Shown here: positions 1-64,000 of the stretch, piece after piece
How positions within the stretch are numbered: position 1 is the stretch's first letter
Layout of the letters: every line of letters starts with the position of its first letter
Source of the DNA: Clostridia bacterium
Lineage (GTDB): Bacteria; Bacillota; Clostridia; Oscillospirales; CAG-272
Assembly (NCBI GenBank): GCA_017504405.1
Contig: JAFVRG010000010.1
Coordinates: 1,883-65,882 of the forward strand
Direction of reading: 5' to 3'
DNA length: 64,000 nucleotides
Program-made: the position numbers and the translations under genes
Notes under the pieces: generated by a model
The model's database searches: none
The model's input: the letters and a program-made list of their open reading frames with translations, nothing else
Told to the model about the DNA's origin: nothing

Positions 1-568
1 GCCCGCAATGGCTAATATACTTATAGAAAAGCTCACGCCGTATCAACCGATGTTTATCGAGGAGCCGTGTCTGCCCGAAAACGTTGACTGCATGGTTGAT
101 ATAGCGAGAAAAACCAACATACCTATTGCGGCAGGCGAGCGTCTGTTCGGAAAATGGCAGTACCGTGAGCTGATTGAAAAGCGGGCGGTGAGCATAATTC
201 AGCCCGACCTCTGCCACGTTGGCGGAATATTCGAGGCACGAAAGCTTGCCGCTGTGATAGAAATGTATTACGGCACGGTTGCTCCGCACAACCCGCTCGG
301 TCCTGTTTCACTCGCAAGCTGCCTGCAGTTAGATGCGTGTATTCCCAACTTCCTCGTCCAGGAGCATCCCGGCAACGCCGACGGCTCCGACCTCGGTGTC
401 GGATATATTACCGAGCCGTTTGAGATAAAGGACGGATACATTGAGCTGTCTGGCAAGCCCGGTCTCGGCATCGAGCCGGACGAGGCGGCTATCAAAGAGA
501 AAATTTACGAGGGAAGCTGGTCAACGCCACGCCTTTATTTTGAGGACGGCAGTGTTGCCGATTGGTGA
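1..568 (+). CDS. Enolase-superfamily sugar-acid dehydratase (mandelate racemase/muconate-lactonizing family, D-galactonate/D-mannonate dehydratase-like), C-terminal part; 5' end outside window
   Basis: The frame is open to the window edge. FIEEPC, AAGER, IIQPDLCHVGG and APHNPLGPV segments resemble the C-terminal barrel of MR/MLE enzymes. SDR and KDPG aldolase genes follow. Confidence 0.7.
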   Translation, partial: PAMANILIEKLTPYQPMFIEEPCLPENVDCMVDIARKTNIPIAAGERLFGKWQYRELIEKRAVSIIQPDLCHVGGIFEARKLAAVIEMYYGTVAPHNPLGPVSLASCLQLDACIPNFLVQEHPGNADGSDLGVGYITEPFEIKDGYIELSGKPGLGIEPDEAAIKEKIYEGSWSTPRLYFEDGSVADW

Positions 569-572
569 GATT

Positions 573-1346
573 ATGAACAGGACAGTGCTTATAACAGGGG
601 CGTGCTACGGCACGGGATTTGCTATTGCGAGAAGATTTGCCCGTGAGGGGTACGACGTTATTATAACGGGCAGGGATAAGGAAAAGGCGGACGCCGCCGC
701 TAAGGCGATTTGCGAGGAATTCGGCGTCTGTGCCCTCGGTTACGCAACTAAGGAGTTTTCGCAAGACGAGGTTGTTTCGATTTTTGAGGACATAAGGGCG
801 GGCGGCAGGACGGTTAGCTCTGTTGTGCTCAATGCGGCAAACCTCGGAATCGGACAGGACAGCCTGTCGGTTTCTATTGAGGACTTCATGGGCGTTTACA
901 ATATAAACGTGGCTTTTAATTTTATGCTCTGCCGTGAGGCGGTCAAGGGTATGCGTGAGATTGGCGGCGGCTCTATTGTGTTCATAACCTCGAACTCCGC
1001 TCTGCGTGTGACAGAAAACCGTTGTGCGTATTGCTCGTCAAAGAGCGCAATTTTGGCTATGTCAAAGTCCTTTGCCGTTGATTTCGGAAAATACGGGGTG
1101 CGCTCAAACTGCGTGCTCCCGGGCTTGATAAAGACCGAGAGATGGGAAAAGAATCAGGGCAACGTAAAATACGCTCTCGCCAATTACACGCCGATTGAGG
1201 ATATTGCGGATTTTGAGGACATTGCGAATGCGGCGTATTTCTTCGCAAGCGAGCAATCAAAGAACATAACGGGAGCAGAGCTTGTCGTTGACGGCGGTAT
1301 GCTCGCTCAGCTGACACCGAATATAGAAAGGGAGCTTTGGAAATGA
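573..1346 (+). CDS. Short-chain dehydrogenase/reductase (SDR) family oxidoreductase
   Basis: Start moved to the ATG at 573 (MNRTVLITGACYGTGFAIA), which has GGTGAG upstream. It has a Rossmann TGxxxGxG-like motif and a YCSSK catalytic YxxxK. The 441 start would overlap the upstream gene. Confidence 0.85.
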   Translation: MNRTVLITGACYGTGFAIARRFAREGYDVIITGRDKEKADAAAKAICEEFGVCALGYATKEFSQDEVVSIFEDIRAGGRTVSSVVLNAANLGIGQDSLSVSIEDFMGVYNINVAFNFMLCREAVKGMREIGGGSIVFITSNSALRVTENRCAYCSSKSAILAMSKSFAVDFGKYGVRSNCVLPGLIKTERWEKNQGNVKYALANYTPIEDIADFEDIANAAYFFASEQSKNITGAELVVDGGMLAQLTPNIERELWK

Positions 1347-1993
1347 GAGAACAGATAATCAAGGCTATTGAAGAGAAAAAGCTGATTGTTATAGTCAGAG
1401 GAATTGAAAGGGAAAAGCTGATACCCCTCGCAGAGGCAATGTATGAGGGCGGAATTCGGCTGCTCGAAATAACGTACAGCGCAAACGGCTCGACACCCGA
1501 CGGGGAAACTGCGGACTGCATCCGCACACTCTCCGAGCATTTTGAAGGTAGAATGTACATAGGCGCCGGCACGGTGCTGACCGAAGGGCAGGTTGAGCTG
1601 ACGCATGCGGCGGGCGGAAAATTCATTATCTCACCGGATACAAATGCTGACGTCATACGAAAAGCAAGAGAGCTTGGTATGGTATCAATGCCCGGTGCGC
1701 TGACACCGAGCGAGGTGCAGGCGGCGCACAGGGCGGGGGCAGATTTTGTAAAGCTGTTCCCTGTTACCAATATGGGGACTGAGTACGTGAAGGCTATACG
1801 TGCGCCCCTCTCGCATATTAAGCTGCTCGCTGTCGGCGGTATTGACGTGAGCAATATGCAAAAATATATTGCGGCGGGCGTGTCGGGCTTCGGCATCGGC
1901 TCTAATATAATAGATAAGAAGGCTCTTGCCGAGGGCGACTACGGCAAGATAACGGAGCTTGCAAAAAAATACGTTGAAATATGTCAAAGCTGA
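1343..1993 (+). CDS. eda: 2-dehydro-3-deoxyphosphogluconate / 4-hydroxy-2-oxoglutarate aldolase
   Basis: The ATG at 1343 overlaps the SDR stop (ATGA), with AAAGGGAG upstream. IVIVRG, LLEITY, GAGTVL, FIISPD, PGALTPSE and ADFVKLFP are typical KDPG aldolase blocks. Confidence 0.85.
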   Translation: MREQIIKAIEEKKLIVIVRGIEREKLIPLAEAMYEGGIRLLEITYSANGSTPDGETADCIRTLSEHFEGRMYIGAGTVLTEGQVELTHAAGGKFIISPDTNADVIRKARELGMVSMPGALTPSEVQAAHRAGADFVKLFPVTNMGTEYVKAIRAPLSHIKLLAVGGIDVSNMQKYIAAGVSGFGIGSNIIDKKALAEGDYGKITELAKKYVEICQS

Positions 1994-2045
1994 GAAAAGC
2001 CGTGACGGTTACCCGTCACGGCTCTCTCACTTTTACAAGTGAATT

Positions 2046-2246
2046 TTACTTGCCGGATTTGATATCGTTCTCGTACTTCTCGATCATCTTCTTAACCATC
2101 TGACCGCCAACGGAACCTGCCTGACGTGCAGTGATATCACCGTTGTAGCCGTTAGAAAGGTTAACACCAACCTCGCTTGCAGCCTGCATCTTGAACTGGT
2201 CAAGTGCTGCCTTTGCTTCAGGAACGATTACTTTACTCTTAGACAT
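2046..2246 (-). CDS. Small acid-soluble spore protein, alpha/beta type
   Basis: The 66-aa product is MSKSKVIVPEAKAALDQFKMQAASEVGVNL...ITARQAGSVGGQMVKKMIE, which carries the canonical alpha/beta SASP signature. The longer 144-aa ORF start is rejected. Confidence 0.85.
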   Translation of the reverse strand: MSKSKVIVPEAKAALDQFKMQAASEVGVNLSNGYNGDITARQAGSVGGQMVKKMIEKYENDIKSGK

Positions 2247-2471
2247 TAGAAATCTCCCATTATATCTATTTTTCGAGGCGTCGGGCGTGATTGACACTTC
2301 TTCACTCTCGCCGTCTCTGCTATTATTGTTAGCAGTATAAACAGAATTATTATTGGAAGTTTCTGCCGATTGCAATAAAGAAAAGAAAAAGCAAAGGCGG
2401 GCGTATTTTTCAAAAATCTCAATCAAAGGCAATATATTTACGATGCATTTACAAAAAAAATTGCAAAGGTA

Positions 2472-2500
2472 TTGACACAAATCAATTCATTTGATAAAAT
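2472..2500 (+). promoter_or_regulatory. Sigma-A type promoter for the GH20 gene
   Basis: TTGACA (2472-2477), a 17-nt spacer, then TAAAAT (2495-2500) preceded by TGa (extended -10). It lies about 60 nt upstream of the 2562 start. Confidence 0.55.
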
Positions 2501-2561
2501 ACAGTCGTCAAGACGGGAAGCTGTTTCCTGCAAGGACGTACATTGTAAAAGGAGAGCTATA

Positions 2562-4181
2562 ATGAAAAAGGATTTTGACACTTTTGGCGTAATGATAGAT
2601 ATGTCCAGAAACGCCGTGATGAGCATAGACGGATTAAAAAGGTTTTTACCGCTTCTCAAAAGAATGGGGTACAACTGCGTAATGCTCTACACCGAGGACA
2701 CATACGAGGTAGACGGTGAGCCTTACTTCGGTTATATGAGGGGACGCTATTCAAAGGCTGAAATGAAGGAAATAGATGCATTTGCCTCAGAGCTCGGAAT
2801 GACCGTCATTCCATGCATACAAACGCTCGCTCACCTGAACGCTATCTTCCGTTGGGGAATGTTCCCGAGGGATTGCGACGACATCCTTATGACCGACGAC
2901 GAGCGCACGTATGAGCTTATTGACCGTATGCTTTCAACGCTCTCCGAATGCTTTAAGTCGAGAAAAATACATATCGGAATGGACGAGGCGTACATGCTCG
3001 GCAGAGGCAGGCATCTCGATGAATTCGGCTACGAAAAGGTAGACGATATTATGAAACGGCATCTTCACAGGGTTATTGAGATAGCCAAAAAATACGGCTA
3101 CGAGGTAATGCTCTGGTCGGATATGTTCTTCCGCTCCTGGAACAACGGTGCCATCCATATCCCTGAGAGTGTGGTACCAAAGGAGATAATCGAATCTGTT
3201 CCGAAGGAAGCAATACCCGTATATTGGGATTATTATCATACAAATGAGGAAGATTACAGCGGTATGATAAAAAATCACAAGCAGTTCTCGGACAAGACGT
3301 GGTTTGCGGGAGGCGCTTGGTGCTGGGAGGGTGTTATCCCCTTCAACCGTTATACGCTGGAAACGATGATACCCGCAATAGATGCCTGCAAAAAGCACAA
3401 AATACGCAACGTATTTATAACTATGTGGGGAGATGACGGCGCAGAATGCTCTCATTTTTCACAGCTCCCGTCGCTATATTACCTTTCGCAATATGCTAAG
3501 GGCATAACGGATGAGGAAAGGATAAAGGCGGGCTTTAAAAGACTTGTAGGCATTGATTTCGATGAATTTATGAATATAGACTGCCCCAACGACATAGTAC
3601 CCTATAACGATGGACCGAAAAACCCGTCGAAATATATGCTCTACTCGGACTATTTCAACGATTTCCTTGACTACACGGTAAAAGAGGGGGCAGGGGAGAA
3701 ATACGTTGAATATGCAAGCCAGCTCCGTGCAACGGCTAAAAAAAGCCGTAAATACGGCTACGTATTCAATACTGCCGCAGTGCTGTGCGACGTTATGGCT
3801 ATCAAGTACGAGCTCGGTCTGCGCACACGCAAAGCGTACGAGGCTCGCAACAAGGAGGAGCTCGAACGGCTCGCAAGAGAGGATTACGTAAGGGTTGAAA
3901 AGCTCATAAGGATTTACGGCAGAGCCTTCGAGAAGCAGTGGTTTTTGGACAATAAGCCACACGGATTTGACGTTCAGGACCACCGTATTGGCGCTCTCCT
4001 TTACCGTACAGATGCCTGCCGAAGAAGAATTTTAGACTATACGGGCGGCAAAATAGACCGCATCGAGGAGCTCGACGAGGCGCTACTACCGTTTAAGAAA
4101 GCCGAGCAGAGCGCAAGAATAAACAATGCTCCGCTCTATGCAACGGTTAATATCGTGCATCATTGCTCTGTGACCCCATAG
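2562..4181 (+). CDS. Glycoside hydrolase family 20-like (beta-N-acetylhexosaminidase-like), cytoplasmic
   Basis: Start at 2562 (MKKDFDTFGVMIDMSRN) with AAAGGAGAG upstream. GVMIDMSRN, MLYTED, IPCIQTLAHL and HIGMDEA (H-x-G-x-D-E) resemble a GH20 catalytic barrel. No signal peptide is visible. Confidence 0.65.
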   Translation: MKKDFDTFGVMIDMSRNAVMSIDGLKRFLPLLKRMGYNCVMLYTEDTYEVDGEPYFGYMRGRYSKAEMKEIDAFASELGMTVIPCIQTLAHLNAIFRWGMFPRDCDDILMTDDERTYELIDRMLSTLSECFKSRKIHIGMDEAYMLGRGRHLDEFGYEKVDDIMKRHLHRVIEIAKKYGYEVMLWSDMFFRSWNNGAIHIPESVVPKEIIESVPKEAIPVYWDYYHTNEEDYSGMIKNHKQFSDKTWFAGGAWCWEGVIPFNRYTLETMIPAIDACKKHKIRNVFITMWGDDGAECSHFSQLPSLYYLSQYAKGITDEERIKAGFKRLVGIDFDEFMNIDCPNDIVPYNDGPKNPSKYMLYSDYFNDFLDYTVKEGAGEKYVEYASQLRATAKKSRKYGYVFNTAAVLCDVMAIKYELGLRTRKAYEARNKEELERLAREDYVRVEKLIRIYGRAFEKQWFLDNKPHGFDVQDHRIGALLYRTDACRRRILDYTGGKIDRIEELDEALLPFKKAEQSARINNAPLYATVNIVHHCSVTP

Positions 4182-4271
4182 GCGCACAGATATTCTTAGG
4201 GAATTACCCGGCTTTAACGAGCATGGTTTACGCCGATTTTTTCAGCAGAGCTAACGGAGTTATTCCTCTAA

Positions 4272-4303
4272 AAACAAAAAGCCCCGAATCGGGGCTTTTA
4301 TTC
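4272..4303. terminator. Rho-independent terminator
   Basis: AGCCCC gaatc GGGGCT stem-loop with an A-run before and a T-run after. Confidence 0.7.
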
Positions 4304-4417
4304 TTTCAATAGGACGCACGTATTTTGAGCAGATTTTTTCGTTCTCCGACCCGAAGGCGTAGTTTACCTACGTCGAGCTTGGTCGGAAACGGAGAAAGAT
4401 GCCAAAATACGAAGTCC

Positions 4418-5920
4418 TCACTTGTTGTTGTAGCTATCCTTTACAAGCACGTCGTGCGCTCCGCCCTCGACTATCGATACCGAGCTGACGAGCGTGAGCT
4501 TCGCCTTTTCTTGGAGCTCTGCTATCGAGAGTGCGCCGCAGTTGCACATTGTCGATTTAACCTTTGCAAGCGTTACTGCCATATTGTCGTGCAGAGGTCC
4601 TGCGTACGGAACGTAGCAGTCAACGCCCTCTACAAACGAGAGCTTCTGCGCTCCGCCGAGGTCGTAGCGCTGCCAGTTTCTCGCACGGGCAGAGCCCTCG
4701 CCCCAATATTCCTTCATATACGTGCCGTTTATGAGCACCTTGCTCGTCGGGCTCTCGTCAAAACGTGAGAAGTATCTTCCGAGCATACAGAAATCACAGC
4801 CCATTGCAAGCGCAAGGGTGATATGATAATCGTGAACGATACCGCCGTCCGAGCAGATAGGAACGTAAATTCCCGTTTCCTTGAAATACTCGTCACGAGC
4901 CTGTGCCACGTCGATAACCGCAGTAGCCTGTCCTCTGCCTATACCCTTGGTCTCACGGGTGATACAGATAGAGCCGCCGCCGATACCGATTTTTATAAAG
5001 TCAGCTCCTGCTTCAGCGAGGAAGCGGAAACCCTCACCGTCAACGACGTTACCTGCTCCAACCTTTACGGTGTCGCCGTAGTGAGCACGAATCCAATCAA
5101 TAGTTCTCTTCTGCCACTCGGAATAGCCCTCGCTCGAATCTATGCAGAGCACGTCAACGCCTGCCTCAACGAGTGCGGGAACACGCTCGGCATAATCACG
5201 GGTATTGATGCCTGCGCCGACTATATAGCGCTTCTGCGAGTCGAGAAGCTCGAGCGGATTTTCCTTATGGCTGTCATAGTCCTTTCTGAACACGAAGGAA
5301 ACGAGGCAATCATTTTCATCGACTATGGGCAAGGAATTTAACTTGTTATCCCAGATTATATTATTACATTCCTTAAGAGTAGTTCCCTCGGGTGCGACAA
5401 TCAGCTTCTCACGGGGGGTCATAAAGGTAAATACCTTCTCGTCGGGGGACATACGGCTGACACGGTAGTCACGGGAGGTGACGATACCGAGAAGCCTTCC
5501 GTTTGCAGTGCCGTCCTCGGTAACCGCAACGGTGGAAAAGCCGTTCTGCTCCTTGAGCGCAAGTATATCCGCAAGGGTTGCATCGGGGCGTATATTTGAT
5601 GCGGAGGTGACAAAGCCTGCCTTATACGACTTGACACGGCGGACCATTGCCGCCTCATCCTCGATGGACTGCGAGCCGTAAATGAAGGACACGCCGCCCT
5701 CTTTTGCAAGGGCAACTGCCATTTTATCATCGGATACCGACTGCATTATTGCGCTGACGAGCGGAACGTTCATTGATATTGCGCTCTCCTCGCCCCGTTT
5801 GAATTTAACGAGCGGAGTTCTGAGCGACACGTTAGCGGGAATGCAATTAGAATCAGAGTATCCCGGCACGAGCAGATATTCACTAAACGTATGGGACGGT
5901 TTGTCGTAGTAGTAAGCCAT
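4418..5920 (-). CDS. guaB: IMP dehydrogenase
   Basis: Start at the ATG at 5920 ([20 protein letters not shown]) with AAGAGGTG upstream. There is a CBS-pair region, and the catalytic loop [13 protein letters not shown] lies in an IMPDH/GMPR-type barrel. Confidence 0.85.
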
Positions 5921-6000
5921 AAGCACCTCTTATTTTCAGTATAATTTATAATATTTTTTCAATTATAATGCAAGCGTGGGAAAAAGTCAAGCCCTTTTTA

Positions 6001-7389
6001 TCATTTTTCGTCAATTTTGTGGGAAATTTCGTCCTTTATGAAATCAAATGAAAGCATTGAGTAAATAAGCCACACGAGCGTAAGAATTATCGGCACGAGC
6101 CAGAAGCCGTCAAAGAGCGGTATTACCATCTCGCCCCCTGCGATATATGCAGAATCGGCGGGTACCTTCTTCGTAAACGCCATAAACACGGTGTTGGCGA
6201 GTGAGGAAAGCGACGAGAGCACCGCAAATACAAAGAACCACACAAGGCGCAGTCGCACCCTTCTGTGTATCAGCTCGGTTGCCCTCTCGTTATATTCTCT
6301 GCCCGTGTATTCCCTCACAACCGAATAGAGTGCGTATGAAAATACGGCAATGAATATTATAAACGCCAGCGTTTCAAGCGCCGATACGGCGATAACGCTC
6401 ATATATGTCGCCTCTGCCGCATCGGTTTTCGATATTGCATTGTAGTCGAATTTTGCGTGGAAATAATCCTGCACGATGACGCCGAAAAGCGAAAGGAGCG
6501 TATAGAGAAGCCCCGTTGCCATGAGCGCACGGAAGATCCGTTGGCTCACAAAGCGGAACGAGAAAATAGATGCGAGCAGTAAAATGAGTGCGCATATGAC
6601 GTCGGGCAGAATATTGATGCTGTCAAAGGTGATATCGAGAAATGCGCCGACACCGACTGCCGTGAGGTTGAGTATCGAAAACAGGCTGTTTTTCAGATGC
6701 CTGCGCCTGACCTCGCCGTCAATTTCAGAAAGGCGCTGACGGATAACCTCGTTTATACCCTCCGAGCGCAAAAGCGACACAATATAAGGGCAGGTAAATG
6801 CGATAAATGCGATGCCAAATATCAGTCCTACGGCAAAACAGATGCCTGCGGCAATTCCTACGTATGAGTTGTAATGCTCTGCTGCATCCATTGCGCTCGC
6901 AGGGAGCAAAAGAAGCGTGGGGAGAAAGCCAAGAGCCGAGCGTGCTATGACGAACACGAGAGTTGCGGATTTCGCATTTTTAAGGCGCTCCCCATCGAAT
7001 ATTTCGAGGACACCCTCCCGCTCGCCTATATACTCTATTCCCTTATAAAAGGTACGGAATGCAGGAATAGCAAATATCAGCTCGACAACTGCATAAGCGA
7101 GAGCTATTACCGTAAGAAGTGTCATTTCGCTCGAATGGTTTTTCTCTATCCAATTCATCAAAATCATAAAGGGGAAGCGTGAAATGCTTATCCATAGTAG
7201 CTTTTTAAAGAGCGAGCGTGCCTCTTTAAAATGCGGATAAATCTCGGACAGGTCGCCAAGCAACAGCAAAATCAGCGCATACCCTATGCAATCGGGCAAA
7301 TAATCGGTTATCGTATAAAGGGGGTTGGCGAGCAAAACAATTGACGCCACCGCCATTATTATACGTATTTTCAGCTTTTTATCGCTCAC
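6001..7389 (-). CDS. Polytopic membrane protein, unknown function
   Basis: 462-aa ORF with many hydrophobic segments. Its start overlaps the stop of the upstream ORF by 4 nt. No motif was recognised. Confidence 0.55.
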   Translation of the reverse strand: MSDKKLKIRIIMAVASIVLLANPLYTITDYLPDCIGYALILLLLGDLSEIYPHFKEARSLFKKLLWISISRFPFMILMNWIEKNHSSEMTLLTVIALAYAVVELIFAIPAFRTFYKGIEYIGEREGVLEIFDGERLKNAKSATLVFVIARSALGFLPTLLLLPASAMDAAEHYNSYVGIAAGICFAVGLIFGIAFIAFTCPYIVSLLRSEGINEVIRQRLSEIDGEVRRRHLKNSLFSILNLTAVGVGAFLDITFDSINILPDVICALILLLASIFSFRFVSQRIFRALMATGLLYTLLSLFGVIVQDYFHAKFDYNAISKTDAAEATYMSVIAVSALETLAFIIFIAVFSYALYSVVREYTGREYNERATELIHRRVRLRLVWFFVFAVLSSLSSLANTVFMAFTKKVPADSAYIAGGEMVIPLFDGFWLVPIILTLVWLIYSMLSFDFIKDEISHKIDEK

Positions 7390-7958
7390 TTTTCGTCCTC
7401 CCCGTCAGGCAGAGTTATCCACATATAGCAGGAATAAAGAAGCCTCAAATTAAGTGCGATATAGACAATTCCTATGCACACGGTAACTATCGTTAAGACG
7501 AGCACGGTCTTCGCCGCCGCCACCGAGTCCTTGGGTAAAAGGGTGGGAAAAACGTTCATTATTATAAGAGGAACGTAGAAGATAAGCGATAGCTTCCTTT
7601 GAATTATCGCTCGTCCCCTTTGGTCGGGGAGCTGTGTTTCACGGGATATTTCCTCAACACCCAGCAAAAGCACCCAGGTAAATACCGCCATAACTATCGG
7701 GTGTATCAGAACGAAAACAGAAATTGCCGTATTTACGTTAAAATGCAAAAGCGACAAAATCTCAAGAACCGCAAAAGGCAGAGAAGCCGCAACCATCAAA
7801 AGGTCGATGTACAGGGCGTTTTTGAAATGCCTGTTGTACGCTGAGAGCTTTTGCAGTCCCAAAAACATAATAAGAGAGGAAAGACACCAGAAGATGCCCT
7901 GCTTGGTTATGAAATTAAGAGATAGAGCGTAGCCTATGAACAGTGTGCCAAATCCCAT
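7386..7958 (-). CDS. Polytopic membrane protein, unknown function
   Basis: 190-aa hydrophobic ORF, translationally coupled to 6001..7389. Confidence 0.55.
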   Translation of the reverse strand: MGFGTLFIGYALSLNFITKQGIFWCLSSLIMFLGLQKLSAYNRHFKNALYIDLLMVAASLPFAVLEILSLLHFNVNTAISVFVLIHPIVMAVFTWVLLLGVEEISRETQLPDQRGRAIIQRKLSLIFYVPLIIMNVFPTLLPKDSVAAAKTVLVLTIVTVCIGIVYIALNLRLLYSCYMWITLPDGEDEK

Positions 7959-7984
7959 TTTTTCTCCTCTCGCTGTCGTGTGAG

Positions 7985-10702
7985 TTATCCCTCGTCCTTA
8001 GATAGACAGCATTGCTTATATTTTTTTCCGCTGCCGCAGGGGCAGGGGTCGTTTCTGCCGATTTTCTGCTTTTTAACCGTCGGCTTTTTCTTCACGGTAC
8101 CGTCAGCAAAGCCCGCAGTCGTCGGCTTTGCCACCGCAACCCTCTCAACAGGGCGGCGTGCGGTGACGGTGAGCACCATACGGACGGTGTTATCACGAAT
8201 TTCCTCGGTCATCGACTCAAACATCTGCGCTCCGATTATTCTGTACTCGTTTATCGGGTCACGCTGTGCGTAGGAATTGAGCCCTACCGAGCCCTTCAAA
8301 TCGTCCATTGCATCTATCTGATCCATCCACGCGCGGTCTACGTTGCGAAGCAGTATGTTGCGCTCAACCTCACGCATATCTATACCCGCCTCGGAAAATT
8401 CCTTTTCCTTTGCACAATATACCGAGAGTGCCCTCTCGGTCAGAAGGTCGGCTATCTCACTCTCGCTCTTTTCCTTTAATGTGTCAATTTCGCCGTCGGC
8501 TACAAGTCCGAAAAGGTGCGAGCGTATCTTGATTTCATCCCACTCTCCGCCCTCGGGCATAAGCGCCGATACCGAGTCGGATATAAACTCACGCATCATA
8601 CCCACGATGCGGTCGTGAACGTCTGCACCGTCGATTACGCTTCGGCGCTCCTTATAAATCATATTGCGCTGATAGTTCATAACGTCGTCGTACGAGAGGA
8701 CGTTTTTACGGCGTGAGAAGTTGTTTGACTCTATGCGCTTCTGCGCCGTTTCGATTACGGTAGTGAGCAGAGCCGAGCGCAGGCAGGCATCCTTATCCAT
8801 ATTCATTCTCGCCGCCATTGCGCCTACCCTCTCTCCGCCGAAAAGGCGCACGAGGTCGTCCTCGAGCGAGAGGTAGAATCGGGATTCGCCCGCATCTCCC
8901 TGTCGTCCGCTACGTCCTCTGAGCTGGTTGTCAATACGGCGGCTCTCGTGCCTCTCCGTACCGAGAATGAAGAGTCCTCCTGCCGCACGGACACGCTCCG
9001 CCTCGGGGGCTATCTCCTCCTTATACTGCTCGTAAAGCTCGGAGAATGTCCTGCGTGCCTCCAAAAGCTCGGGGTTATCGGTATTCGAGAAGCCGTTGGC
9101 CTCGGCAATCAGCTCCTCGTCGATGCCCATTTTCTTCATTTTAGCCTTTGCCATATACACGGCGTTACCGCCGAGCATAATATCGGTGCCTCGTCCTGCC
9201 ATATTCGTCGCTATCGTGACGGCACCGCTCTTTCCTGCCTGCGCTATTATCTCCGCCTCACGCTCGTGATGCTTTGCATTGAGGACGTTGTGGGGAATAC
9301 CCCTGCGCTTTAAGAGGTAGGAAAGCTCCTCAGACTTATCAATAGATACCGTACCGACAAGGACGGGCTGTCCCTTCTCATAACACTCGCAGATCTGCTC
9401 TACAACCGCACGGAGCTTTGCCTCTCGGTTGAGGTATACGTTGTCGGGGTGGTCTATCCTTATCATAGGACGGTTGGTCGGCACCTCGACGACGTCAAGA
9501 CGGTAAATCTCACGGAATTCCGCATCCTCGGTGAGCGCAGTACCCGTCATACCCGACAGCTTTTTGTACATTCTGAAATAGTTCTGGAAGGTTATTGTGG
9601 CAAGCGTTTTCGACTCCTTCTCAATACGCACGCCCTCCTTCGCCTCTATTGCCTGATGCAGACCGTTTGAGTAGCGTCTGCCGTACATAAGTCTGCCTGT
9701 GAAGGTATCAACGATGATGACCTCGCCGTTTTTAACAACGTAGTCTACCTCGTTTTTCATAATACCGTGCGCGCGCACGGCGTTTTCTATATAATGGTAG
9801 AGAGATGAATTTTCAGAGTCGGCTATATTCTCAACGCCGAAAAACTCCTCCGCCTTGCGTATACCGTTGGCGGTGAGCACCGTCTGACGGTGCTTTTCAT
9901 CTACTATGAAATCCTCGTCGGCTGAGCTGTAATCGGTCTTGCTCTCCATTTCCTTGATAACACGGCGCTTCATTTTACGCACGAGCTTATCGGCACGCTC
10001 GTAGAGCTCGCTCGACTCGTCGCCCTGTCCCGAAATAATCAGAGGGGTACGTGCCTCGTCTATGAGGATAGAGTCAACCTCGTCCACAATGGCGAAGGCG
10101 TGGCCACGCTGTACCATCTCCTCCTTATGAAGAACCATATTGTCACGCAGGTAGTCAAAGCCAAGCTCGTTGTTGGTGGCATAGGTTATGTCGGCGGCGT
10201 ACGCACGCATCTTCTCGTCACGCTTCTGATTCGGAACAATAAGTCCCGTGGTAAGACCGAGGTAGCCGTACACTCTGCCCATTTCCTCGCTGTCACGGCG
10301 TGCAAGGTAATCGTTAACCGTTACGATATGAACGCCGTTGCCTGCGAGGGCGTTTAAGTATGCGGGCAGGGTTGCAACCAGAGTTTTACCCTCTCCCGTT
10401 TTCATTTCAGCAACACGGCCCTGATGCAAAAGAACGCCGCCTATGAGCTGTACACGGAACGGCTTTTTGCCGAGCACACGCCACGCCGCCTCACGCACGG
10501 TTGCAAACGCATCGACTAAAATACCGTCGAGCGTTTCCCCGTCGGCAAGACGTGCCTTGAGCACCTCGGTCATACCCGAAAGCTCCTCATCGCTCATAGC
10601 AGAATAGCGCTCGTCAAGCGCCTCTATCTGGTCAGCGATACGCTCGATTTTCTTTATCTGCCGCTCGCTGTAGGTTCCGAATATTTTTGAAAAAAGGCCC
10701 AT
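7985..10702 (-). CDS. secA: Preprotein translocase ATPase SecA
   Basis: 905 aa. MKTGEGKTLV Walker A, DEVDSILIDEARTPLIISG, TNMAGRGTDI and the C-terminal zinc finger CPCGSGKKYKQCC are all present. Confidence 0.97.
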   Translation of the reverse strand: MGLFSKIFGTYSERQIKKIERIADQIEALDERYSAMSDEELSGMTEVLKARLADGETLDGILVDAFATVREAAWRVLGKKPFRVQLIGGVLLHQGRVAEMKTGEGKTLVATLPAYLNALAGNGVHIVTVNDYLARRDSEEMGRVYGYLGLTTGLIVPNQKRDEKMRAYAADITYATNNELGFDYLRDNMVLHKEEMVQRGHAFAIVDEVDSILIDEARTPLIISGQGDESSELYERADKLVRKMKRRVIKEMESKTDYSSADEDFIVDEKHRQTVLTANGIRKAEEFFGVENIADSENSSLYHYIENAVRAHGIMKNEVDYVVKNGEVIIVDTFTGRLMYGRRYSNGLHQAIEAKEGVRIEKESKTLATITFQNYFRMYKKLSGMTGTALTEDAEFREIYRLDVVEVPTNRPMIRIDHPDNVYLNREAKLRAVVEQICECYEKGQPVLVGTVSIDKSEELSYLLKRRGIPHNVLNAKHHEREAEIIAQAGKSGAVTIATNMAGRGTDIMLGGNAVYMAKAKMKKMGIDEELIAEANGFSNTDNPELLEARRTFSELYEQYKEEIAPEAERVRAAGGLFILGTERHESRRIDNQLRGRSGRQGDAGESRFYLSLEDDLVRLFGGERVGAMAARMNMDKDACLRSALLTTVIETAQKRIESNNFSRRKNVLSYDDVMNYQRNMIYKERRSVIDGADVHDRIVGMMREFISDSVSALMPEGGEWDEIKIRSHLFGLVADGEIDTLKEKSESEIADLLTERALSVYCAKEKEFSEAGIDMREVERNILLRNVDRAWMDQIDAMDDLKGSVGLNSYAQRDPINEYRIIGAQMFESMTEEIRDNTVRMVLTVTARRPVERVAVAKPTTAGFADGTVKKKPTVKKQKIGRNDPCPCGSGKKYKQCCLSKDEG

Positions 10703-10850
10703 AATCTTCCACCTTTATGTTTATATAAAGATATTTTATCATATAAATTTATATTTTACAATAAAAAAATGTAAACAAATGTATTTTGACTTGACTTTTT
10801 TTATTTTTAAGGTACAATATTCTCGTAAGTAAAAGATAAGGGGTAGAACG

Positions 10851-11348
10851 GTGAAAAGCATAAACATAGTTCTCCACTGTCCCGAAATTCCGCAGAATAC
10901 GGGAAACATAGCACGCACCTGCGCCGCAACGGGCGCAGCGCTCCACCTGATAAAGCCCTTGGGGTTTGAGATTGACGATAAAAAGATGAAGCGTGCGGGG
11001 CTCGACTATTGGGATAAGCTGGACGTGACAATTTACGAAAACGAGAACGAATTTTTTAAGAAAAATGAGGGCGCAAAAATTTACTATTTTTCAACGAAAG
11101 CGCCAAGAGCGTATACCGAAATAAAATACCCCGATACGGTATTTATAATGTTTGGCAGGGAAACCAAGGGCCTGCCCGAGGAGCTGCTCCAAAAGAACCC
11201 CGACACGACGGTGAGAATACCGATGCGAGAGAGCCTTCGCAGTCTTAATCTCTCAAATTCGGTGGCAATTGCTACCTATGAAATTCTGCGTCAGCGTGAT
11301 TTTGCCGACCTCGTGGCAGAGGGCGAGCCCACCACGTTTAAGTGGTGA
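10851..11348 (+). CDS. trmL: tRNA (cytidine/uridine-2'-O-)-methyltransferase, SpoU/TrmL type
   Basis: GTG start with AAGGGG upstream. IVLHCPEIPQNTGNIARTCAATGAALHLIKPLGF and SLNLSNSVAI are TrmL-like. Confidence 0.85.
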   Translation: MKSINIVLHCPEIPQNTGNIARTCAATGAALHLIKPLGFEIDDKKMKRAGLDYWDKLDVTIYENENEFFKKNEGAKIYYFSTKAPRAYTEIKYPDTVFIMFGRETKGLPEELLQKNPDTTVRIPMRESLRSLNLSNSVAIATYEILRQRDFADLVAEGEPTTFKW

Positions 11349-11360
11349 GGGCGTGCCCTC

Positions 11361-11546
11361 AACTATGATTGCCCTGTCGGACAAGCTATGAGGTACTACG
11401 TACCGTTATGATTGGCTTCGCCAAGTTATGAGTGACTTCGTCACGTTTAAGGTTAGACGGGCAATCATATCATAACGTTCGCAGAGCGAACTCATAACCT
11501 TTGCGTCAGCAAAATCATAACTTTCACGTAAGTGAAATCACAACTC
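11361..11546. repeat. Hairpin array A: unique 5-6 bp mini-hairpins spaced by (G/C)TATGA(T/G), then by the complement TCATAAC
   Basis: TATGA words at 11364, 11387, 11407 and 11427. Hairpins at 11392-11404, 11412-11424 and 11432-11444. TCATA(A/T) words at 11465, 11470, 11492 and 11515. Hairpins at 11477-11491, 11500-11513 and 11522-11537. An 11-bp long-range pair joins 11364-11374 to 11459-11469. Confidence 0.8.
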
Positions 11547-11551
11547 GTAAG

Positions 11552-11583
11552 AAAAAAGCTCCGATTACTCGGAGCTTTTTTTG
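11552..11583. terminator. Bidirectional rho-independent terminator
   Basis: AAAAAAGCTCCG attac TCGGAGCTTTTTTT. It serves convergent trmL (+) and the large-protein/peptide operon (-). Confidence 0.8.
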
Positions 11584-11598
11584 TTTTAGGTTATGGAA

Positions 11599-11736
11599 TT
11601 ATAAATCCCAATTTAACGGGAGTTCCCAAATTCCGACTGTATTATCATTATTTCCTTGACTGTTAATAGACAAGGTGATAAACTCCTCGGATTTAACCTT
11701 TATAACCTCAATTGAGGGCTTGTTATACTTTTTCAT
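11599..11736 (-). CDS. 45-aa peptide (MKKYNKPSIEVIKVKSEEFITLSINSQGNNDNTVGIWELPLNWDL), possible RiPP/signalling-peptide precursor
   Basis: Not in the supplied ORF track because it is under 60 aa. The ATG at 11736 is preceded by AAGGAGGGTAAACAA, 17 nt after the stop of the 1461-aa gene, and is followed by the terminator. Confidence 0.45.
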   Translation of the reverse strand: MKKYNKPSIEVIKVKSEEFITLSINSQGNNDNTVGIWELPLNWDL

Positions 11737-11753
11737 TTGTTTACCCTCCTTAA

Positions 11754-14700
11754 TTATTCCTCATCCTTGAGAGGATGGTTGATTGCCGCATTGTTTACGT
11801 ACTGCGGATATTCGGTCTTGTAGTAGGTGCATATATCAACGAGAGATACTGCTCCGCCGTTTGCCTGATAGTTCTGGCTGATACCGTCATCGTAGAGGTA
11901 GAGATACTCGCCGTCAAGCTCGATTATTACAAAACCACGGAAGAACATAAGCTGTTCCTTCGCAACAACCGTTCCGCCATTGGGAATACGGTTCGTATAG
12001 TCATCGCCGGTTACGTTGCCGTTGCGGTCGATAGAGCCGTTAATGAAATCAACGGTGTATGCAAATACTGTGGTCGTATCCTCACTGTCGGGAAGAACCG
12101 AGAGACGCTCTGCCTCCTCAAAGGACTTGAAGCCGTCATCCTCGTCAGCGATTATATCGGCAACGAAATTTTTACCGTCTGCGTCGATAGCAGTACCGTC
12201 GAAGGTAACGGTGAGGTTCTCAAAGCTGTCGTAGCCGACGAGTGCGCCGTATGCAACAACAGTTGCTTTTCTGAAGGACTCAGCCTTCGTCGTGTCGTAT
12301 GCATATACGCTTCTGATACCGACGTTCTTCGATACACGTGCCTGGAAGCCTATGAACGAGAATATCGAATCTGCGTTACCGAGCACGCCTGCAAGCTTTG
12401 CCTCAACAGCCTCCTTGCTGTCACAGCCGACAGAGCCTATCTGCGAGCCCTTGAACTCATTTACAATGAGCTTCTGCTGGGCTATGCCTGCGTTTCTGTA
12501 CGCCTCGGTGCTGACACCGTAGAAGCGGCAGATGTCAACGAAGTTGTTGATTGCAATTTCCTCGGCCGTAAGGTCGGTGATATAGATACGGAGGTAGGTG
12601 GGAGTCGTGCGGTAGTAGTAGAAGGCTGCGCCGTCCCAACCGCCGCCCTGACCAAGGTTTTCGATTTTAAGCGGCTCGTTATAGGTAGCGGAGCTTTCCC
12701 TCTCATCTACCAGAAGCTCTGCGTTAACGTAGCTGATAATATCGGTGGTGTAGGGATTTACATCGTCAACTATTGCGTCGAAGGTTCCGACGAAGTTGAT
12801 ACCGATGTAGGGGTAATCGGAAGACTTAAGGGTCTTATAGATTACATTCTGGCGGGTTCCGAATACACGGTTAGAACCCGAAAGTCCGATGTTAAGACCT
12901 ACGTTATTCATACTCACATTCATAAAGTTGCTGTATGTACCGGGAATGCTGCCGGGAGCATAGAAGATATACTGTGCGGTATATCCCGTTCCGTTTATGT
13001 TACAGGTATCGGCAGAGTTTGCGCTACCGAGTCCTGTGTTGGTTGCAGTGTTGCGGGTTGAACGCCACTGATAGCAGGGCTGACCTGCGCCCGGGTTAAC
13101 TGCATTCTTTATCTGCGCATCGGTCCAGCGGAATCCCGTATATACCATATAGTTATTGGATACTCCCGCCTTGAAGCTGACGCTGCCGTCCTCTGCATAT
13201 TCAAGGAACGGATGGATATAATCCTCGCTCTGACGCTGCTCATCGGTATATACGTTACCGTAGGTTGTGCCGTACAGCAGTGAGGGAGTGGGCGTGTAGG
13301 GAAGCAGGGTATCGGTTGCGGCCTCCGCAGTTGTCTTGTTAGAGGTATTAGAAGCCGTAAGCACGAACCAATTGCCCTTCGCCGTTCCGTCGGATATACG
13401 GACGTACGCATGGCGTCCGCCGTTATTCGTGAGCTCGAAATACTGATAGCTGCTCTGGCTTGCAAATGCGCCTATCTCAGGCTCAATGTAACGGATATTG
13501 TCGGGAACAGTCGTGGTCGAGCTGTTGTAATAACCAACGGTATTCTCGTTAATAGCGGTGAAGTCAACCTCGGCGTACAAATTCTCACGCTCAACGTAGA
13601 GCTCACGGTAGTTTACGATAAAATCAAGCTCTGAAACGAAGGCGTCAATCTTTTCCTTCATCGCAGTCTTGGTTGCATCGGTTGTGTCGTACATATTGTA
13701 CTCAGAGAAGCCGTTGTAGAAGGTGTCGTCGGCATACTCAAGAATCATTTCGATATCGTATGCGGATACGTCTACTGCGTACTTATAAATAAGGTCTGCA
13801 AAGTAGTTACGAGCCTTCTGCGCATCGGTAAGCTCAACGGAATACATACGGATATTGTCGATATATTTATCAACGGTTGCGATATATCCCGTATTTCTCG
13901 TGTGGTAGGAAAGACCCCTTGCCCTGTTGTTAACCGCAGGAAGGATAGAGGACTGATATGCAGCGCTTCCGTAATGCTTGGAGTAATCCACGTCTTTTTC
14001 GCCAAGTATATCGAATTTAAGCTCAAATTTCCTTACCACGGGGTCAAGAATTCTGCCCTCAAGAGTGAGGTTAAAGGTATGAGGCTCATCGAAGTAATAA
14101 TATTTGGACAGGGTAAGCATAGGGTTGGTGCTGTTAGAGTCCATACCGACGAAATTCGTGCATGCTCTGTTGTCCTTATAGTAAATTCTCGCATTGAACG
14201 TGGTAAAGCCCATCTGTGCCTGACCTGACAGGTCACCGAAGACACCGAGCGCAAAGTTAGCGTTGTAGTTGCTACCCGTTGCGGCAACGTTATTCTGCCA
14301 GAAATCGGAGTATTTATAGTTGGTCTGGAGCGTGAAATAACCGTAGCTGCCGTTTGCATCGGCTGTCGTCGAAAGGTTATCGTCAAGCCACAAGTCAATG
14401 TTACCCATAGTCTGGAGGTTGTTGAAATGTGCCTGAACTCCATCTCTGTCCTTAATCATATCGTAGGTGAAGAGGTTGCCCGTGTAAATACCTGCACCAA
14501 GCGATGTATTCGCCTGATTATCAGTCGTATAGGTTTTCAGATAACCGTCCTCGGTTATCGAAATTCCGCTGGTTGCGGTATCGGTATCGCCGCTCTTGTA
14601 GAAGCTGCCGACGAGGTTGTACTGACCGATATTCTGTCCGCCGAGGATTTTCAGAGCAGAGTGATACGTACCCATACCCGATGCAGAGTTAATGTCAGAG

Positions 14701-16139
14701 TTAACGGAGAGTATATCGTAGACGTCAACGTACTTTGCAAAGTGGCTGGGAACGAGGTCAACAACTGTCGTGCCGTCCTCGTCAAGAGTAACACGCTTCG
14801 TCGTGTAGTATGCCTGATCGAGGGTGGACGCATCTATGTAGGCAATGAGGTTGCCGTCGTCGTACCAGAGGTCCTCATAATAGCCGTAGTGACCCTTGCC
14901 GGGTGCGAAGTAGTAGTCAAGGATAGCCTTAAACTTATCCGCCTCGCCCGAGGTAGCAACGTCGGTGAAGTTGAGGTAGAAGTTCGCAACTCTGCGGGTG
15001 CCGTATGTCATTTGCTCGTTTATTGTGGTCATAACGTCCTTGAGCTCTACTTTAAGGCCTGTGAAGGACGGAGATTTAGCGCCTTCTCCGAACGAGTAGG
15101 GAGCCGTGAAGCCGGCGTACTGCGAGGACATACCTGCATAAAGCTGAGCTGCAAAGAGCGTAGCATCAACGCCTGCTGTTCCGTACTGGCAGAAAACCTC
15201 AGTCATCTTGTCAAGCATATCGTCGCCCGTGTAGCCTGCAAGGGTGAAGCCATTGTTGTACAGATACTCTGCAAACGCTCCCTTTACGTTCTTGCTGTCA
15301 AGGTCAGCGTCCTCGGTTGCGGGATCATCGTCTGCCTTATAGCCGTCAGGGAATCTGCCTGCAATAACGTCTCTTACTGCCTCTCTCTTTGCATCGTCAC
15401 CCTCAACGTCGAGCGATGAACCCGCCAGGATTACGAACAGGCTCGTGTCGGAGTCGTTAAGCAGTCCGAAGATGTAATCGGTAAGACCGTTTACAGACCA
15501 ATCGGCAACGTTTTCAGAGTTGAATTTTGCAGCGAGCTGGTTTCTCAGATTGTTGCTGTTTCCGTCAGCTGCAGTGTAACGTGCGCCTGCGGTGTAGAGG
15601 TCGCTGTAAACGTACGCCATCATAGCACCGAGCCTGTAATTTCCGATAATATATGTGTTGAGGAGCGTGCTGATAATATAGTTTGCTTCCAGAGGAGCAA
15701 GCATAATACGTACGTCACCGTCAACACCGTTAACGAAATAAAGCTCGTTATACAGCGCATCATAGTAGCTCATGAGGTCGCCCTCAACCGTGCCGTCACC
15801 GTTCGGGTCAATTACTGCCTTAATATCAGCAGTCAGTGCCTCGAGGGTGTCGTTGGGATAGCTGGGCTTGAGCGTCAGGGCAATTCTGCCCGCAACGTCA
15901 TCCGAGGTCATAGCCTTGTTTGACGAGAGATAATTCGTCAGCTTGGCATTTATGACGTCTGCCGTGGGAATGGTTGCCTCATCGCCGTATGCGTCGACGA
16001 GTGCGAGGAAGTGTGCCTTATTTGCATCATCGGGGAGTGCATCGTAGCCACCGTCCGCATATGACACAAGTGACATAGCAGGAATCATGCATACGAGCAT
16101 TACTGCGATCAGCACAAGGCTTAAAATTCGCTTTTTCAT
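11754..16139 (-). CDS. Large secreted protein (1461 aa) with at least two LamG/concanavalin-like jelly-roll domains
   Basis: N-terminal signal peptide MKKRILSLVLIAVMLVCMIPAMSLVSYA. Two domain-end motifs typical of LamG-type domains are present (IDNIRMYSVELTDAQKARNYF and YLRIYITDLTAEEIAINNF). No anchor motif was seen. Confidence 0.6.
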   Translation of the reverse strand: MKKRILSLVLIAVMLVCMIPAMSLVSYADGGYDALPDDANKAHFLALVDAYGDEATIPTADVINAKLTNYLSSNKAMTSDDVAGRIALTLKPSYPNDTLEALTADIKAVIDPNGDGTVEGDLMSYYDALYNELYFVNGVDGDVRIMLAPLEANYIISTLLNTYIIGNYRLGAMMAYVYSDLYTAGARYTAADGNSNNLRNQLAAKFNSENVADWSVNGLTDYIFGLLNDSDTSLFVILAGSSLDVEGDDAKREAVRDVIAGRFPDGYKADDDPATEDADLDSKNVKGAFAEYLYNNGFTLAGYTGDDMLDKMTEVFCQYGTAGVDATLFAAQLYAGMSSQYAGFTAPYSFGEGAKSPSFTGLKVELKDVMTTINEQMTYGTRRVANFYLNFTDVATSGEADKFKAILDYYFAPGKGHYGYYEDLWYDDGNLIAYIDASTLDQAYYTTKRVTLDEDGTTVVDLVPSHFAKYVDVYDILSVNSDINSASGMGTYHSALKILGGQNIGQYNLVGSFYKSGDTDTATSGISITEDGYLKTYTTDNQANTSLGAGIYTGNLFTYDMIKDRDGVQAHFNNLQTMGNIDLWLDDNLSTTADANGSYGYFTLQTNYKYSDFWQNNVAATGSNYNANFALGVFGDLSGQAQMGFTTFNARIYYKDNRACTNFVGMDSNSTNPMLTLSKYYYFDEPHTFNLTLEGRILDPVVRKFELKFDILGEKDVDYSKHYGSAAYQSSILPAVNNRARGLSYHTRNTGYIATVDKYIDNIRMYSVELTDAQKARNYFADLIYKYAVDVSAYDIEMILEYADDTFYNGFSEYNMYDTTDATKTAMKEKIDAFVSELDFIVNYRELYVERENLYAEVDFTAINENTVGYYNSSTTTVPDNIRYIEPEIGAFASQSSYQYFELTNNGGRHAYVRISDGTAKGNWFVLTASNTSNKTTAEAATDTLLPYTPTPSLLYGTTYGNVYTDEQRQSEDYIHPFLEYAEDGSVSFKAGVSNNYMVYTGFRWTDAQIKNAVNPGAGQPCYQWRSTRNTATNTGLGSANSADTCNINGTGYTAQYIFYAPGSIPGTYSNFMNVSMNNVGLNIGLSGSNRVFGTRQNVIYKTLKSSDYPYIGINFVGTFDAIVDDVNPYTTDIISYVNAELLVDERESSATYNEPLKIENLGQGGGWDGAAFYYYRTTPTYLRIYITDLTAEEIAINNFVDICRFYGVSTEAYRNAGIAQQKLIVNEFKGSQIGSVGCDSKEAVEAKLAGVLGNADSIFSFIGFQARVSKNVGIRSVYAYDTTKAESFRKATVVAYGALVGYDSFENLTVTFDGTAIDADGKNFVADIIADEDDGFKSFEEAERLSVLPDSEDTTTVFAYTVDFINGSIDRNGNVTGDDYTNRIPNGGTVVAKEQLMFFRGFVIIELDGEYLYLYDDGISQNYQANGGAVSLVDICTYYKTEYPQYVNNAAINHPLKDEE

Positions 16140-16171
16140 AGTATTCTCCTTTTTATAAATTTGTTGATTAT

Positions 16172-16200
16172 ATTATATAACAATGCGTGAATTAATTCAA
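16172..16200 (-). promoter_or_regulatory. Sigma-A type promoter of the 1461-aa protein gene
   Basis: On the minus strand: TTGAAT (16200-16195), a 17-nt spacer, TATAAT (16177-16172). It lies about 30 nt upstream of the AAAAAGGAG RBS and the ATG at 16139. Confidence 0.55.
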
Positions 16201-16248
16201 TTGATATATTAGACAAAATTTCGCACCTTTCGTTTGTGCAACATTAAC

Positions 16249-16272
16249 AAAAAAGTTCCGACTTAGCGTGTT
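16249..16272. repeat. Direct-repeat copy of the left arm of the 16374-16420 terminator
   Basis: AAAAAAGTTCCGACTTAGCGTGTT versus AAAAAACTCCGACTTAGCGTGTT at 16374-16396. They differ by one substitution and one 1-nt indel. The two copies bracket hairpin array B. Confidence 0.8.
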
Positions 16273-16285
16273 GTCTTTTCGGGAA

Positions 16286-16370
16286 TACGTAATGAAATCT
16301 GCCACGGGCAGATGAAATCCACCTATGGTGGATGAAGTCGCTATGCGACGAAATCCTGCTACGCAGGGTA
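16286..16370. repeat. Hairpin array B: four unique 5-bp hairpins spaced by ATGAAAT/ATGAAGT/GAAAT
   Basis: ATGAAAT at 16292 and 16312, ATGAAGT at 16332. Hairpins CTGCC acg GGCAG (16299-16311), CCACC tat GGTGG (16319-16331), GTCGC tat GCGAC (16337-16349) and CCTGC tac GCAGG (16355-16367). Confidence 0.8.
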
Positions 16371-16373
16371 AAG

Positions 16374-16420
16374 AAAAAACTCCGACTTAGCGTGTTACTC
16401 ACGCTAAGTCGGAGTTTTTT
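16374..16420. terminator. Bidirectional rho-independent terminator (15-bp stem)
   Basis: AAAAAA CTCCGACTTAGCGTG ttact CACGCTAAGTCGGAG TTTTTT, immediately after the stop of 16422..17453. Confidence 0.85.
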
Positions 16421-16421
16421 G

Positions 16422-17453
16422 TTATTTCGTATTCAAAACACGCCGTATCATCCACTGAGCATCGCCCATTGCATTCAAGACGTTTAATTTAATATTTGGG
16501 TTTTTACCCTGCCACACCACAAACAGCTCATGAACAAACGCTTGACCAAGCTCTTCAACGCCCGCGAAATCAAGGTCTGCCTCCTCAAAGCTGAGAAGGA
16601 GCTCGCCCAATCTGCGTGCCTCGGAGCGTGATACGGGATATCCGTTCTGGAAAAAGTGCGCTACCGGAATAGATGTTTTTATAAACCCCTCGTCTACGGT
16701 TGAAAATCTGTCGAACACCTCTCTTGAGGTTTTTTTACTGTAATTGTTGAGCGACATTATTACCAATGTTCCGTTGCTTTCCTCGGCTTCACGTCCGCCG
16801 TAATTCTCCCAATCATCCTTAAAATTATCTCTGACAAACACAGCACGGTCGGAAAAAATCATAAAACTATCCATAAGGTGAGATGTGAAGAATATCCCCT
16901 CGCCTGAATGAGCGCTTTTATTGGTAGTGAACTTTCCCGCAAGCAAAATTGAGGCACATTCCGCAAGAGGTGTATCCTCCCCCCTCTCGCTTAAAATGAA
17001 GTTTCTGATGTTTTTGAATATACCTATTCCGTTGTCAAATATGTGCACCTCGGTTTTGACCGCATCTCTTGTCACTCTCACCTCAATTATGTCGGATTTT
17101 GAATGTTCTATCGCATTATTCATCATTTCGCAGAAGGCATACTGCCATATACGGAAGACGTTTTTGGGCAAATCCGAAAGCATAGGCTCAATATCCGACG
17201 CAAATACTCTCGCCTCGTCCAATTTGCCGTTATTGGCGTATGAAAAATCCTTTTGGGTAAAAGCGAGGTAATACTCATTTTTATTCTCATGCTTATATAC
17301 CGTTCCCTCGTCGAGCAGCTCCTTCAAATAATTATAAACAGTAGACTTTGATTTGCCGAAATTCTCAACGGTTTTCGCCACCACTGCCGCATCATTAACA
17401 GAAATCAAGCCCAACATATACTGCTTTATCAATTCCTTGGTTGTATCTCTCAT
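16422..17453 (-). CDS. Fusion protein: N-terminal winged-HTH, GHKL (HATPase_c) ATPase/kinase-like core, C-terminal STAS-like (DUF4325-type) domain
   Basis: STVYNYLKELLDEGTV (wHTH). EMMNNAIEHS (N box), FDNGIGIF (G1) and SGEGIFF (G2). The C-terminal LDFAGVEELGQAFVHELF matches the STAS-like DUF4325 pattern as I recall it. Confidence 0.6.
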   Translation of the reverse strand: MRDTTKELIKQYMLGLISVNDAAVVAKTVENFGKSKSTVYNYLKELLDEGTVYKHENKNEYYLAFTQKDFSYANNGKLDEARVFASDIEPMLSDLPKNVFRIWQYAFCEMMNNAIEHSKSDIIEVRVTRDAVKTEVHIFDNGIGIFKNIRNFILSERGEDTPLAECASILLAGKFTTNKSAHSGEGIFFTSHLMDSFMIFSDRAVFVRDNFKDDWENYGGREAEESNGTLVIMSLNNYSKKTSREVFDRFSTVDEGFIKTSIPVAHFFQNGYPVSRSEARRLGELLLSFEEADLDFAGVEELGQAFVHELFVVWQGKNPNIKLNVLNAMGDAQWMIRRVLNTK

Positions 17454-17554
17454 TTCCGCCTCCTTGAAATAATTATTACAGAAATTCTATCACATTATTC
17501 CAACAAAGTCAATATTTTTTCCAAATATTGCGAAAAACATTCCAAAATTTCCTG

Positions 17555-18433
17555 CTATATAAACTGCGACAGCTCGTGCTGGATTTTCTCATAAAGGGTG
17601 CGGGATATGGGCGTCAGGGGCAGGCGCAGCTCGTTCTCGCAGAGCCCGAGCATTGACAGCGCCGCCTTTATAGGCGCAGGGCTGGTATCCTCGAACATCA
17701 TGTGCATAATAGCTGTCATTGAGCGTTGGATAGACGTTGCCTTGTTCTGCTCGCCCGACCTGTACGCACGGCACATTTCAACACATTTTTTCGGTAGGGC
17801 GTTCGATATTACCGATATAACGCCCGAGCCGCCAACCGACATTATCGGCAACGTCATCGTATCGTTTCCGCTGTATATTGCGAGGGCGGGGAAATTCGAT
17901 GAAATATCGAGCGCCTTATCAATATTGGGGCTCGCTTCCTTTATTCCTACAATGTTTTCCTCACGGTAGATTTTATCGAGTGTGTCGAGCGTTATATCCA
18001 CCCCCGTCCTTGTCGGTACGTTATAAACTATCACGGGCTTGTCGGTCGCATTGGCTATGCGTTTATAGTATTCCGCTATGCCGTTTTTCGTTCCTTTATT
18101 ATAAAATGGCGTGATAACGAGCAGGGCGTCTGCACCGTGCGCCGCCGCAAAGCGTGACTGCTCCATAGCACGTGGAAAAACCAGTGAGCCTGTGCCAACT
18201 ATCATTTTCGCCCTGCCGTCAATCAGCTCGGCGCACCTGTCAATCAGCCTGTGCGTTTCCGCATCGGTGAGGGCGGGCGACTCGCCCGTCGTGCCGCAGA
18301 CGACTATCGCCTCAACACCGCCGTCTATCTGGTATTCTATCATTTTTTCAAGGGCGCAGAAGTCCACCTCACCGCCCGAAAAGGGGGTTGCGAGGGCGGT
18401 TGCCACGCCGTCAAATATCTTCTTTTTTTTCAT
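17555..18433 (-). CDS. dapA: 4-hydroxy-tetrahydrodipicolinate synthase
   Basis: Start moved to 18433 (MKKKKIFDGVATALATPF). GTTGESPAL, YNVP and IVGIKEAS motifs are present. The 336-aa extension is rejected. Confidence 0.9.
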   Translation of the reverse strand: MKKKKIFDGVATALATPFSGGEVDFCALEKMIEYQIDGGVEAIVVCGTTGESPALTDAETHRLIDRCAELIDGRAKMIVGTGSLVFPRAMEQSRFAAAHGADALLVITPFYNKGTKNGIAEYYKRIANATDKPVIVYNVPTRTGVDITLDTLDKIYREENIVGIKEASPNIDKALDISSNFPALAIYSGNDTMTLPIMSVGGSGVISVISNALPKKCVEMCRAYRSGEQNKATSIQRSMTAIMHMMFEDTSPAPIKAALSMLGLCENELRLPLTPISRTLYEKIQHELSQFI

Positions 18434-18521
18434 AATAACCTCTCTTGTTAAAAAAGTGCTTGAAATTGTCTTCAAAAAATTGTATAATACATAGTATATG
18501 AGTGAAACGGAGGGTGCGACA

Positions 18522-19610
18522 ATGGCAGACACGGTAAAAATGATAGAAAACGAGCGTGTACACACCGATTTGAAAACACACGATTTTTATTATGCTCTGC
18601 CCGAGGAGCTGATAGCACAGACGCCGTCGGAGAGGCGTGATTTCTCACGGCTGATGGTGCTTGACCGAAAAAGCGAGGACTGTTCGGTTGAACACAGACA
18701 TTTTTACGACGTTATCGACTACCTTAACCCTGAGGACGTGCTGGTCGTAAACTCCTCCCGTGTAATCCCTGCACGCCTGCTCGGCGTTACCGATAAAACG
18801 GGGGCGTCTATCGAGCTTTTGCTCCTCAAAATGCTCGAAAACGGCGAATGGGAGACCCTCGTGCGCCCTGGCAAGAGGGCTAAGGTGGGTGCATCATTTA
18901 CCTTCGGCGAGGGCGCTCTGCGAGCAACCGTCACCGATATAACCGAGGGCGGAAACAGGACTGTGAAATTTGAATACTCGGATAAATTTTCAAGCATATA
19001 CGAGGCGCTCGACTGTGTTGGAAATATGCCCCTGCCCCCCTATATAACCGAAAAGCTCGCCGACAGCGAGCGTTACCAGACGGTGTACGCAAAGGAGCGT
19101 GGCTCTGCCGCCGCACCTACTGCGGGGCTTCATTTCACGCCCGAGCTGATTGAGAAAATAAAGGCAAAGGGCGTGGGCTTTTGCGAGGTTACTCTGCACG
19201 TGGGGCTCGGCACGTTCCGTCCCGTCAAGGAAGAGGATATCGAGGCACACCTTATGCATTCCGAGCATTTTTCGATAAGCCGTGAGGTAGCCGAGGAAAT
19301 AAACAAACGCCGTGCAAACGGTGGAAGAATTATCGCAGTCGGCACAACCGCCTGCCGTGTGCTCGAAAGTGCGAGCGCACCCGACGGCACTCTGTCGGAA
19401 ATGAATGCAGACACGAAAATTTTCATATACCCCGGGTATAAATTCAAGGCGGTTGATGCTCTGATTACGAATTTCCACCTACCCGAGAGCACGCTCATTA
19501 TGCTGGTCAGCGCACTTGCGGGCAAGGATAGGATTATGAAGGCATACGAGAGCGCCGTAAATGAAAAATACAGATTTTTTTCATTCGGCGATGCAATGCT
19601 CATCCTGTGA
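18522..19610 (+). CDS. queA: S-adenosylmethionine:tRNA ribosyltransferase-isomerase
   Basis: The ATG at 18522 has GGAGGGTG upstream. [36 protein letters not shown] and [10 protein letters not shown] are QueA blocks. The exact start is uncertain (18498, 18522 or 18540). Confidence 0.9.
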
Positions 19611-19620
19611 AGGATGAGCT

Positions 19621-19728
19621 AATGAATAATGAAGGCGCTTCGCCGATGAATAATGAAAAATGAATGAAGATTTTCGCCAAAGCGAAAATCAACCGAAATT
19701 ATTCATTATTCACTATTCATTATTCATT
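19621..19728. repeat. Hairpin array C: nested inverted repeats of AATGAATAATGAA around short hairpins
   Basis: 19621-19633 AATGAATAATGAA is the exact reverse complement of 19716-19728. 19645-19657 pairs over 11 nt with 19702-19713. Hairpins lie at 19634-19644 and 19670-19689 (8 bp). A 9-bp hairpin at 19598-19619 spans the queA stop. Confidence 0.75.
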
Positions 19729-19781
19729 TCTCCCGTATGCGGAAAAAGAATAAATAATAAATTTGGATAAAGGATTTATTT

Positions 19782-20225
19782 ATGTCAGAAAATAATATGA
19801 ACGGGCGGTATCTCGGCGTTGATTACGGCGACGTGCGCACAGGACTCTCGCAGACGGACATAACACGCTATCTTGCGAGCGGAATCGGGTATATAAAGCC
19901 CGGCGGAATGAGGCATACAGCCGTGGCTGTTGCCGAAAAGGCTCGTGAAATCGGCGCTGTCAAAATAGTTGTGGGACTGCCGAAGAACATGAACGGCAGT
20001 GAGGGCGAGCGTGCCGAAAAGGTACGTGCGTTTGCCGAGCTTTTGCGTGAAGAAACCGATATTCCTATTGATTTTATGGACGAGAGGCTGACAACGGTTG
20101 AGGCGTACAACTACCTCAACGCAACCGACACCGCATCGAGAAAGCGCAAAGGGGTTATAGATACACTCTCCGCCGAGATAATGCTGCAAAACTATATTGA
20201 CAGGGAAAAGGCGCAAAAAAGATAA
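19782..20225 (+). CDS. ruvX: Holliday junction resolvase-like / pre-16S rRNA nuclease (YqgF family)
   Basis: YLGVDYGDVRTGLS, VVGLPKNMNGSEG, DERLTT and AAEIMLQNYID are YqgF/RuvX signatures. Confidence 0.85.
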   Translation: MSENNMNGRYLGVDYGDVRTGLSQTDITRYLASGIGYIKPGGMRHTAVAVAEKAREIGAVKIVVGLPKNMNGSEGERAEKVRAFAELLREETDIPIDFMDERLTTVEAYNYLNATDTASRKRKGVIDTLSAEIMLQNYIDREKAQKR

Positions 20226-20312
20226 AATTAAACACAAAGGTCACAAAAACGACATATTTTTGCGGTACAATTAAACTGACTTAATCATCAAAAATCCGAG
20301 AGGAGCTATACA

Positions 20313-21821
20313 ATGAGCGATAAGGACTTTGACATAGAAAACGAGAACGCCGAGGAAAGCAAGGCGGGTTCGGAAAACGAAAAAAGCACAGAAAACAACG
20401 TAGCGCCCGCACAAAAAACCGAGGACACAGGTAGCGGTAATTCCGAGAATACGCAGGAAAACGGGCAGGAGAGCCGTGAGGAAAATTCGGGTCTTTACGG
20501 AAACGATTTCTTCAATCCTAATCCAAATCAAAAAGGATACCAAAGCAACCCCTACAATTCGGGAAATCAAGGTAACCCATACAATTCGGGAAATCAGGGC
20601 AACCCATACAATTCGGGAAATTCCTATAACCCCTATAATCCCTATTCGGGCAACTCCTATAACCCGTACAGACAGCCAAAGCCCAAAAAGCCCAAGAATC
20701 CGTACACGCTGTTAACGGTATTCGTGGTAGTGGGGCTGATACTCTCGCTCGGTATGGGAATTGTAGGAATGGTGATAGGCTCTGCCATAACCTCATCGGA
20801 TTATGAGGATAAGCTCGCCAAGGTCAACCAAGTAATCAACATACAAACCAACACAGTTGAGAAGAACCCCACCGAGGCAGGCACGTCCTCATGGGTATTT
20901 GAGGAATGCCGTGACAGCGTTGTAGCAATAACCACGAACCTCGGAACAGGCTCAGGCGTGTTCGTCAGCGTACAGCATCAGAATGCCCCCGAGCCCTATG
21001 CGTATATCATTACTGCAAACCACGTTGTCAGCGGTGCTACCTCGATAAAGGTGCAAACCTATGACGGACGTGAATACGTTGCAGAGTCTATGGGCGGTGA
21101 CGCCTGGACGGATATTGCGCTCATAAGGATAGTTGTAGACCAAAGTTCGGTATATAAGCCAAAGGCACTCGCAACAGGTACGGACTACGTCAATATGGGC
21201 GAGGAAATAGTCGTTATCGGCAATCCCTTGGGCGAGCTGACGTGGAGCGTTTCGACGGGAGTTGTCAGCGGTCTTAACCGAGAGGTGTACCTTGACGGCT
21301 ACAAAATGAACCTTATGCAGATAGATGCGGCAATCAACCCCGGCAACTCGGGCGGCGCCGTATTCGATATGCACGGAAATTTAGTTGCTATAGTCAATGC
21401 AAAGACCGTGACAACGGGTGTTGAGGGTATCGGCTATGCTATTCCCGCTCCCGATGCGCTGAACGTTATAAATCAGCTGCTCACAAACGGCGGCTACGTT
21501 TCGGGCAGACCCTACCTCGGCATCGGATTTTCGGGTGTAAACAACGTAAACGTGGCAGGTGCGTACCAGTTCTCGGGATATATGATTACGAGCTATGCAT
21601 TCGGTGACCAGCTCAAATACGGCGATTTGCTGGTTTCAATTGACGGTACGGCTCTCGTTGACGCCTCGCAGATAATACAAACGCTCTCGCAGAAGAATAT
21701 CGGTGATAGCATAACCTTCACGGTTATAAGGCTCAACACGCAGACAAACACCTATCCGTTTGCAACGCTTGACGTTACGGTTACTATTCACAGCATCGAC
21801 GATTATCACAATCTCGGCTGA
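20313..21821 (+). CDS. Membrane-anchored trypsin-like serine protease (HtrA/DegP-like, S1C) with a low-complexity N-terminus and a C-terminal PDZ-like region
   Basis: NPYNSGNQG repeats, a TM segment LLTVFVVVGLILSLGMGIVGMVIG, histidine block ITANHVV, and serine block GNSGGAVFD. Confidence 0.8.
   Translation: MSDKDFDIENENAEESKAGSENEKSTENNVAPAQKTEDTGSGNSENTQENGQESREENSGLYGNDFFNPNPNQKGYQSNPYNSGNQGNPYNSGNQGNPYNSGNSYNPYNPYSGNSYNPYRQPKPKKPKNPYTLLTVFVVVGLILSLGMGIVGMVIGSAITSSDYEDKLAKVNQVINIQTNTVEKNPTEAGTSSWVFEECRDSVVAITTNLGTGSGVFVSVQHQNAPEPYAYIITANHVVSGATSIKVQTYDGREYVAESMGGDAWTDIALIRIVVDQSSVYKPKALATGTDYVNMGEEIVVIGNPLGELTWSVSTGVVSGLNREVYLDGYKMNLMQIDAAINPGNSGGAVFDMHGNLVAIVNAKTVTTGVEGIGYAIPAPDALNVINQLLTNGGYVSGRPYLGIGFSGVNNVNVAGAYQFSGYMITSYAFGDQLKYGDLLVSIDGTALVDASQIIQTLSQKNIGDSITFTVIRLNTQTNTYPFATLDVTVTIHSIDDYHNLG
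20547..20668 (+). repeat. In-frame 27-bp tandem repeats (NPYNSGNQG units) inside the protease gene
   Basis: AACCC(C/A)TACAATTCGGGAAATCA(A/G)GG(T/C) repeated at 20547, 20574 and 20601, followed by degenerate NPY units. Confidence 0.8.
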
Positions 21822-21844
21822 TTCAACCGTATAAAACGAAAGAA

Positions 21845-21882
21845 TATGCGCTTTTTGAAAAAAGCTTAGCAAAAACTTTTGT
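21845..21882 (+). repeat. Dispersed copy of the 3'-UTR element CGCTTTTTGAAAAAAGCTTAGCAAAAACTTTT
   Basis: The core starts at 21849, 28 nt after the protease stop and just before the terminator. It is near-identical to copies at 24850 and 34231/34286/34341/34395. Confidence 0.8.
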
Positions 21883-21888
21883 AAAGAT

Positions 21889-21916
21889 AAAAAAGCCCTC
21901 CCTGAGGGCTTTTTTA
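21889..21916. terminator. Bidirectional rho-independent terminator
   Basis: AAAAAAGCCCTC cct GAGGGCTTTTTT between the convergent protease gene and ligA. Confidence 0.85.
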
Positions 21917-21924
21917 TATGCAAT

Positions 21925-23988
<2,064 letters not shown>

Positions 23989-24013
23989 TCAATTAAAATA
24001 CAAATATCCTTGC

Positions 24014-24042
24014 TTGACAAAGTGCAAGTTGCATTTTATAAT
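24014..24042 (+). promoter_or_regulatory. Consensus sigma-A promoter for the SDR gene
   Basis: TTGACA (24014-24019), a 17-nt spacer, TATAAT (24037-24042). It lies 29 nt upstream of the ATG at 24071. Confidence 0.6.
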
Positions 24043-24070
24043 AGATTATGAAAGAAAAGGGGGTGCTGTT

Positions 24071-24817
24071 ATGGATATTGGAGTAGCCGTTGGCGGTACG
24101 GGCGGTATCTGCCGTTACCTCATTGAGAAAATCAGAGAGTCGGGAGAGGTTGGAGAAATATGGCTCCTTACCCGAAGCGCAGAGCGTGCGGGCACCGTTT
24201 TCCCCGACAGCGGTAAGGGCTTCATTCGTGTTATCGAGTGCGATTTCTCACGCCCGTATGAGCTGTTGAGCGAGATGCTCGGGGACGGCGAATACGAGGT
24301 AAAGTGGCTCTTAAACGGAGCGGGGGTCGGACTTATCGCCGACGTGCGTGACACGCCATGCGCCGATGCCGAGAATATGATACGGGTTAACTGCACGCTC
24401 CCGAGCGCTGTCATATCTGCCGTTTTGCCGTATATGAAAAGCGGGGCGCATATTGTGAATTTTGCGAGTGCGGCGGCGTTCTGCCCTCAGCCTCATTTTT
24501 TGGTCTATGCGGCAACAAAGGCGTATATTCTCTCCTATTCACGTGCTCTCGGGCGGGAGCTGAAAAAAGAAAAAATCAGCGTAACCGCAGTATGCCCAGG
24601 ACCCGTTGATACCGAATTTATATCAAAAATCGAGCGTGACAGAAAAATATATCCGAAAAAGAAACGGGCAATGGCAAACCCCCGTGCGGTTGCAAATCAC
24701 GCCTACAAATGCGCAAAAAAGGGACGGGCGGTTGCCGTTTATTCGATTAAAATGAAGCTGGCGCATATCGCTTGCAAGACGCTTCCCACCTCACTCGTTA
24801 TGAAATTCTTCGACTAA
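24071..24817 (+). CDS. SDR family oxidoreductase
   Basis: Start at 24071 (MDIGVAVGGTGGICRYL) with AAAGGGGGTG upstream. YAATKAY gives the YxxxK motif. The longer 23879 start runs through the promoter. Confidence 0.8.
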   Translation: MDIGVAVGGTGGICRYLIEKIRESGEVGEIWLLTRSAERAGTVFPDSGKGFIRVIECDFSRPYELLSEMLGDGEYEVKWLLNGAGVGLIADVRDTPCADAENMIRVNCTLPSAVISAVLPYMKSGAHIVNFASAAAFCPQPHFLVYAATKAYILSYSRALGRELKKEKISVTAVCPGPVDTEFISKIERDRKIYPKKKRAMANPRAVANHAYKCAKKGRAVAVYSIKMKLAHIACKTLPTSLVMKFFD

Positions 24818-24845
24818 TGCCTACGCAGAACAGACGCTTGCAGAA

Positions 24846-24882
24846 TAGTCGCTTTTTGAAAAAAGCTCAGCAAAAACTTTAT
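24846..24882 (+). repeat. Dispersed copy of the 3'-UTR element CGCTTTTTGAAAAAAGCTCAGCAAAAACTTTA
   Basis: The core starts at 24850, 33 nt after the SDR stop and just before the terminator. Confidence 0.8.
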
Positions 24883-24888
24883 AAAAGG

Positions 24889-24917
24889 AAAAAGCAGACC
24901 AAAAGGTCTGCTTTTTA
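24889..24917. terminator. Bidirectional rho-independent terminator
   Basis: AAAAAGCAGACC aaaa GGTCTGCTTTTT between the convergent SDR and GH3 genes. Confidence 0.85.
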
Positions 24918-24930
24918 TATTTTATGAATT

Positions 24931-27567
24931 TTAGCCGAATATACGGGTATATTTAAGCATTACCTTTACCAGGTGCTTGATGTTGTCACGCAGACGGTGG
25001 ATATTAACCTTACCGCTCTTGACACCCTCAACTATGGGGGCGGTGTGAGTATCGTCGGGCTCGCCCGGAGTCAACCAGCAGTTACCGTTGGCAACCGCCA
25101 TAACGTGGTCTGCGGTTTCATATGAATTCCAATCTGTCATAATAAAGCCGTCAAAGCCCATTTCCTCACGGAAGATGCCGAGCATCAGCTCGGAGTCGGT
25201 TGCCGTGTAGAGGTCGTTTGCCGCATTGTACGAGGTCATAAGACCGTCGGCGCGGCAGATTCTCATAGCAATGTCAAAGGGTTTTACGTACATCTCACGC
25301 AAAGTGCGCTCATCTATTATAGCGTGTGTTCTGAATCTGGATATTTCGTTATTGTTGGCTATCACGTGCTTATAGACCGCAGACACCTTGTTATCCTGAA
25401 GTCCCTTTGCGTGGTATCCCGCCATAATTCCCGTCAGCACGGGGTCCTCCGAGAAATACTCAGGGTTTCGTCCGCACAGCGGAGCACGGTGCATATTCAT
25501 TCCGGGTGCAAGGCTCATATGAACACCCTCGTCAAAGGACTCCTCGGCAATTACTCTGCCGACGGTATATACAAGCTCACGGTTAAAGCTTGCGCAGACC
25601 ATATTACTGCACGGCATACCTGTGGTACGCTTATGCATACGCAAGCAGGAGTTTCCGTCCGCCGCATAGAAATTCTTGAAGCCGTACTTTTCAATCGGGT
25701 AAACCGAGCCGGCAACGCCGTTTGCGTCAATAGACCACGCACACGCACATACGTTGAGACGGGCAAGCTCCTCAACGCTCATCTGAGCGATAAAGCTATC
25801 GAGCAGGTCGGGATTCTTTTCCACATCCTCATAGTAAATGGTTTCGCCGTTATATTCGGGCAAAACAGGCGCATCGAATACCTTGCGCTCGGTTTTCGGC
25901 ATAAAGGGAATATTCCTCTCAAAGTCAATGGACGTCATTCCCTTCGGGCTTATCCCCTTTTTCTTTGACATAACGTCAAACTTCTCTTTGGGCACGCAGT
26001 AGCTGTGGAGCTGTTTAACCAACTTTTCCTCTGCGAGCGTTACCGAGTAAACTCTTTCGATAGCGTTTACGTTTTCTCCGAGGAAAAATACGTAATCGCC
26101 CTTCTCCATTACCATAGCAGCAAGCTCGGTGTCGTATGAGGAAAGCTCTAAATTATCAACCGTAAAGGTGATCACCTCGCTCTCGCCGACGGCAAGCTCC
26201 CTCGTCTTTTGGAAGTCAACGAGCTCGTGGGCGCATTTCTCTATTCTGCCGTCAGGCTTGCTGACGTAGAGCTGAAGCACCTGCTTGCCCTCTCGGTTGC
26301 CCGTATTCTTCACCTCTGCCCTGAGTGTCAGGCGCTCGCCGTCATACTCTGCGCTAAGGTATTTGTACTCGAAATCGGTATAGGAAAGTCCGTATCCGAA
26401 GGGATAGGCAACAGGCACACCGTATGTATCGAAATAACGGTAGCCGACGTACATTCCCTCCTCATAGTAAACCTGTATGCTGGGGTTCTGATTTTCCTCG
26501 TTATCCAAAGCCCTGCAATCAGGATAGTTCTTTGCTACGGGGTGATCGTAGTAGTCAAGAGCCCACGTATCGGTTAGTCTGCCTGAGGGGTTAACAGTGC
26601 CGTTCAATATCTCTGCGAGAACTCTGCCCGCATACTGTCCGCCGTAGGAAAACCACAAAGCTCCCTTGATATTGTATTTGTCTATGAATTTAACGTCAAT
26701 CGTGTAGCCGACGTTTAGTATTACAACGGTCTTTTCAAAAATCTCGGATACTGCGGCAATGAGCCTCTCCTCGATATCGGAAAGATAGTATCCGCCCTTA
26801 TCCGCTCTATTGTCGAAATTTTCCTTTGAGCCACGGCATAAAGAGACAACCGCAATATCGCTGAACTGTCTTGCTCTTTCGAGCATTTCCCTGTCGGGAA
26901 CCGTTCCGAATTCGTATTCGTAGTAGTGACGAAGCTCCTCGTTTAACTCAAATCCGCCGTGCTCGGTCATTCCGCCGATAAAGCCGGCACTGAATCGGGG
27001 ATTGATGCATCCGGCGCCGCCTACCATATTGAAAAAGCGGTAGTAGACTTCTCCGAAAACGTTGATTTTTTTGTTTACAAGAGGAAGAATGCCGCCCTCA
27101 TTTTTGAGAAGCACCGCACCCTCTCTCGCAACCTTGAGCGTCTGTTCATCGTGCTCGTCGTATTTGTAATCCGCCGTTTTTTCCATTTTAACGCAGTCGA
27201 ACACCGTTTCCGTCGAGGGAAATTCCTCGCCGTCCGCCGTTCTGAATCCCGATATCTCTACGGTATAGGTGACTCCCTCTACCATATGTACACGGCGCAT
27301 ATCCACCGCCAGCTTTAACGGACGCCAGTTTCCTCTGTCGGGAATCCACGTTTTATACGGAACCTCCTCGCCGTTAACGGTTACCTTTCCCTTGACACTC
27401 ATATCCATATCAACTGGAGCGTAATCGTTATTTTTATCCGTGAAGGACCATACGTGATATCCTTCAAGGGCACCCACAGCCTCCCACGAGGTTCCGTATA
27501 CGTTGTTTACGTCGTGATAGCGTCTTCCTGAGCCGTATAAAAACAGCTCTCTTTCTTTATTATTCAT
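24931..27567 (-). CDS. Glycoside hydrolase family 3 protein with the catalytic barrel at the C-terminal end
   Basis: 878 aa. KHVIANNNE, SEDPVLTG and GFDGFIMTDWNS (nucleophile Asp motif) lie in the last third. An alpha/beta sandwich and an Fn3-like region lie upstream of them. Confidence 0.75.
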   Translation of the reverse strand: MNNKERELFLYGSGRRYHDVNNVYGTSWEAVGALEGYHVWSFTDKNNDYAPVDMDMSVKGKVTVNGEEVPYKTWIPDRGNWRPLKLAVDMRRVHMVEGVTYTVEISGFRTADGEEFPSTETVFDCVKMEKTADYKYDEHDEQTLKVAREGAVLLKNEGGILPLVNKKINVFGEVYYRFFNMVGGAGCINPRFSAGFIGGMTEHGGFELNEELRHYYEYEFGTVPDREMLERARQFSDIAVVSLCRGSKENFDNRADKGGYYLSDIEERLIAAVSEIFEKTVVILNVGYTIDVKFIDKYNIKGALWFSYGGQYAGRVLAEILNGTVNPSGRLTDTWALDYYDHPVAKNYPDCRALDNEENQNPSIQVYYEEGMYVGYRYFDTYGVPVAYPFGYGLSYTDFEYKYLSAEYDGERLTLRAEVKNTGNREGKQVLQLYVSKPDGRIEKCAHELVDFQKTRELAVGESEVITFTVDNLELSSYDTELAAMVMEKGDYVFFLGENVNAIERVYSVTLAEEKLVKQLHSYCVPKEKFDVMSKKKGISPKGMTSIDFERNIPFMPKTERKVFDAPVLPEYNGETIYYEDVEKNPDLLDSFIAQMSVEELARLNVCACAWSIDANGVAGSVYPIEKYGFKNFYAADGNSCLRMHKRTTGMPCSNMVCASFNRELVYTVGRVIAEESFDEGVHMSLAPGMNMHRAPLCGRNPEYFSEDPVLTGIMAGYHAKGLQDNKVSAVYKHVIANNNEISRFRTHAIIDERTLREMYVKPFDIAMRICRADGLMTSYNAANDLYTATDSELMLGIFREEMGFDGFIMTDWNSYETADHVMAVANGNCWLTPGEPDDTHTAPIVEGVKSGKVNIHRLRDNIKHLVKVMLKYTRIFG

Positions 27568-27620
27568 AAATTTTCTCCTATCATTGGGGCGCAGGTGCGC
27601 CCCTTTTTTAAATTGGTTTA

Positions 27621-30614
27621 TTATCTGTCACGGATAGCGTCAATAGGCTTCTTCGCCGCAATCTTCCTTACAGGCATAAAGGATGCGATAAACGCAACGC
27701 CAAGGCTGATTGCGAAAATATATATAATATTCATAACGCCGAAGCTGAGTATGGTCATCAAGAGGCCGTACTCCTCACGGAGCAGATTGTTTATAAGCAT
27801 AGTGACACCGAAGGATATGCCTGCCGAGAGAACGAAGTTTATCATAGCGATAACGAAGCTCTCCGAGAAGAATATCGAGAATACATCGTTGGAGCGTGAG
27901 CCTATTGCACGCAGAATACCAATTTCACGCTTCTTGTAGTTGATACTCGTAACGATGAAGTTAAACATCATAAGAGATGCAAACGCCGCAAAGCCTACGC
28001 CTACCCAGAGGAATACCTGACCGAGAACGTCAAGAATTTCCTTCATATCGTCGAGCAGCACGTTTACTGCATTCGAGAGGCTGTACTGAACGTGACCCTC
28101 CTCGTAGGTATTTTGTACGTACTTGATTACCTGCATAAGCTTGTCGCCCGCAGCTGCGGGAGCAACAATGGTTTTAAACGGACCTGTCGGGCCGAATTCC
28201 TCGCTCATTTTGTCGGTGCTCGATTGCATTTCGGCAAGAAAATCAGCCTTTCCGACGTTCCACAGCTCATCGCTCATTACCGTTACATTGCTGTTTCCTT
28301 CAAGCTTTGAGGTGTTGAAAAATCCGACCACCTTGATAGGTGAAACCGCGCCGAGCTCCAAGCCCTCAAAATCCTTAACGCCTATCTGCGATTCGGTATA
28401 CTCGCAGAAAATAGCATTCAGAGCATTCTGGTTGTTTACCTTCAAAACCTCAACATAGACCTTGCACTTTTCAAACTCACTGTTTATGCCGACAAGCTCA
28501 AAGTAATGGTTTACAGAGATATTGTTCTTAATTTCGGTTATGCTGCCGTATCCGCCTATATCCAAAATCTCTTGCGCCATAGCGTCTGTGAGCTTAGTAT
28601 CGCACGAATTGAAATAGTCGTGAACGGCATTGTAAATGCTACCGGCGGGCAGAAGCACCTCGTAGCCTTCAAGCGCGGTTTTTCCTGCTTCGTTAAAGAA
28701 AACAGCCGAGCTGTCGGTGAGGCTCGCAAACGGCCTTATCCAAGAATTTAAATGAATTGTGCGGTTGAAGGGATCGCCAATATTCTGAGGATTGAAACGG
28801 CTATCAAAGATGTTTGAAATCTGCTCATCGGTTACCGTGGTGCCTGCAACAGCCTGCTCGTAGAGGTTGTCGTATACGTTCTTCGATACGAACAGAGCGC
28901 CTGTGGGACTGAAATCAACGATTGCCTCGTATTCCTTATACAAAAGGTAATCGTAAATGCCCTGCTCCTCGTCCTGCTGGAACATATTTGTCTCGTATCT
29001 CTGGGCATTAAAGCCTGTATTTACAACTCCGACAATAGTATACTCACGGCTCACCATCTCTCCACTCGAACCGAAATTGCTGTTTATCCTTATAGATGAA
29101 TTTATTTTCTTTCCTATAATATCATCGGCAGAGTTTATCTCTATTTTCTCGTTTTTGTCGGTTGAGCTGTATCCCGCACCCTTGAGCAGTGCAAGCGTCC
29201 AATCGGTTATCGCAACCTCGTTGTCTGCCAGAGGCAGTCTGCCGTCAACGGTAAACTTGAACGCATCGAGATCAGCCTCGGTGAAATGAGCGACGGATCT
29301 GAACTCCGAGCTTCCGTACAGCTTATCCTGACTGTAAAACATATTCCAGCTATCTGCACGTGCGTTGATGAGTCCCATAAAGGACACGCCGAGCTCGCCT
29401 TCAATTCTCGTCTTTTCCTCATCGGTAAAGGACGTGTTGTAGGTGTTGAAGTAATCGTACTCGTCGGGGTCGCTGTTCCAGCCCTTCTGGAAGGAAACGT
29501 ACTTGATGCCCGAGTCAATGAGTGAGTTGTAGGTCGTTTCAACGTGGTCGTAGCCCGCAACCGAGGTCGCAAGTCCGAACAGCGAGAACGCAACAACCGA
29601 GAGAAGAATTGTGAAGGCAAGCCTTACAGGCTTGTGCTTTATGCTCTGCGTTCCCATCTTGAATGCGTTTTTGAGGGGAAGGCGTGACTTAATCAGCTTG
29701 AACTTCTCGCCCGAATGAGGCTTTATCTTGCTCTCGTCGGTGGGAACGAACGCTCCCGCCATACCCGACTTATTCTTCTTTGAGAATATGCCGAGGCGTG
29801 TTTTCTGTCCTGCACGCTTGAGGCGCAGAAATTCGTTTATCGCATCCATATCCTCCTGTGTCAGAACGTAGTCGTCGGGTATCTCGATTTCATTTTCCTT
29901 AAAATTAAGTCCCTTTTCCTCGGCTGCGGTGTTGTTCTCTCCGCTGTACTCAACGTCGGATATAATCTTACCGTCTGCAAGCTCGATAATTCTGTCCGCA
30001 TACTGCTCGGAGAACTCACGGTCGTGAGAAACTATTAAAACGAGCTTAGTCTTCGAGAGCTTTTTGAGGGTGTCGAATACCTGACGTCCCGTCTTTGAGT
30101 CCAGCGCTCCCGTCGGCTCGTCTGCCATTATTATTTCGGGGTTTTTAACCAGCGCACGTGCTATCGCAACTCTCTGCTTCTGACCGCCCGAAAGCTCGTT
30201 AGGTCTGCGGTTGCCCATTCCTGCGAGGTCAACCTCTTTCAGTATGTTGTTTATCGCCTCGCTCGTCGCACGCTTGCCCTGAAGCTCGAGCGCAAGACCG
30301 ATATTTGCGCCTATCGAAAATTCCTCAAGAATGTTGTACTCCTGGAAGATGAAGCCTATGTAGGTGTTACGGTAGCTGTCAAAGTGCTTCTGCTTAAATT
30401 TCTTGCTCGATACACCCTTAATGAGTATATCTCCGCTGTCGTATTTATCAAGACCTCCGAGGATGTTAAGAAGAGTTGATTTACCCGAGCCCGACTTACC
30501 GAGTATAAATACCATACCCGTATCGGGGAGCTTTACCGACACGCCGTCAAGCGCATTGACGGGCACGCCTCTTTTGGGCTTGTAAACCTTTTTCAAATTT
30601 ATTGCTTCAAGCAT
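27621..30614 (-). CDS. Fused ABC transporter: MacB/LolD-type ATPase plus FtsX-type permease with a very large extracytoplasmic domain
   Basis: GKSGSGKST Walker A, LSGGQKQRVAIARAL signature and LVLIVSHD. TM1 is around LAFTILLSVVAFSLFGLATSV, followed by about 500 aa of soluble sequence and then a C-terminal FtsX-like 3-TM bundle. Confidence 0.85.
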   Translation of the reverse strand: MLEAINLKKVYKPKRGVPVNALDGVSVKLPDTGMVFILGKSGSGKSTLLNILGGLDKYDSGDILIKGVSSKKFKQKHFDSYRNTYIGFIFQEYNILEEFSIGANIGLALELQGKRATSEAINNILKEVDLAGMGNRRPNELSGGQKQRVAIARALVKNPEIIMADEPTGALDSKTGRQVFDTLKKLSKTKLVLIVSHDREFSEQYADRIIELADGKIISDVEYSGENNTAAEEKGLNFKENEIEIPDDYVLTQEDMDAINEFLRLKRAGQKTRLGIFSKKNKSGMAGAFVPTDESKIKPHSGEKFKLIKSRLPLKNAFKMGTQSIKHKPVRLAFTILLSVVAFSLFGLATSVAGYDHVETTYNSLIDSGIKYVSFQKGWNSDPDEYDYFNTYNTSFTDEEKTRIEGELGVSFMGLINARADSWNMFYSQDKLYGSSEFRSVAHFTEADLDAFKFTVDGRLPLADNEVAITDWTLALLKGAGYSSTDKNEKIEINSADDIIGKKINSSIRINSNFGSSGEMVSREYTIVGVVNTGFNAQRYETNMFQQDEEQGIYDYLLYKEYEAIVDFSPTGALFVSKNVYDNLYEQAVAGTTVTDEQISNIFDSRFNPQNIGDPFNRTIHLNSWIRPFASLTDSSAVFFNEAGKTALEGYEVLLPAGSIYNAVHDYFNSCDTKLTDAMAQEILDIGGYGSITEIKNNISVNHYFELVGINSEFEKCKVYVEVLKVNNQNALNAIFCEYTESQIGVKDFEGLELGAVSPIKVVGFFNTSKLEGNSNVTVMSDELWNVGKADFLAEMQSSTDKMSEEFGPTGPFKTIVAPAAAGDKLMQVIKYVQNTYEEGHVQYSLSNAVNVLLDDMKEILDVLGQVFLWVGVGFAAFASLMMFNFIVTSINYKKREIGILRAIGSRSNDVFSIFFSESFVIAMINFVLSAGISFGVTMLINNLLREEYGLLMTILSFGVMNIIYIFAISLGVAFIASFMPVRKIAAKKPIDAIRDR

Positions 30615-30795
30615 AATATATCTCCTTATAACTTAATATTTTACTTTGATTAGAGTATACCATAAAACATTATTTCAAGTCAACAAAAATCAAGCATTTT
30701 TACATTTAAAAAAGAGGATATTTCGGTGTGTGAGGGCAGAAAATAACTGTGCTTCGCAATTTTGTGAATTTTGTTTGAATATTTATATAAATCGC

Positions 30796-30824
30796 TTGAC
30801 AAATTCATAAGCAGGGTGTATAAT
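30796..30824 (+). promoter_or_regulatory. Consensus sigma-A promoter upstream of the RHH-protein gene (and possibly clpB)
   Basis: TTGACA (30796-30801), a 17-nt spacer, TATAAT (30819-30824). Confidence 0.6.
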
Positions 30825-30856
30825 GTTGCTGTAAAGAAAAACCGTGGAGGATTAAA

Positions 30857-31519
30857 ATGTCAAAAAGCGTATATTCACTCGTCCTTACCGACGAGGTAGT
30901 CAGAGAGATAGACCGTCTGGCGTATCAGTCGGGGACGAACCGTTCAAATATGATAAACCAAATCCTTGCAGAACGTGTGTCCTACACAACGCCCGAAAAG
31001 AGGATAGAGGGAATTTTCGGTGCTATCGAAAAAATGCTGGGTATGTCGGATACCTTCCGCAAGAGTGCACCTGCCTCGGACACGATGCTCCAGATAAATT
31101 CCTCGCTCGCCTACAAATACAACCCGAACGTAAAATACAGCGTGGAGCTGTACCGTGACGACAGCGAGGCGCTCGGTGAGCTTCGTGTGTCTATGAGGAC
31201 GCAGAACACGGCGTTGATAATGGCTCTCATTGATTTTTACGGCGTGTGGGCTGACACCGAGCGACGTTTTATCGGCGAGAGCCCGTCGGGCGCCGACCGT
31301 ATGGGCAGATTTTACAGGAAGATAAAGCCGAGAATTAACCGCACGGCGAGCAGGGGCTCGGACACCGACACGCTCGGCGGGCTGATTGCGGAGTATATTC
31401 GGGCGTTTGACTCGGCGCTTAAAGCCTACTTTTACAACCTGAACGCGCCGAGCGTTGCCGTGCGTGAGGTGCAGAATATTTACAGGGAATACCTCTCGGC
31501 ATCGCCTCACATTATCTGA
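30857..31519 (+). CDS. Ribbon-helix-helix (CopG/Arc-like) N-terminal domain protein, rest unknown
   Basis: MSKSVYSLVLTDEVVREIDRLAYQSGTNRSNMINQILAERV fits a beta-strand/helix/helix RHH pattern. GGAGG RBS. 113 nt upstream of clpB on the same strand. Confidence 0.5.
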   Translation: MSKSVYSLVLTDEVVREIDRLAYQSGTNRSNMINQILAERVSYTTPEKRIEGIFGAIEKMLGMSDTFRKSAPASDTMLQINSSLAYKYNPNVKYSVELYRDDSEALGELRVSMRTQNTALIMALIDFYGVWADTERRFIGESPSGADRMGRFYRKIKPRINRTASRGSDTDTLGGLIAEYIRAFDSALKAYFYNLNAPSVAVREVQNIYREYLSASPHII

Positions 31520-31632
31520 GGGGTGTTGGTGGTAACGTCTTAATTTCAGGCTGACAGCACAGGGGCGTGGCGCAGGCACGCTCCCTGCCCGAAGGCTTTA
31601 CCTATTTGATTTTTTGTAAGGAGGAAAATATT

Positions 31633-34218
<2,586 letters not shown>

Positions 34219-34221
34219 AGG

Positions 34222-34430
34222 CAGAAAGGGCGCTTTTTGAAAAAAGCTTCGCAAAAACTTTCGCAGAGAAAAGACGAAAATAGGGCGCTTTTTGAAAAAA
34301 GCTTCGCAAAAACTTTCGCAGAGAAAAGACGAAAATAGGGCGCTTTTTGAAAAAAGCTTCGCATAAACTTTTGCAAAAAAATACGGAAACAGGCCGCTTT
34401 TTGAAAAAAGCTTCGCAAAAACTTCATAAT
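34222..34430 (+). repeat. Four tandem copies (period 55/55/54 bp) of the CGCTTTTTGAAAAAAGCTTCGCAAAAACTTT element
   Basis: Cores begin at 34231, 34286, 34341 and 34395. Copies 1 and 2 are identical over 55 bp. The array lies between the clpB stop (34218) and the terminator. Confidence 0.9.
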
Positions 34431-34476
34431 AAAAAACAGGCAAGGGTGAGGTGCTTTCTGCGCCTTGCCTTTTTGT
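34431..34476 (+). terminator. Rho-independent terminator of clpB
   Basis: AGGCAAGG ... CCTTGCCT stem followed by TTTTT. Confidence 0.6.
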
Positions 34477-34590
34477 TTGCGGTTATGTCAGATAAAAGGC
34501 TCGTTTTCTTCTGAAAAATTCTCCCAAAAAAGATGGACAAAGCGGACTTTTTGTGCTACAATAGGTTTATAACGACTAAGGAGAGCTAAC

Positions 34591-35325
34591 ATGACCGCAA
34601 CTCTTGCATATCAGTTAAAGGATATTTATTCTCTGCCAAAGCAGAAGCTTGACAGTGACACCGTTATCGTCGGCGTTGACGGAATATGCTATATCGTCAC
34701 CGAGGCGGGCAATCTGCAATTCGGAATTGACAGCATAATTTACATACCGAGGGGAGTTGAATTTTCAGCTCGCTCAGCCGTCGGCTTTTCGGGTATTTTT
34801 ATAGAGGTTGCGGGAGAGTGTCCTATGAAGCCCCTCACACCCCTTATGGATTACACGAAAAACATAGTACCGCTTGCGCAAATGATACACGCATCCTACA
34901 CGCAAAACGGCGAGGGCTCAAGCCTGACTGAGGCTCTGCTCTCCTCGGTTATGGGCTATGCGGAAATTATTGCCGAGAAAAAGGGTGAGCCTGATTTTAT
35001 CAGTATGTTAAAGGCAAGGATTGCGAGCGAATATCATAGCAAGGATTTTGACCTCGTGCGTGAGTGCCTGCGCCTCGGCTACAACCATGACTACGTGCGC
35101 CGTGTTTTCCGCACGGTTGTCGGCAAGACCCCCTCGGATTTTCTCACCGACGTGAGAATTTCAAGGGCAAAGGAGCTGCTCGTTTCAACCCCCGATTTAC
35201 CGATAGCGGAAATAGCAGCCGCTACGGGCTTTTCCGACCAGTATTATTTCTCACGTGTGTTCTCGAAGATATGCGGTATTTCCCCCGCACGCTACCGCCG
35301 TGCAAGGCTAAACGGCGAGGCGTGA
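34591..35325 (+). CDS. AraC family transcriptional regulator
   Basis: C-terminal double HTH (IAEIAAATGFSDQYYFSRVFSKICGISPARYRR). Confidence 0.8.
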   Translation: MTATLAYQLKDIYSLPKQKLDSDTVIVGVDGICYIVTEAGNLQFGIDSIIYIPRGVEFSARSAVGFSGIFIEVAGECPMKPLTPLMDYTKNIVPLAQMIHASYTQNGEGSSLTEALLSSVMGYAEIIAEKKGEPDFISMLKARIASEYHSKDFDLVRECLRLGYNHDYVRRVFRTVVGKTPSDFLTDVRISRAKELLVSTPDLPIAEIAAATGFSDQYYFSRVFSKICGISPARYRRARLNGEA

Positions 35326-35326
35326 T

Positions 35327-35818
35327 ATGCAGAAACGAATAGTTGAGAGGCTGTCGCAAATCGGCTGGGCGTGTGCGCTCATTCGCTGGGTTAACCTCAT
35401 ATCAACCGCACTTATACTCATATCATTTCCCGCAATGCTGATAATTTTTGCGGTCAAAAGGCTCTTTGTTCAGGCGCTCATTCTCGCACTCTCCTGCGCC
35501 GTTCCGTTTTTGACTGTAACAGGGGTGAGAATTTTGCTCGACAGACCCCGTCCGTTTGAGGCAGAGGGCTATACGCCCCTCTTAAAAAGAGAAAAGGGCG
35601 GACGCTCCTTTCCGAGCCGCCACGCACTCTCCGCCTCAGTCATTTCAACGCTCTGGCTCTGCGCAGTGGGCACGCCTGTCGGCATCATTTTATGGGTATG
35701 CACCCTCGCCCTCTCGGTATGCCGTTACCTGTCGGGCGTGCACTACCTCTCCGACCTCATAGTCGGCATCGCCGTCGGCACCCTCTCGGGCATCCTCGGC
35801 GTGTTTATTCTTCCATAA
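35327..35818 (+). CDS. PAP2-family membrane phosphatase
   Basis: SFPSRHALSA and SGVHYLSDL phosphatase motifs, with multiple TM segments. Confidence 0.75.
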   Translation: MQKRIVERLSQIGWACALIRWVNLISTALILISFPAMLIIFAVKRLFVQALILALSCAVPFLTVTGVRILLDRPRPFEAEGYTPLLKREKGGRSFPSRHALSASVISTLWLCAVGTPVGIILWVCTLALSVCRYLSGVHYLSDLIVGIAVGTLSGILGVFILP

Positions 35819-35821
35819 AGC

Positions 35822-35850
35822 AAAAACGGAGAACTTTTCTCCGTTTTTTT
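35822..35850. terminator. Bidirectional rho-independent terminator
   Basis: AAAAACGGAGAA ctt TTCTCCGTTTTTTT. Confidence 0.85.
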
Positions 35851-35864
35851 CATTGCCCGCAATC

Positions 35865-36170
35865 CTATGGATTTGGTTTTTCAAATCTTATTGTGTATTT
35901 TATTCCTTTTGTTTCAAACATAAATTTCATCGCATAACGTGCCCCTATTACAAACATTTCCCGCCTCTCAAGAGCTTTAACGTCCTCGTTCAGTGTCAAA
36001 AATTTATCGAATATTCTTTTTTGCTCCTCGGAAAGACCGTCGTATAAAAGCTCCTTCAACATATCGAACATTCTGAATATTTCCTTGTGCTTTTCTTTAT
36101 AGTCTTCCTCAAAGCTTTTGACATTTTCTTTTTCTACAAAGCTCCATACCTTATCAAGAAGTTCTCTCAT
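35865..36170 (-). CDS. Hypothetical 101-aa helical protein, divergent from an XRE regulator
   Basis: Charged, helical sequence (EEDYKEKHKEIFRMFDMLKELLYDGLSEEQKRIFDKF). AAGGAGAG lies upstream. No family was recognised. Confidence 0.5.
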   Translation of the reverse strand: MRELLDKVWSFVEKENVKSFEEDYKEKHKEIFRMFDMLKELLYDGLSEEQKRIFDKFLTLNEDVKALERREMFVIGARYAMKFMFETKGIKYTIRFEKPNP

Positions 36171-36198
36171 CTTAATAAATACTCTCCTTAATCTGCAT

Positions 36199-36222
36199 TT
36201 TTAGAACTTTTCGGTTCTAAAA
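36199..36222. promoter_or_regulatory. Perfect 9-bp inverted repeat (TTTTAGAAC n6 GTTCTAAAA), candidate XRE operator
   Basis: Located in the divergent promoter region between 35865..36170 and the XRE gene. Confidence 0.45.
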
Positions 36223-36284
36223 TATGATTATACTGTTTTTTTATGATATTGTCAATAGTACATAAAGATACTAAGGAGTTGAAA

Positions 36285-36479
36285 ATGTATTTAAGGCGAT
36301 TGCGTGATTTGCGTGAGGATCACGACATGAAGCAGGAAGAGGTTGCAAAAATCCTCGGAATACAGCAGACCGTATATTCACGGTATGAGCGTGGCGCTTT
36401 GACAATACCGCTACCACACTTATTAAAGCTGGCTGACCTGTACGGCGTAACCCTCGACTACATTACCGAAAGAGAATAA
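36285..36479 (+). CDS. XRE-family helix-turn-helix transcriptional regulator
   Basis: Start at 36285 (MYLRRLRDLREDHDMKQEEVAKILGIQQTVYSRYERG) with TAAGGAG upstream. Confidence 0.8.
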   Translation: MYLRRLRDLREDHDMKQEEVAKILGIQQTVYSRYERGALTIPLPHLLKLADLYGVTLDYITERE

Positions 36480-36480
36480 A

Positions 36481-36514
36481 ATCCCTGCAAGGCTATACCG
36501 TGCAGGGATTTTTA
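36481..36514 (+). terminator. Rho-independent terminator
   Basis: ATCCCTGCA ... TGCAGGGAT followed by TTTT. Confidence 0.75.
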
Positions 36515-36538
36515 TGTATGGGTTGTTGTGGATATAAT

Positions 36539-36567
36539 AAAAACCTCATTGCGAGAATGAGGTTTTT
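36539..36567. terminator. Bidirectional rho-independent terminator
   Basis: AAAAACCTCATT gcgag AATGAGGTTTTT, downstream of the minus-strand dxs operon. Confidence 0.8.
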
Positions 36568-36571
36568 GTTT

Positions 36572-37279
36572 TCAGGCGTTTTGGGCGCAGAGGATTATTT
36601 TTTGTAGGTCGGGGGCGGGGATTGGCTTATCGAGGGCGGTCAGGTGCTTTTCGGGCATTGCGCCGAAAAGCGATTTGTACCAGACGAGCGCTACGAGGTA
36701 TCTGCCGCCGCCGAGCGAGAGATGCACTCCGTCACGGTAGAGGCGCTCCACGCCTGCGTTTATTGCAAGGTTGACCGCACGGTGCGAGGGTATGTTACCC
36801 GAAATTTTCGGGTATTTTTCCATAATCGCAGAGAGCGTTGCATCTAACGAATTGTACATATCCCCTCTGGGTGCGACAGCCCTTGCTTCGGCGCTGTCGG
36901 GGCTGTACTCCCAGCCCTGATGCAGATATATTTTCGCTCTCGGCTGATATAGCTCCACTATCTCCAAGAGCCTTTCAAGCGACGGGGAAAAGCTATCCGT
37001 GCCGAGCGATTTGCGTGAGAGCTGTTGGACTGTGACAATATCGTATTCATCGGCAGATAGCGCCTCGTTGAGCGTTACGCAAAAGTCGGTTTCAACTCCG
37101 TTGAAATCATAAAAATACACACGCCTATCGGCATAGTAGTTTCGTATATGCGTATCGAGCGATGCGTCCGCAACGTAGAGATTTACCGTTTCGAGCTCTG
37201 CGCCGTTTTTACGTGCGAGGGCGTGAATATACCTATGGGCATCACGTGAAAAGCTGTTCCCTATCGACAAAATCTTCAT
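36572..37279 (-). CDS. SGNH/GDSL-like hydrolase-fold protein (DUF4886-like)
   Basis: MKILSIGNSFSRDAHRYIHALA (block I GNS), with a DGVHLS-type block near the C-terminus. Confidence 0.55.
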   Translation of the reverse strand: MKILSIGNSFSRDAHRYIHALARKNGAELETVNLYVADASLDTHIRNYYADRRVYFYDFNGVETDFCVTLNEALSADEYDIVTVQQLSRKSLGTDSFSPSLERLLEIVELYQPRAKIYLHQGWEYSPDSAEARAVAPRGDMYNSLDATLSAIMEKYPKISGNIPSHRAVNLAINAGVERLYRDGVHLSLGGGRYLVALVWYKSLFGAMPEKHLTALDKPIPAPDLQKIILCAQNA

Positions 37280-38019
37280 TACTCACGCCACCCCCTCGCT
37301 TTTGCGCACTCCTGCGCACACCTTTTTGCCAATTCTGCCGTGCCTGTGCCTATATCGGTATCAAAGTCGGAAAATTTGTTACCTGTCACCTGCTTTTTGG
37401 AAAGGCACAGATAGAGGATGAGCGAGAGCACGTATTTGCCTATATCCGAGGGGTCCTTCGGGCTGGCATACATATCAAGCCCTGCCGACAGCGAGGCTCT
37501 CAGCGCATCGCAAAACGGAACAATTCCGAAAACTCCCTCTGCGTTTTCCACCGCATCGGCAACCGTTCTCACAATATCCTCTGCCATTTTCTCGGTGCTC
37601 TCATAGCCCATTGTATTCATAAGAACCGGTGAGCCATCCTTATACGCCCACGGCTCGCTGACAAACAGGCGTGCGGCGGGGGCATACTTGTGAAGCCTTT
37701 TTTCAATAAGCGGCAGATAGTCGGTATACTGCAAGGGATTACAGCTCTCACGTGCGCCCTGGTGAATGACTATCGCATCAAAACGGCGTGAGGCGAGGAC
37801 GTCGTGGATAGAAACGGTCAGAGGCGTTCTCATTCCGTTAACCGACATTGATGCGTCCTTCGATTTTGTATAAAGCGAGCGCCAATACGCCTCATAGGTT
37901 GAGGCGGTATTTACCGTAAGGGAGCAGACGTACATCTGCTCCCTTGCGCTTTCGGCTATATTTGAAAGATAGCGCACCGCCATATCCGAGAAGCGGTCGC
38001 CTATAATCAAAACGTTCAT
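37279..38019 (-). CDS. Paralogous SGNH/DUF4886-like protein with an altered block I (GDRFS)
   Basis: MNVLIIGDRFSDMAVRYLSNIA. Its start overlaps the dxs stop by 4 nt, and its stop abuts the next start. Confidence 0.5.
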   Translation of the reverse strand: MNVLIIGDRFSDMAVRYLSNIAESAREQMYVCSLTVNTASTYEAYWRSLYTKSKDASMSVNGMRTPLTVSIHDVLASRRFDAIVIHQGARESCNPLQYTDYLPLIEKRLHKYAPAARLFVSEPWAYKDGSPVLMNTMGYESTEKMAEDIVRTVADAVENAEGVFGIVPFCDALRASLSAGLDMYASPKDPSDIGKYVLSLILYLCLSKKQVTGNKFSDFDTDIGTGTAELAKRCAQECAKARGWRE

Positions 38020-39899
38020 ATTCTAAGCTCCTGCTTTGAATAATTTTTGACAGCCCTGCATACAGCTCCTGCGTCTATACCGCAATACTCATAAAGGTCG
38101 CACGGCTCTGTCGGGTTGGCGAAGCTGTTGTCTATCGCAAGTATCTCGTACTCGCCCTCGGCATACCTTTCGGGCGCAACACGTGAGAGTGCCTCGCCTA
38201 TTATCATTCCTGCGCCGCCGTTGCGTATTCCCTCCTCAAGAAAGATTATCTTTCCGCTCTCGGGAAGCAGATTTTTGATTTTCTCCGCCGTTTCCGCATA
38301 CGGACATAGCTGTTCGAGCAAAATTACCTGCGTAGGTATGCCCTCGGCTCTCAGAGACTCTGCGGCATCGAGCGCCCTCTCGGCAATTTTTCCGTAGGTT
38401 ATAACCGTAGCCCCCCTATAGAAATTCGAGGTATCGGTACGCACGCCGAAGCTATCAAAATCGCCGTCGGGATAGAAGGCGTTTACTATCCTTTCATTTT
38501 CGGGTGCATTTGAATAGCGGATAGCGACGGGGGTCTGCAATTCTTTCGTGTGTTCAAGAATTTTTGCCATCGAGCCAAAGGTTTGGGGCGCATACAGCGT
38601 CATGCTCGGCACGTGCGACAAAAACGCAACGTCGAATATTCCGTGATGCGTTGCGCCGTCGGAAACGGCGAGCCCAGCTCGGTCTATACATACCGTTACG
38701 GGCAGGCTCTGGAGCGCAATATCGTGAAGAATATTGTCATACCCCCTCTGCAAAAAGGTGGAATAAACTCCAAAGTAGGGACGCTTGCCTGCGGCGGCAA
38801 GTCCCGCCGAGAAGGTGAGCGCATGCTCCTCCGCAATACCTACGTCAAAAAACCTATCCTTATATTTTTCGCAAAATCTGTCAAGCCCCGTGCCTGCGCC
38901 CATAGCGGCAGTAACGGCGCATATACGTTCGTCATTTTGCGCCATATCGCATAGGGTGTCGCATAAAACGCTGTTAAAGGTCGGCTTGCAGCTCTTGCTT
39001 GTATAATAGCTGTGATATTCAGTCGGGCTCTTCTCGGCGGGGGCATAGCCCTTTCCCTTCACCGTGCGCAGATGAACGAGCACGGGGCGTCCGAGATTTT
39101 TCGCCTCGGAGAATATCATCTCCATTTTTTCAATATCGTGGCCGTCCGCAGGGCCTATGTAGGCAAAGCCCATCTGCTCAAAGTAGTTCGGACGGACCAG
39201 AATTGCCTTCAATATACGCTTGATTTTCCTCGTCAGCCTGAAAAGGAAATTGCCGAAAAGGGGTATCCCCTTCAAAAACGAGCGGGTTGCCCTCTTTGTC
39301 TTAACGTATTTTTTCGACACACGCATCCTTGCAATCAGCTTTGCAAATCTGCCAGTGTTTTTGGATATTGACATCTCGTTTTCGTTGAGAACAACGACAA
39401 GTCGCACGTTTCTGTGACAGTTATTGAGCGCCTCGTGTACCATTCCGCCCGTGAAGGCTCCGTCACCGATAACCGCAACCGTTGTGCTGTCGCTGCCCGA
39501 AAGTCGGTCAGCCTCGCAAAATCCGAGTGCTGCGGATATTGAGGTCGAGGAATGTCCTGCGCCGAACGGGTCGTATTTGCTCTCTGCTCGGTTGGTAAAG
39601 CCCGAAAGCCCACCTGTTTTTCGTAGGGTGTCAAAGTTCTCACGCCTGCCCGTCAAAAGCTTATGCGTATAGCTCTGGTGTCCGACGTCGAATATTATCC
39701 TGTCCTTCTCAATATCAAATACCCTGTGGAGCGCAACCGTCAGCTCTACCACACCGAGATTTGATGCGAGGTGTCCGCCGTTCTGCGTTACCTTTTCAAC
39801 TAAAAATTTTCTAATGTCCTCGCACAGAGCGTATGCGCCGCTGTGTGACAGCGCCTTTATATCCTCGGGGCTATTCACCCCGTCAAGTGTTTCGTACAT
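38016..39899 (-). CDS. dxs: 1-deoxy-D-xylulose-5-phosphate synthase
   Basis: 627 aa. GGHLASNLGVVELTVALH, DVGHQSY, GDGAFTGGM (ThDP motif) and HHGIFD. Confidence 0.95.
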   Translation of the reverse strand: MYETLDGVNSPEDIKALSHSGAYALCEDIRKFLVEKVTQNGGHLASNLGVVELTVALHRVFDIEKDRIIFDVGHQSYTHKLLTGRRENFDTLRKTGGLSGFTNRAESKYDPFGAGHSSTSISAALGFCEADRLSGSDSTTVAVIGDGAFTGGMVHEALNNCHRNVRLVVVLNENEMSISKNTGRFAKLIARMRVSKKYVKTKRATRSFLKGIPLFGNFLFRLTRKIKRILKAILVRPNYFEQMGFAYIGPADGHDIEKMEMIFSEAKNLGRPVLVHLRTVKGKGYAPAEKSPTEYHSYYTSKSCKPTFNSVLCDTLCDMAQNDERICAVTAAMGAGTGLDRFCEKYKDRFFDVGIAEEHALTFSAGLAAAGKRPYFGVYSTFLQRGYDNILHDIALQSLPVTVCIDRAGLAVSDGATHHGIFDVAFLSHVPSMTLYAPQTFGSMAKILEHTKELQTPVAIRYSNAPENERIVNAFYPDGDFDSFGVRTDTSNFYRGATVITYGKIAERALDAAESLRAEGIPTQVILLEQLCPYAETAEKIKNLLPESGKIIFLEEGIRNGGAGMIIGEALSRVAPERYAEGEYEILAIDNSFANPTEPCDLYEYCGIDAGAVCRAVKNYSKQELRI

Positions 39900-39936
39900 A
39901 AAAACCTCTTTGCCTTTGCTTCTGACCTGTGCCCCG

Positions 39937-40788
39937 TCAGTTATCTAAAATCTCCTCGGACGTGTTTTCCAACAGGACATTTCCCTCCGTCTCCGCATCG
40001 CCTCTCGACGTGGGAGCTGTGCCAAACACACGCTTATACGCCCGATAGAATGTTGAATAGTCGGCAAAGCCCACGCTGTATGCGGCAAACGAGGCGCTTG
40101 CGCCCTCCTCTATCATCTGGCGTGCCAATACTACCTTCTTGTTATTTATATATCCGAACACGGATATTTTGTTGTATTCCTTGAAGGCACGGCATAGGTA
40201 TGATTTGCTGACGAAGAAATGTCTGGCAATCTCGTCGAGCATTATCCTCGAGGTTATGCGCTCGTTGACGTACTTGATAACCATAGCGCCGAGGGCGCTG
40301 TCACCGTGAGAATCAACGGGGGGCTGGTTATTGATAGCGGTTATAAGCAGCTCACCTATAAGCACCCGTGCCATAGCGGAGCGCAATCCCGTTTCTATGT
40401 CGCAAAGATTTTCAAGCCGTCCGAAAATCTCCTCGATGCGCCGACGGCGCTCACCGTCAACCCGTATCACCGCACTGCCGTATTTCTCAAGATACTCCGC
40501 AATTTCGCTCGGAATATCATCGCCCGAAAAATTCAGAACGTAGCGGTTGTAGGCGTGGTTTACGCTCGGCTCCGCATAGTGAAATTTGCACGGCAAAACG
40601 AGGGCTACCGTGCCCGAGGTAATATCGTAACGCTCGCCCTCGTACATATAGTGTCCCACTCCCTCAAGCACAAAAAGCACCTCGTAGGTCGTGTGACAGT
40701 GCTTCTCAAACGAGGATGGCGAGGGCTTCTCGCTTTCGCTGTGGTGCATTGACACCGTGCCGTAGTTAAAAATTTCGCATTTATCCAT
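39937..40788 (-). CDS. AraC family transcriptional regulator (cupin plus HTH)
   Basis: Start moved to the ATG at 40788 (MDKCEIF) with AAGGAG upstream. C-terminal AraC HTH (AAYSVGFADYSTFYRAYKRVFG). Divergent from uxuA. Confidence 0.8.
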   Translation of the reverse strand: MDKCEIFNYGTVSMHHSESEKPSPSSFEKHCHTTYEVLFVLEGVGHYMYEGERYDITSGTVALVLPCKFHYAEPSVNHAYNRYVLNFSGDDIPSEIAEYLEKYGSAVIRVDGERRRRIEEIFGRLENLCDIETGLRSAMARVLIGELLITAINNQPPVDSHGDSALGAMVIKYVNERITSRIMLDEIARHFFVSKSYLCRAFKEYNKISVFGYINNKKVVLARQMIEEGASASFAAYSVGFADYSTFYRAYKRVFGTAPTSRGDAETEGNVLLENTSEEILDN

Positions 40789-40957
40789 ATTGTCTATCTC
40801 CTTGTGCTGTTGCACAGTAGTTCAATTATAGCACACAAAAAGAATATTTGCAATAGTTTTTGCAATAATTGCAATTGAATTTTTACCTTGCGTATTATAA
40901 AATAAACTTAACGGATACTATTATCTGTAAAACGTATTAAGGAAAGGACACTCTGCC

Positions 40958-41998
40958 ATGAAAATGACATTTCGTTGGTATGGAGAAAACGACTGCATAC
41001 CGCTAAATTACATTAAGCAGATTCAGGGAATGAGCGGTGTCGTCACCGCCGTTTACGACGTGCCCGTAGGTCAGGTATGGGAGCTATCCCGACTGGAAAG
41101 GCTGAAGGAGCTGTGCGATGCGGCTGACCTCGAAATGGAGGTTATCGAATCGGTACCCGTCCACGAGGACATAAAGCTCGGGCTTCCCACCCGTGACGCC
41201 TATATCGAGGCGTACAAGCAGAACATTATCAACTGCGGTAAGGTGGGCGTTAAGTGCATCTGCTACAACTTCATGCCTGTATTTGACTGGCTGCGCACCG
41301 ACCTCTATTTCAAGCATAAGGACGGCGCAACCTCTCTCGCCTACAATCACGATACACTCATGAAGCTCGACCCGAAAAATCTCCGTCTCCCCGGCTGGGA
41401 CGAGAGCTATACCGCCGACGAGCTGAATGCCCTGCTCGACTCCTACAAGGGCATGACGCACGAGAAGCTTTTTGACAACCTCGTATACTTTTTGAACGCT
41501 ATAATGCCCGCATGCGACGAGGCAGGCGTCAATATGGCTATACACCCCGACGATCCGCCGTGGGATATGTTCGGTCTTCCCCGTATAATCTGTAAGGAGG
41601 AGGACTACGACCGCCTGTTTGCGGCTGTGCCCAATATGCACAACGGTATAACCTTCTGCACGGGCTCGCTCGGCGCAGGACGCTTCAACGACCTGCCGAA
41701 AATGGCGGCAAAGTACGCAAAGAGAATACATTTCGCTCATCTGCGTCAGCTCAAATACACATCCGACATTGATTTCTTTGAGAACGGTCACATGACCGAG
41801 CTCGGAAACGTCGATATTGCCGAAATAATGAAGGCTCTCGCAAAGAACGGATTTGAGGGCTACGTGCGCCCCGACCACGGAAGAAACATCTGGGGCGAGG
41901 ATGCTAAGCCCGGCTACGGTCTTTTCGACAGAGCGCTCGGCGCTACCTACCTCTCGGGTCTTTGGGAGGGAATAGTAAAGTCCGAAAAGGAGATTTGA
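40958..41998 (+). CDS. uxuA: Mannonate dehydratase
   Basis: MKMTFRWYGENDCIPLNYIKQI, CYNFMPVFDW and IHPDDPP are UxuA signatures. Confidence 0.9.
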   Translation: MKMTFRWYGENDCIPLNYIKQIQGMSGVVTAVYDVPVGQVWELSRLERLKELCDAADLEMEVIESVPVHEDIKLGLPTRDAYIEAYKQNIINCGKVGVKCICYNFMPVFDWLRTDLYFKHKDGATSLAYNHDTLMKLDPKNLRLPGWDESYTADELNALLDSYKGMTHEKLFDNLVYFLNAIMPACDEAGVNMAIHPDDPPWDMFGLPRIICKEEDYDRLFAAVPNMHNGITFCTGSLGAGRFNDLPKMAAKYAKRIHFAHLRQLKYTSDIDFFENGHMTELGNVDIAEIMKALAKNGFEGYVRPDHGRNIWGEDAKPGYGLFDRALGATYLSGLWEGIVKSEKEI

Positions 41999-41999
41999 T

Positions 42000-42851
42000 A
42001 TGAAGCTTCCATTCAAAATTGATTTATCCGACAAGGTTGCGGTTATTACAGGCGGCGGCGGAGTTCTCTGCGCCTCCTTTGCCGAGGCTGTTGCAGAGTG
42101 CGGCGCTAAGGTTGCGGTTCTTGACATAAACCTCGAGGCGGCAGAAAGGGTTGCAGCAGGCATCAGAGCAAACGGCGGTATCGCTATCGCTGTCAAGGCA
42201 AACTGCCTTGAGCGTGAGAGCCTCGACGAGGCAAGGGCTACCGTTGAAAAGGAGCTTGGCTCATGCGACATTCTCATCAACGGAGCAGGCGGAAACAACC
42301 CCCGTGCGACCACCGCAAACGAGTATTTCGACCCCGAAACTCTCGGTGATGCGGACAAGGTTGATTTCTTCGACCTAAAGCCCGAGGGAATTAAGTTCGT
42401 GTTCGACCTCAACGTAACAGCGGCATTCCTCACCACACAGGTATTTGCGCTCGATATGGCGAAGAAGGGTAAGGGTACGGTGCTCAACATTTCCTCGATG
42501 AACGCATTCCGTCCTCTGACGAAAATCCCCGCATACAGTGCGGCAAAGGCGGCTGTATCTAACTTCACCCAGTGGCTTGCAGTTCATTTTGCAACCGCAG
42601 GCGTGCGTGTAAACGCAATAGCACCCGGCTTTTTCGTAACCAACCAGAACCGTGCGCTTCTGTTCGCACCCGACGGAACACCCACTCCGAGAACCGAGAA
42701 AATCCTCAGGGGTACTCCTATGGGACGCTTCGGCGAGAGCGAGGAGCTTCTCGGCACTATGCTCTGGCTCCTCTCCGATGAGGCGGCAGGCTTCGTTACA
42801 GGAATAGTCGTTCCCGTTGACGGCGGCTTCTCCGCTTATTCGGGAGTTTAA
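42000..42851 (+). CDS. SDR-type oxidoreductase, probably D-mannonate/fructuronate oxidoreductase
   Basis: ITGGGGVLC and YSAAKAAV. It is immediately downstream of uxuA, and the function is inferred from that context. Confidence 0.65.
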   Translation: MKLPFKIDLSDKVAVITGGGGVLCASFAEAVAECGAKVAVLDINLEAAERVAAGIRANGGIAIAVKANCLERESLDEARATVEKELGSCDILINGAGGNNPRATTANEYFDPETLGDADKVDFFDLKPEGIKFVFDLNVTAAFLTTQVFALDMAKKGKGTVLNISSMNAFRPLTKIPAYSAAKAAVSNFTQWLAVHFATAGVRVNAIAPGFFVTNQNRALLFAPDGTPTPRTEKILRGTPMGRFGESEELLGTMLWLLSDEAAGFVTGIVVPVDGGFSAYSGV

Positions 42852-42896
42852 CTCCTTTAAAACCTAAAGCTCTTGGCATGACAGCCAAGAGCTTTT

Positions 42897-43727
42897 TTAT
42901 TTTTTCCTCGCACGGCGGTATTCGAGCGGGGTTTTTCCTGTTTTTTTCTTAAAGACGGTGCAAAGCTGACCTCGGTCAAAAAAGCCCACCTCCAAGGAGA
43001 TTTCCTCAACCGAAAGATTTGTATTTGCAAGCAGCTTTTTTGCCACCGATATGCGCTCTGAAATCAGTCTCTGATGAATCGTCATACCCGTATTCTGCTT
43101 AAAAACCGAGTTGAGATAGTAGGAGTGGTATCCGAGAGCCGAGGCAATTTTTTTATTGGTTATGTCCTTGTCGTAATTCTTCTTTATGTATAGCATAACC
43201 CTGCCTGCGAGCGCACCTGCGCCGTCAGCAGCTCCCATCGTTTCTCCGAGCATATAACACAAAATACGCTTGACCGTTGCGGACGTATGCGCATCCGCAA
43301 GCTCCTCGCTCGCTCCCATACCTGCAACGCATTCCTCAAAAAGCGGTTCAAGCGAGTAGGCATTATGCGCTACCAGCGTTTCAGAAAGCTCGTCGGGCGG
43401 GTCGTTTTCAAAAATTTTCGAGCTGTCAAAGCTATCCGCTACGCTTGGACGCAGCGCCTTTTTTTTGCTTGCATTATCTCTGCTCATATCGAAATTGAGC
43501 ACCATAATCTTTACCTTTTTATCAAAATAATACGGAGTTGCGGGGCGCAGATAAACGGCAGAGCCTGTGTGAAGCAGTATTGCTCTATCCTCAAGAACGA
43601 GATTGACAGGGCCCGACAGCACATAGAAAAGCCTGTAATCGTAGGAGAGGGCGTGAGGCGGCTGAGACATTACCGAGGGTTGAAGCTCGGCGTAACGCAG
43701 ATAGGGATTTATTTCGGCAAGTGTCAT
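42897..43727 (-). CDS. AraC family transcriptional regulator, divergent from the Fe-S operon
   Basis: Start at 43727 (MTLAEINPYLRYAE). C-terminal AraC HTH (EISLEVGFFDRGQLCTVFKKKTGKTPLEYRR). Confidence 0.8.
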   Translation of the reverse strand: MTLAEINPYLRYAELQPSVMSQPPHALSYDYRLFYVLSGPVNLVLEDRAILLHTGSAVYLRPATPYYFDKKVKIMVLNFDMSRDNASKKKALRPSVADSFDSSKIFENDPPDELSETLVAHNAYSLEPLFEECVAGMGASEELADAHTSATVKRILCYMLGETMGAADGAGALAGRVMLYIKKNYDKDITNKKIASALGYHSYYLNSVFKQNTGMTIHQRLISERISVAKKLLANTNLSVEEISLEVGFFDRGQLCTVFKKKTGKTPLEYRRARKK

Positions 43728-43849
43728 TTGTTTACCTTTGTTTTTCAAACTTTTTGATTTGTATTTTATATTGATTATAGCATACAAAAGTTATATAATC
43801 AACATATAAAGTAATTATTTTTCAAACTGTTTTGAAAAAGGAGATGCTG

Positions 43850-44887
43850 ATGAAATACATAGTCGGATATCAGGACAGAGGCGACACGTCTTTTCTCGAT
43901 ACGGTGATAAAAAATCAGGACAGCATAAAGGAACTGTATTTTTCCTGGGGAGATTTCCCTAACGGAAGAAAGAGCCTTTTTGACGATGCGAGCGAAACGC
44001 TTTTTGAACGGCAAATGCGGCAGGCGAAGGATTTGAAGCGTCTGAGCGAGGAGAAAATCCCTATGAATCTTCTGTTCAACGCAAACTGCTACGGAGAGGA
44101 CAGTCAATCCAGAAAATTCTTTGAAAAAATCGGCTCAACTGTTGATTTTATAAAGCAGAGCTTCGGGCTGTCATCGGTAACTACCTCGTCACCGCTCATA
44201 GCAAAATTCATCAAAAACAACTTCGAGGGCGTTGACGTCAGGGCGTCGGTCAATATGGAGATAGGTTCTGTTGAGGGACTTGGCTACGTCAAGGACTGTT
44301 TTGACAGCTATTATATCAAAAGGGAGAAAAACCGAAGCTTTGCCGAGCTTGCGCGTCTGCGCAAGTGGTGCGACAGCGAGGGCAAGGAAATGTATCTGCT
44401 CGCAAACAGCGGATGCCTCTATAACTGCTTGGCTCATATCTTCCACGACAATCTGGTGGCGCACGAGGCGGATATATCGAAAATGGACAACGGCTACGAC
44501 TTTTCGGGCGTGTGCTGGGAGTTTCTCAAAAACCCCGATAACAGAAATGAATGGTTAGAACGCACTACATTTATTCGCCCCGAGGACATTCACCTCTATG
44601 AGGGGTTGGTTAGCGCCGTGAAGCTCGCAACCCGTGTGAATTTTTCGCCGTCACGCATTATTGACGCCTACGTCAAACGCCGCTATCACGGCTCGGTTAT
44701 GGAGCTTTTAGAGCCAAACCACAGTGGCGTTTTCTATCCCCAATACGTCGATAATTCAAAAATACCCGACAGCTTTGCCAAGCGTGCGGGCAGCTGTGAC
44801 AGAAATTGCAGGGAATGCGGATACTGCTCCCGTGTTATGAACGGTGCAACCGTGACTCTTTCTGCTGATACCTCATTAAAAGTATGA
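43850..44887 (+). CDS. U32 (collagenase-like) family-like TIM-barrel protein with a C-terminal Cys cluster
   Basis: The ATG at 43850 lies 6 nt after AAAAAGGAG. The layout ELYFSWGDFPNGR ... VRASVNMEIG ... YIKREKNRSFAEL ... YLLANSGCLYNCLAH parallels U32 proteins as I recall them. The C-terminal CDRNCRECGYC could bind Fe-S. This call needs an HMM check. Confidence 0.4.
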   Translation: MKYIVGYQDRGDTSFLDTVIKNQDSIKELYFSWGDFPNGRKSLFDDASETLFERQMRQAKDLKRLSEEKIPMNLLFNANCYGEDSQSRKFFEKIGSTVDFIKQSFGLSSVTTSSPLIAKFIKNNFEGVDVRASVNMEIGSVEGLGYVKDCFDSYYIKREKNRSFAELARLRKWCDSEGKEMYLLANSGCLYNCLAHIFHDNLVAHEADISKMDNGYDFSGVCWEFLKNPDNRNEWLERTTFIRPEDIHLYEGLVSAVKLATRVNFSPSRIIDAYVKRRYHGSVMELLEPNHSGVFYPQYVDNSKIPDSFAKRAGSCDRNCRECGYCSRVMNGATVTLSADTSLKV

Positions 44888-44900
44888 ACGGAGATTTGCT

Positions 44901-45980
44901 ATGCTGACAAGTGAAATGATTAAAAGGGCTGCCCTCGAGGCAGGCGCTGATAAATGCGGAATAGCGCCTATGTCGAGATTTGACGGTGCGCCCGACGATA
45001 TGAATCCGCAATTTCTTTTTCCGGAAGCAAAGAGCTGTATCGGCTTTGTCTTCCGTATTCCCCGTGGAGTTCAGCGAGGAATAGAAGAGGGAACGCAGTT
45101 TTTCCAATACCCGTCTATGGCATACGGAGGAATAAACGAAATATTTGCCCCTGCGGTGCTGTACCACGTGGGAAAGGTAATTGAGGACGAGGGCTACGAG
45201 GCGTTCGTATACAGAAATACGGGAGCAAGAGGAAGCGTATCCGATATGGACGGAAGTCCCGGAAACACCCTCTCGCCCGAGGAGCAGATAGAGGTAAACG
45301 AAAATGCAAAGACCTCAACTGCCCACCACAGGAGCGTTCAGTTCACGAGAGCGACGAGAGATACAAACGTCGCTCCCGACCTTCAGTTCCAGTTCAGGCT
45401 GGCGGCGGTTGCCTGCGGTCTCGGCGAAATAGGCTGGAGCAAAATGCTCCTCACACCCGAATTCGGCCCGCTGCAGAGGGTGGCATTTCTGTTTACCGAT
45501 GCAGAGCTTGAATACGATGAAATGTATAGCGGTGAGCCGCTATGCCGAAAGTGCGGCGCATGTGTCCGTGAATGTCCCGGCGGCTGCATACCGCCAATAA
45601 ATTCCGGAAAGACGGTGACAGTTGACCTCGCAGGCAAGATATGCGAGTGGGGAGATATAGATATGTGGCGCTGCTACGCCTTCTATACTCATGCGGGACG
45701 GTACTATAACCCCTTTGTGCCTAAGGAGGTATTTGATGAAAATCCTAACGGCAATCTCGATTTGTTGGAGGGAAAAACCGATATAGCAGACGAGAAGGAA
45801 ATAATGAAGGTATACGGCGAGCTCCAAAAATATTTTCCGAGCTGGGTCGGATACAATATGGCAAAATGCGGCGGCTGCATACGCGGATGCGTTTCGATGC
45901 TTGAAAAGAAGGGCGGCTGTATGGAAGGACGCTTCAAGGAGCCGCTGAGAACGAAAAAGCCCTGGAAGCTGGACAGGTGA
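44901..45980 (+). CDS. QueG / reductive-dehalogenase-superfamily-like Fe-S protein, paralog 1 (359 aa)
   Basis: AAVACGLGEIGWSKMLLTPEFGPLQRVAFLFTDAEL, CRKCGACVRECPGG (CxxCxxCxxxCP), WRCYAFY and C-terminal CGGCIRGC. No Tat or signal peptide. Confidence 0.55.
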   Translation: MLTSEMIKRAALEAGADKCGIAPMSRFDGAPDDMNPQFLFPEAKSCIGFVFRIPRGVQRGIEEGTQFFQYPSMAYGGINEIFAPAVLYHVGKVIEDEGYEAFVYRNTGARGSVSDMDGSPGNTLSPEEQIEVNENAKTSTAHHRSVQFTRATRDTNVAPDLQFQFRLAAVACGLGEIGWSKMLLTPEFGPLQRVAFLFTDAELEYDEMYSGEPLCRKCGACVRECPGGCIPPINSGKTVTVDLAGKICEWGDIDMWRCYAFYTHAGRYYNPFVPKEVFDENPNGNLDLLEGKTDIADEKEIMKVYGELQKYFPSWVGYNMAKCGGCIRGCVSMLEKKGGCMEGRFKEPLRTKKPWKLDR

Positions 45981-45989
45981 GGTACGGTT

Positions 45990-46889
45990 ATGCTGACAAG
46001 TGAATTTATAAAAGAAAAAGCGAGAGAGCTGGGCGCAAGCGTCTGCGGAATCGGAAAAATATATGAGGAAGTCGACCCTCAGCGCAGCCCGAAATCAATT
46101 CTGCCAAACGCAAAGGCCATAATCGGCTTTGGCTTTATCGTTCCGAGGGGAATTTACAGAGCGATGAGCAGCGGCGCACAGTATTACACCTACACAACCC
46201 TCGGCGTTAAGTATCCCGACGAGGAGCTTGCCGAAATATTTTTACTGAAAATGGGAGCAATCATTGAGGACTCTGGATACGATGCGTGTCTGCAAAAGGC
46301 GGTGCCCAACCTTCGTATAAAGGGCGACAAGGACACAAACCCCGAGGTTGTTGACACCTATGAGCTCGTACACGCAGTACCGGTTTCACCCGACAAGCCC
46401 GCTCCCGACGTCATCATTGACTTCGGCAAGGCGGCAAGGGCGTGCGGAATAGGCAGCACGGGACTCAGCGGTAAAATACTCAGTCCAAGCTGGGGACCTT
46501 ACATACGCTATTGCTTTATCATAACCGATGCGCCTCTCGACACCGACGAGCCCCTTGACACTCCTGTGTGTGACGGATGCGGAGAATGTATGAGAGTATG
46601 CCCTGGTAACGCAATAGACGAAAACGGACTTGACAGCTGGCAATGCGCCGTGTATTACAAGGGGGCGCACAAATCAAATCCTTTTATGCCGGACGACTTT
46701 CTTTCGGGGCATCCCGAGCGTGATGCCATTATAAACGGCGAAAAGCGATTTGATGCAAAATCGGCAAGAGAGCTGTTCCCCAGTCTTAACTTTCTTCCCA
46801 ATACTCAGTGGGGCTATGCCCCCTGCCTGTGCGGCAGAGCGTGTGACGTTGCCTGCTACGAGCATCTGAAAGGGGGACTCAAAAAATGA
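45990..46889 (+). CDS. QueG / reductive-dehalogenase-superfamily-like Fe-S protein, paralog 2 (299 aa)
   Basis: AARACGIGSTGLSGKILSPSWGPYIRYCFIITDAPL, CDGCGECMRVCPGNAI, WQCAVYY and CLCGRACDVAC. Confidence 0.55.
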   Translation: MLTSEFIKEKARELGASVCGIGKIYEEVDPQRSPKSILPNAKAIIGFGFIVPRGIYRAMSSGAQYYTYTTLGVKYPDEELAEIFLLKMGAIIEDSGYDACLQKAVPNLRIKGDKDTNPEVVDTYELVHAVPVSPDKPAPDVIIDFGKAARACGIGSTGLSGKILSPSWGPYIRYCFIITDAPLDTDEPLDTPVCDGCGECMRVCPGNAIDENGLDSWQCAVYYKGAHKSNPFMPDDFLSGHPERDAIINGEKRFDAKSARELFPSLNFLPNTQWGYAPCLCGRACDVACYEHLKGGLKK

Positions 46890-47821
46890 GAGAAAAGATT
46901 ATTGAGAGCTGTAAAAAATGGGGGGCTGACCTCGTTGGCTTTGCCCCTATTGACAGATTTTGCGCCGATTCTGCGGTACGCAAGCTGATGCCCGAGGCAA
47001 AAACCGTCATAGGTCTCGGGTTCCGTGTTCTCCGAGGCACGTACAGAGGAATTGAGGAGGGAAGCACCTACTACCAATATACCACCATGGGCGTTGAGAA
47101 TATGGAGGAAACGGTTATGCCTATGGTGCAGGTGCGCCTATCAATGTATCTTGAGGAAGAGGGGTATCTCGCTCTGCCTCAAAGAAGGCATCAGCAGATA
47201 ATGGCAGAAAGCGATTCTACAAACCCCGAGGTTGCGTACGATTCGGTTTACAGAGGATGCACGCAGGAAACGCAGATGAACTTTTCCGAGGCGGCTGTTC
47301 TGTGCGGTCTTGGTGAAATAGGCATGAATGGCGCTATCCTTACAGACGAGTTCGGACCGTTTGTCAGATGCTGCTTCGTCATTACCGACGCCGAGCTTGA
47401 GCCCACACCCGTAAAGGAAAAGCACCTGTGCGACAGATGCGGAAAATGCATAAAGGCTTGCCCGGGCGGCGCTATTTCCGAGAACGGCGAGCTCGACCCC
47501 TGGCAGTGCGCCGTATACTACAACGGCGCAAACGGAACGAAGAACCCGTTTATGCCCCCCGATGCCTTTGCTGATTTTGAAAACAGAATGGATATTATAG
47601 GCGGACGGGCGAGGGTTGACAAGGATACCGCACCCGAAATTTTGCAGAATATATACTTCTATCCCCCCGCACAGCACGCATACCAATGCTCAATATGCGG
47701 ACGGGCGTGTGATATGAGCTGCTATGTGCATCTCGAGGAAAAGGGTGCGCTGACCAAAGCCTTCAAGCTTCCCTTCCGCAGACGCAGTGAGTGGAAATTC
47801 TCCGAGAAGGATTTTGAGTGA
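46886..47821 (+). CDS. QueG / reductive-dehalogenase-superfamily-like Fe-S protein, paralog 3 (311 aa)
   Basis: ATGA overlap with paralog 2. AAVLCGLGEIGMNGAILTDEFGPFVRCCFVITDAEL, CDRCGKCIKACPGGAI, WQCAVYY and CSICGRACDMSC. Confidence 0.55.
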   Translation: MREKIIESCKKWGADLVGFAPIDRFCADSAVRKLMPEAKTVIGLGFRVLRGTYRGIEEGSTYYQYTTMGVENMEETVMPMVQVRLSMYLEEEGYLALPQRRHQQIMAESDSTNPEVAYDSVYRGCTQETQMNFSEAAVLCGLGEIGMNGAILTDEFGPFVRCCFVITDAELEPTPVKEKHLCDRCGKCIKACPGGAISENGELDPWQCAVYYNGANGTKNPFMPPDAFADFENRMDIIGGRARVDKDTAPEILQNIYFYPPAQHAYQCSICGRACDMSCYVHLEEKGALTKAFKLPFRRRSEWKFSEKDFE

Positions 47822-47850
47822 AAGCCACGGATTTTTAACAATTTACAGAT

Positions 47851-47888
47851 AAAAAAACTAAACCTGCCACAGCTATGGCAGGTTTTTT
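47851..47888. terminator. Bidirectional rho-independent terminator
   Basis: AACCTGCCA cagcta TGGCAGGTT followed by TTTT, between the Fe-S operon (+) and the esterase gene (-). Confidence 0.85.
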
Positions 47889-47903
47889 GAATGATTGATT
47901 TTA

Positions 47904-48704
47904 TCAGTACAAATCCTTATCGAGAAAGCCCATATAGTGCAGCCAGCCCTCGAGCTCTAGGCGCCAATTGCGGTTGAGGCGGTAGGCGGGAGCGAGTCCC
48001 TGCCCGTGATAGCCCTTAGGATATACCGCCACCTGTACGGGAATGTTCAGCTCACGCAGGCGTGTTGCATATCTGTACGTATTCATTACGTTGACACCCG
48101 GGTCATCCGAAGTATGCCAGAAAAACGCCTCGGGCGTTTTCTCATCGGCAATGAACGAGGGGTCAACCGAGGGAGCGAGCTCTCTCCATCTTTCCTCACC
48201 GAGCAGATTGATATTGGAGCCCATATGAGTTACCCTTTCGTCACTCATACAAATTACGGGATAGCAAAGTATCTGACCGTTGGGCAGATAATCCTCTTTG
48301 TCGATTTCATCTATGTCCTCAAAATCTATTTTTCCGCGGTAGGTGGAAACGAGCGCTGAGAGGTGACCGCCCGCAGAGGAGCCCATAACGGCAACTCTGT
48401 CCTTATCTATTCCGAATTTCTCTGCGTTTGCACGGACAAAGCGCACGGCACGGCGTGCATCGAGCAGGGGCAGAGGAAAACGGCAGGGTGACACACGGTT
48501 CTTCACCACAAAGGCGTTCATGCCGAGTGTATTGAGAAACTGAGCATAGCCCTCTCCCTCGTGCCTTGCAAGCCCTGCGTAGCCGCCGCCGGGAAAAATC
48601 ACAACGGTTGCATCGGTTGCCTTCTGAAGTGCGGGATAAAAAGCAATTTCAGGCTCGTATACGAACTCACCCGGTGTCTTTTCCCATAGCTTGAAAATTT
48701 CCAT
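47904..48704 (-). CDS. Alpha/beta hydrolase (acetyl-esterase/lipase-like)
   Basis: VVIFPGGGY oxyanion region, GSSAGGH nucleophile elbow (GxSxG), and a C-terminal HGQG. Confidence 0.8.
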   Translation of the reverse strand: MEIFKLWEKTPGEFVYEPEIAFYPALQKATDATVVIFPGGGYAGLARHEGEGYAQFLNTLGMNAFVVKNRVSPCRFPLPLLDARRAVRFVRANAEKFGIDKDRVAVMGSSAGGHLSALVSTYRGKIDFEDIDEIDKEDYLPNGQILCYPVICMSDERVTHMGSNINLLGEERWRELAPSVDPSFIADEKTPEAFFWHTSDDPGVNVMNTYRYATRLRELNIPVQVAVYPKGYHGQGLAPAYRLNRNWRLELEGWLHYMGFLDKDLY

Positions 48705-48780
48705 ATTAAATTACCTCTTTTGTATTATTAGGTTTTAATTTACGTTGTATATAATAAAGCGATGCTTGTATTATACGGAT

Positions 48781-49914
48781 TTAATCGACACGCTCTGCGA
48801 GCTTGTTTACCCATTTGCGGTAGAATGCCTCATACTCACCGTTATCGAGCGCCTCTCTGATTTTTTCCATAAGCTCGTTATAGAAATAGAGGTTGTGCAG
48901 AACGCAAAGTCGCATACCGAGCAGCTCACGTGCCTTAAACAGATGACGGATATATGAGCGTGAATAGTGCTTGCACGCAGGACACTGACAGCCCTCGGAG
49001 ATAGGACGGGGATCGTCAAAGTATCTCTCGTTGTTTATATTCATCTTGCCCTGCCAGCTGAAAAGATTTCCGTGACGGGCATTTCTCGACGGCATTACGC
49101 AGTCGAAGAAGTCAACGCCTCTGTAAACCGCCTCGAGAATGTTCTGCGGCGTGCCGACACCCATAAGATACCTCGGCTTGTCGGCGGGCATATACGGCTC
49201 GACAACCTCGATTATGTGGTACATAACGTCTGCGCTCTCACCGACGGCAAGACCGCCGATAGCGTATCCGTCAAGGTCCATTTTCGCCGTTTCAATCATA
49301 TTCTTCACACGCAGATCGTCGTACGTGCCGCCCTGATTTATTCCGAATAGAAGCTGATTTTTATTTATCGTTTCGGGCAGGGAGTTGAGGCGAGTCATCT
49401 CATCCTTGCACCTTTTGAGCCAGCGCAGAGTGCGCTCGCTCGATTTTTTCACGTAGTCGTAGGGCGCAGGATTTTCCACGCACTCGTCAAACGCCATAGC
49501 AATGGTCGAGGCGATATGCGACTGTATTCTCATGCTCTCCTCGGGGCCCATAAATATGCGCTTGCCGTCCATATGAGAGGAAAAGTGTACGCCCTCCTCG
49601 GTGATTTTACGGAGCTTTGCAAGTGAGAAAACCTGAAATCCTCCGCTATCGGTGAGGACGGGTCGGTCCCAGTTGAAAAATTTATGAAGTCCGCCCATTT
49701 TGTAAATGAGGTCGTCACCGGGGCGGATATGAAGGTGATAGGTGTTCGACAGCTCGACCTGACAGCCTATCTCCTTTAAATCCATTGTTGAAATACCGCC
49801 CTTAACCGTTGCGCTCGTGCCAACGTTCATAAATACGGGGGTTTGTATCGTTCCGTGCACGGTTTCCATTACTCCGCGCCGTGCCCTGCCTTCTTGCTTT
49901 AATACCTTAAACAT
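48781..49914 (-). CDS. tgt: Queuine tRNA-ribosyltransferase
   Basis: TPVFMNVGT, LTDSGGFQV, GLAVGE and the zinc site CQCPACKHYSRSYIRHL. Confidence 0.95.
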   Translation of the reverse strand: MFKVLKQEGRARRGVMETVHGTIQTPVFMNVGTSATVKGGISTMDLKEIGCQVELSNTYHLHIRPGDDLIYKMGGLHKFFNWDRPVLTDSGGFQVFSLAKLRKITEEGVHFSSHMDGKRIFMGPEESMRIQSHIASTIAMAFDECVENPAPYDYVKKSSERTLRWLKRCKDEMTRLNSLPETINKNQLLFGINQGGTYDDLRVKNMIETAKMDLDGYAIGGLAVGESADVMYHIIEVVEPYMPADKPRYLMGVGTPQNILEAVYRGVDFFDCVMPSRNARHGNLFSWQGKMNINNERYFDDPRPISEGCQCPACKHYSRSYIRHLFKARELLGMRLCVLHNLYFYNELMEKIREALDNGEYEAFYRKWVNKLAERVD

Positions 49915-49946
49915 ATCTATTCCTTAACTTGTGAATGCTGTATCTT

Positions 49947-51977
49947 TTAGTTTATTCTATTGAATTCCCGTTCAATTTCTGATTTTTTAAGCTCTATCGC
50001 AACAGGTCTGCCGTGAGGGCATACCGTTATGTCGGGCATACCGAGCAGCTTCTCTATCAGCCAACAAATATGAGAGGCATCAGAGCGCTTGCCTATTTTT
50101 ATAGATGCCTTGCAGGCTATCTGATAGAGCGACTTCTCCATTCTCTGCTCCTCGCTTATCTCTGCGTCGCCCGTTCCCTCTGCCATACGGTCTACTATCG
50201 ACGAGAAAACGCCCGTTGCATCAAACGAGTCTATATTGTGAGGGTATGCGGTCAATTTCAGCCGTCCCCTGCCGTCAACGGTGAAGGAAAAGCCGAGAGC
50301 CTCCAATTTTTCCCTGTTCTCCTCGGCTACCGAAACGCCCACACCGCCAAGATGCACCTCAAGCGGGAACAAAAGCCCCTGCGATGCTACCCGTCTGTCG
50401 TTTTTCAGCGTGTCCTTCATAGCCTCGAAGTTTATGCGCTCGTGCGCCGCATGCTTATCTATCATAAGCACTCGGTCGTCGCCCTCAAGGAGCAGATAGC
50501 CGTTAAAGATTTCGCCCACGTATCTGTATTTTCTGTTTTCGTCCTCAAATATTCTCGAGCGCAGAGCCTCCTCGCTCACGTAGGGGGTGTCGCCAGCTCT
50601 CGGTATCACCCTGTCCCCTTGGTCGGGCACGCTCGGCGCAGCCCCTTTCATATCGGGCGCATCGGTTTTCGGATCGTCACTTCTCTTTTCTGCGTTCGAT
50701 ACGGCATCCCACGCAGGGGAATGAACGTACGATGTAGGAGTGTTTCTCTGCTCTGCCCGTCTAATTTCCTCAAGAATTTCAAGAGATTTTTCGGGTGTCA
50801 CCGTTTCCTGCACGCTCTGTCTGCTTGCAGCTGCTGAGTGCTTTCCCTCAGCGGTGGCTCTCATAGCCGTATCAAGAGAAAACTGACGGCTCGCCACGCT
50901 TTGTCGCTTTTCCTCTATCGGGATAAAGGAGCGTACAGGCTCCTTGACCTGAGCTTTCGGCTCAGTCATCCTCATCTCGTGACGGTAGGAAAAGCTCTCC
51001 AACGCATTTTTCACCGCATAGAAAACTGCGCTGAATACGGCACTCTCGTTTGAAAACTTCACCTCAAGCTTTGCAGGGTGAACATTGACGTCAACCAAGC
51101 GGCTGTCTATATCCACAAAGAGAATGCTGACGGGAAATTTTCCCGGCGCTATGTACGAGGAAAACGCCTGCTCGAGCGCCGCCGCAACGGTATTGCTCTT
51201 GACGTACCTCTTATTTATAAACGTATTTACGTAGTTTCGGTTATTTCTGACGTTATCGCTCCTGCCAACGTAGCCTGTCACCCTGATACCCGCATCCTCG
51301 CCCTTTACCTCTATCAGCTTTTTGGCAAAATCCTGTCCCTCAAGCGAATAGAGCGTATTGAGGAGCCGTCCGTCGCCCACGGTTGAGAATTTCAAAACTC
51401 CGTCAGAGAAAAATTCAACCGACACGTCGGGGCGTGACATTGCGAGCTTTGATACTACATTATAACAGGCGAGCGCCTCTGTCTTATCCTTTTTGAGAAA
51501 GCTGCGCCTGGCGGGGACGTTGTAGAACAAATCCTCAACTATCATAGTCGTTCCGTCCGAGCATCCTACCTCGGTTACCTCAGTAACCCTGCCGCCCTCG
51601 GAAAAGAGGGCTGTTCCCGAATCTGCGCTCTCGGTTTTTGATATAATGGTCAGCTTTGAAACTGCGGCGGTTGCGGCGAGAGCCTCGCCACGAAAACCGA
51701 GCGTCATTATCGAATCAAGGTCGCTTTTGTCGGATATTTTGCTCGTCGCATGCCTCTTTATCGCTATCGGCAGCTCCGCTCCGTCCATGCCGTGACCGTC
51801 ATCGGTAACCTTTATCATCGTGACTCCGCCGTCCTTTATCTCGGCACGGATTTTCTTCGCCCCTGCATCTATGGAGTTTTCAAGCAGCTCCTTTAATACC
51901 GAGGCAGGGCGGTCAACTACCTCGCCTGCGGCGATAAGGTTCGCTATTTCAAAGCTGAGTACGTTAATTTTCCCCAT
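49947..51977 (-). CDS. mutL: DNA mismatch repair protein MutL
   Basis: IAAGEVVDRPASVLKELLENSIDAG, DDGHGM, GFRGEAL and a C-terminal dimerisation/endonuclease domain. Confidence 0.95.
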   Translation of the reverse strand: MGKINVLSFEIANLIAAGEVVDRPASVLKELLENSIDAGAKKIRAEIKDGGVTMIKVTDDGHGMDGAELPIAIKRHATSKISDKSDLDSIMTLGFRGEALAATAAVSKLTIISKTESADSGTALFSEGGRVTEVTEVGCSDGTTMIVEDLFYNVPARRSFLKKDKTEALACYNVVSKLAMSRPDVSVEFFSDGVLKFSTVGDGRLLNTLYSLEGQDFAKKLIEVKGEDAGIRVTGYVGRSDNVRNNRNYVNTFINKRYVKSNTVAAALEQAFSSYIAPGKFPVSILFVDIDSRLVDVNVHPAKLEVKFSNESAVFSAVFYAVKNALESFSYRHEMRMTEPKAQVKEPVRSFIPIEEKRQSVASRQFSLDTAMRATAEGKHSAAASRQSVQETVTPEKSLEILEEIRRAEQRNTPTSYVHSPAWDAVSNAEKRSDDPKTDAPDMKGAAPSVPDQGDRVIPRAGDTPYVSEEALRSRIFEDENRKYRYVGEIFNGYLLLEGDDRVLMIDKHAAHERINFEAMKDTLKNDRRVASQGLLFPLEVHLGGVGVSVAEENREKLEALGFSFTVDGRGRLKLTAYPHNIDSFDATGVFSSIVDRMAEGTGDAEISEEQRMEKSLYQIACKASIKIGKRSDASHICWLIEKLLGMPDITVCPHGRPVAIELKKSEIEREFNRIN

Positions 51978-51980
51978 AAC

Positions 51981-54617
51981 TTAACCCTTCAGTATTTTTT
52001 TAAGCTCAAACACGAGGTTCATAGCCTCTATCGGCGTGAGTGTGTTAATGTCCGTCTCTCTGAGTCTGTCGGCAACCTCGTCGCTCTCGTGGCGTTCTAT
52101 CTGTGCAAACAAATCGGGAGCTTCGTAATCGCTCTTTACCACTACGGGCGCACCCTTTGAGCCTTCCGACTCGATTTGCGTGAGAATTTCACGGGCTCTC
52201 GACACTACCTCACGGGGCAGCCCCGCCAGCTTTGCAACCTCAATGCCGTAGCTATCATCGGTTGCTCCTCTCACTATCTTGCGAAGGAAGATAAGACTAT
52301 CCCCCTTCTTCTTTGCGGCGATATTGAAGTTCACAATGCCGTCAATTTCGTCCTCAAGCACGCATATCTCGTGGTAGTGCGTTGCGAACAGAGTTCTCGC
52401 CTTTATTTTTTTCGCCGTGTATTCGCACACAGCCTTAGCTATACTCATTCCGTCATAGGTGCTGGTGCCTCTGCCCACCTCGTCGTAAATTATGAGCGAA
52501 TGGGTGGTGGCATTTTTAAGTATATTCGACACCTCGTTCATTTCGAGCATAAAGGTTGACTGTCCCGATGCAAGGTCGTCGGATGCACCTATTCTCGTAA
52601 ACACCTTATCGGTAATGCCTATCTCTGCCGAGCGTGCAGGGACAAAGCAGCCTATCTGCGCCATAACGGTTATTATCGCAACCTGACGCATATAGGTCGA
52701 TTTACCCGCCATATTCGGTCCTGTTATCAGCATAAATTTGCAGTCGGACGTGCCAAGGCGTGTATCGTTTGGCACAAAATACGAGCCGTCAACGAATTTC
52801 TCAACCACGGGGTGTCTGCCCTCGGTTATAACCGTTATATCCGATGCGTTGACGTCAGGGCGCACGTAGCCGTTAGTCTGCGACACCTCGGCAAAGGTCG
52901 CATATACGTCCATCTCTGCGATAAAAGCCGCCGCCGCACGTATTCTGTCCGCATTTGCGGCAACGGTGTCACGGATGGCGCAGAACATCTCGTATTCGAG
53001 CGCACACACACGGTCCTCTGCCGTCAAAACCTCATTCTCAAACGCCTTTAATTCCTCGGTCATATATCTTTCGCAGTTCGTGAGCGTCTGCTTTCTCATA
53101 TACCTTGCGGGAACGAGGTCAAGCTGTGCTTTCGTAACCTCAATGAAGTAGCCGAACACCTTGTTATAGGTAATACGCAGGCCCTTGATGCCCGTCAATT
53201 CCTTTTCCTTTTCTTCAAGGCGTGCTATCCAGTCGTTGCTCCTGTCCCTGACGTCACGCAGTCTGTCAACCTCGTCGCTGTAGCCCTTATTTATAATTCC
53301 GCCCTCACGTATCGAATACGGCGCCTTATCGCTAATCGCCGAGTAAATGAGCGAGGATATATCCTCAAGGGTGTCGAGCGAGTCACGCAGCTCTGCCACA
53401 CGGGTATAGCTGACTGCGCCCAAAAGCTCCTTTATATCCGGCAGGACCCTGATGCTGTCGCCAAGGGATCTCAAATCCTTTCCGTTTGCAGTTCCGTACA
53501 CTGCCTTCGCAAGCAGGCGCTCTATGTCCAAAACAGGGGTGAGCAGGTGGCGCAAATCCGAGCGAAGCATAAAATCCGAGTAAAAGACCTCGGTGCAGTC
53601 GAGGCGTGAGATTACCGTTCTCAGGTTTATACTTGGCTTCACTATGTAGGAGCGCAACAGCCTCTTACCCATAGAGGTTTTCGTTTTGTCGAGAACGCCC
53701 AGGAGCGAGCCACGCTCCCCCCTCTGCCTGCTGTTTTCCACAAGCTCAAGGTTCTTCACGGCGCTGACGTCGAGCTGCATAAACTCACCGTCATCGTAAA
53801 TTACAAGGTCACGGGCGTATGCGAGCGAGTTTTTCGTCTGCTCGGTGTAGGTGAGCGCTGCGCCGACTGCAACAATTATTGCCTCGTTTGAAACCGAGGA
53901 CAGTCGCTCCATACCGTACGCCAGGGAGAAGCGCTCCCTCGCCATCTCCTCGTTATAAAGTCCCTTCATAGACGGCTCTATCACGACGTCGAAGCTCATT
54001 TCGGCAAAATCGCAAATATCGGCAACCGCCGCCCTGTCGGTATTCAAAAGAATTTCGGCAGGGGTGTATATTGCCAGCTCGTTTTTCACTCTGCCGTATA
54101 CGTTATCCCCCTCGATAAAGGTTGCACGTGCCGTGCCCGTTGATATATCGGTAAAGCATAGAGCTATGCCGGTTTTCGCATAGTAAAGGGCGCAGAGGTA
54201 GTTGTTTTTCGCATCGTTGAGCATCGCTCCGTCTGTAACCGTACCGGGGGTTATTATTCTGACTATATCACGCTTTACAAGTCCCCTTGCGGTAGCGGGG
54301 TCCTCTAACTGCTCGCAGACCGCAATCTTTATATTCCTGTCAACCAGACGGGCAATGTAGTCATCGGACTTATGAAAGGGGATACCGCACATAGCCGCAC
54401 GGAAGCCACCGCCGCAATCACGTGCCGTGAGCGTCAGCTCAAGCTCCCGTGAGGCAATCAGGGCGTCCTCAAAGAACATCTCGTAAAAATCACCGAGACG
54501 GTACATAAGAATATGCTCGGGGTACTCACCCTTTATCTCCACGTACTGCTTCATCATCGGTGAAGGGTTGGTAAGCTCCCCTATTTTATTTATTATAACT
54601 GCCTCGTCCTTAGCCAT
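51981..54617 (-). CDS. mutS: DNA mismatch repair protein MutS
   Basis: TPMMKQY, GDFYEMF, Walker A GPNMAGKST, STFMLEM and DEVGRGTSTYDG. Confidence 0.97.
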   Translation of the reverse strand: MAKDEAVIINKIGELTNPSPMMKQYVEIKGEYPEHILMYRLGDFYEMFFEDALIASRELELTLTARDCGGGFRAAMCGIPFHKSDDYIARLVDRNIKIAVCEQLEDPATARGLVKRDIVRIITPGTVTDGAMLNDAKNNYLCALYYAKTGIALCFTDISTGTARATFIEGDNVYGRVKNELAIYTPAEILLNTDRAAVADICDFAEMSFDVVIEPSMKGLYNEEMARERFSLAYGMERLSSVSNEAIIVAVGAALTYTEQTKNSLAYARDLVIYDDGEFMQLDVSAVKNLELVENSRQRGERGSLLGVLDKTKTSMGKRLLRSYIVKPSINLRTVISRLDCTEVFYSDFMLRSDLRHLLTPVLDIERLLAKAVYGTANGKDLRSLGDSIRVLPDIKELLGAVSYTRVAELRDSLDTLEDISSLIYSAISDKAPYSIREGGIINKGYSDEVDRLRDVRDRSNDWIARLEEKEKELTGIKGLRITYNKVFGYFIEVTKAQLDLVPARYMRKQTLTNCERYMTEELKAFENEVLTAEDRVCALEYEMFCAIRDTVAANADRIRAAAAFIAEMDVYATFAEVSQTNGYVRPDVNASDITVITEGRHPVVEKFVDGSYFVPNDTRLGTSDCKFMLITGPNMAGKSTYMRQVAIITVMAQIGCFVPARSAEIGITDKVFTRIGASDDLASGQSTFMLEMNEVSNILKNATTHSLIIYDEVGRGTSTYDGMSIAKAVCEYTAKKIKARTLFATHYHEICVLEDEIDGIVNFNIAAKKKGDSLIFLRKIVRGATDDSYGIEVAKLAGLPREVVSRAREILTQIESEGSKGAPVVVKSDYEAPDLFAQIERHESDEVADRLRETDINTLTPIEAMNLVFELKKILKG

Positions 54618-54680
54618 TGCTTTTCCCCTTAAAAGTTATATTAAATGAATTTTTGACAGCGGAGCTATTCCGCTGTTTTA

Positions 54681-55073
54681 TCAGTGACAGCCCGAGCAGG
54701 TCGAGCAGTCGTGCGTACAATTCTGAGGCTCTATGCCAAATGCGTGGCGGGCAATTTCCTGATTTATCTCTGCCATAAAATCGTTTACCGCCTTTTGCGC
54801 GTCCGCAAACGCCTTGTACTCGCTATGCTCGACAATTTCCTTGCCGAGGGCGTCCATATTTTCCTTGATTTTCTGTATAACCTCGGAGCTCTGCTCCTCT
54901 ATCTCCTTGTTAAACTCCTCAGCAAGTGCCGCACGCTGTGCGTTGTAGGACGCCAGCTTGTCCTGAAGCTCCTTGTTCGATTCGTAATCAGCCTTTGCCT
55001 TATCATAGGCGAGAAGCACCTCATCGTTCTTTATAGCCTCGCCGAGCTGCTTTGCAATTTCAATAGCCTTCAT
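54681..55073 (-). CDS. YlbF/YmcA-family regulator with a C-terminal Cys-rich tail
   Basis: Helical KAKADYESNKELQDKLASYNAQRAAL pattern typical of the YlbF family. The tail is CTHDCSTCSGCH. Confidence 0.65.
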   Translation of the reverse strand: MKAIEIAKQLGEAIKNDEVLLAYDKAKADYESNKELQDKLASYNAQRAALAEEFNKEIEEQSSEVIQKIKENMDALGKEIVEHSEYKAFADAQKAVNDFMAEINQEIARHAFGIEPQNCTHDCSTCSGCH

Positions 55074-55075
55074 TT

Positions 55076-56479
55076 TTATATCCTCTTTTCATTTTTGATT
55101 TTTCCGTATAATACGTATGCGCTTGCGCGCTCTATCTCGACGTCGAGGTATTTACCCACGTCATTTTCAGTTGCAGAAAAATGCACCAGCTTATTTTGCG
55201 CCGTTCTGCCCGAATAAATACCCATCTCGGAGCTCTCACCGTCAACGAGCACCCTAACGGTTGTGCCGACAGCCCGCTGATTTTTCTCAATAGCGATTTC
55301 GTCTTGGAGAGCGAGCAGACGGCGCATGCGCTCTCCCTTAACGCTCTCGGAGAGCTGCTCCCGCTCTGCGGCAGGCGTGCCCTTGCGTGGCGAGTAGATA
55401 AATGAATAAATCATATCAAACCGCACAAGGCGCATTATGTCGAGCGTTTTCTCAAAGTCCTCCTCACTCTCCCCGGGGTAGCCCACGATTATATCGGTGG
55501 TTATCGCTATGTCGGGGATTTTTTCACGGAGCTTTTTCACTATCGTGAGATACCTCTCGGTACCGTATTTTCTGTTCATGTCACGAAGTATTCTGTCAGA
55601 GCCGCTCTGCAATGGCAGGTGGAAATGCGGCTCTACCCTGCCGTGTGAGGTTGCAATAACGTCAATGAGCGCATCGGGCGTGTCCTTCGGGTGGCTGGTC
55701 ATAAATCTGATTATATAGTCGCCCTCCCTCTCGGTTATACGGGAGAGCAGGGTTGCAAAATCGCAGTCGCTTTTGTAGGAATTTACATTCTGACCGAGCA
55801 GGGTTATATCCTTACACCCCGTGTCGATGAGCGCATTTACCTCTGCGATTATATCCTCGCTTTTTCTGCTCCGCTCACGCCCACGAACGTAGGGGACAAT
55901 GCAGTAGGAGCAAAAATTATTGCAGCCGTACATTATACTCACGTATGCCCTGTGCGATACGTCACGCATCACGGGTATACCCTCGCACACCTCGCCTGTG
56001 TCGGTGTCCCACATAAAGCTGCGCTTGTATTTTTTATCGGAAATTTTCTGCCATACGAGCCTGGGTATCATATAAACCGAGTTCGGCTCGACTGTGAAAT
56101 CGACGTTGTGATAGCGCATTTTGAGCTGCTCTGCACGCTCCCTTTGCGCCACCATACAACCGCATATTCCTATGACGGTGTCGGGGTTTTCCGCCTTCCT
56201 GTGCTTAAGCTCGCCAATCATCGAGAGCGCACGGTTCTCTGCGTGCTCACGCACGGCGCAGGTGTTTACGATAATGAGGTCTGCCTCATCTGCGCTCTGC
56301 GCCCGTCCGTAGCCCATAGAGGCGCACAGCCCACGTATCCTCTCACTGTCCGCCTCGTTCTGCTGACAGCCGAAGGTGTAAACGTAGGCGAGCATTTCCT
56401 TGCCCCCCTCACGCCTTTTTTCGTTGTGCTTGAGCAAAAGCCCTATGTATTTTTCGTATTCGCTGTTTTTTATATCCAT
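55076..56479 (-). CDS. miaB: tRNA (N6-isopentenyl adenosine(37)-C2)-methylthiotransferase
   Basis: YTFGCQQNEADSE (UPF0004), radical SAM GCNNFCSYCIVP, and a C-terminal TRAM domain. Confidence 0.9.
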   Translation of the reverse strand: MDIKNSEYEKYIGLLLKHNEKRREGGKEMLAYVYTFGCQQNEADSERIRGLCASMGYGRAQSADEADLIIVNTCAVREHAENRALSMIGELKHRKAENPDTVIGICGCMVAQRERAEQLKMRYHNVDFTVEPNSVYMIPRLVWQKISDKKYKRSFMWDTDTGEVCEGIPVMRDVSHRAYVSIMYGCNNFCSYCIVPYVRGRERSRKSEDIIAEVNALIDTGCKDITLLGQNVNSYKSDCDFATLLSRITEREGDYIIRFMTSHPKDTPDALIDVIATSHGRVEPHFHLPLQSGSDRILRDMNRKYGTERYLTIVKKLREKIPDIAITTDIIVGYPGESEEDFEKTLDIMRLVRFDMIYSFIYSPRKGTPAAEREQLSESVKGERMRRLLALQDEIAIEKNQRAVGTTVRVLVDGESSEMGIYSGRTAQNKLVHFSATENDVGKYLDVEIERASAYVLYGKIKNEKRI

Positions 56480-56581
56480 AAAAGCCTCGTTGCTTTACCT
56501 GTATTTTTTGCCTGTTAAGTCAACCCTTCGCTTCCGTAACCGCCATCAAGGCGGAGGTGCTAAAATCGCTTGCCAATTGGG

Positions 56582-57565
56582 TTAAATTTTCTCATAGACG
56601 GTGTTGACCGTCAGAACCTCGCCGTTTTTAAGGAATATCACCGCACCCACCTCTGCGTTGTCAGAAAGGTATGCAAGCGCCTTGTCCTTGCCCATAACAA
56701 AGAGGGCTGTTGACAGCGCATCGGCGAGCGCTCCGTCATCGGACACAACCGCAACCGACAAAATATCGCTGTCGGCGCACCTGCCTGTTTTTACGTCAAA
56801 AATGTGATGATAGAGGACTCCGTCCACCGTTTTATTCCTCTCATAAACGCCCGACACCGAAACGAATCCGCCGTCAAGCGTCAGCTTGCCGTGTACCGCC
56901 GTAGGCTTTTCGGGGTTTTTGACACCCACCGAAAACGGCTCGTCACGCTCGCCAAAGACCGATATATTACCGCCGAGCGACAAAATGCCCCAGCCGTAGC
57001 CCTTTTCTGCTAAAAGCTCGGTAAGCCTCTCGGCTATATAGCCCTTAGCCACGCCGCCGAGGTCTATTTTCATACCGACAGGGCGTGTGATTTTCCCGTC
57101 AGCGAGGGTTACTCTTTCGTAGCCCACAAGGTCGAGCGCATTTTCTATCTCACTCTCGGTAGGCAGAGGGGCATCGGGGTCGTTTATCTTCCACACCTCG
57201 GTCAGAGCGCCGCAGGTGTAGTCGTACGCTCCGTTTGTTTCAGCGGCGAGGGCATGCGCCCCTAAAAGCACCGCAAACAGCTCGTCGCTGACCGCAACCG
57301 TTTCTTCGGTTGAATGATTTAATTTATACAGCTCCGAGCCCTCACGGGTTGCGGAGAAAATATCCTCGTAGTAATGTAGCCCGCTCATTACAAGCGGAGT
57401 GGCGTCACCGTCCTCGCCGTCGGAGAGGGCGGGCAGGGTAATCTCTACCAGCGTATCGAGCGCATACACCGACACCTTATGCGTTTGCTCCGAGCAGGAG
57501 GAAAGCGACAGCGCCGAGGTCAGCATAAGCAAAACCGCAAGGGTAAGCGAAAAAAATTTTTTCAT
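56582..57565 (-). CDS. apbE: FAD:protein FMN transferase (ApbE family) lipoprotein
   Basis: Lipobox LSLSSC. DLGGVAKGY and HHIFD motifs. Confidence 0.85.
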   Translation of the reverse strand: MKKFFSLTLAVLLMLTSALSLSSCSEQTHKVSVYALDTLVEITLPALSDGEDGDATPLVMSGLHYYEDIFSATREGSELYKLNHSTEETVAVSDELFAVLLGAHALAAETNGAYDYTCGALTEVWKINDPDAPLPTESEIENALDLVGYERVTLADGKITRPVGMKIDLGGVAKGYIAERLTELLAEKGYGWGILSLGGNISVFGERDEPFSVGVKNPEKPTAVHGKLTLDGGFVSVSGVYERNKTVDGVLYHHIFDVKTGRCADSDILSVAVVSDDGALADALSTALFVMGKDKALAYLSDNAEVGAVIFLKNGEVLTVNTVYEKI

Positions 57566-58365
57566 CGTTTGCCTCCGTAATGCTTTTTGAGCCTGTCCTC
57601 AACCAAAAGAAGTAAAACGCCGCTGAATGCGCCAAGGGGCACCGAGGTTATAAGTAGAACGGGAAGATAATAGATAATTCCAAACGAGGAGTACATCATC
57701 ATAGCCGCAAAAATCTGTCCTATTCCGTGCATAGCGCAGGACATAACCCCAACGCCTATTCGGCTGATTTTTTCGCCGAAAAGCAATGATAAAAACAAGG
57801 CTGAAAGCGACAGAGCCGTTCCAAAGAGCGAGAAAAGGAATGTGGACGCATTGCCAAACAGGACTGCGGACAAAACAGCACGCAAGAGCGCAACGGCTAC
57901 CGCATATTTTTTTCCGATGATGAAGAATGCAAACATTACCGCTATATTGGCAAGCCCTAATTTTACTCCGGGGAAAACCGCAGGGAAAATGAGCATCTCA
58001 ACGTAGGAGAAAATCAGCGCAATAGCCAACAGGCACGCCGTCAGCGACAGGGCGGCGGTTTTCGGGTGGCGTCTTGCTTGCTTTGCCGTGAATTGCGCCG
58101 AGCCGTTTTGTGTTCCCCCGTTGCCTTCAACAGCTTTTTTGCAGTCGCCGCCGCTGACAGAATTTGCTTCAACGCCGCATGTGGCGGTATTTGCTTCTCC
58201 GTTCAGCTCATTGCCCACAGCGGACCTTGCGGGGGTGGCGCTCTCACTTGCAACGGGCTTTGCTTTGCCGCTTCCGTTCGCAACGGTTTTTACATCAGCC
58301 CCCTGTGTGTTTTCGGGGGAAATTTTCCTTGCGCCGTCCTCACTTTGCAAACTATAGAGCAGCAT
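57562..58365 (-). CDS. Gx transporter family protein (heptaprenyl diphosphate synthase component I-like) with a low-complexity N-terminal extension
   Basis: The C-terminal ~170 aa are hydrophobic and carry PGVKLGLANIAVMF. The start is uncertain: the longest ORF (58413) overlaps the upstream gene by 62 nt, and the ATG at 58365 reduces the overlap to 14 nt. Confidence 0.55.
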   Translation of the reverse strand: MLLYSLQSEDGARKISPENTQGADVKTVANGSGKAKPVASESATPARSAVGNELNGEANTATCGVEANSVSGGDCKKAVEGNGGTQNGSAQFTAKQARRHPKTAALSLTACLLAIALIFSYVEMLIFPAVFPGVKLGLANIAVMFAFFIIGKKYAVAVALLRAVLSAVLFGNASTFLFSLFGTALSLSALFLSLLFGEKISRIGVGVMSCAMHGIGQIFAAMMMYSSFGIIYYLPVLLITSVPLGAFSGVLLLLVEDRLKKHYGGKR

Positions 58366-58726
58366 CAAAATCACCCCCAAAGGATATTTTGACCGTAACC
58401 GCCGCAGGGGCACAAACGATTATCTCGCCCTCACGGGATATTTTCCCGCTGTTCACGCACACACCGTCGGGGCAGGTGGACTGTTCTATCCACACCTCGC
58501 CGTTCTCAACGCACAAAACAAGGGACACACCGCCGTTTTCTATCTCAATTCGGCGGGTTTCGTAGAGGGAAATATATTCGGTCTTATCCCCGACAGTCAA
58601 TTCCGCTACATTGCCCTCGTCCGAAAAAACGAACGGGGATAGCCATATTGCAAGCGCAAGAAAAAGGACAATCGCCACTATGGCAAAATCAAGCAGCTTT
58701 GTATGAGAAAACAGCCCCTTTTCCAT
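58352..58726 (-). CDS. NusG domain II-containing membrane-anchored protein
   Basis: N-terminal TM segment, then VWIEQSTCPDGVCVNSGKISREGEIIVCAP, typical of the NusG_II family that accompanies Gx transporter and ApbE genes. Confidence 0.7.
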   Translation of the reverse strand: MEKGLFSHTKLLDFAIVAIVLFLALAIWLSPFVFSDEGNVAELTVGDKTEYISLYETRRIEIENGGVSLVLCVENGEVWIEQSTCPDGVCVNSGKISREGEIIVCAPAAVTVKISFGGDFDAAL

Positions 58727-58840
58727 TACGCCCTCCTATAAAAATACGTGCGCTTTCACGCCCGTGACGCACAAATATTTGCGCACACTTATTAAGAATT
58801 ATTATATCATAAAAGGTAAAAGCTTGTCAACAGGAAGAAA

Positions 58841-58872
58841 AGAAAAAGCGAGGTGTCTTATACTCCTCGCTT
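58841..58872 (-). terminator. Rho-independent terminator of tcdA
   Basis: Minus strand: AGCGAGG agtataagaca CCTCGCT followed by TTTTTCTTTT. Confidence 0.75.
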
Positions 58873-58907
58873 TCTTGCAAAAATGAATATTTAATTTTCG
58901 CAGAAAA

Positions 58908-59609
58908 TTACTTTGCAATTTTCAGAACAACATACCGTGCTATCAGTAGCCCTGCTGTTGCAGGAACAAATATCACGGATGCAGGGGCGTGTCTGCCGTT
59001 TTGAGTGTCAACTACAGCCGATGCTGGCTTTTCGTCACTCCAAAGCACGGGCACGTCCTCTATTTTCTCGTTTCGCAGTCCTATCCGCACAGCCCTTGCA
59101 AGCGGGCAGGTGTTCGTTTTTGATATATCGGTGATTTTTAAGTGCATAGGGTCGAGCTTGTTACCCGTTCCCATAGAGGAAATAACCGCTACCCCCTCTG
59201 CCTTACACGCAGAAATGAGGGCAATTTTTGCGCTGACGGTGTCTATCGCATCAACGACAAAATCGGGGCGGTATTCGCAAATCAGTGAGTGCGCATTATC
59301 CCTGTCAACAAATTTTATAACAGCCTCTGCTTTGACGTCGGGGTTTATCGCACGCACTCTATCTGCAAACAGCTCCGCCTTTTTCTTACTTACCGTTGTC
59401 ATATCAGCAATTATCTGACGGTTGATATTTGTAGCCGAAACCTCGTCAAAATCAACTGCGGTTATCCTGCCCACGCCCGTCCTCACAAGCGCCTCGATAG
59501 CGTAACCGCCGACACCGCCGCAGCCAACCACCATAACGTGTGCATTTTTTAATTTTTCCATAGCGCTCTCGCCCAAAAGCGCCTTACTCCTATCAAATAT
59601 TTCGCTCAC
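58908..59609 (-). CDS. tcdA: tRNA threonylcarbamoyladenosine dehydratase (ThiF/E1-like)
   Basis: GTG start with AAAGGAGTG upstream. VMVVGCGGVGGYAIEALVRTGVGRITAVDFDEVSATNINRQ. Confidence 0.85.
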   Translation of the reverse strand: MSEIFDRSKALLGESAMEKLKNAHVMVVGCGGVGGYAIEALVRTGVGRITAVDFDEVSATNINRQIIADMTTVSKKKAELFADRVRAINPDVKAEAVIKFVDRDNAHSLICEYRPDFVVDAIDTVSAKIALISACKAEGVAVISSMGTGNKLDPMHLKITDISKTNTCPLARAVRIGLRNEKIEDVPVLWSDEKPASAVVDTQNGRHAPASVIFVPATAGLLIARYVVLKIAK

Positions 59610-59642
59610 AAAACACTCCTTTTGCTCATTTTTCGCCTACTT

Positions 59643-59666
59643 AAAATGTAAACCAACATTTACATT
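59643..59666. promoter_or_regulatory. Perfect 9-bp inverted repeat AAATGTAAA n6 TTTACATTT, candidate operator
   Basis: Lies in the 264-bp divergent region between tcdA and the metallophosphoesterase gene. Confidence 0.3.
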
Positions 59667-59888
59667 TCCCGTTTTTTGAGCAGTTTTACAGCAATATTAC
59701 TGAATTTTTCCGCCAAAACCGCCCAATTCCCCGAAATCCCCGAGCCTTTAAGCTTCCTTTTATATAATACCACACCTTTTCGCTTTTTTCAATAGCAAAC
59801 TGCATTAAACTCTATTTACAAATTCAGCTGTCCGTGTTATAATTGTAAAGAAAGCTATATTTAATCAGAATTAATGTTGGGGGGCACC

Positions 59889-60728
59889 ATGAAAATCAAT
59901 CAGACCGACCTTATAATCACTGAATATAAAATCCCGATAAAAAACGTCAAAAGAAAGGTCATTTATCATATCAGCGACTGTCACATTTCCGAATATGACG
60001 ACGAATCAACCGACGTAGAAATTTTCAAGGCAAAAAGGGAAAGTGAATATTGGCTCAGTCTTCGCTCTCAGTTCACCAGGGAGCATAACCAACCCATCTG
60101 CCGCTGCCACGACCTCCCTGCACTTGACAACCTCGACAGGCTTCTTGCCGTTGCATCCGACGGTGACGCAGTCATTCTGACGGGGGACATTATGGACTAC
60201 GTCAGCCAACCGAACGTTCGCATTTTGAAAAACAGACTGTCCGCCCTCACCGCCCCCTACCTTTACGTCAGGGGGAATCACGAGCCCCTCTCCGATATGC
60301 AGGGGATTTCCGAGGATTTTATCGAGCGCATAAAGAGGCCATTTCAGGCGATTGAGCTTGACGGTATCATTCTCGTTGGAATTGATAATGCGGACAGGGT
60401 GATAGATGAATCTGTTATACCGTCCCTGAAACGGATTTTTGACAAAAATAAGCCTGTGATTGTTGCAATGCACGTTCCGATAATGACTGATTCAAACGAG
60501 CATCTTTTATCGGGAGAAAACGAGTATTTCAGGCTCAATCACTCAAACGCCCCTGCCTCAACCGACAAATTTATTTCTTTGCTGAGGGAAAACGCAGAAA
60601 ACACAGTCGCCGTCCTTGCAGGTCATTTGCACGCCCCCTTTATAGGCAACTTCTTCGGAGAATCGGTGCAAATCATTTGCTCTCAGGGCATTTCGGGAAA
60701 CATAAACAAATATATCATCGGAGAGTAA
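59889..60728 (+). CDS. Metallophosphoesterase (calcineurin-like)
   Basis: HISDCHIS, LTGDIMDY, RGNHE and AMHVP motifs. Start at 59889 (MKINQ) after a G-rich RBS. Confidence 0.75.
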   Translation: MKINQTDLIITEYKIPIKNVKRKVIYHISDCHISEYDDESTDVEIFKAKRESEYWLSLRSQFTREHNQPICRCHDLPALDNLDRLLAVASDGDAVILTGDIMDYVSQPNVRILKNRLSALTAPYLYVRGNHEPLSDMQGISEDFIERIKRPFQAIELDGIILVGIDNADRVIDESVIPSLKRIFDKNKPVIVAMHVPIMTDSNEHLLSGENEYFRLNHSNAPASTDKFISLLRENAENTVAVLAGHLHAPFIGNFFGESVQIICSQGISGNINKYIIGE

Positions 60729-60822
60729 CCCCCTTTCTGTCAGGATAACGGTATTGACTTTTAACTCCGAGGGTGCTATAATAATATCAACCTTTAAATT
60801 ATTCTTTTTAACGGAGGCTCTT

Positions 60823-61311
60823 ATGAAATTTTGCACAAGCTGTGGCAATGAAATGTTTGACGATGCAGTTATCTGTACAAAATGCGGACGTATGGCAGCA
60901 ATGCCTCAGTTTCAGCAACCTGCCCCTCAGGCTCCCCAACCGACACCTGTCAATCAGGCACCTGTACAAGGTCAGGGCGTGCCCGTTACCAAGGGTAAAG
61001 CCATAAATCTTGTAATGACCATTTTAAGCTTTGTATCGTCTATTGCCATATCTATTTCTTTAATGTTTCTAACTGTGGCAATATTGGATGTTCGTGTTTT
61101 TGAAGATTATTATCCTTACAAAAAATATAGAGTTTACTTCCCTTATGACGTAATCCTTTCTGCCCACATTGCGTTCTTTATAAGTTCGCTTTTTTGTTTG
61201 ACAAATATCATCCTTTCCTTAGTGTCAAGAGAGCGGGTGGAAAACCTCCTGCCTAAAATTTCAAAATTTGTCTTTTCATTTTTAATAATGCTTGCCTGTG
61301 TTATATTTTAA
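60823..61311 (+). CDS. Zinc-ribbon membrane protein with a Pro/Gln-rich linker
   Basis: Start at 60823 with ACGGAGG upstream. CTSCGNEMFDDAVICTKCG zinc ribbon, QQPAPQAPQPTPVNQAPVQGQG linker, then 3-4 TM segments. Confidence 0.65.
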   Translation: MKFCTSCGNEMFDDAVICTKCGRMAAMPQFQQPAPQAPQPTPVNQAPVQGQGVPVTKGKAINLVMTILSFVSSIAISISLMFLTVAILDVRVFEDYYPYKKYRVYFPYDVILSAHIAFFISSLFCLTNIILSLVSRERVENLLPKISKFVFSFLIMLACVIF

Positions 61312-61339
61312 TTTTATCTTTCATTAAAGGAGCTTTATT

Positions 61340-61831
61340 ATGAAATACTGTTCAAAATGCGGGGCGCAGCTCCCCGATGAAGCTATTTTTTGTTATGCGT
61401 GCGGACGTGCAGTTGATCCGCAGTTCAATCAGCAGTCGCAGTTCAACCAACAGGCTCAGCCTAACCAGCAGGCGCAGCCCAATCAGCAGGCTCAGCGCCC
61501 TCAGCAGCCGCCTCTATGGACTCAGACCCCAAATCAAGTTCCGTTGTGGCATCAACAGCCGCCAAGGGCTGCCGATAACCCTCTCACAACTGCCGCAAAG
61601 GTTCTTATGATTATCGGAACCGTTATAATGGGAATATATACCTTCGGTATTGCTCTTGCCTGGTGTCTTCCTATGACCATATCATACTCCAACCGTATAA
61701 AAGAGGGACGCCCTGTTTCAACAGGCTTTAAGGTCTGCACTCTTTTATTTGTCAGCTTAGTAGCCGGTATCCTTATGCTGTGCGATAACAGCAATAACAC
61801 CTATAACGGCAACAACAATTATTACTACTGA
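61340..61831 (+). CDS. Zinc-ribbon membrane protein with a Gln-rich repeat linker and a two-TM C-terminal module
   Basis: CSKCGAQLPDEAIFCYACG zinc ribbon, QFNQQSQFNQQAQPNQQAQPNQQAQRPQQ repeats, then two TM helices. Confidence 0.65.
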   Translation: MKYCSKCGAQLPDEAIFCYACGRAVDPQFNQQSQFNQQAQPNQQAQPNQQAQRPQQPPLWTQTPNQVPLWHQQPPRAADNPLTTAAKVLMIIGTVIMGIYTFGIALAWCLPMTISYSNRIKEGRPVSTGFKVCTLLFVSLVAGILMLCDNSNNTYNGNNNYYY

Positions 61832-61842
61832 TAACAACGATA

Positions 61843-61878
61843 CAAAAATCTCCGAGCGCTATGCTCGGAGATTTTTTG
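61843..61878. terminator. Bidirectional rho-independent terminator (member of the CTCCGAG stem family)
   Basis: CAAAAATCTCCGAGC gctat GCTCGGAGATTTTTTG. Confidence 0.85.
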
Positions 61879-61881
61879 CTA

Positions 61882-62124
61882 TTATTTTATTTCCTGCTCT
61901 AAATTTTCAAAATACGGAGAGCTGAAAAACTCGCTGATACTGATTTCCAAGCCATCACATATCTTCTTAACCGTAGATACGGTTGTAGATTTGTTCCGTC
62001 CGCAGAGTATATTGTTAACTGTTGATTGAGTCATACCGCAAATCGTAGACAGTCTGTTATAGGTTATGTTGTGAATGGCGCATAATTCCATTATCCTATA
62101 TCTTACCGCACGTCCTATATCCAT
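61882..62124 (-). CDS. XRE-family HTH transcriptional regulator
   Basis: ITYNRLSTICGMTQSTVNNILCGRNKSTTVSTVKKICDGLEISISEFF. Confidence 0.8.
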   Translation of the reverse strand: MDIGRAVRYRIMELCAIHNITYNRLSTICGMTQSTVNNILCGRNKSTTVSTVKKICDGLEISISEFFSSPYFENLEQEIK

Positions 62125-62197
62125 GGTTTTCCTCCTTAACTCTTATGGGTTAACTTTATTGTAACGCATACAGATAAAAAAGATTACCTCAAAAGAG

Positions 62198-62226
62198 TTG
62201 ACTTTTAAAGAAAGCCATGATATAAT
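62198..62226 (+). promoter_or_regulatory. Sigma-A type promoter for 62287..62967
   Basis: TTGACT (62198-62203), a 17-nt spacer, TATAAT (62221-62226). Confidence 0.55.
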
Positions 62227-62286
62227 TAAAGATACAACTCGAAATTGCTAATTTCATCCCGCAAATTCATGGAGGTATGACATCAA

Positions 62287-62967
62287 ATGAGAAACGAAAA
62301 AGCCAAGCCTTTAATATACAGGATAGCTGCCCTGACCCTTCTTTTAATGATTGTTTTTCTACCACTTATAATGGATGCATCAAAGCCCGAGATTGAGCTT
62401 TTAGAGGACGAATGTTACACAGAATATTACGAATACTTAAACAAAAGCAATGTCGAGATGTATCTGACCTTCAACCGAGATGTACGTTCAATTTATGCTA
62501 CTGTTAAATTTTATGATGCACAGGGCATTTGTCTGGAAATAAAGCGTGTGGAATTTTACGGGTACGGAAAGGATGCAGAATCCTCCTATACATTGGTTGA
62601 GGGCGAAGTTGATTCATACGAGATAGTTGAATACGAATACGAGCTTGCTCCCGCTTTGGAGGGTTATATTCATTATACGCTGATATTTATAGCATTAATC
62701 TTCCTTGTTCTCGCCTTTCTGCCTAACTATAAGGAATATGAATACTCGGGCAGGATAATATCTGTATACGCAGGACTTATGCACTATACTCTGAGAGTTA
62801 ACGGTGAGCTATACGATAAGCACACCACTCTCAACGACCTCATTTCGATAAACTTATCCACAACATTAGAGGACGGCACACATCTTTGGGCTACTATATC
62901 ATCGTTACGCCGTATAACACTGAAAATCAACAACATAATCGCAAAAAACACACTCAACCACTTTTAA
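62287..62967 (+). CDS. Hypothetical membrane protein (226 aa)
   Basis: N-terminal TM (IAALTLLLMIVFLPLIM) and a mid TM (YTLIFIALIFLVLAFL). No motif was recognised. The gene looks A/T-rich. Confidence 0.5.
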   Translation: MRNEKAKPLIYRIAALTLLLMIVFLPLIMDASKPEIELLEDECYTEYYEYLNKSNVEMYLTFNRDVRSIYATVKFYDAQGICLEIKRVEFYGYGKDAESSYTLVEGEVDSYEIVEYEYELAPALEGYIHYTLIFIALIFLVLAFLPNYKEYEYSGRIISVYAGLMHYTLRVNGELYDKHTTLNDLISINLSTTLEDGTHLWATISSLRRITLKINNIIAKNTLNHF

Positions 62968-62968
62968 T

Positions 62969-63007
62969 CAAAAATCTCCGAGCACAGCGCTCGGAGATTT
63001 ATTTTTT
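62969..63007. terminator. Rho-independent terminator, near-duplicate of 61843-61878
   Basis: CAAAAATCTCCGAGC acag CGCTCGGAGATTTATTTTTT. Confidence 0.8.
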
Positions 63008-63071
63008 AGTTTTTGCAAAGTCTTTAAGGGAAAGCAACTTTTTTGAAAATCAGGAAAACACCTTTAAATAC

Positions 63072-63102
63072 AGCAAAGCCCCGATTGCTCGGGGCTTTTT
63101 GA
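63072..63102. terminator. Rho-independent terminator
   Basis: AAGCCCCG attgct CGGGGCTT followed by TTT. Confidence 0.6.
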
Positions 63103-63104
63103 GT

Positions 63105-63455
63105 TTAATTTTCGGCATTACCCTTGACCGTAGTAATAGAAGAAATAAGGATTCTTCTTATTCTACCTGCTATATTGGCAAGCTTTGAAAAGGTAGCTTC
63201 GCTTATAATATCAGTTTTCACAAAAAGATTGAGCCAATATTCCGTTTCGTGGCACTCCTTAAGAGCTATTTGTAATTTTGCGGCAAAATCCGCCTTACTC
63301 TGCGCATAGTTTGCCTCATGCACATTTGCACCGATGCTTGTACCGTTTCTCAGAAGCTGATTTTTCAGCACAAATTTTCCTTTCAAGCTCTCGCAGAGCT
63401 TCACAATCTCCACAGAGAATTCCATTGATAAATCTAACAGTATGTTATCTGACAT
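63105..63455 (-). CDS. Four-helix-bundle protein (23S rRNA intervening-sequence protein / Avd-like family)
   Basis: Start at 63455 (MSDNILLDLSMEFSVEIVKLCESL). QLLRNGTSIGANVHEANYAQSKADFAAKLQIALKECHETEYWL is the family signature as I recall it. Confidence 0.75.
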   Translation of the reverse strand: MSDNILLDLSMEFSVEIVKLCESLKGKFVLKNQLLRNGTSIGANVHEANYAQSKADFAAKLQIALKECHETEYWLNLFVKTDIISEATFSKLANIAGRIRRILISSITTVKGNAEN

Positions 63456-63464
63456 ATTGCCTCT

Positions 63465-63699
63465 GATGAAATGCGGCGGCGCCGCATGAAATGATGCGTT
63501 GCATCTTGAAATGTAGCAGACTACGCCGCTACATGAAATGCACAAGCGTGCATAGAATGAAATTTGCCCTTACTAAAATATGCGCCGCAAAAGCGGCGCA
63601 TTTCATGATATTTTATATCATTTCATTCACTTTAAGTGAATTTCATTTGCACAGCCTGCTGGGCAAATTTCATTGGAAGCGAATCAACGATTCGCTTCC
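63465..63699. repeat. Hairpin array D: five (A/T)TGAAAT-spaced and four ATTTCAT-spaced unique hairpins around a 9-bp central hairpin
   Basis: ATGAAAT at 63466, 63486, 63533 and 63557, and TTGAAAT at 63506. ATTTCAT at 63600, 63620, 63640 and 63667. Hairpins at 63473-85, 63493-505, 63513-32, 63540-51, 63580-601, 63607-19, 63627-39 and 63675-99. A 14-bp long-range pair joins 63556-69 to 63661-74. Confidence 0.85.
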
Positions 63700-63787
63700 T
63701 CTATGGCAACCGCAACCGCAACAGTCATACCAACCATGGGGTTGTTACCTGTTGCTACGGCTTTCATTTATCGTCGTTTGGTATCAT

Positions 63788-63816
63788 CTACAGACATCTC
63801 TGTAGAGCTATTTTTT
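63788..63816 (+). terminator. Possible plus-strand terminator after the structured region
   Basis: CTACAGA catc TCTGTAG, then AGCTA, then TTTTTT. The T-run is displaced 5 nt from the stem. Confidence 0.35.
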
Positions 63817-64000
63817 GTTATTTACCGAATGGTGAAACACGAGGAGCGATTGATTATCATTTCGTGACATTAGGTATCATTTGTGCAGATGTCGGCAAAA
63901 TGTCGGCACGCCGTCAAATTTATCCCCTTAGTCATCATCGTTGTCGGCAAACATACTCTCAAGTATTTTACCACCAATCTCTGACATCTTATCGGTTAAG

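What the first reader, a model, noticed from the sequence alone, without database searches (positions are those of the whole stretch)
11361..11546. Array A: same architecture built on a different spacer word (GTTATGA / TCATAAC) between trmL and the large-protein operon
Four (C/T)TATGA(T/G) words (11364, 11387, 11407, 11427) precede three unique 5-bp hairpins: GGTAC tac GTACC, TTGGC ttc GCCAA and GTGAC ttc GTCAC. TATGATTGCCC (11364-74) pairs perfectly with GGGCAATCATA (11459-69) and encloses them. Then TCATAAC occurs three times (ending at 11476, 11498 and 11520), and TCACAAC once. These words separate three further unique hairpins (11477-91, 11500-13, 11522-37). In addition, GTTATGAG (11425-32) is complementary to CTCATAAC (11491-98), and GTTATGAT (11405-12) to ATCATAAC (11513-20). 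That gives an alternative nested 'ladder' fold, so two mutually exclusive structures are possible. The array sits between a small hairpin at the trmL stop and the bidirectional terminator at 11552-11583.
Basis: seen in the sequence. Interest (0 to 1): 0.75.

Follow-up and report, generated by a model that had tools for sequence, protein, structure and literature searches.

The report
Tag-and-hairpin array at trmL end
The stretch after the trmL-like gene is a real, non-random array of short unique DNA/RNA hairpins separated by one repeated 7-letter word, and it belongs to an apparently undescribed family of such arrays that come and go between closely related gut Clostridia and their phages, probably acting as gene-end barriers.

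Summary
Window 11346-11546 holds eight short perfect hairpins separated by (C/T)TATGA words on the left and TCATAAC words on the right, in front of a bidirectional terminator. It folds far better than shuffles (z -4.5 to -6.6). It is not a one-off. The window has two more arrays (16292-16373, 63466-63700). Close strains carry further ones with the word GTGATAT. Phage contigs carry arrays with GTGATAT, ATGAAAT, ATGATAT or GTGAAAT. The units are oriented: tag, GC-rich stem, then a loop that mostly starts with T. Two-half arrays are two sub-arrays facing each other, and the right-hand word is always the exact complement of the left. Arrays are gained, lost or swapped between strains 96-99% identical in TrmL, and are absent downstream of trmL in 37 related species. 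Yet Array A is about five times more conserved than trmL itself. A homologous ATGAAAT array shows compensatory stem changes across species. The full "ladder" switch fold is not supported. My best reading (confidence about 0.4) is a transcribed gene-end insulator and stabiliser, analogous to REP/BIME. A DNA-level mobile element remains a serious rival. No Rfam, CRISPR or TIGR membership.

The parts
11346..11361 (+). Hairpin H0, TGAGGGC gt GCCCTCA. Its first three bases are the trmL stop codon TGA.
   Evidence: (I15); RNA pairing probability 0.99
11362..11368 (+). Tag 1, ACTATGA
11369..11384 (+). Hairpin TTGCCC tgtc GGaCAA. It has one C-A mismatch here (11381 A) but is perfect (G) in L086, L088, L090 and L523. 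Its 5' arm is also part of the long-range stem 11364-74.
11385..11391 (+). Tag 2, GCTATGA
11392..11404 (+). Hairpin GGTAC tac GTACC
   Evidence: P 0.98
11405..11411 (+). Tag 3, GTTATGA
11412..11424 (+). Hairpin TTGGC ttc GCCAA. It differs from the next unit by two compensatory double changes.
   Evidence: D3, 80% identity; P 0.81
11425..11431 (+). Tag 4, GTTATGA
11432..11444 (+). Hairpin GTGAC ttc GTCAC
   Evidence: P 0.87
11445..11452 (+). Closing word of the left sub-array, GTTTAAGG. Similar words end other sub-arrays: GTTAAGG in L185, GTTAAGC in L014, GTAAAG at 16368, GTTTAGG in L318. CACGTTTAAG here repeats the trmL tail at 11333-42.
   Evidence: (D7)
11453..11469 (.). Centre between the two sub-arrays. 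GGGCAATCATA 11459-69 is the 3' partner of TATGATTGCCC 11364-74 (11-bp long-range stem).
   Evidence: I4; P 0.86 in this allele, 0.001 in the 11381G allele
11470..11476 (-). Tag of the right, inverted sub-array. Reads TCATAAC on the + strand and GTTATGA on the - strand.
11477..11491 (-). Hairpin GTTCGC aga GCGAAC
   Evidence: P 0.97
11492..11498 (-). Tag (TCATAAC on the + strand)
11500..11513 (-). Hairpin TTTGC gtca GCAAA
   Evidence: P 0.91
11515..11521 (-). Tag (TCATAAC on the + strand)
11522..11537 (-). Hairpin TTTCAC gtaa GTGAAA. L086 has C11527T, which still pairs as G-U on the + strand RNA.
11538..11544 (-). Degenerate tag (TCACAAC on the + strand, GTTGTGA on the - strand)
11551..11582 (.). 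Bidirectional intrinsic terminator, an A-run, a 13-14-bp stem and a T-run. It stays with Array A in L086 although the downstream genes there are different.
   Evidence: (I3)
16292..16373 (+). Second family member in the window: a one-sided array with tag ATGAAAT and four hairpins, ending in GTAAAG, followed by the terminator at 16374-16420. It is bracketed by a 28-nt direct repeat (16245-72 / 16369-96). It is homologous to arrays in L085, L014 and L318.
63466..63700 (.). Third family member (Array B): ATGAAAT tags on the left, ATTTCAT on the right, unique hairpins, and a 14-bp closing stem AATGAAATTTGCCC / GGGCAAATTTCATT. It lies upstream of a PF05635 gene on the minus strand.

Best explanation
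Array A is one copy of a family of modular, non-coding 'tag-and-hairpin' arrays. The unit has a direction. It consists of a 7-nt A/T-rich tag with a TGA core (here CTATGA or GTTATGA; elsewhere ATGAAAT, GTGATAT, ATGATAT or GTGAAAT). The tag is followed by a perfect 5-7-bp GC-rich hairpin whose 3-4-nt loop usually starts with T. In Array A, four to five units point rightwards, starting at the trmL stop codon. Three to four units point leftwards. The two sub-arrays face each other, and a bidirectional intrinsic terminator follows.

Most likely mechanism (inferred, not shown). The array is transcribed as the whole 3' untranslated region of trmL and works as a gene-end insulator and stabiliser. From either direction, the TGA in successive tags closes all three reading frames within about 60 nt. 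The independently folding hairpins are separated by only 7 unpaired bases, which gives a multi-layer barrier to 3' exonucleases and to read-through ahead of the terminator. The conserved tags are probably read by a factor, either a processing endonuclease or an RNA-binding protein. This is what REP/BIME elements do in E. coli.

Shown. The module is not fixed to trmL. Whole arrays are gained, lost, duplicated and swapped between close strains and phages by recombination.
For: The structure is real: z -4.5 to -6.6 and local hairpin probabilities 0.81-0.99.

It is a family. Three arrays lie in the window. Close strains carry two GTGATAT arrays. L014 has another. Thirteen phage or viral-contig loci carry the same kind of tags. 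The composition-matched control word GATTGAT gave 0 of 120 loci.

Units are oriented. In 69 inter-tag segments the first loop base is T in 45 and the last is A in only 5. Right halves match left halves only after reverse complementation.

There is constraint. Array A differs by 0.5-1.0% between strains whose trmL differs by 2.2-6.7% and whose downstream genes differ by 6-22%.

Hairpins are kept across species. The window's ATGAAAT array is homologous to arrays in L014 and L318. On that alignment 95.5% of cells are paired, against 29-49% in slid controls. Four of 18 pairs carry compensatory double changes.

Position and orientation fit an RNA or translation role. The stop codon of a long upstream ORF lies in, or within 4 nt of, the first tag, with tags in mRNA sense, in six cases: Array A, the T array of L088, L176 (after the major head protein gene), L168 (after a holin gene), L185 and L680b. 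L104 starts 27 nt after a portal gene. Only the S array is antisense.

Strong intrinsic terminators directly follow arrays at 11551, 16374 and in L178, L298, L318, L533 and L580.

TGA start positions in Array A are 11346, 11366, 11389, 11409 and 11429 on the + strand, and 11540, 11517, 11494 and 11472 on the - strand. They cover all three frames in both directions (read).

REP elements are reported as dual terminator-stabilisers whose locations vary between strains (bioRxiv 10.64898/2026.03.23.713779; PMC3733652).
Against: There are no expression data, so transcription, processing and any effect on mRNA are inferred.

The stems are almost purely Watson-Crick: 362 W-C pairs, 4 G-T and 18 mismatches. 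The cross-species changes are all double, with no G-U intermediates. This does not favour an RNA-level constraint over a DNA-level one.

The S array (L085/L086) is antisense to the secA operon. The 16292 array is antisense to both flanking genes in this window.

A purely structural barrier explains neither why tags are conserved across genomes of 40-62% G+C, nor why the right-hand tag is always the exact complement of the left-hand one.

Nearest-neighbour energies do not explain the loop polarity.

Thirty-seven related species manage without any array after trmL.
Confidence: 0.4

Rival explanations
1. The array is a DNA-level selfish or mobile element. The tag plus an adjacent single-stranded DNA hairpin would be the recognition unit of a trans-acting enzyme, for example a HUH/Y1 REP-associated-type transposase or another ssDNA nuclease or integrase. 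Arrays would spread and grow because of that enzyme, and any RNA effect would be secondary.
For: Arrays are present or absent between strains 96-99% identical in TrmL. An array of about 139 bp sits between secA and the next gene in L085/L086 and is absent in the window. The T array is inserted into the trmL tail in L088.

Homologous arrays occur at different loci, in other species and in phages: window 16292 with L014 and L318, and S/T with L176.

Stems are almost only Watson-Crick, with no G-U enrichment among the imperfect positions (4 of 22).

Unit polarity is strict. On the anti-tag strand the loops read GNA/ANA closed by C-G. From my own knowledge this matches the unusually stable d(C-GNA-G) DNA mini-hairpins.

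REPs are likewise a short unpaired tag plus a palindrome, often in inverted pairs (PMC3733652).
Against: The S-array insertion shows no target duplication or terminal inverted repeats.

The flanking direct repeats that do exist are explained by recombination between alleles. These are 16 nt in L088, 28 nt at 16245/16369 and 10 nt at 11333/11442. The L088 junction uses GCCGAC microhomology with the trmL tail.

A recognition enzyme would be expected to need a conserved hairpin, yet the stems are all different.

No transposase, reverse transcriptase, Cas or Nop-domain gene is among the 46 ORFs scanned in the window.

Array A is more conserved than its flanks, which is unusual for junk DNA.
Confidence: 0.25
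2. The array is a multivalent RNA scaffold or sponge. The single-stranded RUGAWAU tags, held in register between hairpins, would bind several copies of one RNA-binding protein (or an sRNA). In two-half arrays, tag-to-anti-tag pairing would close the domain into a compact multi-branched fold.
For: Tags are conserved while stems drift. Four related tags (GTGATAT, ATGAAAT, ATGATAT, GTGAAAT) give arrays in unrelated contigs, and a scrambled control gives none. The anti-tag is the exact complement of the tag in 9 of 9 two-half arrays. Every two-half array has a 10-16-bp long-range closing helix in its minimum-energy fold. The 7-nt spacing brings neighbouring tags side by side at the hairpin bases (inference).
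Against: At least three tag types coexist in one species (GTTATGA, ATGAAAT, GTGATAT), which is awkward for a single binding protein. One-sided arrays lack anti-tags. The closing helix of Array A vanishes in the common 11381G allele. Tag-plus-hairpin single units are not enriched elsewhere in the window. No candidate protein is known.
Confidence: 0.15
3. The array is a neutral by-product. Tandem slippage of a stop-codon-proximal 'word plus quasi-palindrome', followed by replication template-switching, would keep short inverted repeats perfect. There would be no function; the arrays are merely tolerated at gene ends.
For: Turnover is fast and arrays are absent in 37 related species. Stems are Watson-Crick only, with double changes and no G-U steps. 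Adjacent units are 80% identical (D3). Sense-oriented tags carry TGA, so insertions into ORF ends are tolerated mainly in that orientation. That alone could create the orientation bias (inference).
Against: Array A is about five times less diverged than trmL, loops and centre included. The same tags recur in genomes of 40-62% G+C. Homologous arrays persist between species and in phages. Loop polarity is consistent. Arrays sit non-randomly after highly expressed phage genes and before terminators.
Confidence: 0.12
4. One reading: a two-state RNA (or DNA) switch that toggles between 'beads on a string plus an enclosing stem' and a nested ladder of word/anti-word helices.
For: There are perfect 9-nt complementarities at 11405-13/11513-21 and 11425-33/11490-98. 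The minus-strand minimum-energy fold uses one ladder helix at P 0.64. Tag and anti-tag are complementary in all two-half arrays.
Against: On the trmL-sense strand the ladder helices have P of 0.03 or less. The forced ladder is about 20 kcal/mol worse. Adding the ladder to the local hairpins is destabilising (-36.6 against -39.9). Identical words in every rung would favour mis-register rather than a defined switch. One-sided arrays cannot form it. No ligand-binding or conserved junction is visible, and there is no Rfam match.
Confidence: 0.05
5. The array is a guide-RNA array of a CRISPR-like or TIGR-like defence system.
For: Constant short repeats alternate with unique segments. The literature describes TIGR 'stem-loop arrays' with variable palindromes (PMC12045711).
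Against: The unique segments are self-complementary 13-16-mers with 3-4-nt loops and have no room for spacers. There is no box C / box D pattern and no 14-nt guide intervals. There are no cas or tas genes among the 46 ORFs scanned. The arrays are dispersed at ordinary gene ends.
Confidence: 0.01

Closest known systems
REP / BIME / REPIN elements (repetitive extragenic palindromes of Proteobacteria)
   Same: Both are extragenic hairpin-forming units made of a short unpaired tag plus a palindrome. Both cluster, with neighbours in inverted orientation. Both lie mostly just downstream of ORFs, between tandem or convergent genes. Their locations differ between strains. REPs are reported to act as combined partial terminators and mRNA stabilisers.
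   Different: In REPs the palindrome itself (20-40 nt) is the conserved family sequence and the tag is GTAG or CGTC. Here the logic is reversed: the 13-16-nt palindromes are all different and only the 7-nt tag (RTGAWAT or GTTATGA) is constant. Up to five units stand in the same orientation within each half. The hosts are Clostridia and their phages. No RAYT gene has been seen.
CRISPR arrays
   Same: A constant repeat alternates with unique segments at a regular period, and content varies between strains.
   Different: The repeat is only 7 nt. The unique segments are perfect hairpins and cannot act as guides. The two halves are inverted. There are no cas genes. Arrays are dispersed at gene ends.
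TIGR stem-loop arrays (TIGR-Tas systems)
   Same: Both are tandem units delimited by palindromes of variable sequence with little conservation. Both are found in phages and gut metagenomes.
   Different: TIGR units carry two 8-12-nt spacers flanked by box C / box D motifs inside a large loop and lie next to a Nop-domain tas gene. Here the loops are 3-4 nt, the linker is constant, and there is no tas gene.
Hairpin clusters downstream of stop codons proposed as intrinsic termination units (Gupta & Pal 2021, PMC8355165)
   Same: Several hairpins lie less than 15 nt apart, starting at the stop codon.
   Different: Those clusters mostly hold two hairpins with no repeated linker word. They are not a homologous or exchangeable family. 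Here a canonical terminator follows the array anyway.
Tandem heptamer repeats such as TAACTGA in Beggiatoaceae and Cyanobacteria (PMC4679880)
   Same: Intergenic heptamers containing TGA are repeated in an oriented way and seem to have been spread horizontally, by an unknown mechanism.
   Different: Those heptamers are directly adjacent, with no hairpins between them, and mostly lie just upstream of start codons.

Membership tests
REP/BIME/REPIN | Many copies per genome share one conserved palindromic consensus (20-40 nt) | tested here: not met
   All 20 hairpins tested are unique in the 64-kb window. The 69 inter-tag segments have different stems.
REP/BIME/REPIN | An unpaired GTAG or CGTC tag at one end of the palindrome | tested here: not met
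   The tags are ACTATGA, GCTATGA, GTTATGA, ATGAAAT and GTGATAT. The definition is from PMC3733652.
REP/BIME/REPIN | Extragenic, mainly downstream of ORFs between tandem or convergent genes; location varies between strains | tested here: met
   Array A lies between the convergent trmL and peptide genes. Presence or absence differs in L085, L086 and L088.
REP/BIME/REPIN | Units paired in inverted orientation (REPIN doublets, BIME alternation) | tested here: inconclusive
   Whole sub-arrays are inverted relative to each other, but units within a sub-array are direct.
REP/BIME/REPIN | A cognate RAYT (Y1 transposase) gene in the genome | not testable with these tools
   Only 64 kb of the genome is held. 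None is present among the 46 ORFs scanned.
CRISPR array | Direct repeats of about 23-50 nt separated by non-self-complementary spacers of similar length | tested here: not met
   The repeat is 7 nt and the 'spacers' are 13-16-nt perfect hairpins.
CRISPR array | Adjacent cas genes | tested here: not met
   Pfam scans of 46 window ORFs show only housekeeping families.
TIGR-Tas (stem-loop array type) | [quoted passage not shown] | tested here: not met
   The loops are 3-4 nt and the inter-hairpin linker is the constant tag.
TIGR-Tas (stem-loop array type) | A neighbouring Tas protein with a Nop domain | tested here: not met
   No Nop or IS110-like domain was found in the window ORFs.
Any Rfam 15 RNA family | A covariance-model score at or above the gathering threshold | tested here: not met
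   There are 0 hits in the whole window. Around the array there are only sub-threshold terminator-like hits, at most 26.6 bits against gathering scores of 40 or more.
Hairpin-cluster intrinsic termination unit | At least two hairpins less than 15 nt apart, beginning 80 nt or less after the stop codon | tested here: met
   H0 begins at the stop codon and the next hairpins follow at 7-nt gaps. Termination activity itself was not testable.
tRNA / tmRNA-like element | A cloverleaf recognised by ARAGORN | tested here: not met
   No tRNA or tmRNA was found in the window or in L178, L298, L314 and L318.

The most novel reading that the evidence does not exclude
Tag-and-hairpin arrays may be a distinct, previously unnamed class of prokaryotic element served by its own machinery. 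The RTGAWAT tag next to any short hairpin would be the recognition unit of an unidentified factor acting on single-stranded DNA or RNA. That factor would add, copy or process units. This would explain the strict unit polarity, the word that stays uniform within an array and complementary between its two halves, the uniqueness of the stems, and the spread between Clostridia chromosomes and phage late operons.
Probability: 0.25. Interest if true: 0.85.

Novelty: new variant of a known kind. Interest (0 to 1): 0.62.

Why it matters
If the family is what it appears to be, uncultured gut Clostridia and their phages carry a dispersed, exchangeable non-coding module whose design is the reverse of REP elements: the tag is constant and the palindromes are free. 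It sits exactly where expression of neighbouring genes is decided, at stop codons, between cistrons, after phage major head and portal genes, and at the borders of variable islands. That would give a new handle on strain-level regulatory diversity in the microbiome. It would also be a natural example of non-repetitive multi-hairpin insulators of the kind synthetic biologists design. Finally, it is a concrete test case for telling RNA-level selection apart from DNA-level palindrome maintenance. The arrays also break short-read assemblies and may mislead repeat or CRISPR-like finders.

Tried and rejected
Rfam: the gathering-threshold scan of the whole window gave no hit, and the E-value scan of 11250-11700 gave only weak terminator-like matches.

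tRNA/tmRNA search: none.

TIGR and CRISPR readings were rejected on their defining features.

Integron attC (R''/R' = RYYYAAC/GTTRRRY, from my own knowledge): GTTATGA...TCATAAC is in the wrong order, does not fit the consensus, and other arrays use other words.

Chain of mini-ORFs through ATGA overlaps: this holds in Array A's left half (spacings 23, 20, 20). Other arrays have spacings of 21 and 22 and no Shine-Dalgarno sequences, so it is not general.

Promoter arrays: there is only one 9-of-12 match on the minus strand.

Hairpins copied from elsewhere, in the manner of spacers: there are no second copies in the window.

Transposon-like target duplications: flanking direct repeats occur at only 3 of 12 arrays, and recombination between alleles explains them.

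Strand-specific hairpin stability: nearest-neighbour RNA and DNA energies are the same on both strands.

Replication orientation from GC skew: uninformative.

GTTATGA-type arrays in viral contigs: 15 pattern hits, none with hairpins.

Metagenome scan with SecA: it returned only distant relatives (61% identity or less) and no arrays, so it served only as a negative control.

Exact-protein look-up for the PF05635 gene next to Array B: not on record. Look-ups for the 343-aa neighbour gave only identical strains.

Literature searches for hairpin arrays, tandem hairpins, or REPs in Clostridia found no description of this architecture.
Full report
**Observation.**
- The stop codon TGA (11346-48) is the first three bases of a hairpin, TGAGGGC gt GCCCTCA.
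- Four tags follow: ACTATGA, GCTATGA, GTTATGA, GTTATGA. Each tag is followed by a short hairpin.
- Next come the word GTTTAAGG and a 17-nt centre.
- Then there are three hairpins, each preceded by TCATAAC; the last is followed by a degenerate TCACAAC.
- A 13-14-bp A-run/T-run terminator lies at 11551-11582.

There are two corrections.
- The third TCATAAC ends at 11521, not 11520.
It is perfect in all other strains, which have G at 11381.

The array is not a chance product.
- Fold z-scores are -4.5 to -5.4 for the array alone and -6.1 and -6.6 with the terminator.
- A word-agnostic detector finds such arrays only in this family. It found none with a 7-nt word in 1.1 Mb of unrelated bacterial loci, and only family members in 3.5 Mb of other loci.

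**A family, not a single locus.**
- The window has two more arrays. One is a one-sided ATGAAAT array at 16292-16373, in front of another terminator. The other is a two-half ATGAAAT/ATTTCAT array at 63466-63700.
- No further arrays were found in the other long intergenic regions.
- The organism is an uncultured gut Clostridia/Eubacteriales lineage. The best species-level TrmL match is 85%.
- In 37 related species the DNA after trmL has no array and no synteny.

Strains 94-100% identical in TrmL tell a different story.
- L081-L084, L086, L090 and L523 keep Array A.
- L088 has an extra GTGATAT array (the T array) inserted into the trmL tail, in front of Array A.
- L085 has trmL, then the T array, then directly the ATGAAAT array that lies at 16292 in the window. 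Array A and the whole peptide/1461-aa operon (about 11349-16290) are therefore missing in L085.
- L086 keeps Array A and its terminator but has unrelated DNA downstream.
- L085 and L086 also carry a GTGATAT array of about 139 bp and six hairpins (the S array) between secA and the next gene. The window has only 26 nt there.
- Same-strain contigs are identical.

**Anatomy of the unit.**
I defined segments only by the tags and examined 69 inter-tag segments from 20 arrays.
- They contain 362 Watson-Crick pairs, 4 G-T pairs and 18 mismatches.
- The loop starts with T in 45 of 69 segments and ends with A in only 5 of 69.
- Right-hand halves fit this rule only after reverse complementation.

The unit is therefore oriented: tag, stem, T-first loop, stem. 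A two-half array is two sub-arrays facing each other. All nine two-half arrays seen have the same polarity, with the tag-bearing units at the 5' end on either strand. These are A, B, L014, L178, L298, L318, L580 and two in L314. In all nine, the right-hand word is the exact complement of the left-hand word.

Other features of the unit:
- Sub-arrays tend to end with a GTTTAAGG-like word.
- Mean hairpin stability is about -6.3 kcal/mol as RNA and -4.4 as DNA, and is the same on both strands in nearest-neighbour models.
- The hairpins have no other copies in the window.
- Single tag-plus-hairpin units are not enriched outside arrays.

**Distribution and tags.**
Scans of IMG/VR for three tags at 12-16-nt spacing mostly gave ordinary tandem repeats. 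Each of four related tags also gave genuine arrays with different GC-rich hairpins.
- GTGATAT: L104, L168, L176, L178, L185.
- ATGAAAT: L298, L314, L318.
- ATGATAT: L533/L581, L580.
- GTGAAAT: L680, L724.
- The composition-matched control GATTGAT gave none in 120 loci.
- These contigs range from 40 to 62% G+C and share no other similarity with the window.
- A GTTATGA-type search found no further member, and Array A has no homologue outside its own species in the held data.

In phages the arrays lie in mRNA sense. L176 is directly after the major head protein gene. L104 is between a P22-like portal gene and a Prp peptidase gene. L168 is after a holin gene. In at least six arrays the stop codon of the upstream ORF lies in, or within 4 nt of, the first tag. 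Only the S array is antisense to its operon.

**Constraint and evolution.**
- Array A differs by 1-2 bases in 198 (0.5-1.0%) between strains whose trmL differs by 2.2-6.7% and whose downstream genes differ by 6-22%.
- The three variable sites are a stem position that is perfect in all strains but this one, a C-to-T change that remains a G-U pair on the sense RNA, and an unpaired centre base.
- The window's ATGAAAT array is homologous to an array upstream of trmL in another species (L014, 81.7% over 60 nt). L014 is in turn homologous to an array in a viral contig (L318).
- On their alignment, 95.5% of cells are paired against 29-49% in slid controls. Four of 18 pairs show compensatory double changes and none shows a one-sided change.
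- Neighbouring units inside Array A also differ by compensatory doubles (D3).
- The S and T arrays are paralogous. They share stems in a different order and with different loops, and they share the hairpin TCGCCtgcGGCGA with phage contig L176.
- Direct repeats of local sequence bracket some modules: 10 nt at 11333/11442, 28 nt at 16245/16369, and 16 nt in L088.
- L522 shows that the L088 junction is a recombination joint between two trmL alleles using GCCGAC microhomology. These repeats therefore point to recombination, not transposition.
- No target duplication or inverted termini flank the S array.

**Fold.**
- On the trmL-sense RNA the local hairpins are robust (P 0.81-0.99).
- The 11-bp enclosing stem has P 0.86 in this allele but 0.001 in the common 11381G allele.
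- The ladder helices have P of 0.03 or less, and forcing them costs about 20 kcal/mol. Only the minus strand uses one of them, at P 0.64.
- Every two-half array does have one 10-16-bp long-range closing helix in its minimum-energy fold. This fits the universal tag/anti-tag complementarity.
- About half of the family is one-sided.
- I conclude that the beads-on-a-string hairpins are the general feature. A closing helix is plausible in two-half arrays. The two-state ladder switch is not supported.

**What it most likely does.**
The shown facts are position, orientation and constraint. The arrays sit at stop codons, between cistrons, before strong terminators, after highly expressed phage genes and at the borders of a variable island. 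They have a sense bias. TGA in the tags covers all three frames from both directions in Array A. Hairpins are conserved while stem sequence drifts. Array A is under purifying constraint.

From these I infer a transcribed gene-end insulator and stabiliser.
- The hairpins, only 7 nt apart, would block 3' exonucleases and slow or stop read-through.
- The tags would stop stray translation and probably serve as sites for a processing nuclease or a binding protein.

This is functionally what REP/BIME elements are reported to do. I put this at about 0.4.

The main rival, at about 0.25, is a DNA-level element whose tag-plus-ssDNA-hairpin unit is handled by an unknown enzyme. In its favour are the almost purely Watson-Crick stems, the absence of G-U intermediates, the strict loop polarity (GNA-type loops on the anti-tag strand), and the mobility between loci, species and phages. 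Against it are the lack of insertion signatures, the lack of any conserved hairpin, and the absence of a candidate gene among 46 ordinary housekeeping ORFs.

A multivalent RNA scaffold (0.15), a neutral by-product of slippage plus palindrome correction (0.12), the ladder switch (0.05) and guide-RNA arrays (0.01) follow.

**Comparison with known systems.**
- There is no Rfam family and no tRNA-like gene.
- CRISPR and TIGR membership fail on their defining features.
- REP/BIME is the closest kind. The conserved palindrome and the GTAG/CGTC tag that define REPs are absent, and the logic is inverted: the tag is constant and the palindromes are free.
- Full-text searches found no description of this architecture.
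- I therefore file it as a new variant of the known kind 'extragenic hairpin repeat'. There is a real chance (about 0.25) that it is a class of its own with dedicated machinery.

Noticed in passing
window 11349-16290: The whole block of Array A, terminator, 45-aa peptide gene (11599-11736, -), 1461-aa secreted-looking protein with no Pfam domain (11754-16139, -) and its promoter region is a variable island. It is absent in L085, where the T array abuts the ATGAAAT array. It is replaced downstream of the terminator in L086, and is only 78-90% identical in L088 and L090. Tag-and-hairpin arrays sit at both borders.
   Followed up: partly
window 16245-16272 and 16369-16396: A 28-nt direct repeat (86% identity; 16 nt exact) brackets the ATGAAAT array. 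It consists of the A-run and left arm of the terminator at 16374-16420. The upstream copy lacks the right arm.
   Followed up: partly
window 34220-34440: There are about four tandem copies of a 58-bp unit (agggcgctttttgaaaaaagcttcgcaaaaactttcgcagagaaaagacgaaaat) right after the ClpB-like gene (31567-34218). The units are near-identical, unlike the arrays. Each contains an A/T-rich inverted repeat.
   Followed up: no
window 63105-63458 (-) and 63700-64000: A PF05635 '23S rRNA intervening-sequence protein' (four-helix-bundle, Avd-like) gene lies immediately downstream of Array B on the minus strand. The sequence beyond the array (63700-63760) is rich in AAC repeats (ggcaaccgcaaccgcaac). The exact protein is not on record in the assembly collection.
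   Followed up: partly
L168 10053-11559 (-): The phage contig with a GTGATAT array after its holin gene also carries a reverse transcriptase (RVT_1) next to a CBM_5_12 protein. This looks like a diversity-generating retroelement two genes away from the array.
   Followed up: no
L298 ~480-520, L318 ~770-800, L580 ~1075-1110: In three viral contigs a two-half array plus terminator is followed by a sequence that looks like the 3' end of a tRNA on the other strand (TGGTGGAGC...GGATTCGAACC). ARAGORN finds no complete tRNA in L298 or L318 (L580 was not scanned). It may be an att-site remnant at a prophage end. The three loci look orthologous but use different tags (ATGAAAT against ATGATAT).
   Followed up: partly
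L314 (-) ~2150-2456: Two arrays with different tags stand side by side (ATGATAT/ATGATG with CATCAT, then ATGAAAT/GTGAAAT with ATTTCAT). One locus can therefore stack modules of different words, as in L085 and L088.
   Followed up: no
L680 1500-1600 and 4290-4360: Two GTGAAAT arrays in one 4.5-kb contig are each preceded by the same roughly 20-nt sequence (tgctcgc.gtgctcgcGTGAAAT) and followed by a shared downstream block. This suggests that a larger repeated module includes the array.
   Followed up: no
L082 and L083 contig ends; L087: Short-read (Logan) contigs of this strain stop inside the terminator or the array. The arrays are therefore assembly break points and may be under-represented in MAGs.
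   Followed up: no
window 1-64000: The window is ordinary chromosome. It carries IMPDH, SecA, TrmL, DapA, QueA, RuvX, an HtrA-like protease, LigA, ClpB, Dxs, UxuA, Tgt, MutL, MutS, a MiaB-like protein and ApbE. No mobile-element, cas, tas or reverse-transcriptase genes were found in the 46 ORFs scanned.
   Followed up: yes

Follow-up and report, generated by a model that had tools for sequence, protein, structure and literature searches.

The 64-kb stretch of DNA analyzed here (the window) is ordinary chromosome of an uncultured Clostridia MAG, with genes for SecA, TrmL, DapA, QueA, ClpB, LigA, MutS/L, Tgt and Dxs. The hairpin array that we call array B occupies a 282-bp gap separating two minus-strand genes. 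One of them encodes a 343-aa HATPase/DUF4325 protein (16422-17453), and its stop codon at 16422 directly abuts the terminal hairpin of the array. The other (11754-16139) encodes a 1461-aa protein that is predicted to be secreted and has no Pfam domain. A promoter scan predicted a promoter for the latter gene on the minus strand, with TTGAAT at 16200-16195 and TATAAT at 16177-16172. On the plus strand, a candidate extended -10 box, TGATATATT (16202-16210), was read from the sequence back to back with the minus-strand -35 box. Consensus-level matches of this kind are common in AT-rich DNA, so that a plus-strand promoter can only be inferred.

A repeat search returned, on the plus strand, two copies of the left arm of a terminator, X1 (AAAAAAGTTCCGACTTAGCGTGTT, 16249-16272) and X2 (AAAAAACTCCGACTTAGCGTGTT, 16374-16396). 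Both have the form AAAAAA(GT/C)TCCGACTTAGCGTGTT, with an exact 16-mer and an A6 run in common, and their repeat alignment showed 86% identity over 28 nt. The first-pass annotation had described near-identical arm copies that bracket an array, only the right one being followed by its complement, and this is what we found: the complementary arm X' lies at 16400-16420, and no complement follows X1. An arrangement of this kind is not explained by chance: only three sites in the 64 kb have a direct repeat of 14 nt or more within 250 nt, where shuffles predict 0.08.

X1 is separated from the first unit of the array by a 19-nt spacer (16273-16291) that is unique within the window. Four units follow on the plus strand, each consisting of a short word and a hairpin. 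The word ATGAAAT (16292-16298) precedes CTGCC-ACG-GGCAG, a second ATGAAAT (16312-16318) precedes CCACC-TAT-GGTGG, a degenerate ATGAAGT (16332-16338) precedes (GT)CGC-TAT-GCGAC, and GAAAT (16350-16354) precedes CCTGC-TAC-GCAGG, which ends at 16367. The period is 20 nt and the hairpin loops are 3 nt long. Fold prediction confirmed the four unique hairpins and their word spacers, with a refinement of the earlier description, which had made all stems 5 bp long. The AT...AT of the words lengthens hairpin 1 (AT-CTGCC-acg-GGCAG-AT, 16297-16313) and hairpin 2 (AT-CCACC-tat-GGTGG-AT, 16317-16333) to 7 bp each, which leaves GAA alone as the single-stranded linker. Hairpin 3 (GTCGC-tat-GCGAC, 16337-16349) has 5 bp. 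The stem of hairpin 4 (CCTGC-tac-GCAGG, 16355-16367) also closes the arrays at two unrelated MAG loci (L016 and L096). The fold z-score of array B was -10.4. ATGAAAT occurs 27 times in the window, where 12.5 occurrences are expected, and clusters in array B and in a second array, array D.

The terminal hairpin (16374-16420) can form on both strands and is composed of the X2 arm (16374-16394), a 5-nt loop (16395-16399) and X' (16400-16420). Its stem is perfect over 20-21 bp, contains 9 G-C pairs, and is preceded by A6 and followed by T6. A terminator scan identified the element, with its G+C-rich stem and its A and T tracts, as a rho-independent terminator in both directions. Judged by sequence, the terminal hairpin of array B doubles as a bidirectional intrinsic terminator between the two minus-strand genes.

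A scan of the window with Rfam at the gathering threshold gave no match. Five related loci, when scanned, matched RF01706 (Gut-1 RNA) at 50.7-76 bits, above the gathering score of 50. After these loci had been scanned, the window was searched in E-value mode, and the covariance model then matched array B on the plus strand at 16290-16359 over its full length (1-77), with three hairpins joined by GAA linkers (46.8 bits, E = 4.5e-6). The score stays just under 50 bits on account of a short third hairpin with a degenerate word. The Rfam consensus of Gut-1 has the same grammar as the array, namely GAA between stems whose closing pairs are AU...GU or AU. Array B likewise has at least three tandem hairpins with variable stems, and its GAA linkers give the word (A/G)UGAAAU. 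By its match to the covariance model, array B belongs to the Gut-1 family (RF01706) as a solo module that scores near the threshold; this family consists of dispersed intergenic hairpin arrays in gut Clostridia (Oscillospirales). The first-pass annotation had described the word-hairpin arrays correctly and had missed their identity with this known motif.

Gut-1 was reported from 43 copies, all in human gut metagenomes, and neither organism nor context nor function was given (Weinberg et al., 2010, PMC2864571). The published motif and array B are alike in their three or more short hairpins, AU...(G/A)U closing pairs, GAA linkers and association with gut Clostridia. The published model comprises three hairpins, whereas array B has four, and a closing arm, a fused terminator, paired forward and reverse halves and neighboring four-helix-bundle genes are absent from the description.

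A pattern scan (ATGAAAT-N13-ATGAAAT-N13-ATGAA) of one genome per GTDB species returned at least 119 loci. Among the 119 matches listed, about 60 had at least 4 of 5 stem pairs (with a 3-nt loop) in both gaps, and nearly all of these 60 or so came from Oscillospiraceae, Acutalibacteraceae, Ruminococcus or unclassified Clostridia MAGs. Related arrays stem from gut, rumen and fecal Oscillospirales MAGs, in line with a gut association of Gut-1-type arrays. In 22 orthologous arrays, 97.9% of the cells were paired and 7 pairs had changed on both sides, values that were reached by 0 of 500 shuffles and that mark the hairpins as real structures. Two paralogous arrays of a Fimenecus MAG (L042, L055) also differ by compensatory changes, and loss of units occurs at the words (L062, L093). 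As read from these alignments, the module grammar includes stems that vary while preserving pairing, A-U and U-A (or U.G) closing pairs, and GAA linkers, together with a terminal hairpin, an arm of which reappears at the opposite end.

The window holds two more arrays, and all three adjoin intrinsic terminators. Array D (63466-63680, both strands) consists of five forward ATGAAAT units followed by four reverse ATTTCAT units, with a closing stem (ATTTGCCC...GGGCAAAT) that surrounds the reverse half. Its matches to Gut-1 scored 48.6 bits (minus strand, 63595-63675) and 33.4 bits (plus strand, 63423-63517). As had been noted before, arrays B and D are 47 kb apart and use the same word, ATGAAAT, with no hairpin sequence in common. 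Array A (11349-11585, both strands) is constructed like array D from another word. Its four forward units carry (G)TTATGA and the four reverse units after them TCATAA; it also has a closing stem (TATGATTGCCC...GGGCAATCATA, i.e. TTGCCC/GGGCAA), beyond which lies a bidirectional terminator (11551-11585). Array A gave no match in the Rfam scans of the window.

Several known classes of repeats were considered and set aside. CRISPR and type III toxin-antitoxin (ToxI-like) repeats are identical over at least about 23 or 36 nt and lie near cas or toxin genes. In array B the conserved word has only 7 nt, the units are non-identical, and the neighbors are the HATPase/DUF4325 and 1461-aa proteins. Retrons and integron attC sites were ruled out on anatomy.

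REP palindromes of Enterobacteria and Pseudomonas have a conserved sequence with a 5' GTAG motif that is recognized by RAYT. The arrays resemble REP/BIME elements in being multi-copy intergenic hairpins, often beside terminators, clustered and alternating in orientation. They differ in that the hairpins are unique within and between arrays and the linker alone is conserved. No conserved palindrome with 5' GT[AG]G was present, and no RAYT or HUH nuclease gene was found among the 41 window proteins scanned, which comprised most of the larger genes other than ClpB and three ORFs of 283-467 aa at 55076-58413. A related explanation is that the array is a passive, REP/BIME-like stack of hairpins that stabilizes 3' ends or insulates transcription units with no specific partner. 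The three arrays of the window and most others do lie next to intrinsic terminators, whatever the side or orientation, and arrays are found between convergent or tandem genes, as such a stack would be. However, conservation of the GAA linkers and AU closing pairs is strong and extends across phyla (L057, a Bacteroidota MAG), which argues for specific recognition. Moreover, read on the minus strand, array B comes after a terminator and before the next promoter, so that it should seldom be contained in either neighboring mRNA. We therefore regard a passive role as very improbable.

The duplicated arm can be explained in two ways, both of which had been raised in the first-pass annotation: either the array inserted and duplicated part of a terminator, or the upstream arm copy can pair with the only right arm in place of the downstream copy. 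According to the first, an array unit of about 101 bp (16273-16373) interrupted the left arm of a terminator that was already there, with duplication of about 23 bp, in which case Gut-1 arrays would be mobile, MITE-like or templated insertions. The exact 16-nt repeat and A6 run on both sides of array B would fit such an event. At the level of the family, the arrays are dispersed, with three in 64 kb; two contigs of one MAG carry near-identical arrays (L013, L074; isolate SIG656), the second of which has a 14-bp flanking direct repeat; two arrays (L065, L144) carry a duplicated, whole palindromic hairpin, one on each side; and at another locus (L096) a four-helix-bundle gene lies between inverted copies of one array, much like a gene between terminal inverted repeats. 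In the tRNA-linked family described below, the reverse halves differ as whole cassettes, whereas the forward halves are conserved. The compensatory differences between the two Fimenecus paralogs (L042, L055) and the loss of units at the words (L062, L093) count as further signs. The dispersal and copy number of the family make mobility at the family level plausible.

At the locus of array B itself, no empty site was found among the species contigs, homologous loci and metagenomes scanned. The only three further contigs of the species, located by an exact look-up of the 343-aa protein, were 100% identical across the gap. The closest homologs (about 60-62% identical) lie in other gene neighborhoods, with no synteny and no arrays detected there, and a metagenome scan with the terminator core returned 0 matches. 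Transposases and integrases were as absent from the 41 scanned proteins as HUH nucleases and RAYT. The bracketing repeats measure 7-10 nt in the tRNA-linked family, 14 nt at L074, 23-24 nt in array B and 24 nt at L065; a range of 7-24 nt is a misfit with a single transposase and speaks against a classical transposon or MITE with a target-site duplication of fixed length. In orthologous arrays X1, X2 and X' covary three ways, which points to selection on pairing, and the two arm copies of array B differ in ways that wobble pairing tolerates. None of these comparisons directly supported an insertion at this locus, which we judge unlikely.

The second explanation makes use of the fact that an arm of the terminal hairpin is repeated at the far end of the array, so that a long-range X1:X' helix can enclose the units in competition with X2:X'. 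The possible helix has 21 bp around the four units, with 14 Watson-Crick pairs followed by U.G, G.U and then A-U pairs. X1 and X2 differ only in GT versus C, a change that leaves U.G and G.U pairs with X' on the plus strand and C.A and A.C mismatches on the minus strand, and the calculated duplex energy is accordingly lower on the plus strand (-29.1 kcal/mol) than on the minus strand (-26.9 kcal/mol). The wobble-compatible strand is thus the one assigned by Rfam. Whole-fold energies were -71.1 kcal/mol for the long-range form and -82.3 kcal/mol for the terminator. With the local terminator more stable by about 11 kcal/mol, the long-range stem should be an alternative state rather than the ground state. 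A 7-nt inverted match (GAATACG / CGTATTC) that cuts across the X1:X' helix was also seen and is taken as chance.

Array D and about 25 related arrays have the same plan: arm, units and arm-loop-complement. The latter form a subfamily that usually sits between a terminator plus tRNA gene and a variable left neighbor, and its reverse half consists of X1, three hairpins and then X2-loop-X'. X occurs there in at least five unrelated forms (TTGCCC, AAATCCC, TCGTTCC, TCGCC, CCACCC, plus TCATTCC), and in nearly every case X1, X2 and X' switch form together. The X1:X' duplexes of this subfamily have 10-15 bp and energies of -13 to -22 kcal/mol, and exceed the local duplex in length. Brackets consisting of an arm or an entire hairpin were seen at three more loci (L094, L065, L144), at two of which (L065, L144) a complete palindromic, terminator-like hairpin flanks the array on each side. 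The closing-arm layout is also visible in the original Gut-1 seed, where one sequence has the mirror arrangement.

A search for flanking direct repeats in 78 arrays was uninformative when the terminator was counted as the last unit, and tests of arm copies and duplex energies were used instead. With a cut-off of -12 kcal/mol, the upstream flank paired with the 3' arm of the final hairpin in 10 of 82 real pairs and in 26 of 643 permuted pairs, an enrichment with p = 0.016. The strongest such pairing of all 82 was that of array B (-26 kcal/mol). A strong closing arm is therefore a property of a minority of the arrays only.

As the layout recurs, the three segments covary and the copy differences in array B are G.U-compatible, the most plausible reading of the bracket is a closing arm, typical of the family, that is fused to a terminator. 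The earlier suggestion that X1 is an alternative partner of X' is the better supported of the two explanations, through recurrence, covariation and wobble pairs, although the long-range stem is not the ground-state fold. Our preferred explanation as a whole is that array B is a Gut-1 module with a selected closing arm and a predicted function as an RNA platform, and that the duplication is a structural feature under selection in the family, not the scar of a single insertion. We assign this explanation a probability of roughly 60%.

Concerning the strand that acts, the signals within the family conflict. Mismatches in the inner stems point to the UUC sense (11 versus 3) and the conserved U.G closing pair to the GAA sense, and the acting strand of the Gut-1-type family as a whole is ambiguous. 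For array B, we propose a plus-strand RNA of about 200 nt that would start from the weak extended -10 box near 16205 and extend to the terminator. X2 and X' would pair first and halt transcription. The row of hairpins would then display a GAA(AU) linker every 20 nt and might thereby serve as a multivalent platform for a protein, for which the best candidate would be the Avd-like four-helix-bundle protein encoded beside array D, where the same word is used. If X2 were displaced or bound, X1 could pair with X' and the U tail and so close the 5' and 3' ends of the RNA upon each other.

Alternatively, the element might act as double-stranded DNA. The words would then be sites for a DNA-binding protein upstream of the promoter of the 1461-aa gene, and the palindromes would be incidental. 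Words 20 bp apart would lie on one face of the helix, and the binder could again be the four-helix-bundle protein. Array B is located at about -95 to -200 from the predicted start of the 1461-aa gene, and other arrays also abut promoters, for example the conserved TGCTATAAT beside the tRNA-linked arrays. Forward and reverse halves would amount to a symmetric arrangement of sites, and at three loci (L152, L157, L160) four-helix-bundle genes are flanked by heptad words without hairpins. Yet compensatory changes maintain the hairpins across species and paralogs, which would be needless in a duplex spacer. The conserved U.G closing pair and the consistent linkage of the arrays to terminators and closing stems likewise speak against this explanation, which we consider improbable, if somewhat less so than a passive stack.

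The protein proposed as a partner for the RNA platform is encoded next to array D. A domain search identified a minus-strand gene at 63105-63455 as encoding a four-helix-bundle protein (PF05635 / TIGR02436, Avd/S23p-like), and its start is 10 nt from the array. In array-bearing genome loci, such a gene was present on the same retrieved stretch in 22 of 55 cases, and within about 50 nt of the array in 16 of the 55. We also analyzed 41 metagenome loci that had been retrieved by the protein alone and therefore represent a sample unbiased for arrays. In 15 of these 41 loci, a strict Gut-1-like array was situated no more than 300 nt from the gene, and the flanks contained no array elsewhere. More generally, a 6-mer repeated at least four times was found in 47 of 74 gene flanks of 250 nt, compared with 6 of 176 control windows.

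The words near these genes vary by locus and include ATGAAAT, GTTATAT, CGATATA, GTGATAT, ATGAATT and AACGAGATT, and in many cases the words on the two sides of the gene are reverse complements of each other. At four loci (L096, L132, L144, L154) the gene is enclosed by inverted copies of the same array. The Bacteroidota MAG mentioned above (L057) has ATGAAAT-hairpin arrays next to a four-helix-bundle gene. Array B itself has no such gene between X1 and X' according to the ORF list, and none adjoining it. On the evidence of gene context, the protein encoded near array D is a candidate trans partner of the ATGAAAT arrays. The tracking of word similarity with protein similarity could be explained by co-descent alone.

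Avd, a protein of diversity-generating retroelements, binds nucleic acid and takes part in a structured RNA-protein complex, and the neighbor of array D belongs to the same four-helix-bundle family. Unlike in those retroelements, no reverse transcriptase and no template/variable repeat pair were found among the genes scanned, and the gene is an orphan. The domain PF05635 is named in PMC10053308. A close parallel for its association with repeats is the S23p-encoding intervening sequence (IVS) of 23S rRNA, as in Coxiella burnetii, in which a PF05635 ORF lies between stem-forming terminal inverted repeats, with tandem heptameric direct repeats beside the ORF, and which is excised by RNase III (PMC4990558). 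The four loci with a gene between inverted arrays resemble this arrangement, and array D shares the adjacency only. In contrast to the IVS, the elements described here are intergenic instead of being inserted in rRNA, their arms are arrays of words and hairpins rather than a plain 28-bp stem, and array B has no ORF. In the literature on the four-helix-bundle family, we found no paper that ties it to such arrays, only the work on the IVS.

These observations suggest a broader idea that we put forward tentatively, as one that is less probable than not. Gut-1 arrays may be the cis partner of orphan PF05635 Avd/S23p-like proteins, each lineage using its own 7-nt word (ATGAAAT here; GTTATAT, GTGATAT, ATGAATT, AACGAGATT or GTGAAT elsewhere). 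A gene with inverted arrays would then be a cross-phylum, IVS-like selfish or regulatory element, and array B, like other solo arrays, would be a derivative lacking the gene and would be bound in trans by the protein encoded 47 kb away. The duplicated arm would in that case be a by-product of copying or closing of the module.

Since its description in 2010, Gut-1 has remained an orphan RNA motif to which no organism, gene context or function was assigned, and PF05635 proteins outside diversity-generating retroelements have been equally unexplained. The present analysis places Gut-1 in named Oscillospirales MAGs and indicates that the three-hairpin model is the core of larger modules, which have halves in both orientations, a closing arm and a terminator fused with it. 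For annotation, it also calls for caution, as arrays that score just under the Rfam cut-off may be mistaken for novel repeats or insertion scars. Finally, Gut-1 modules adjoin four-helix-bundle genes, often as pairs of inverted arrays, and this adjacency provides a testable pairing of a protein with a word array.

Gut-1-type word arrays (short hairpins joined by repeated words; Rfam RF01706) directly adjoin genes for four-helix-bundle proteins of the PF05635/TIGR02436 (Avd/S23p-like) type, and these genes are often flanked by such arrays in inverted copies. In the window, the four-helix-bundle gene at 63105-63455 (-) lies beside array D (63466-63680), and the observation also draws on loci L012, L028, L033, L064, L096 and L127-L167. 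Among 41 loci retrieved by the protein alone, 15 carried a strict array at most 300 nt from the gene. A 6-mer repeated at least four times was present in 47 of 74 flanks of four-helix-bundle genes, compared with 6 of 176 control windows.

In L096 (843-1594), one four-hairpin array is present on both sides of an apparently frameshifted four-helix-bundle gene, in inverted orientation. The whole resembles an element with terminal inverted repeats, and its neighbours are an RNase H gene on one side and a 984-aa gene on the other. Next to array D in the window, a 27-aa ORF (63684-63767, minus strand), with a stop codon immediately upstream, matches the C-terminal end only of a GGGtGRT protein (PF14057). 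A full-length GGGtGRT gene occupies the equivalent position before the array and four-helix-bundle gene in L095, and the ORF in the window appears to be a vestige that travelled with array D.

Four-helix-bundle lineages differ in the repeated word of the gene flanks. Comparison of the flanks in L137, L144, L132, L154, L147, L152, L157 and L160 yielded the words GTTATAT, AACGAGATT, CGATATA, GTGATAT and ATGAATT, and the ATGAAAT word was present at the closest relatives (63-73% identity) of the window's protein. Some loci had plain heptad repeats free of hairpins (GTGAAT, TTCTCTA-like, GGTAAAAAGTAAGA).

Near-identical or paralogous Gut-1 arrays also occur at separate places within single genomes, as in one SIG656 MAG (L013, 16-92; L074, 3610-3686) and one Fimenecus MAG (L042 and L055). 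The stems of the L042 and L055 paralogues differ by compensatory changes. In L074, a 14-bp motif, TACCTCATCCACCG, stands on either side of the array, with one inverted copy nearby.

In a tRNA-linked subfamily (L012, L019, L025, L028 and others), the forward half, with ATTGC-tac-GCAAT, AATCC-tty-GGATT and ATTTTGCC...GGCAAAAT, is highly conserved. Before it stands a conserved box of the TGCTATAAT type, and after it come a terminator and then a tRNA gene, which varies among genomes. Unit 3 is missing from L062 and L093, where recombination between words appears to have removed it.

Array A (window 11349-11585) consists of four forward (G)TTATGA units followed by four reverse TCATAA units, a word different from the ATGAAAT of arrays B and D. 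A closing stem, TATGATTGCCC...GGGCAATCATA, and a bidirectional terminator are also present, and the array had no match in Rfam. A domain-less 1461-aa gene has array A at one end and array B at the other. Two tandem repeats were also noted in the window: a 55-bp unit, AGGGCGCTTTTTGAAAAAAGCTTCGCAAAAACTTTCGCAGAGAAAAGACGAAAAT, in about 3.5 copies just downstream of clpB (34227-34420), which has no relation to Gut-1, and a 27-bp repeat (20553-20620) within a trypsin/PDZ (HtrA-like) protease gene.

In L057 (4900-5740), the stretch after a four-helix-bundle gene carries ATGAAAT/GTGAAAT-hairpin units, beyond which lies a long reverse array. This locus is from a Bacteroidota MAG, and the word and its link to the four-helix-bundle gene therefore reach beyond Clostridia.

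Follow-up and report, generated by a model that had tools for sequence, protein, structure and literature searches.

Array C, the block of repeats between queA and ruvX, is probably a copy of an insertion element of ~150 nt, apparently non-coding, non-autonomous and horizontally spreading, that would home to gene 3′ ends and chiefly to the last codons of queA. This judgement was reached by comparing sequences. The window, by which we mean the whole 64,000-nt stretch of DNA that was analysed, lies on contig C9 of a 1.79-Mb, 21-contig MAG (G000). For the family as a whole, direct repeats of the target end were found on both sides of the element together with a gene end restored by the element, which is the arrangement of site-specific integrative or CIME-like elements.

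Position and predicted fold of array C

The spacer between queA and ruvX in G000 is 171 nt long and consists mostly of array C. The sequence-only reading had placed the block between these genes and upstream of the ruvX RBS, and the ORFs and Pfam matches confirmed this position. PF02547 is recorded on an identical gene at locus L104, where the gene call corresponds to 18522-19610 of the window. The features are as follows.

18498..19610, + strand, queA (S-adenosylmethionine:tRNA ribosyltransferase-isomerase), from ORF and translation; PF02547
19598..19619, + strand, queA stop-codon hairpin GCTCATCCT-gtga-AGGATGAGC, 9 bp, perfect, arms 19598-19606 and 19611-19619, TGA stop in the loop
19620..19633, + strand, array C left arm, heptads 1-2 (TAATGAA TAATGAA)
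19634..19644, + strand, GC mini-hairpin GGCG-ctt-CGCC, interrupting the left arm
19645..19663, + strand, array C left arm, heptads 3-5 (GATGAAT AATGAAA AATGA)
19664..19695, + strand, conserved polar central module, ATGAAG + hairpin ATTTTCGC-caaa-GCGAAAAT + CAACCG
19696..19729, + strand, array C right arm, about five inverted heptads (AAATTATTCATTATTCACTATTCATTATTCATTT)
19732..19742, + strand, right-end motif CCCGTATGCGG, a small hairpin, from comparison with L061-L073 and L106-L224
19782..20225, + strand, ruvX (Holliday-junction-resolvase-like YqgF); PF03652; RBS AAAGGA ahead

The last queA codons and the stop fall within the first hairpin of the element, the 5′ arm of which consists of these codons and the 3′ arm of an inverted copy of them. 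In relatives, the stop hairpins covary with the last queA codons (GCTGATACGATAA..TTATCGTATCAGC and GTTCATTCAATAA..TTATTGAATGAAC). The central hairpin at 19670-19689 is extended by one G-C pair (19669/19690). The right-end motif corresponds to the CCCGTACACATCGG... end of the relatives, which there precedes a second copy of the queA end; the right end of the element reads ..CCCGTACACA.

The pairings that had been described from the letters were recovered. The 9-bp hairpin over the queA stop is present, AATGAATAATGAA (19621-19633) and 19716-19728 are exact reverse complements, the second copy of the word pairs over 11 bp (19647-19657 with 19702-19712), and both GGCG-ctt-CGCC and the central 8-bp hairpin lie where they had been located. 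The nesting of the word/anti-word pairs also held, as minimum-free-energy folding predicted the same nested rod on both strands of array C, at -61.2 and -65.6 kcal/mol versus shuffle means of -35.3 and -34.2 (z = -7.0 and -7.9; 0 of 200 shuffles were as stable). The repeated word is real as well, but a 7-nt tandem repeat, (AATGAAT)n in the left arm and (ATTCATT)n in the right, fits it better than the 13-mer first proposed. Allowing at most one mismatch, the 12-mer ATGAATAATGAA occurs seven times in the window against 0.48 expected, and six of the seven occurrences are inside array C.

A consensus scan of 19300-20000 found no intrinsic terminator on the + strand; the central stem is followed by CAACCGAAAUUAUUC, with no U-tract. 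Neither was there a promoter-like site between array C and ruvX. Because both the promoter and a canonical + strand terminator are missing, queA and ruvX are probably co-transcribed through the element. The Rfam scan of array C gave no family match and only noise from miRNA and snoRNA models.

In most genomes of the same genus the order is queA, a gene for a ~275-aa zinc-ribbon methyltransferase (rlmA-like) and ruvX, and the rlmA-like gene stands in either orientation among relatives. No rlmA-like gene was found anywhere in G000, and array C apparently sits where this gene and the old queA end were lost. The end of queA is a rearrangement hot spot at which rlmA is inverted or missing and many MAG contigs break. 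Most relatives have no element there and carry other sequences instead. A search of public assemblies for an empty site in the same species turned up just the same strain again, its spacer identical.

A family of elements with one plan and several dialects

The analysis of relatives showed a recurrent polar plan: a gene end, about five purine-rich heptads, ATGAAG-hairpin-CAACCG, and about five pyrimidine-rich heptads. The pattern ATGAAGNTTTTN{8,16}AAAANCAACCG had 13 matches in 11 of 201 same-genus genomes, while the reversed-pattern control had none, and it matched at least 119 stretches in contigs representing one genome per species. The pattern with which the family was gathered was derived from array C, so the sample is biased towards close relatives. 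Among the matches listed, copies whose central stem has 7 bp or more came nearly all from Clostridia/Eubacteriales MAGs of ruminant, other animal and human guts, and 56 de-duplicated copies had 7-nt periodic arms; these 56 together with L155 and L218 constitute the 58 family loci referred to below.

The heptads belong to three main dialects, AATGAAK (that of array C), AGGTAAN/AGTGAAA and AGATAAG/AGAGAAA, and to rarer ones such as AGTTGAA, CTAACCG and ACAGTTT/ACAATTG. An ATGA core, earlier seen as common to the words, is not a family-wide property, as the dialects AGGTAAN, AGATAAG, AGTTGAA and CTAACCG show. At the queA stop of G065 (AGGTAAN/AGTGAAA) and G048 (AGATAAR), the plan and the centre are those of array C and the heptads differ. 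In each of the three main dialects, both arms measure 33-35 nt, which is about five heptads. The number of heptads varies in some copies (two extra units in L173, eight naked heptads in L101), and the hybrid L191 has a left arm in one dialect and a right arm in another. All copies of the AATGAA dialect carry, at the same place, a 10-12-nt GC insert (GTCGCTTCGCT and similar) that is homologous to the mini-hairpin of array C. Some family members at gene ends enclose or abut terminators (L026, L027, L121, L122).

Among the matches listed, the central stem was Watson-Crick in 38 of 38 distinct sequences, without any G-U pair, and positions 1, 6 and 7 covaried with three pair types each. Two coding or quasi-coding explanations of the array were considered. 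A small ORF starting from ATGAAG (a Met-Lys-like start) has no conserved frame and was rejected, since the loop length ranges from 30 to 38 nt across copies; in G065 the ATGAAG frame extends into the old queA end. An all-frame stop-codon array, to which a period of 7, coprime to 3, would lend itself, would require stops that some dialects and arms lack on the strand concerned (ACATCATT, ATATCATC).

In array C the word arms converge and contain a single mini-hairpin; relatives with the same module have full hairpin-plus-CATGAATT arms. In L155, L161 (identical to L068), L218 and L212, mini-hairpin + CATGAATT arms surround the centre of array C, and these arms resemble arrays A, B and D. The kinship with the other arrays of the window that had been suggested appears to stand as regards architecture and shared modules (L155, L161/L068, L218), but no match to the Gut-1 model accompanies it; the tie of array C to the word-and-hairpin arrays would rest on these modules and not on a model score.

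Pairing between the arms

Array C had been described as a nested rod. The duplex between the arms was strong in the AGGTAA group (median -28.6 kcal/mol), and of moderate strength in copies of the AATGAA dialect. For the AGATAA group, the value of -18.2 kcal/mol did not improve on the -17.7 kcal/mol of the reversed-arm control, and pairing was lost in the hybrid L191 (-8.2 kcal/mol). The rod cannot then define the family; of the inverted repeats expected in relatives, the plan and the core do recur, but strong arm pairing is confined to some dialects. Throughout the family, the heptad period, the arm length, the polar core and purine-rich words reading towards the centre on each strand are retained. 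Since these properties are kept and pairing is not, the nested rod is most simply regarded as a by-product of both arms using one dialect in convergent orientation.

Duplication of the gene end and probable spread between species

Codons for F-[S/G]-F-G-D were present at most 120 nt upstream of the element in 34 of the 58 family loci, the majority of copies lying right at the queA stop; in 17 of these 34 queA copies the 19-nt queA end TCGGNGAYGCNATGCTGAT recurred after the element, when at least 14 of 19 matching positions were counted as a copy (both figures among the matches listed). The match was 19/19 in L064/L200. The second copy lies at a set distance from CAACCG: one dialect has 43 nt, another 66 nt. 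Beyond the right copy in G065 (L070), the sequence is that found downstream of queA in element-free relatives, e.g. L049, suggesting that the element entered the last queA codons, supplied a new end and displaced the old end downstream. In array C itself the right-hand copy is not recognisable and only the left, live copy is seen; its status as an insertion therefore rests on homology to fresher copies. Tandem head-to-tail units with one common core were found in L176.

Within a dialect, the identity of the element between species had a median of 0.83-0.86 and a maximum of 0.98, and that of the adjacent 300 nt of queA was 0.63-0.66. Among the matches listed, the element was more conserved than the adjacent queA DNA in 176 of 182 pairs, which are not independent of each other. 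On a QueA tree of 62 rows, in which the carriers were ascertained through the array C-derived pattern, the dialects were interspersed with one another; for the three of them, the branches with good support require no fewer than 7, 6 and 3 label changes, and carriers were paired with non-carrier sisters (G000/G074, G088/G069, G065/G005). Taken together, the duplication, the conservation and the interleaved dialects point to horizontal spread and re-insertion at the same site, and repeated horizontal arrival at one site would fit these data better than vertical inheritance.

Clusters of the same word downstream of tRNA genes

The AATGAAT word forms exactly six clusters in G000, namely array C, one on C20, two on C19 and two on C10. 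The five non-queA clusters each follow tRNA genes, and they are built in the order tRNA 3′ end (CCA), terminator, five ATTCATT, spacer, three AATGAAT, GC insert, two heptads and hairpin. In their word half, words, GC insert, words and hairpin follow one another as in the left half of array C, and the anti-word block stands upstream of them and not downstream. The C19a and C10a clusters follow 16-17-nt partial tRNA 3′ ends, which is a gene-end duplication as at queA, and bracket islets of 1 to 1.5 kb. At seven terminators (C20, C19b, C10a, L024, L028, L236 and L237), the spacer perfectly complements the 5′ arm, better than the terminator's own 3′ arm does.

Candidate partner proteins

No recombinase, transposase or reverse transcriptase was linked to the element. 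G000 has three tyrosine recombinases (PF00589), all of them away from it, and no match to reverse transcriptase (PF00078). The Avd-like neighbours and the duplicated ends had raised the idea of a DGR-like or retro mechanism, which was rejected on the grounds that G000 has no reverse transcriptase and that the queA-end copies show no adenine-specific differences. Mobilisation by IS200/IS605 or RAYT found no support: G000 has two Y1 genes (PF01797), whose flanks are of the IS200 type and lack heptads, and this family makes no target duplication. BLAST for phage or plasmid carriers gave only 40-nt heptad matches, and the central-module pattern had only coding chance matches in viral contigs; no coding (autonomous) relative came out of either search. 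On the phage contigs L262 and L312, inverted blocks of ATGAAT-type heptads bracket intergenic regions.

The PF05635 (Avd-like four-helix-bundle) genes of G000 lie at C14:33972, C10:171667, C9:65026 and C19:78418. A word-and-hairpin array is found directly upstream of all four, each with its own word, and the C10 gene (C10:171631-171987) lies 80 nt from an AATGAAT array. In five other genomes the same was seen at those four-helix-bundle genes whose upstream DNA could be read. The dialect of the queA element recurs upstream of a four-helix-bundle gene in G000, G088 and partly in G048, but not in G065, G106 or G150. Array C has no PF05635 gene beside it, its flanks being queA and ruvX and the nearest such gene ~43 kb away, and a four-helix-bundle gene was nearby at only 1 of the 58 array C-type loci among the matches listed.

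Discussion

According to the mechanism that we propose, the element would bring along a replacement gene end, and the final codons and the stop would be locked in a hairpin with an inverted copy borne by the element. Next come about five purine-rich heptads (33-35 nt), at times broken by a GC mini-hairpin, then the core ATGAAG-hairpin-CAACCG, which does not vary, and then about five heptads rich in pyrimidines. A short motif, CCCGTAC..., closes the element, and fresh copies would still have the displaced old end of queA behind it. The heptads may be binding units for a trans-acting protein, either a recombinase arm-binding domain or an Avd-like four-helix-bundle protein such as that encoded on C10. 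As to the host, the most likely effect would be that of a passive hairpin barrier at an mRNA 3′ end or, by analogy with intercistronic REP elements, between the cistrons of a queA-ruvX co-transcript.

Some properties of the array do not sit easily with insertion. A conventional double-stranded excision circle needs more than 150 bp, no classical transposon makes a duplication of 19 nt, and strong purifying selection for a role in the host could also account for the high conservation.

Among known systems, Gut-1 (Rfam RF01706) is an orphan motif found in gut Clostridia, with small hairpins strung together by the invariable 7-nt word GUGAAAU. The paper of Weinberg et al. (2010, PMC2864571) gives it only as a probable non-coding RNA among sequences from the human gut. 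The word of array C, AAUGAAU, is related and one mini-hairpin is present, and in relatives arms made up wholly of hairpin plus word surround the centre of array C. The words of array C are, in contrast to the description of Gut-1, mostly naked tandem heptads, and there is a polar central module and, in the family, a gene-end duplication. With the Gut-1 model (gathering threshold 50 bits), cmscan of 19300-20100 found no match to array C at E <= 10 and none to the hybrid elements either. A scan of the whole window gave just three near-threshold copies of Gut-1, at 16290-16359, 63423-63517 and 63595-63675.

The REP, BIME and REPIN sequences of Proteobacteria, associated with the Y1 HUH transposase RAYT, are likewise short, multi-copy extragenic palindromes at gene ends which form hairpins on either strand, and REP-type elements can stabilise upstream mRNA. 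Array C differs from the REP/REPIN-RAYT system in that its word makes only six clusters in 1.79 Mb, the unit is a heptad array instead of a single palindrome, and no RAYT-like gene is flanked; REP-type elements also lack the 19-nt target duplication of the array C family. Integrative elements that enter the 3′ end of tRNA or protein genes with a replacement end of their own, and their gene-less derivatives (CIMEs, and IMEX elements, which use host Xer), share with the family a direct repeat of the last 16-26 nt of the target on both sides, a live gene end supplied by the element, tandem stacking at one site, and tRNA 3′ ends that can be targets too, the repeat then beginning in the T-loop region. 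Set against them, the unit here is ~150 nt, has no recombinase gene nearby, and is composed of heptad arrays and a hairpin core.

The pneumococcal BOX (boxA-boxBn-boxC) and Neisseria Correia elements are non-coding, modular MITE-like repeats with variable internal units and complementary ends. Array C resembles them in its long stem-loop potential, its location at a gene boundary and a possible effect on transcript ends, and is unlike them in its strong specificity for the queA stop, in having a long target duplication instead of one of 2-10 bp, and in its heptad dialects. It is not a typical MITE either: it does have inverted arms, but what is repeated at the flanks is ~19 nt of a gene end and not 2-10 bp. 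The operators of the omega repressor of inc18 plasmids consist of contiguous 7-bp WATCACW repeats, direct and inverted, and array C similarly has contiguous 7-bp repeats in multi-unit blocks in both orientations. The heptad sequence is a different one, however, and array C is chromosomal and at a gene end. Finally, ORF-bearing intervening sequences of 23S rRNA with an S23p/PF05635 gene occur in Leptospira and Coxiella; the likeness lies in PF05635 standing beside word-and-hairpin arrays here (4/4) and in small insertions near stable-RNA genes with inverted repeats, and the difference is that array C is not within rRNA and has no adjacent PF05635 gene.

Array C might instead be a cis-acting host RNA of the queA-ruvX operon, i.e. 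a 3′ stabiliser, a partial terminator or an RNase site that sets the queA:ruvX ratio, in the way that enterobacterial REP/BIME sequences act between cistrons. The exact position between two genes in the same orientation, the lack of a promoter-like site ahead of ruvX, the very stable fold, the conserved stop-codon hairpin covarying with the last codons, and the occurrence of the family at gene ends, often enclosing or abutting terminators, are all in keeping with such a role. We nevertheless consider it quite improbable. The scan found no canonical terminator on the + strand, most relatives do without the element at the queA end, and arm pairing is not kept in all dialects; strictly Watson-Crick pairing of the stem and equally good folding of the two strands would be needless for an RNA made from one strand, and the duplicated queA end and the cross-species spread would be left unexplained. 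A further alternative is neutral debris, in which slippage would have expanded a heptanucleotide microsatellite with an inverted duplication at the scar of an rlmA deletion. Variation in heptad copy number (L173, L101) and the rearrangement hot spot at the queA end agree with that scenario, but it is very unlikely in view of the ordered plan, the asymmetric core with its covarying hairpin, and the constant arm length across dozens of species at 83-98% identity, and chance slippage would not rebuild ATGAAG-hairpin-CAACCG.

We also considered that array C is a dsDNA binding array, with convergent 7-bp sites for an omega-type ribbon-helix-helix protein, a recombinase arm-binding domain or an Avd-like protein; it could serve as operator, centromere-like site or roadblock. 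Such a function would be compatible with the mobile-element reading, and we consider it rather unlikely. The strict 7-bp period with about five units per arm (33-35 nt in three dialects) and the conservation of the word class per strand, rather than of pairing, are what such an array would show; the dialects resemble specificity variants, and hybrid arms exist (L191). The own-word arrays upstream of 4/4 PF05635 genes in G000, that on C10 in the AATGAAT dialect, and the inverted ATGAAT-type blocks on the phage contigs L262 and L312 point in the same direction. On the other hand, a four-helix-bundle gene lay near only 1/58 loci among the matches listed, three of six genomes (G065, G106 and G150) have no same-dialect array upstream of their four-helix-bundle genes, and the heptad arms overlap no recognisable promoter here.

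The preferred reading, that of an inserted copy of a mobile element, can be carried further, to site-specific mobile elements of miniature size that form a new class; this we put forward tentatively and think unlikely to hold. Such an element would home to the last queA codons or to tRNA 3′ ends, copying 16-26 nt of the target, its hairpins would arise from inverted host flanks, and its interchangeable heptad dialects, with five units in each arm, would be a recognition code read by a candidate pentameric Avd-like four-helix-bundle protein. To our knowledge, the cellular role of the Avd-like four-helix-bundle family has gone unexplained for decades.

Array C is a real feature, and there is a moderate chance that it represents a novel mobility mechanism. 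The only published precedent that we found is the Gut-1 motif, an orphan gut RNA (PMC2864571). New in the present comparison are a queA-targeting subfamily with naked heptads, its polar core, the duplication of the gene end, the dialects and hybrid arms, and conservation above that of the host gene. If the insertion reading is true, gut and rumen Clostridia would hold tiny gene-less elements that cross species, hit the stop of a housekeeping gene and repair the gene that they interrupt. The integration system would be unusually small and specific, and its machinery would be of interest for biology and possibly as a tool for uncultured Firmicutes. Three orphans would then be connected, namely the Gut-1 RNA motif, the heptamer-word arrays and the PF05635 four-helix-bundle proteins, and the breaks of MAG contigs at the queA end, as well as the scrambled gene order with rlmA present, inverted or lost, would be accounted for.

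Heptad arrays at tRNA terminators

Heptad arrays linked to tRNA genes were located at the following positions in the source genome, G000:

C20: 39290-39441, tRNA-linked heptad array
C19: 50461-50575, tRNA-linked heptad array
C19: 51422-51580, tRNA-linked heptad array
C10: 170516-170660, tRNA-linked heptad array
C10: 172068-172240, tRNA-linked heptad array

In G000 and in the compared loci L024, L028, L236, and L237, the anti-word block and the word block were separated by a spacer that contained a perfect 11-15-nt complement of the 5' arm of the tRNA terminator; this complement differed from the terminator's own 3' arm in the loop-proximal bases. The relationship was seen for seven different terminators, and pairing of the complement with the 5' arm would create an alternative long-range stem enclosing the anti-word block.

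A 1.45-kb islet was observed 3' of tRNA-Leu (C10: 170616-172068). Its flanks were direct repeats of a unit composed of the 17-nt tRNA end, the terminator, and the heptad array, and it contained a 125-aa orphan ORF along with a four-helix-bundle gene that has a promoter of its own. A similar islet of 0.85 kb, containing a 172-aa membrane-protein-like ORF, was seen behind tRNA-Trp on C19.

Arrays upstream of PF05635 genes

In G000, each of the four genes of the Avd-like four-helix-bundle family PF05635 had a dyad word-and-hairpin array in front of it, and no two of these arrays used the same word (GTGATAT, GCGATAT, AATGAAT, and ATGAAAT, one each):

C14: 33690-33950, array preceding a PF05635 gene
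C19: 78140-78400, array preceding a PF05635 gene
C10: 171990-172190, array preceding a PF05635 gene
Window: ~63423-63699, array preceding a PF05635 gene

In several relatives (L227, L231, L233), the final word of the array abutted the ribosome-binding site of the PF05635 gene and, judging from this layout, the array must belong to the 5' UTR. A hexamer run, GGCAACCGCAACCGCAACAG, was noted at window positions 63700-63726, inside the coding end of the gene beside the word-and-hairpin array D. The same gene end (GTTGCGGTTGCGGTTGCG) was located 5' of an ATGAAAT array and a four-helix-bundle gene in the same-genus genomes G150 and G088 (L227, L228).

Heptad blocks on phage contigs

Inverted ATGAAT-type heptad blocks, e.g. 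AATGAATGATGAATGATGAATGG ... CATCATTCATCGTTCATCATTCATC, were also observed on two IMG/VR viral contigs (L262, L312), flanking ~75-nt intergenic regions on both sides. The bracketed arrangement occurred twice per contig, with centres alike, and the blocks look like operator arrays.

Repeats and rearrangement between queA and ruvX

Directly 3' of queA, most genus members carried a ~115-nt repeat distinct from the array C element (e.g. L085, L086, L090, L093, L096, L100). Its left end, ATGCTGATTGTATAAATYCCGCAATAC, overlapped the queA stop and paired with the right end, ..GCGAAATTTCTMCTAATCAGCAT, and its internal hairpin was CGCCGTAGGTAACTACGGC. The repeat was present in one to three tandem copies, and since a queA-end copy stood at the start of every unit, the last queA codons are repeat-supplied in those species too. 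In many genus MAGs (G057, G060, G066, G071, G072, G087, G105, G111, and others), queA was either truncated by a contig end or split between two contigs close to its 3' end, which fits disruption of short-read assemblies by stop-site repeats.

At L203, the element at a queA-end remnant was a half copy consisting of just the left arm and core; 87-648 nt 3' of its central module (ATGAAG, hairpin, CAACCG) lay a RelB/DinJ-like antitoxin and YafQ/RelE-like toxin gene pair.

Relatives (L032, L044-L060) contained, on either strand between queA and ruvX, a gene for an rlmA-like zinc-ribbon 23S rRNA methyltransferase. A tblastn search of the entire G000 assembly revealed no such gene; the corresponding spacer in the window spans 19611-19781. 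In L066/L100, the rlmA-like gene was inverted and lay beside a half element as well as a queA end that was likewise inverted, an arrangement suggesting that the inverted repeats drive inversions and deletions at the queA-ruvX site.

Follow-up and report, generated by a model that had tools for sequence, protein, structure and literature searches.

A conserved, putatively AraC-controlled cassette of gut and rumen Clostridia combines a divergent U32-superfamily protein with three QueG/RdhA-superfamily paralogs

Within the window, by which is meant the whole 64,000-nucleotide stretch of DNA analysed, lies a four-gene cassette that appears to encode an uncharacterised oxygen-independent redox enzyme tied to sugar use and not to tRNA modification. 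The genes, here termed G1 to G4, are tightly packed on the plus strand and transcribed away from a divergent araC gene, with 13 nt between G1 and G2, 9 nt between G2 and G3, and a 4-nt overlap of G3 and G4 (Table 1); the open reading frames and spacings given in an earlier, sequence-only reading of this DNA were thus reproduced. We consider the general picture, that of a self-contained AraC-activated catabolic cassette for a cytoplasmic oxygen-independent metalloenzyme system, to be moderately probable; the specific chemistry and the use of a corrinoid, taken jointly, are put forward as a tentative and still doubtful proposal. A literature search found no publication on this cassette.

Table 1. 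Coordinates of the cassette, its predicted control elements and the neighbouring genes discussed in the text (positions within the window)
Feature	Position	Strand	Description
AraC/XylS-family regulator	42897..43727	-	N-terminal cupin sensor and two HTH motifs (Pfam)
Putative AraC operator	43737..43767	+	Two direct repeats containing TTTGT; phylogenetic footprint
Palindromic promoter element	43771..43802		TTGATTATA-N14-TATAATCAA; promoter scan
G1	43850..44887	+	Predicted divergent U32-superfamily TIM-barrel protein, 345 aa
G2	44901..45980	+	QueG/RdhA-superfamily paralog, 359 aa, 8 Cys for 2x[4Fe-4S]
G3	45990..46889	+	QueG/RdhA-superfamily paralog, 299 aa, 8 Cys
G4	46886..47821	+	QueG/RdhA-superfamily paralog, 311 aa, 8 Cys; start overlaps G3 stop by 4 nt
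GC-rich palindromic hairpin	47860..47885		Between convergent G4 and esterase gene; 11-pair stem
Esterase gene	47904-48704		Convergent with G4
tgt	48781-49914		TGT match 2.8e-160
queA	18570-19604		Same window

The G1 reading frame could begin at 43832 or 43850, of which the ATG at 43850 is most likely the start because an AAAGGAG ribosome-binding site lies at 43837-43843 and orthologs begin with MKY. The araC frame can be extended to a TTG at 43787 (minus strand, 42897-43787) and most likely begins at the ATG at 43727 (MTLAEINPYL). At the other end of the operon, a terminator scan called the hairpin on the minus strand, where its tail is rich in T; since A/T runs flank its palindromic stem, it is likely to be a bidirectional terminator marking the end of the operon.

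The regulator is recognised by the Pfam models HTH_AraC (2.5e-21), HTH_18 (2.8e-19) and Cupin_2 (2.3e-5). Between it and G1, the palindromic element is made up of two fully overlapping divergent sigma-70-type promoters, one directed to G1 and one to araC, with TTGATT-17-TATAAT on each strand matching 10 of 12 consensus positions; this double promoter is kept in 31 of 51 orthologous intergenic regions, compared with 0.015 in shuffles. The TTTGT repeats of the putative operator (43737-43741 and 43758-43762) are 21 bp apart, with the proximal one directly against the G1 promoter's -35, and counted from the -35 element they recur at -34 in 29/31 loci and at -13 in 26/31. The whole window contains one such operator-type site, where 0.07 would be expected by chance. 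This conserved architecture supports control of the cassette by the AraC protein and, as both repeats fall inside the predicted araC 5' leader, the position of the operator suggests that araC may also be autoregulated.

Gene set, gene order and divergent regulator are conserved in many gut and rumen Clostridia. Relatives of G1 were found in 336 species genomes, and amongst the best 80 loci the full G1-G2-G3-G4 run is present in 62, most of the remainder being cut off by a contig edge, and a divergent AraC in 61, so that the four genes and their regulator are indeed co-conserved across species. Median amino-acid identity is 88% for G2 (across 68 species), 72% for G3, 66% for G4 and 58% for G1. 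On these alignments no other subunit approaches G2 in conservation, and G2 is evidently under extreme constraint, which is not the product of recent transfer, since all four genes are saturated at 4-fold degenerate third positions, where identity is only 32-37%.

The last three genes match one another over nearly their full length in BLASTP (G2/G3 6e-43, G2/G4 9e-53, G3/G4 3e-71), a paralogy that, as judged from these alignments, is well beyond chance and agrees with the sequence-only reading. Each combines a nitroreductase-like N-terminal module with the full pattern of eight cysteines for two [4Fe-4S] clusters, CxxCxxCxxxCP ... C ... CxxCxxxC. The other motifs quoted in that reading (MLTSE.IK N-termini, GLGEIG...EFGP...TDAEL, CxxCGxCxxxCPG and W(Q/R)C..Y) were found again, the GLGE motif being degenerate (GIGS) in G3; the terminal C-x2-C-x3-C that had been assigned to all three proteins is correct for G2, but G3 and G4 carry C-x3-C-x3-C with an extra upstream cysteine. 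Inspection of the three N-termini revealed no twin-arginine or signal-like sequence, as had been claimed.

Placement of these paralogs in the QueG/RdhA superfamily, proposed from motifs, is upheld by HMM, PDB-sequence, hhalign and Foldseek comparisons, albeit at scores far below the family cut-offs. Against NCBIfam, where these are 160 bits for RDH (TIGR02486) and 200 bits for QueG (TIGR00276), G2 scores 39 and 27 bits and G4 53 and 48 bits, respectively, and G3 (RDH 3.5e-12, QueG 3.3e-11) is likewise below both. Taken as a single sequence, G4 matches PDB sequences (PceA 8q4h 4.2e-12, QueG 5d08 3.9e-10); a profile of the paralogs matches PceA (8q4h 8e-16, 4uqu 5.6e-14), QueG (1.3e-13) and NpRdhA (1.4e-7), and hhalign with E. 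coli QueG (probability 96.8%, E 2.9e-10) covers the whole cobalamin-binding domain, QueG residues 11-224. All 46 Foldseek matches of the G2 model below 1e-3 are QueG, PceA or NpRdhA, headed by QueG 5t8y (5.6e-8). Together these comparisons place G2-G4 in a clade of their own within the class III B12 superfamily, one not described before. Sequence does not disclose B12 binding in enzymes of this class, which have no motif diagnostic of cobalamin (PMC4646009). The residues corresponding to the catalytic Tyr and Asp are ambiguous, hhalign standing against an argument from topology.

G1 itself has no match in Pfam, Peptidase_U32 (PF01136) included, and its resemblance to U32 proteins, suspected earlier, is seen in its fold and its family relatives. 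The best Foldseek match of its AF2 model (pLDDT 88) is the U32 protein Mk0906 (5d88; E 2.4e-10, target-normalised TM 0.70), a broad G1-family profile matches the same structure (E 0.0016), and 16 of 51 diverse G1 relatives reach PF01136. The model and these relatives show G1 as a predicted TIM-barrel protein, very divergent within the U32 superfamily, with conserved cysteines at 80, 189, 193 and 222 and in a C-terminal C316-x3-C-x2-C-x2-C326; the CDRNCRECGYC ending described before is present, and G1 is presumed to be an Fe-S protein.

The accessory genes point to sugars. Co-directional downstream genes include GFO_IDH_MocA (14), DUF5696 (7) and YgjV (4), as well as members of the (alpha/alpha)6, GH65, GH3 and aldose-epimerase families, whilst DUF5696, YgjV, a small cupin, ABC sugar permeases, GH63-like, GH95 and GH10 genes occur within or beside some cassettes. 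A distant relationship links DUF5696 to the GH129 alpha-N-acetylgalactosaminidase 5wzn (4.5e-10). Because this complement is variable, each gene being present in at most about 40% of loci, the class of substrate is suggested, not fixed.

In the mechanism that we propose, a sugar-derived inducer would be sensed by the AraC protein which, acting on the two direct repeats beside the -35, would turn on G1-G4 and block its own overlapping promoter. The three paralogs would assemble into a heteromer, as may be inferred from a triplication that is ancient and fixed, from the coupling of their translation and from the extreme constraint under which G2 evolves. Low-potential electrons would pass from a ferredoxin or flavodoxin, no electron-donor gene being found among the cassette genes, along the Fe-S chain of the heteromer to a base-off corrinoid, permitting QueG-like reductive cleavage of a C-O (or similar C-X) bond in a glycan-derived small molecule, itself freed by DUF5696/GH-like enzymes and taken up through YgjV or ABC transporters. 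Two results weigh against the corrinoid part of this scheme: the low confidence of the G2 model in the presumed pocket loops and the absence of a cobalamin riboswitch from the window. The step contributed by G1 would be coupled to this one and oxygen-independent, being an oxidation, a hydroxylation or a dehydration; as the trio occurs without an adjacent G1 in one locus (L082) and some G1 relatives stand alone, this coupling, physical or functional, is hypothetical.

A corrinoid-free role for the trio is conceivable, although unlikely: the paralogs could have kept the RdhA/QueG fold and lost cobalamin, forming a six-cluster electron-transfer scaffold, or holding another metallocofactor, in the service of G1 or another enzyme, with the chemistry then performed by the U32-type protein or an unconventional cofactor. 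The lack of a class III cobalamin motif leaves room for this, and it would fit the invariant cysteine that all three paralogs have where the PceA/QueG 'A-G-L-G' segment has Ala, the low confidence of the G2 model at residues 60-73 and 106-161, loops expected to line the corrinoid pocket, and a radical SAM/SPASM gene within the operon in about 10 loci, whose best match is to the metalloenzyme-maturase family TIGR04317 (246 bits, below cut-off), with TIGR04311 also matched. However, the part of G2 under the strongest conservation is its N-terminal non-ferredoxin domain, which includes residues invariant in all three paralogs, a pattern unexpected for a mere electron conduit; the trio without G1 in L082 also argues against it, as does the appearance of the B12 chaperones CblD and MMACHC, not significantly (E 0.02-0.2), as the next fold matches of G2 after QueG/RdhA. 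These chaperones share the nitroreductase-like B12 fold class, and might instead hint at CblC/MMACHC-like processing or salvage, that is, dealkylation, decyanation or remodelling of imported cobamides. We give this very little credence, since those matches lack significance, no cobalamin riboswitch was found in the window and no B12 transport or biosynthesis genes near the cassette, and an AraC regulator with glycoside-hydrolase-like neighbours is ill-suited to such a role. A catabolic cytoplasmic reductive dehalogenase like NpRdhA or BhbA, with organohalides of natural or xenobiotic origin as substrates, is quite improbable: the strongest individual matches to HMMs and PDB entries are to RdhA, and catabolic RdhAs likewise lack a Tat signal, but the scores fall far short of the RDH cut-off, QueG matches about equally well, a reductase module is neither fused nor adjacent, the neighbours in these gut anaerobes are glycoside-hydrolase-like, sugar-dehydrogenase and sugar-transport genes, and neither the fixed set of three paralogs nor the U32 partner is matched in any RdhA system considered in this comparison.

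The esterase gene beside the cluster was located as reported, as were tgt, one gene away, and queA in the window. With RNA-modifying enzymes in both parent families (PMC5175355, PMC11574389) and the name 'epoxyqueuosine reductase QueG' given by JGI to some G4 homologs, tgt and queA could suggest specialised QueG-type epoxyqueuosine reductases working with a TrhP/RlhA-type RNA hydroxylase, G1, in a tgt-linked pathway. This is very improbable. Amongst the best 80 loci, tgt and the esterase gene adjoin the cassette only in a near-identical relative (L046), so that the weight given by the sequence-only reading to tgt, named in its title, and to queA reflects a coincidence of this genome, and the operator scan of the window found no AraC operator upstream of tgt. 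The HEAT-like tRNA-binding domain of QueG, its C-terminal residues 257-385 (PMC5175355), is absent from G2-G4, as only 10-32 residues follow their last cysteine, and the QueG model scores 27-48 bits. A housekeeping role would also sit poorly with an inducible regulator and sugar genes. The preference of the same reading for inducible small-molecule redox chemistry is thereby strengthened, by the missing HEAT domain and the unlinked tgt of other genomes as well as by the conserved AraC-type operator and sugar-related accessory genes.

Amongst known systems, QueG (TIGR00276; 5D08, 5D6S) shares with G2-G4 a collinear nitroreductase-like cobalamin-binding domain, the same eight-cysteine two-[4Fe-4S] pattern and a cytoplasmic location without signal peptide. 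The paralogs differ from it in lacking the HEAT-like domain, in an insert of ~60 residues that sets apart the second Cys motif, in being three fixed copies in one operon, and in their putative AraC regulation and their association with sugar genes in place of tgt or queA. RdhA (TIGR02486; PceA 4UQU/8Q4H; NpRdhA 4RAS) supplies their best sequence matches, the same core fold and the 'GLGE.G..G...T.EFGP...TD' segment ahead of the first Fe-S motif; in contrast to RdhA, the paralogs lack the ~140-residue N-terminal extension bearing the Tat signal, have neither an RdhB membrane anchor nor a fused reductase, replace the Ala of 'AGLGE' with the invariant Cys, and occur in a context not related to organohalides.

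For G1, the nearest TIM-barrel fold is that of Mk0906 (PF01136; 5D88), and its conserved C80...C174-x14-C189-x3-C193 recalls the C-xn-C-x12-C-x3-C arrangement of UbiV (PMC6747719), although profile comparison with E. coli UbiU and UbiV gave nothing significant. Unlike the U32 oxidases UbiU/UbiV, TrhP and RlhA, G1 possesses the additional C222 and the C-terminal C-x3-C-x2-C-x2-C motif; it lacks the U32 C-terminal domain, and is partnered by QueG/RdhA-like proteins in place of a second U32 protein or UbiT. The regulator, with its cupin sensor and double HTH, resembles the sugar-responsive activators AraC, RhaS/RhaR and MelR, and its divergence from its target and the predicted 21-bp-spaced direct repeats abutting the -35 are in common with AraC/XylS-type activators; what sets the cassette apart from AraC, RhaS/RhaR and MelR is that its divergent promoters are predicted to overlap completely, as the single palindrome TTGATTATA-N14-TATAATCAA.

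The sequence-only reading had described four tightly packed plus-strand genes divergent from an AraC regulator, the last three of them paralogs, and both parts of this description are borne out. In the list of open reading frames, the gene of a U32-like protein (G1) is followed by three genes of the QueG (epoxyqueuosine reductase)/RdhA (reductive dehalogenase) superfamily (G2, G3 and G4, together the trio), with a gap of 13 nt between G1 and G2, one of 9 nt between G2 and G3, and a 4-nt overlap between G3 and G4. The most likely start of G1 is the ATG at 43850, which has an AAAGGAG ribosome-binding site 6 nt upstream and agrees with orthologs of 345 aa beginning MKY. G2–G4 are paralogous over almost their full lengths (pairwise BLASTP E = 6e-43, 9e-53 and 3e-71) and carry the motifs that had been quoted for them; the terminal C-x2-C-x3-C spacing, attributed to all three, occurs in G2 alone. 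Directly upstream of this cassette, 39937-42895 forms a separate hexuronate module. Downstream, the genes tgt (TIGR00430, 494 bits) and esterase are arranged as reported, tgt being one gene away from the cassette, and queA is also located in the window. The esterase is most similar among NCBIfam models to the acetylxylan esterase AxeA1 (2e-40) and the pectin acetylesterase PaeX (2e-36), both below curated cut-offs. Genes flanking the cassette at 37279-39899 and 49947-54617 are housekeeping or unrelated, and an Rfam search of the entire window returned no riboswitch or RNA match.

Features of the cassette and its surroundings (window coordinates, except for the last row, which lists loci in other genomes)
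Feature	Position	Strand	Remark
queA	18570-19604		24 kb from cassette
DUF4886 protein	37279-38019		flanking gene
dxs	38016-39899		flanking gene
Second AraC-type regulator	39937-40815	minus	AraC_binding 3.9e-16; divergent from uxuA
uxuA, mannonate dehydratase	40958-41998		divergent from second AraC-type regulator
D-mannonate oxidoreductase (uxuB)	42000-42851		next after uxuA
Strong hairpin	42866-42895		between uxuA-uxuB pair and cassette
AraC-family gene	42897-43787 (ORF)	minus	likely start ATG 43727, read from sequence
TTTGT repeats, putative operator	43737-43741 and 43758-43762		21 bp apart
Palindromic promoter TTGATTATA-N14-TATAATCAA	43771-43802	both	reads TTGATT-17-TATAAT each way
G1	43832/43850-44887	plus	ORF list
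G2	44901-45980	plus	359 aa; ORF list
G3	45990-46889	plus	299 aa; ORF list
G4	46886-47821	plus	311 aa; ORF list
Invariant Cys codons	~45414-45416 (G2), ~46443-46445 (G3), ~47303-47305 (G4)		
Palindromic hairpin, likely closing operon	47860-47885		downstream of G4
Esterase, alpha/beta-hydrolase, BD-FAE / Abhydrolase_3 type	47904-48704	minus	convergent with G4
mutL	49947-51977		flanking gene; assigned by inspecting translation only
mutS	51981-54617		flanking gene; assigned by inspecting translation only
Radical SAM/SPASM genes	L030:5139-6131(-), L032, L034:211-1212(-), L051, L053, L065, L067, L087:8707-9696		related loci in other genomes

The placing of G2–G4 in the QueG/RdhA superfamily holds at the level of the superfamily, though not as membership of either family. 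Pfam recovers only generic Fer4 motifs, the RDH model TIGR02486 scores 39.1, 46.8 and 53.1 bits for G2, G3 and G4 over ~75-100 residues (below its cut-off of 160), and the QueG equivalog model TIGR00276 gives partial matches of 27.2, 42.8 and 47.9 bits (below its cut-off of 200). Against PDB sequences, G4 alone retrieves PceA (8q4h, 4e-12) and QueG (5d08, 4e-10), and a profile built from all three groups of orthologs retrieves PceA (8e-16), QueG (1.3e-13) and NpRdhA (1.4e-7). With hhalign, columns 4-227 of the paralog profile align to residues 11-224 of E. coli QueG (probability 96.8%, E 2.9e-10), a span that takes in the entire cobalamin-binding domain and continues through the first half of the ferredoxin domain. 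When the AlphaFold2 model of G2 (pLDDT 72.7, pTM 0.77) was compared with the PDB using Foldseek, all 46 matches below 1e-3 were QueG, PceA or NpRdhA, followed by non-significant matches to the B12 chaperones CblD and MMACHC. A nitroreductase-like N-terminal domain is accordingly predicted in G2–G4, this being fold evidence that says nothing on cofactor binding. All three paralogs, like their orthologs, retain without exception the eight cysteines of the QueG/RdhA two-[4Fe-4S] pattern, with invariant CxxCxxCxxxCP, W(Q/R)C and terminal three-cysteine motifs. However, the HEAT-like tRNA-binding domain of QueG (residues 257-385 in the B. subtilis enzyme; PMC5175355) is missing from G2–G4, which extend 10-32 residues beyond the last cysteine and show no added domain in Pfam or in the model. 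Respiratory RdhA enzymes have a Tat signal and an adjacent RdhB, and catabolic ones a fused reductase, whereas the N-termini of G2–G4 begin directly at the core domain with no RR motif, Tat signal or N-terminal extension, in agreement with the earlier claim that such peptides are lacking. Similarly, neither a conserved small membrane protein (RdhB) nor a reductase module was found in 80 related loci. Since the defining extras of both QueG and RdhA are absent, G2–G4 form a clade of their own in the class III (nitroreductase-fold) B12 superfamily, roughly equidistant from the two families and belonging to neither.

G2–G4 are candidate corrinoid binders. Class III enzymes share no sequence motif for cobalamin (PMC4646009), and confidence in the G2 model is lowest at the expected pocket loops (residues 60-73 and 106-161, window ~45078-45119 and ~45216-45383, pLDDT <50). 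These low-confidence segments are among the best conserved of the protein, e.g. RIPRGVQRGIEEGTQF.QYPSMAYGG and YRNTGARG.VSDMDG..SPEE, and may be ordered only in the presence of a cofactor or partner subunits. Comparison with the catalytic residues of QueG, its D-Y-H motif and Asp134 (B. subtilis numbering), reveals that the DYH triad is absent from G2–G4. The active-site tyrosine common to the class, which in RdhA has an Arg or Lys partner, has two candidate counterparts. In the hhalign alignment, the tyrosine of an invariant E-x-x-G-Y lies opposite the DYH tyrosine and a conserved P-D falls one residue off the catalytic aspartate; secondary-structure order disagrees, instead favouring the invariant tyrosine that precedes helix 70-96 (G2 Y70). 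An invariant cysteine in the motif A-x-x-C-G-(L/I)-G (G2 C172, G3 C152, G4 C140) replaces the alanine that PceA (AGLGE) and QueG (AGIG) have here, and could serve as a ligand, a catalytic thiol or a structural residue.

G1 is a distant U32-superfamily protein, as had been suggested, although the relationship emerges from its fold and wider family rather than from direct matches. Neither Pfam (including PF01136) nor NCBIfam matches G1 itself, phmmer and a close-ortholog profile retrieve nothing from PDB sequences, and comparing the G1 profile with E. coli UbiU and UbiV by hhalign gives no significant match. Conversely, the G1 model (pLDDT 88.3), a (beta/alpha)8 barrel, has the U32 protein Mk0906 (5d88) as its best match in Foldseek (E 2.4e-10, TM 0.70 target-normalised), other TIM barrels being about six orders of magnitude worse (~2e-4). 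A broad profile of the family, which comprises 1507 clusters at 50% identity, has 5d88 as its sole significant PDB sequence (E 0.0016), and 16 of 51 diverse representatives match Peptidase_U32 (PF01136), the best at 6.5e-14. Members of the family thus reach PF01136 and the family profile reaches 5d88, supporting the homology of G1 to U32 proteins transitively. Longer "fusion" relatives of G1 were uninformative and are probably chimeric gene calls. C80, C189, C193 and C222 are at least 90% conserved across the broad family and C174 among close orthologs only, and a C-terminal C-x3-C-x2-C-x2-C is also conserved. The [4Fe-4S] sites of U32 proteins follow the pattern C-x6-C-x15-C-x3/4-C or the UbiV type C-xn-C-x12-C-x3-C (PMC6747719); the G1 spacing C80...C174-x14-C189-x3-C193 resembles the latter but is not identical to it. 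Judged by these residues, G1 is presumably an Fe-S protein.

When one genome per species was scanned, G1 relatives were identified in 336 species, almost all represented by gut or rumen Clostridia MAGs. Among the best 80 loci of that scan, the full G1-G2-G3-G4 order is retained in 62 and the divergent AraC gene in 61, most of the remaining loci being cut by contig ends, and every complete locus contains all three paralogs. Co-conservation of the cassette and its regulator is therefore upheld; that of its other neighbours is not, as tgt, the esterase and uxuA/uxuB adjoin the cassette elsewhere only in the near-identical relative L046, and their closeness is incidental. Median cross-species identity to the window proteins is 88% for G2, 72% for G3, 66% for G4 and 58% for G1, and 53% of G2 positions are at least 95% conserved across ~68 species. 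G2 is conserved like a core housekeeping protein, next to a far more variable G1 in the same genomes. Fourfold-degenerate third positions are just 32-37% identical in all four genes (37% in G2, saturated), which indicates that these lineages diverged anciently and that the conservation of G2 reflects strong purifying selection. Recent horizontal spread as its cause is ruled out by the saturation of synonymous sites in all four genes, and a search with G2 for plasmid matches found none. The constraint on G2, the fixed gene order, the tight coupling and the constant co-occurrence of the paralogs suggest that G2–G4 form an obligate heteromer built around G2.

Several loci depart from this layout. 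At L082:10001-12990, the order is AraC-G2-G3-G4-DUF5696-CE4, with GH129, GH95 and SLH proteins around it and no G1 homolog within 10 kb, so the trio can exist without an adjacent U32 partner. G1 homologs of 51-55% identity occur without G2–G4 nearby at L034, L038, L039, L040 and L063, in heterogeneous contexts that include a Victivallis MAG. In L028, L030, L032 and L035, G2-G3-G4 lie on the strand opposite AraC-G1, AraC being co-directional with G1, and G2 is just 61-64% identical to the window protein, marking a distinct subclade.

The regulator combines an N-terminal cupin-type ligand domain with a C-terminal double helix-turn-helix (HTH_AraC 2.5e-21, HTH_18 2.8e-19, Cupin_2 2.3e-5 in Pfam). 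Within the AT-rich araC-G1 intergenic region of 122 nt, the two divergent promoters overlap fully, an unusual arrangement, and are apparently a single palindrome, conserved across species, in which the -35 element of each is the -10 element of the other. This palindrome recurs in 31 of the 51 intergenic regions of orthologous loci, where shuffled sequences predict 0.015. TTTGT-containing repeats lie upstream of the -35 TTGATT, at -34 in 29 and at -13 in 26 of these 31 loci, and the 64 kb window has a single copy of the full operator-promoter pattern (0.07 expected). Two direct repeats 21 bp apart and abutting the -35 element are the classic arrangement of AraC/XylS activators. AraC would thus be expected, from the arrangement of these sites, to bind the repeats and induce the cassette; the position of the repeats within the predicted araC leader implies autorepression.

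The accessory genes of the related loci share the theme of carbohydrate utilization, although no single substrate emerges. A small cupin gene is inserted between G2 and G3 in 27 loci, and the 78 co-directional downstream genes include 14 Gfo/Idh/MocA dehydrogenases, seven DUF5696 proteins, distant relatives of the GH129 alpha-N-acetylgalactosaminidase (4.5e-10), and four YgjV-type membrane proteins. (alpha/alpha)6 proteins, GH65, GH3 and aldose epimerase also recur inside or downstream of the operon. Besides the G1-less arrangement of L082, representative layouts are G1-DUF5696-G2-(cupin)-YgjV-G3-G4 beside uxaB-uxaA-uxaC; G1-rSAM-G2-cupin-G3-G4 with two Gfo/Idh/MocA genes and ABC sugar permeases after it; G1-G2-cupin-G3-G4-DUF5696 ahead of a GH63-like gene; and a cassette adjoining a GH10 xylanase and a SASA esterase. 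In ~10 loci, the operon contains a radical SAM/SPASM gene between G1 and G2 or after G4, which in NCBIfam most resembles the tungsten cofactor oxidoreductase radical SAM maturase TIGR04317 (246 bits, below cut-off) and the putative metalloenzyme maturase TIGR04311. The radical SAM gene of L034 adjoins a lone G1 homolog. Upstream of AraC, 121 ORFs contained no recurrent family except generic ABC-transporter/AraC-type domains, with at most eight members each. Hexuronate genes lie upstream of the cassette in the window (uxuA/uxuB) and directly upstream in L091/L093/L094 (uxaB/uxuB-type Mannitol_dh, uxaA and uxaC), the lineage with the YgjV gene inside the operon; in E. coli K-12 (L097:5194-8742), ygjV directly follows uxaC-uxaA. 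A tblastn census placed such genes beside the cassette in two lineages only, so they offer a weak hint at a uronic acid-related substrate and no conclusion.

In the mechanism we propose, an AraC-type sensor would respond to a sugar-derived molecule and switch on a cytoplasmic, oxygen-sensitive enzyme system in which G2, G3 and G4 assemble into a heteromeric class III-type reductase with six [4Fe-4S] clusters. On balance, we lean towards this general picture. The heteromer would probably hold at least one base-off corrinoid and receive electrons from a ferredoxin or flavodoxin and, by analogy with QueG, Co(I) attack would be followed by acid-assisted oxygen loss (PMC5175355, PMC4646009). U32 oxidases catalyse prephenate-dependent, O2-independent hydroxylation (PMC10990095), and the U32-type G1 might catalyse a coupled step, an oxidation, hydroxylation or dehydration that needs no O2 (PMC11574389, PMC10990095). 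The reaction we favour would be the reductive cleavage of a C-O bond in a substrate derived from glycans, but the use of a corrinoid, together with any specific chemistry, must be considered doubtful.

The main alternative, that the trio no longer binds B12 and acts as an Fe-S scaffold or carrier of another cofactor, draws on the maturase-like radical SAM gene of variant operons and on the cysteine invariant in all three paralogs, and we regard it as unlikely. A role in RNA modification, which the neighbouring tgt might bring to mind, is very improbable at best, given that tgt adjoins the cassette elsewhere only in L046. A search of the window for a canonical queG found none. Dehalogenation, the activity of the RdhA relatives whose Tat signal, RdhB and fused reductase have no counterpart here, has at most a slight chance of being the reaction of G2–G4, and corrinoid processing by these proteins is likewise highly unlikely.

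The cassette is not an artefact and adds a new clade and a new architecture to the QueG/RdhA and U32 superfamilies. Its proteins are annotated publicly as "hypothetical", "ferredoxin", "4Fe-4S binding protein" or, wrongly, "QueG", and full-text literature searches turned up no account of this gene combination. The U32 family has only recently been recognized as O2-independent oxidases. The cassette is embedded in carbohydrate-utilization loci of abundant, mostly uncultured gut and rumen Clostridia. Identification of its substrate could uncover novel anaerobic sugar chemistry and a hitherto unrecognized nutritional demand for corrinoids in the gut, and the conserved operator and promoter offer a ready handle for reporter-based inducer screens.

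To our knowledge, nitroreductase-fold B12 enzymes have three established activities only: reductive dehalogenation, epoxyqueuosine reduction and CblC-type cofactor processing. It is possible, although we put it forward tentatively, that G2–G4 represent a fourth functional class of these base-off corrinoid and 2x[4Fe-4S] enzymes, a heterotrimeric cytoplasmic reductase that, in gut and rumen Clostridia, works with G1 in O2-independent chemistry at the C-O bonds of sugars derived from glycans. The enzyme might deoxygenate a modified sugar, for example a methylated uronic acid, or cleave an ether or methyl ether in it, and, if true, this would be a reaction type so far assigned to no anaerobic enzyme family. 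In describing the structure of QueG, Payne et al. predicted that further class III B12 families exist and are hard to find for want of a cobalamin motif (PMC4646009). As a widespread and strongly selected three-paralog clade with its own regulator and a U32-type partner, the cassette provides a concrete and testable candidate for such a family.
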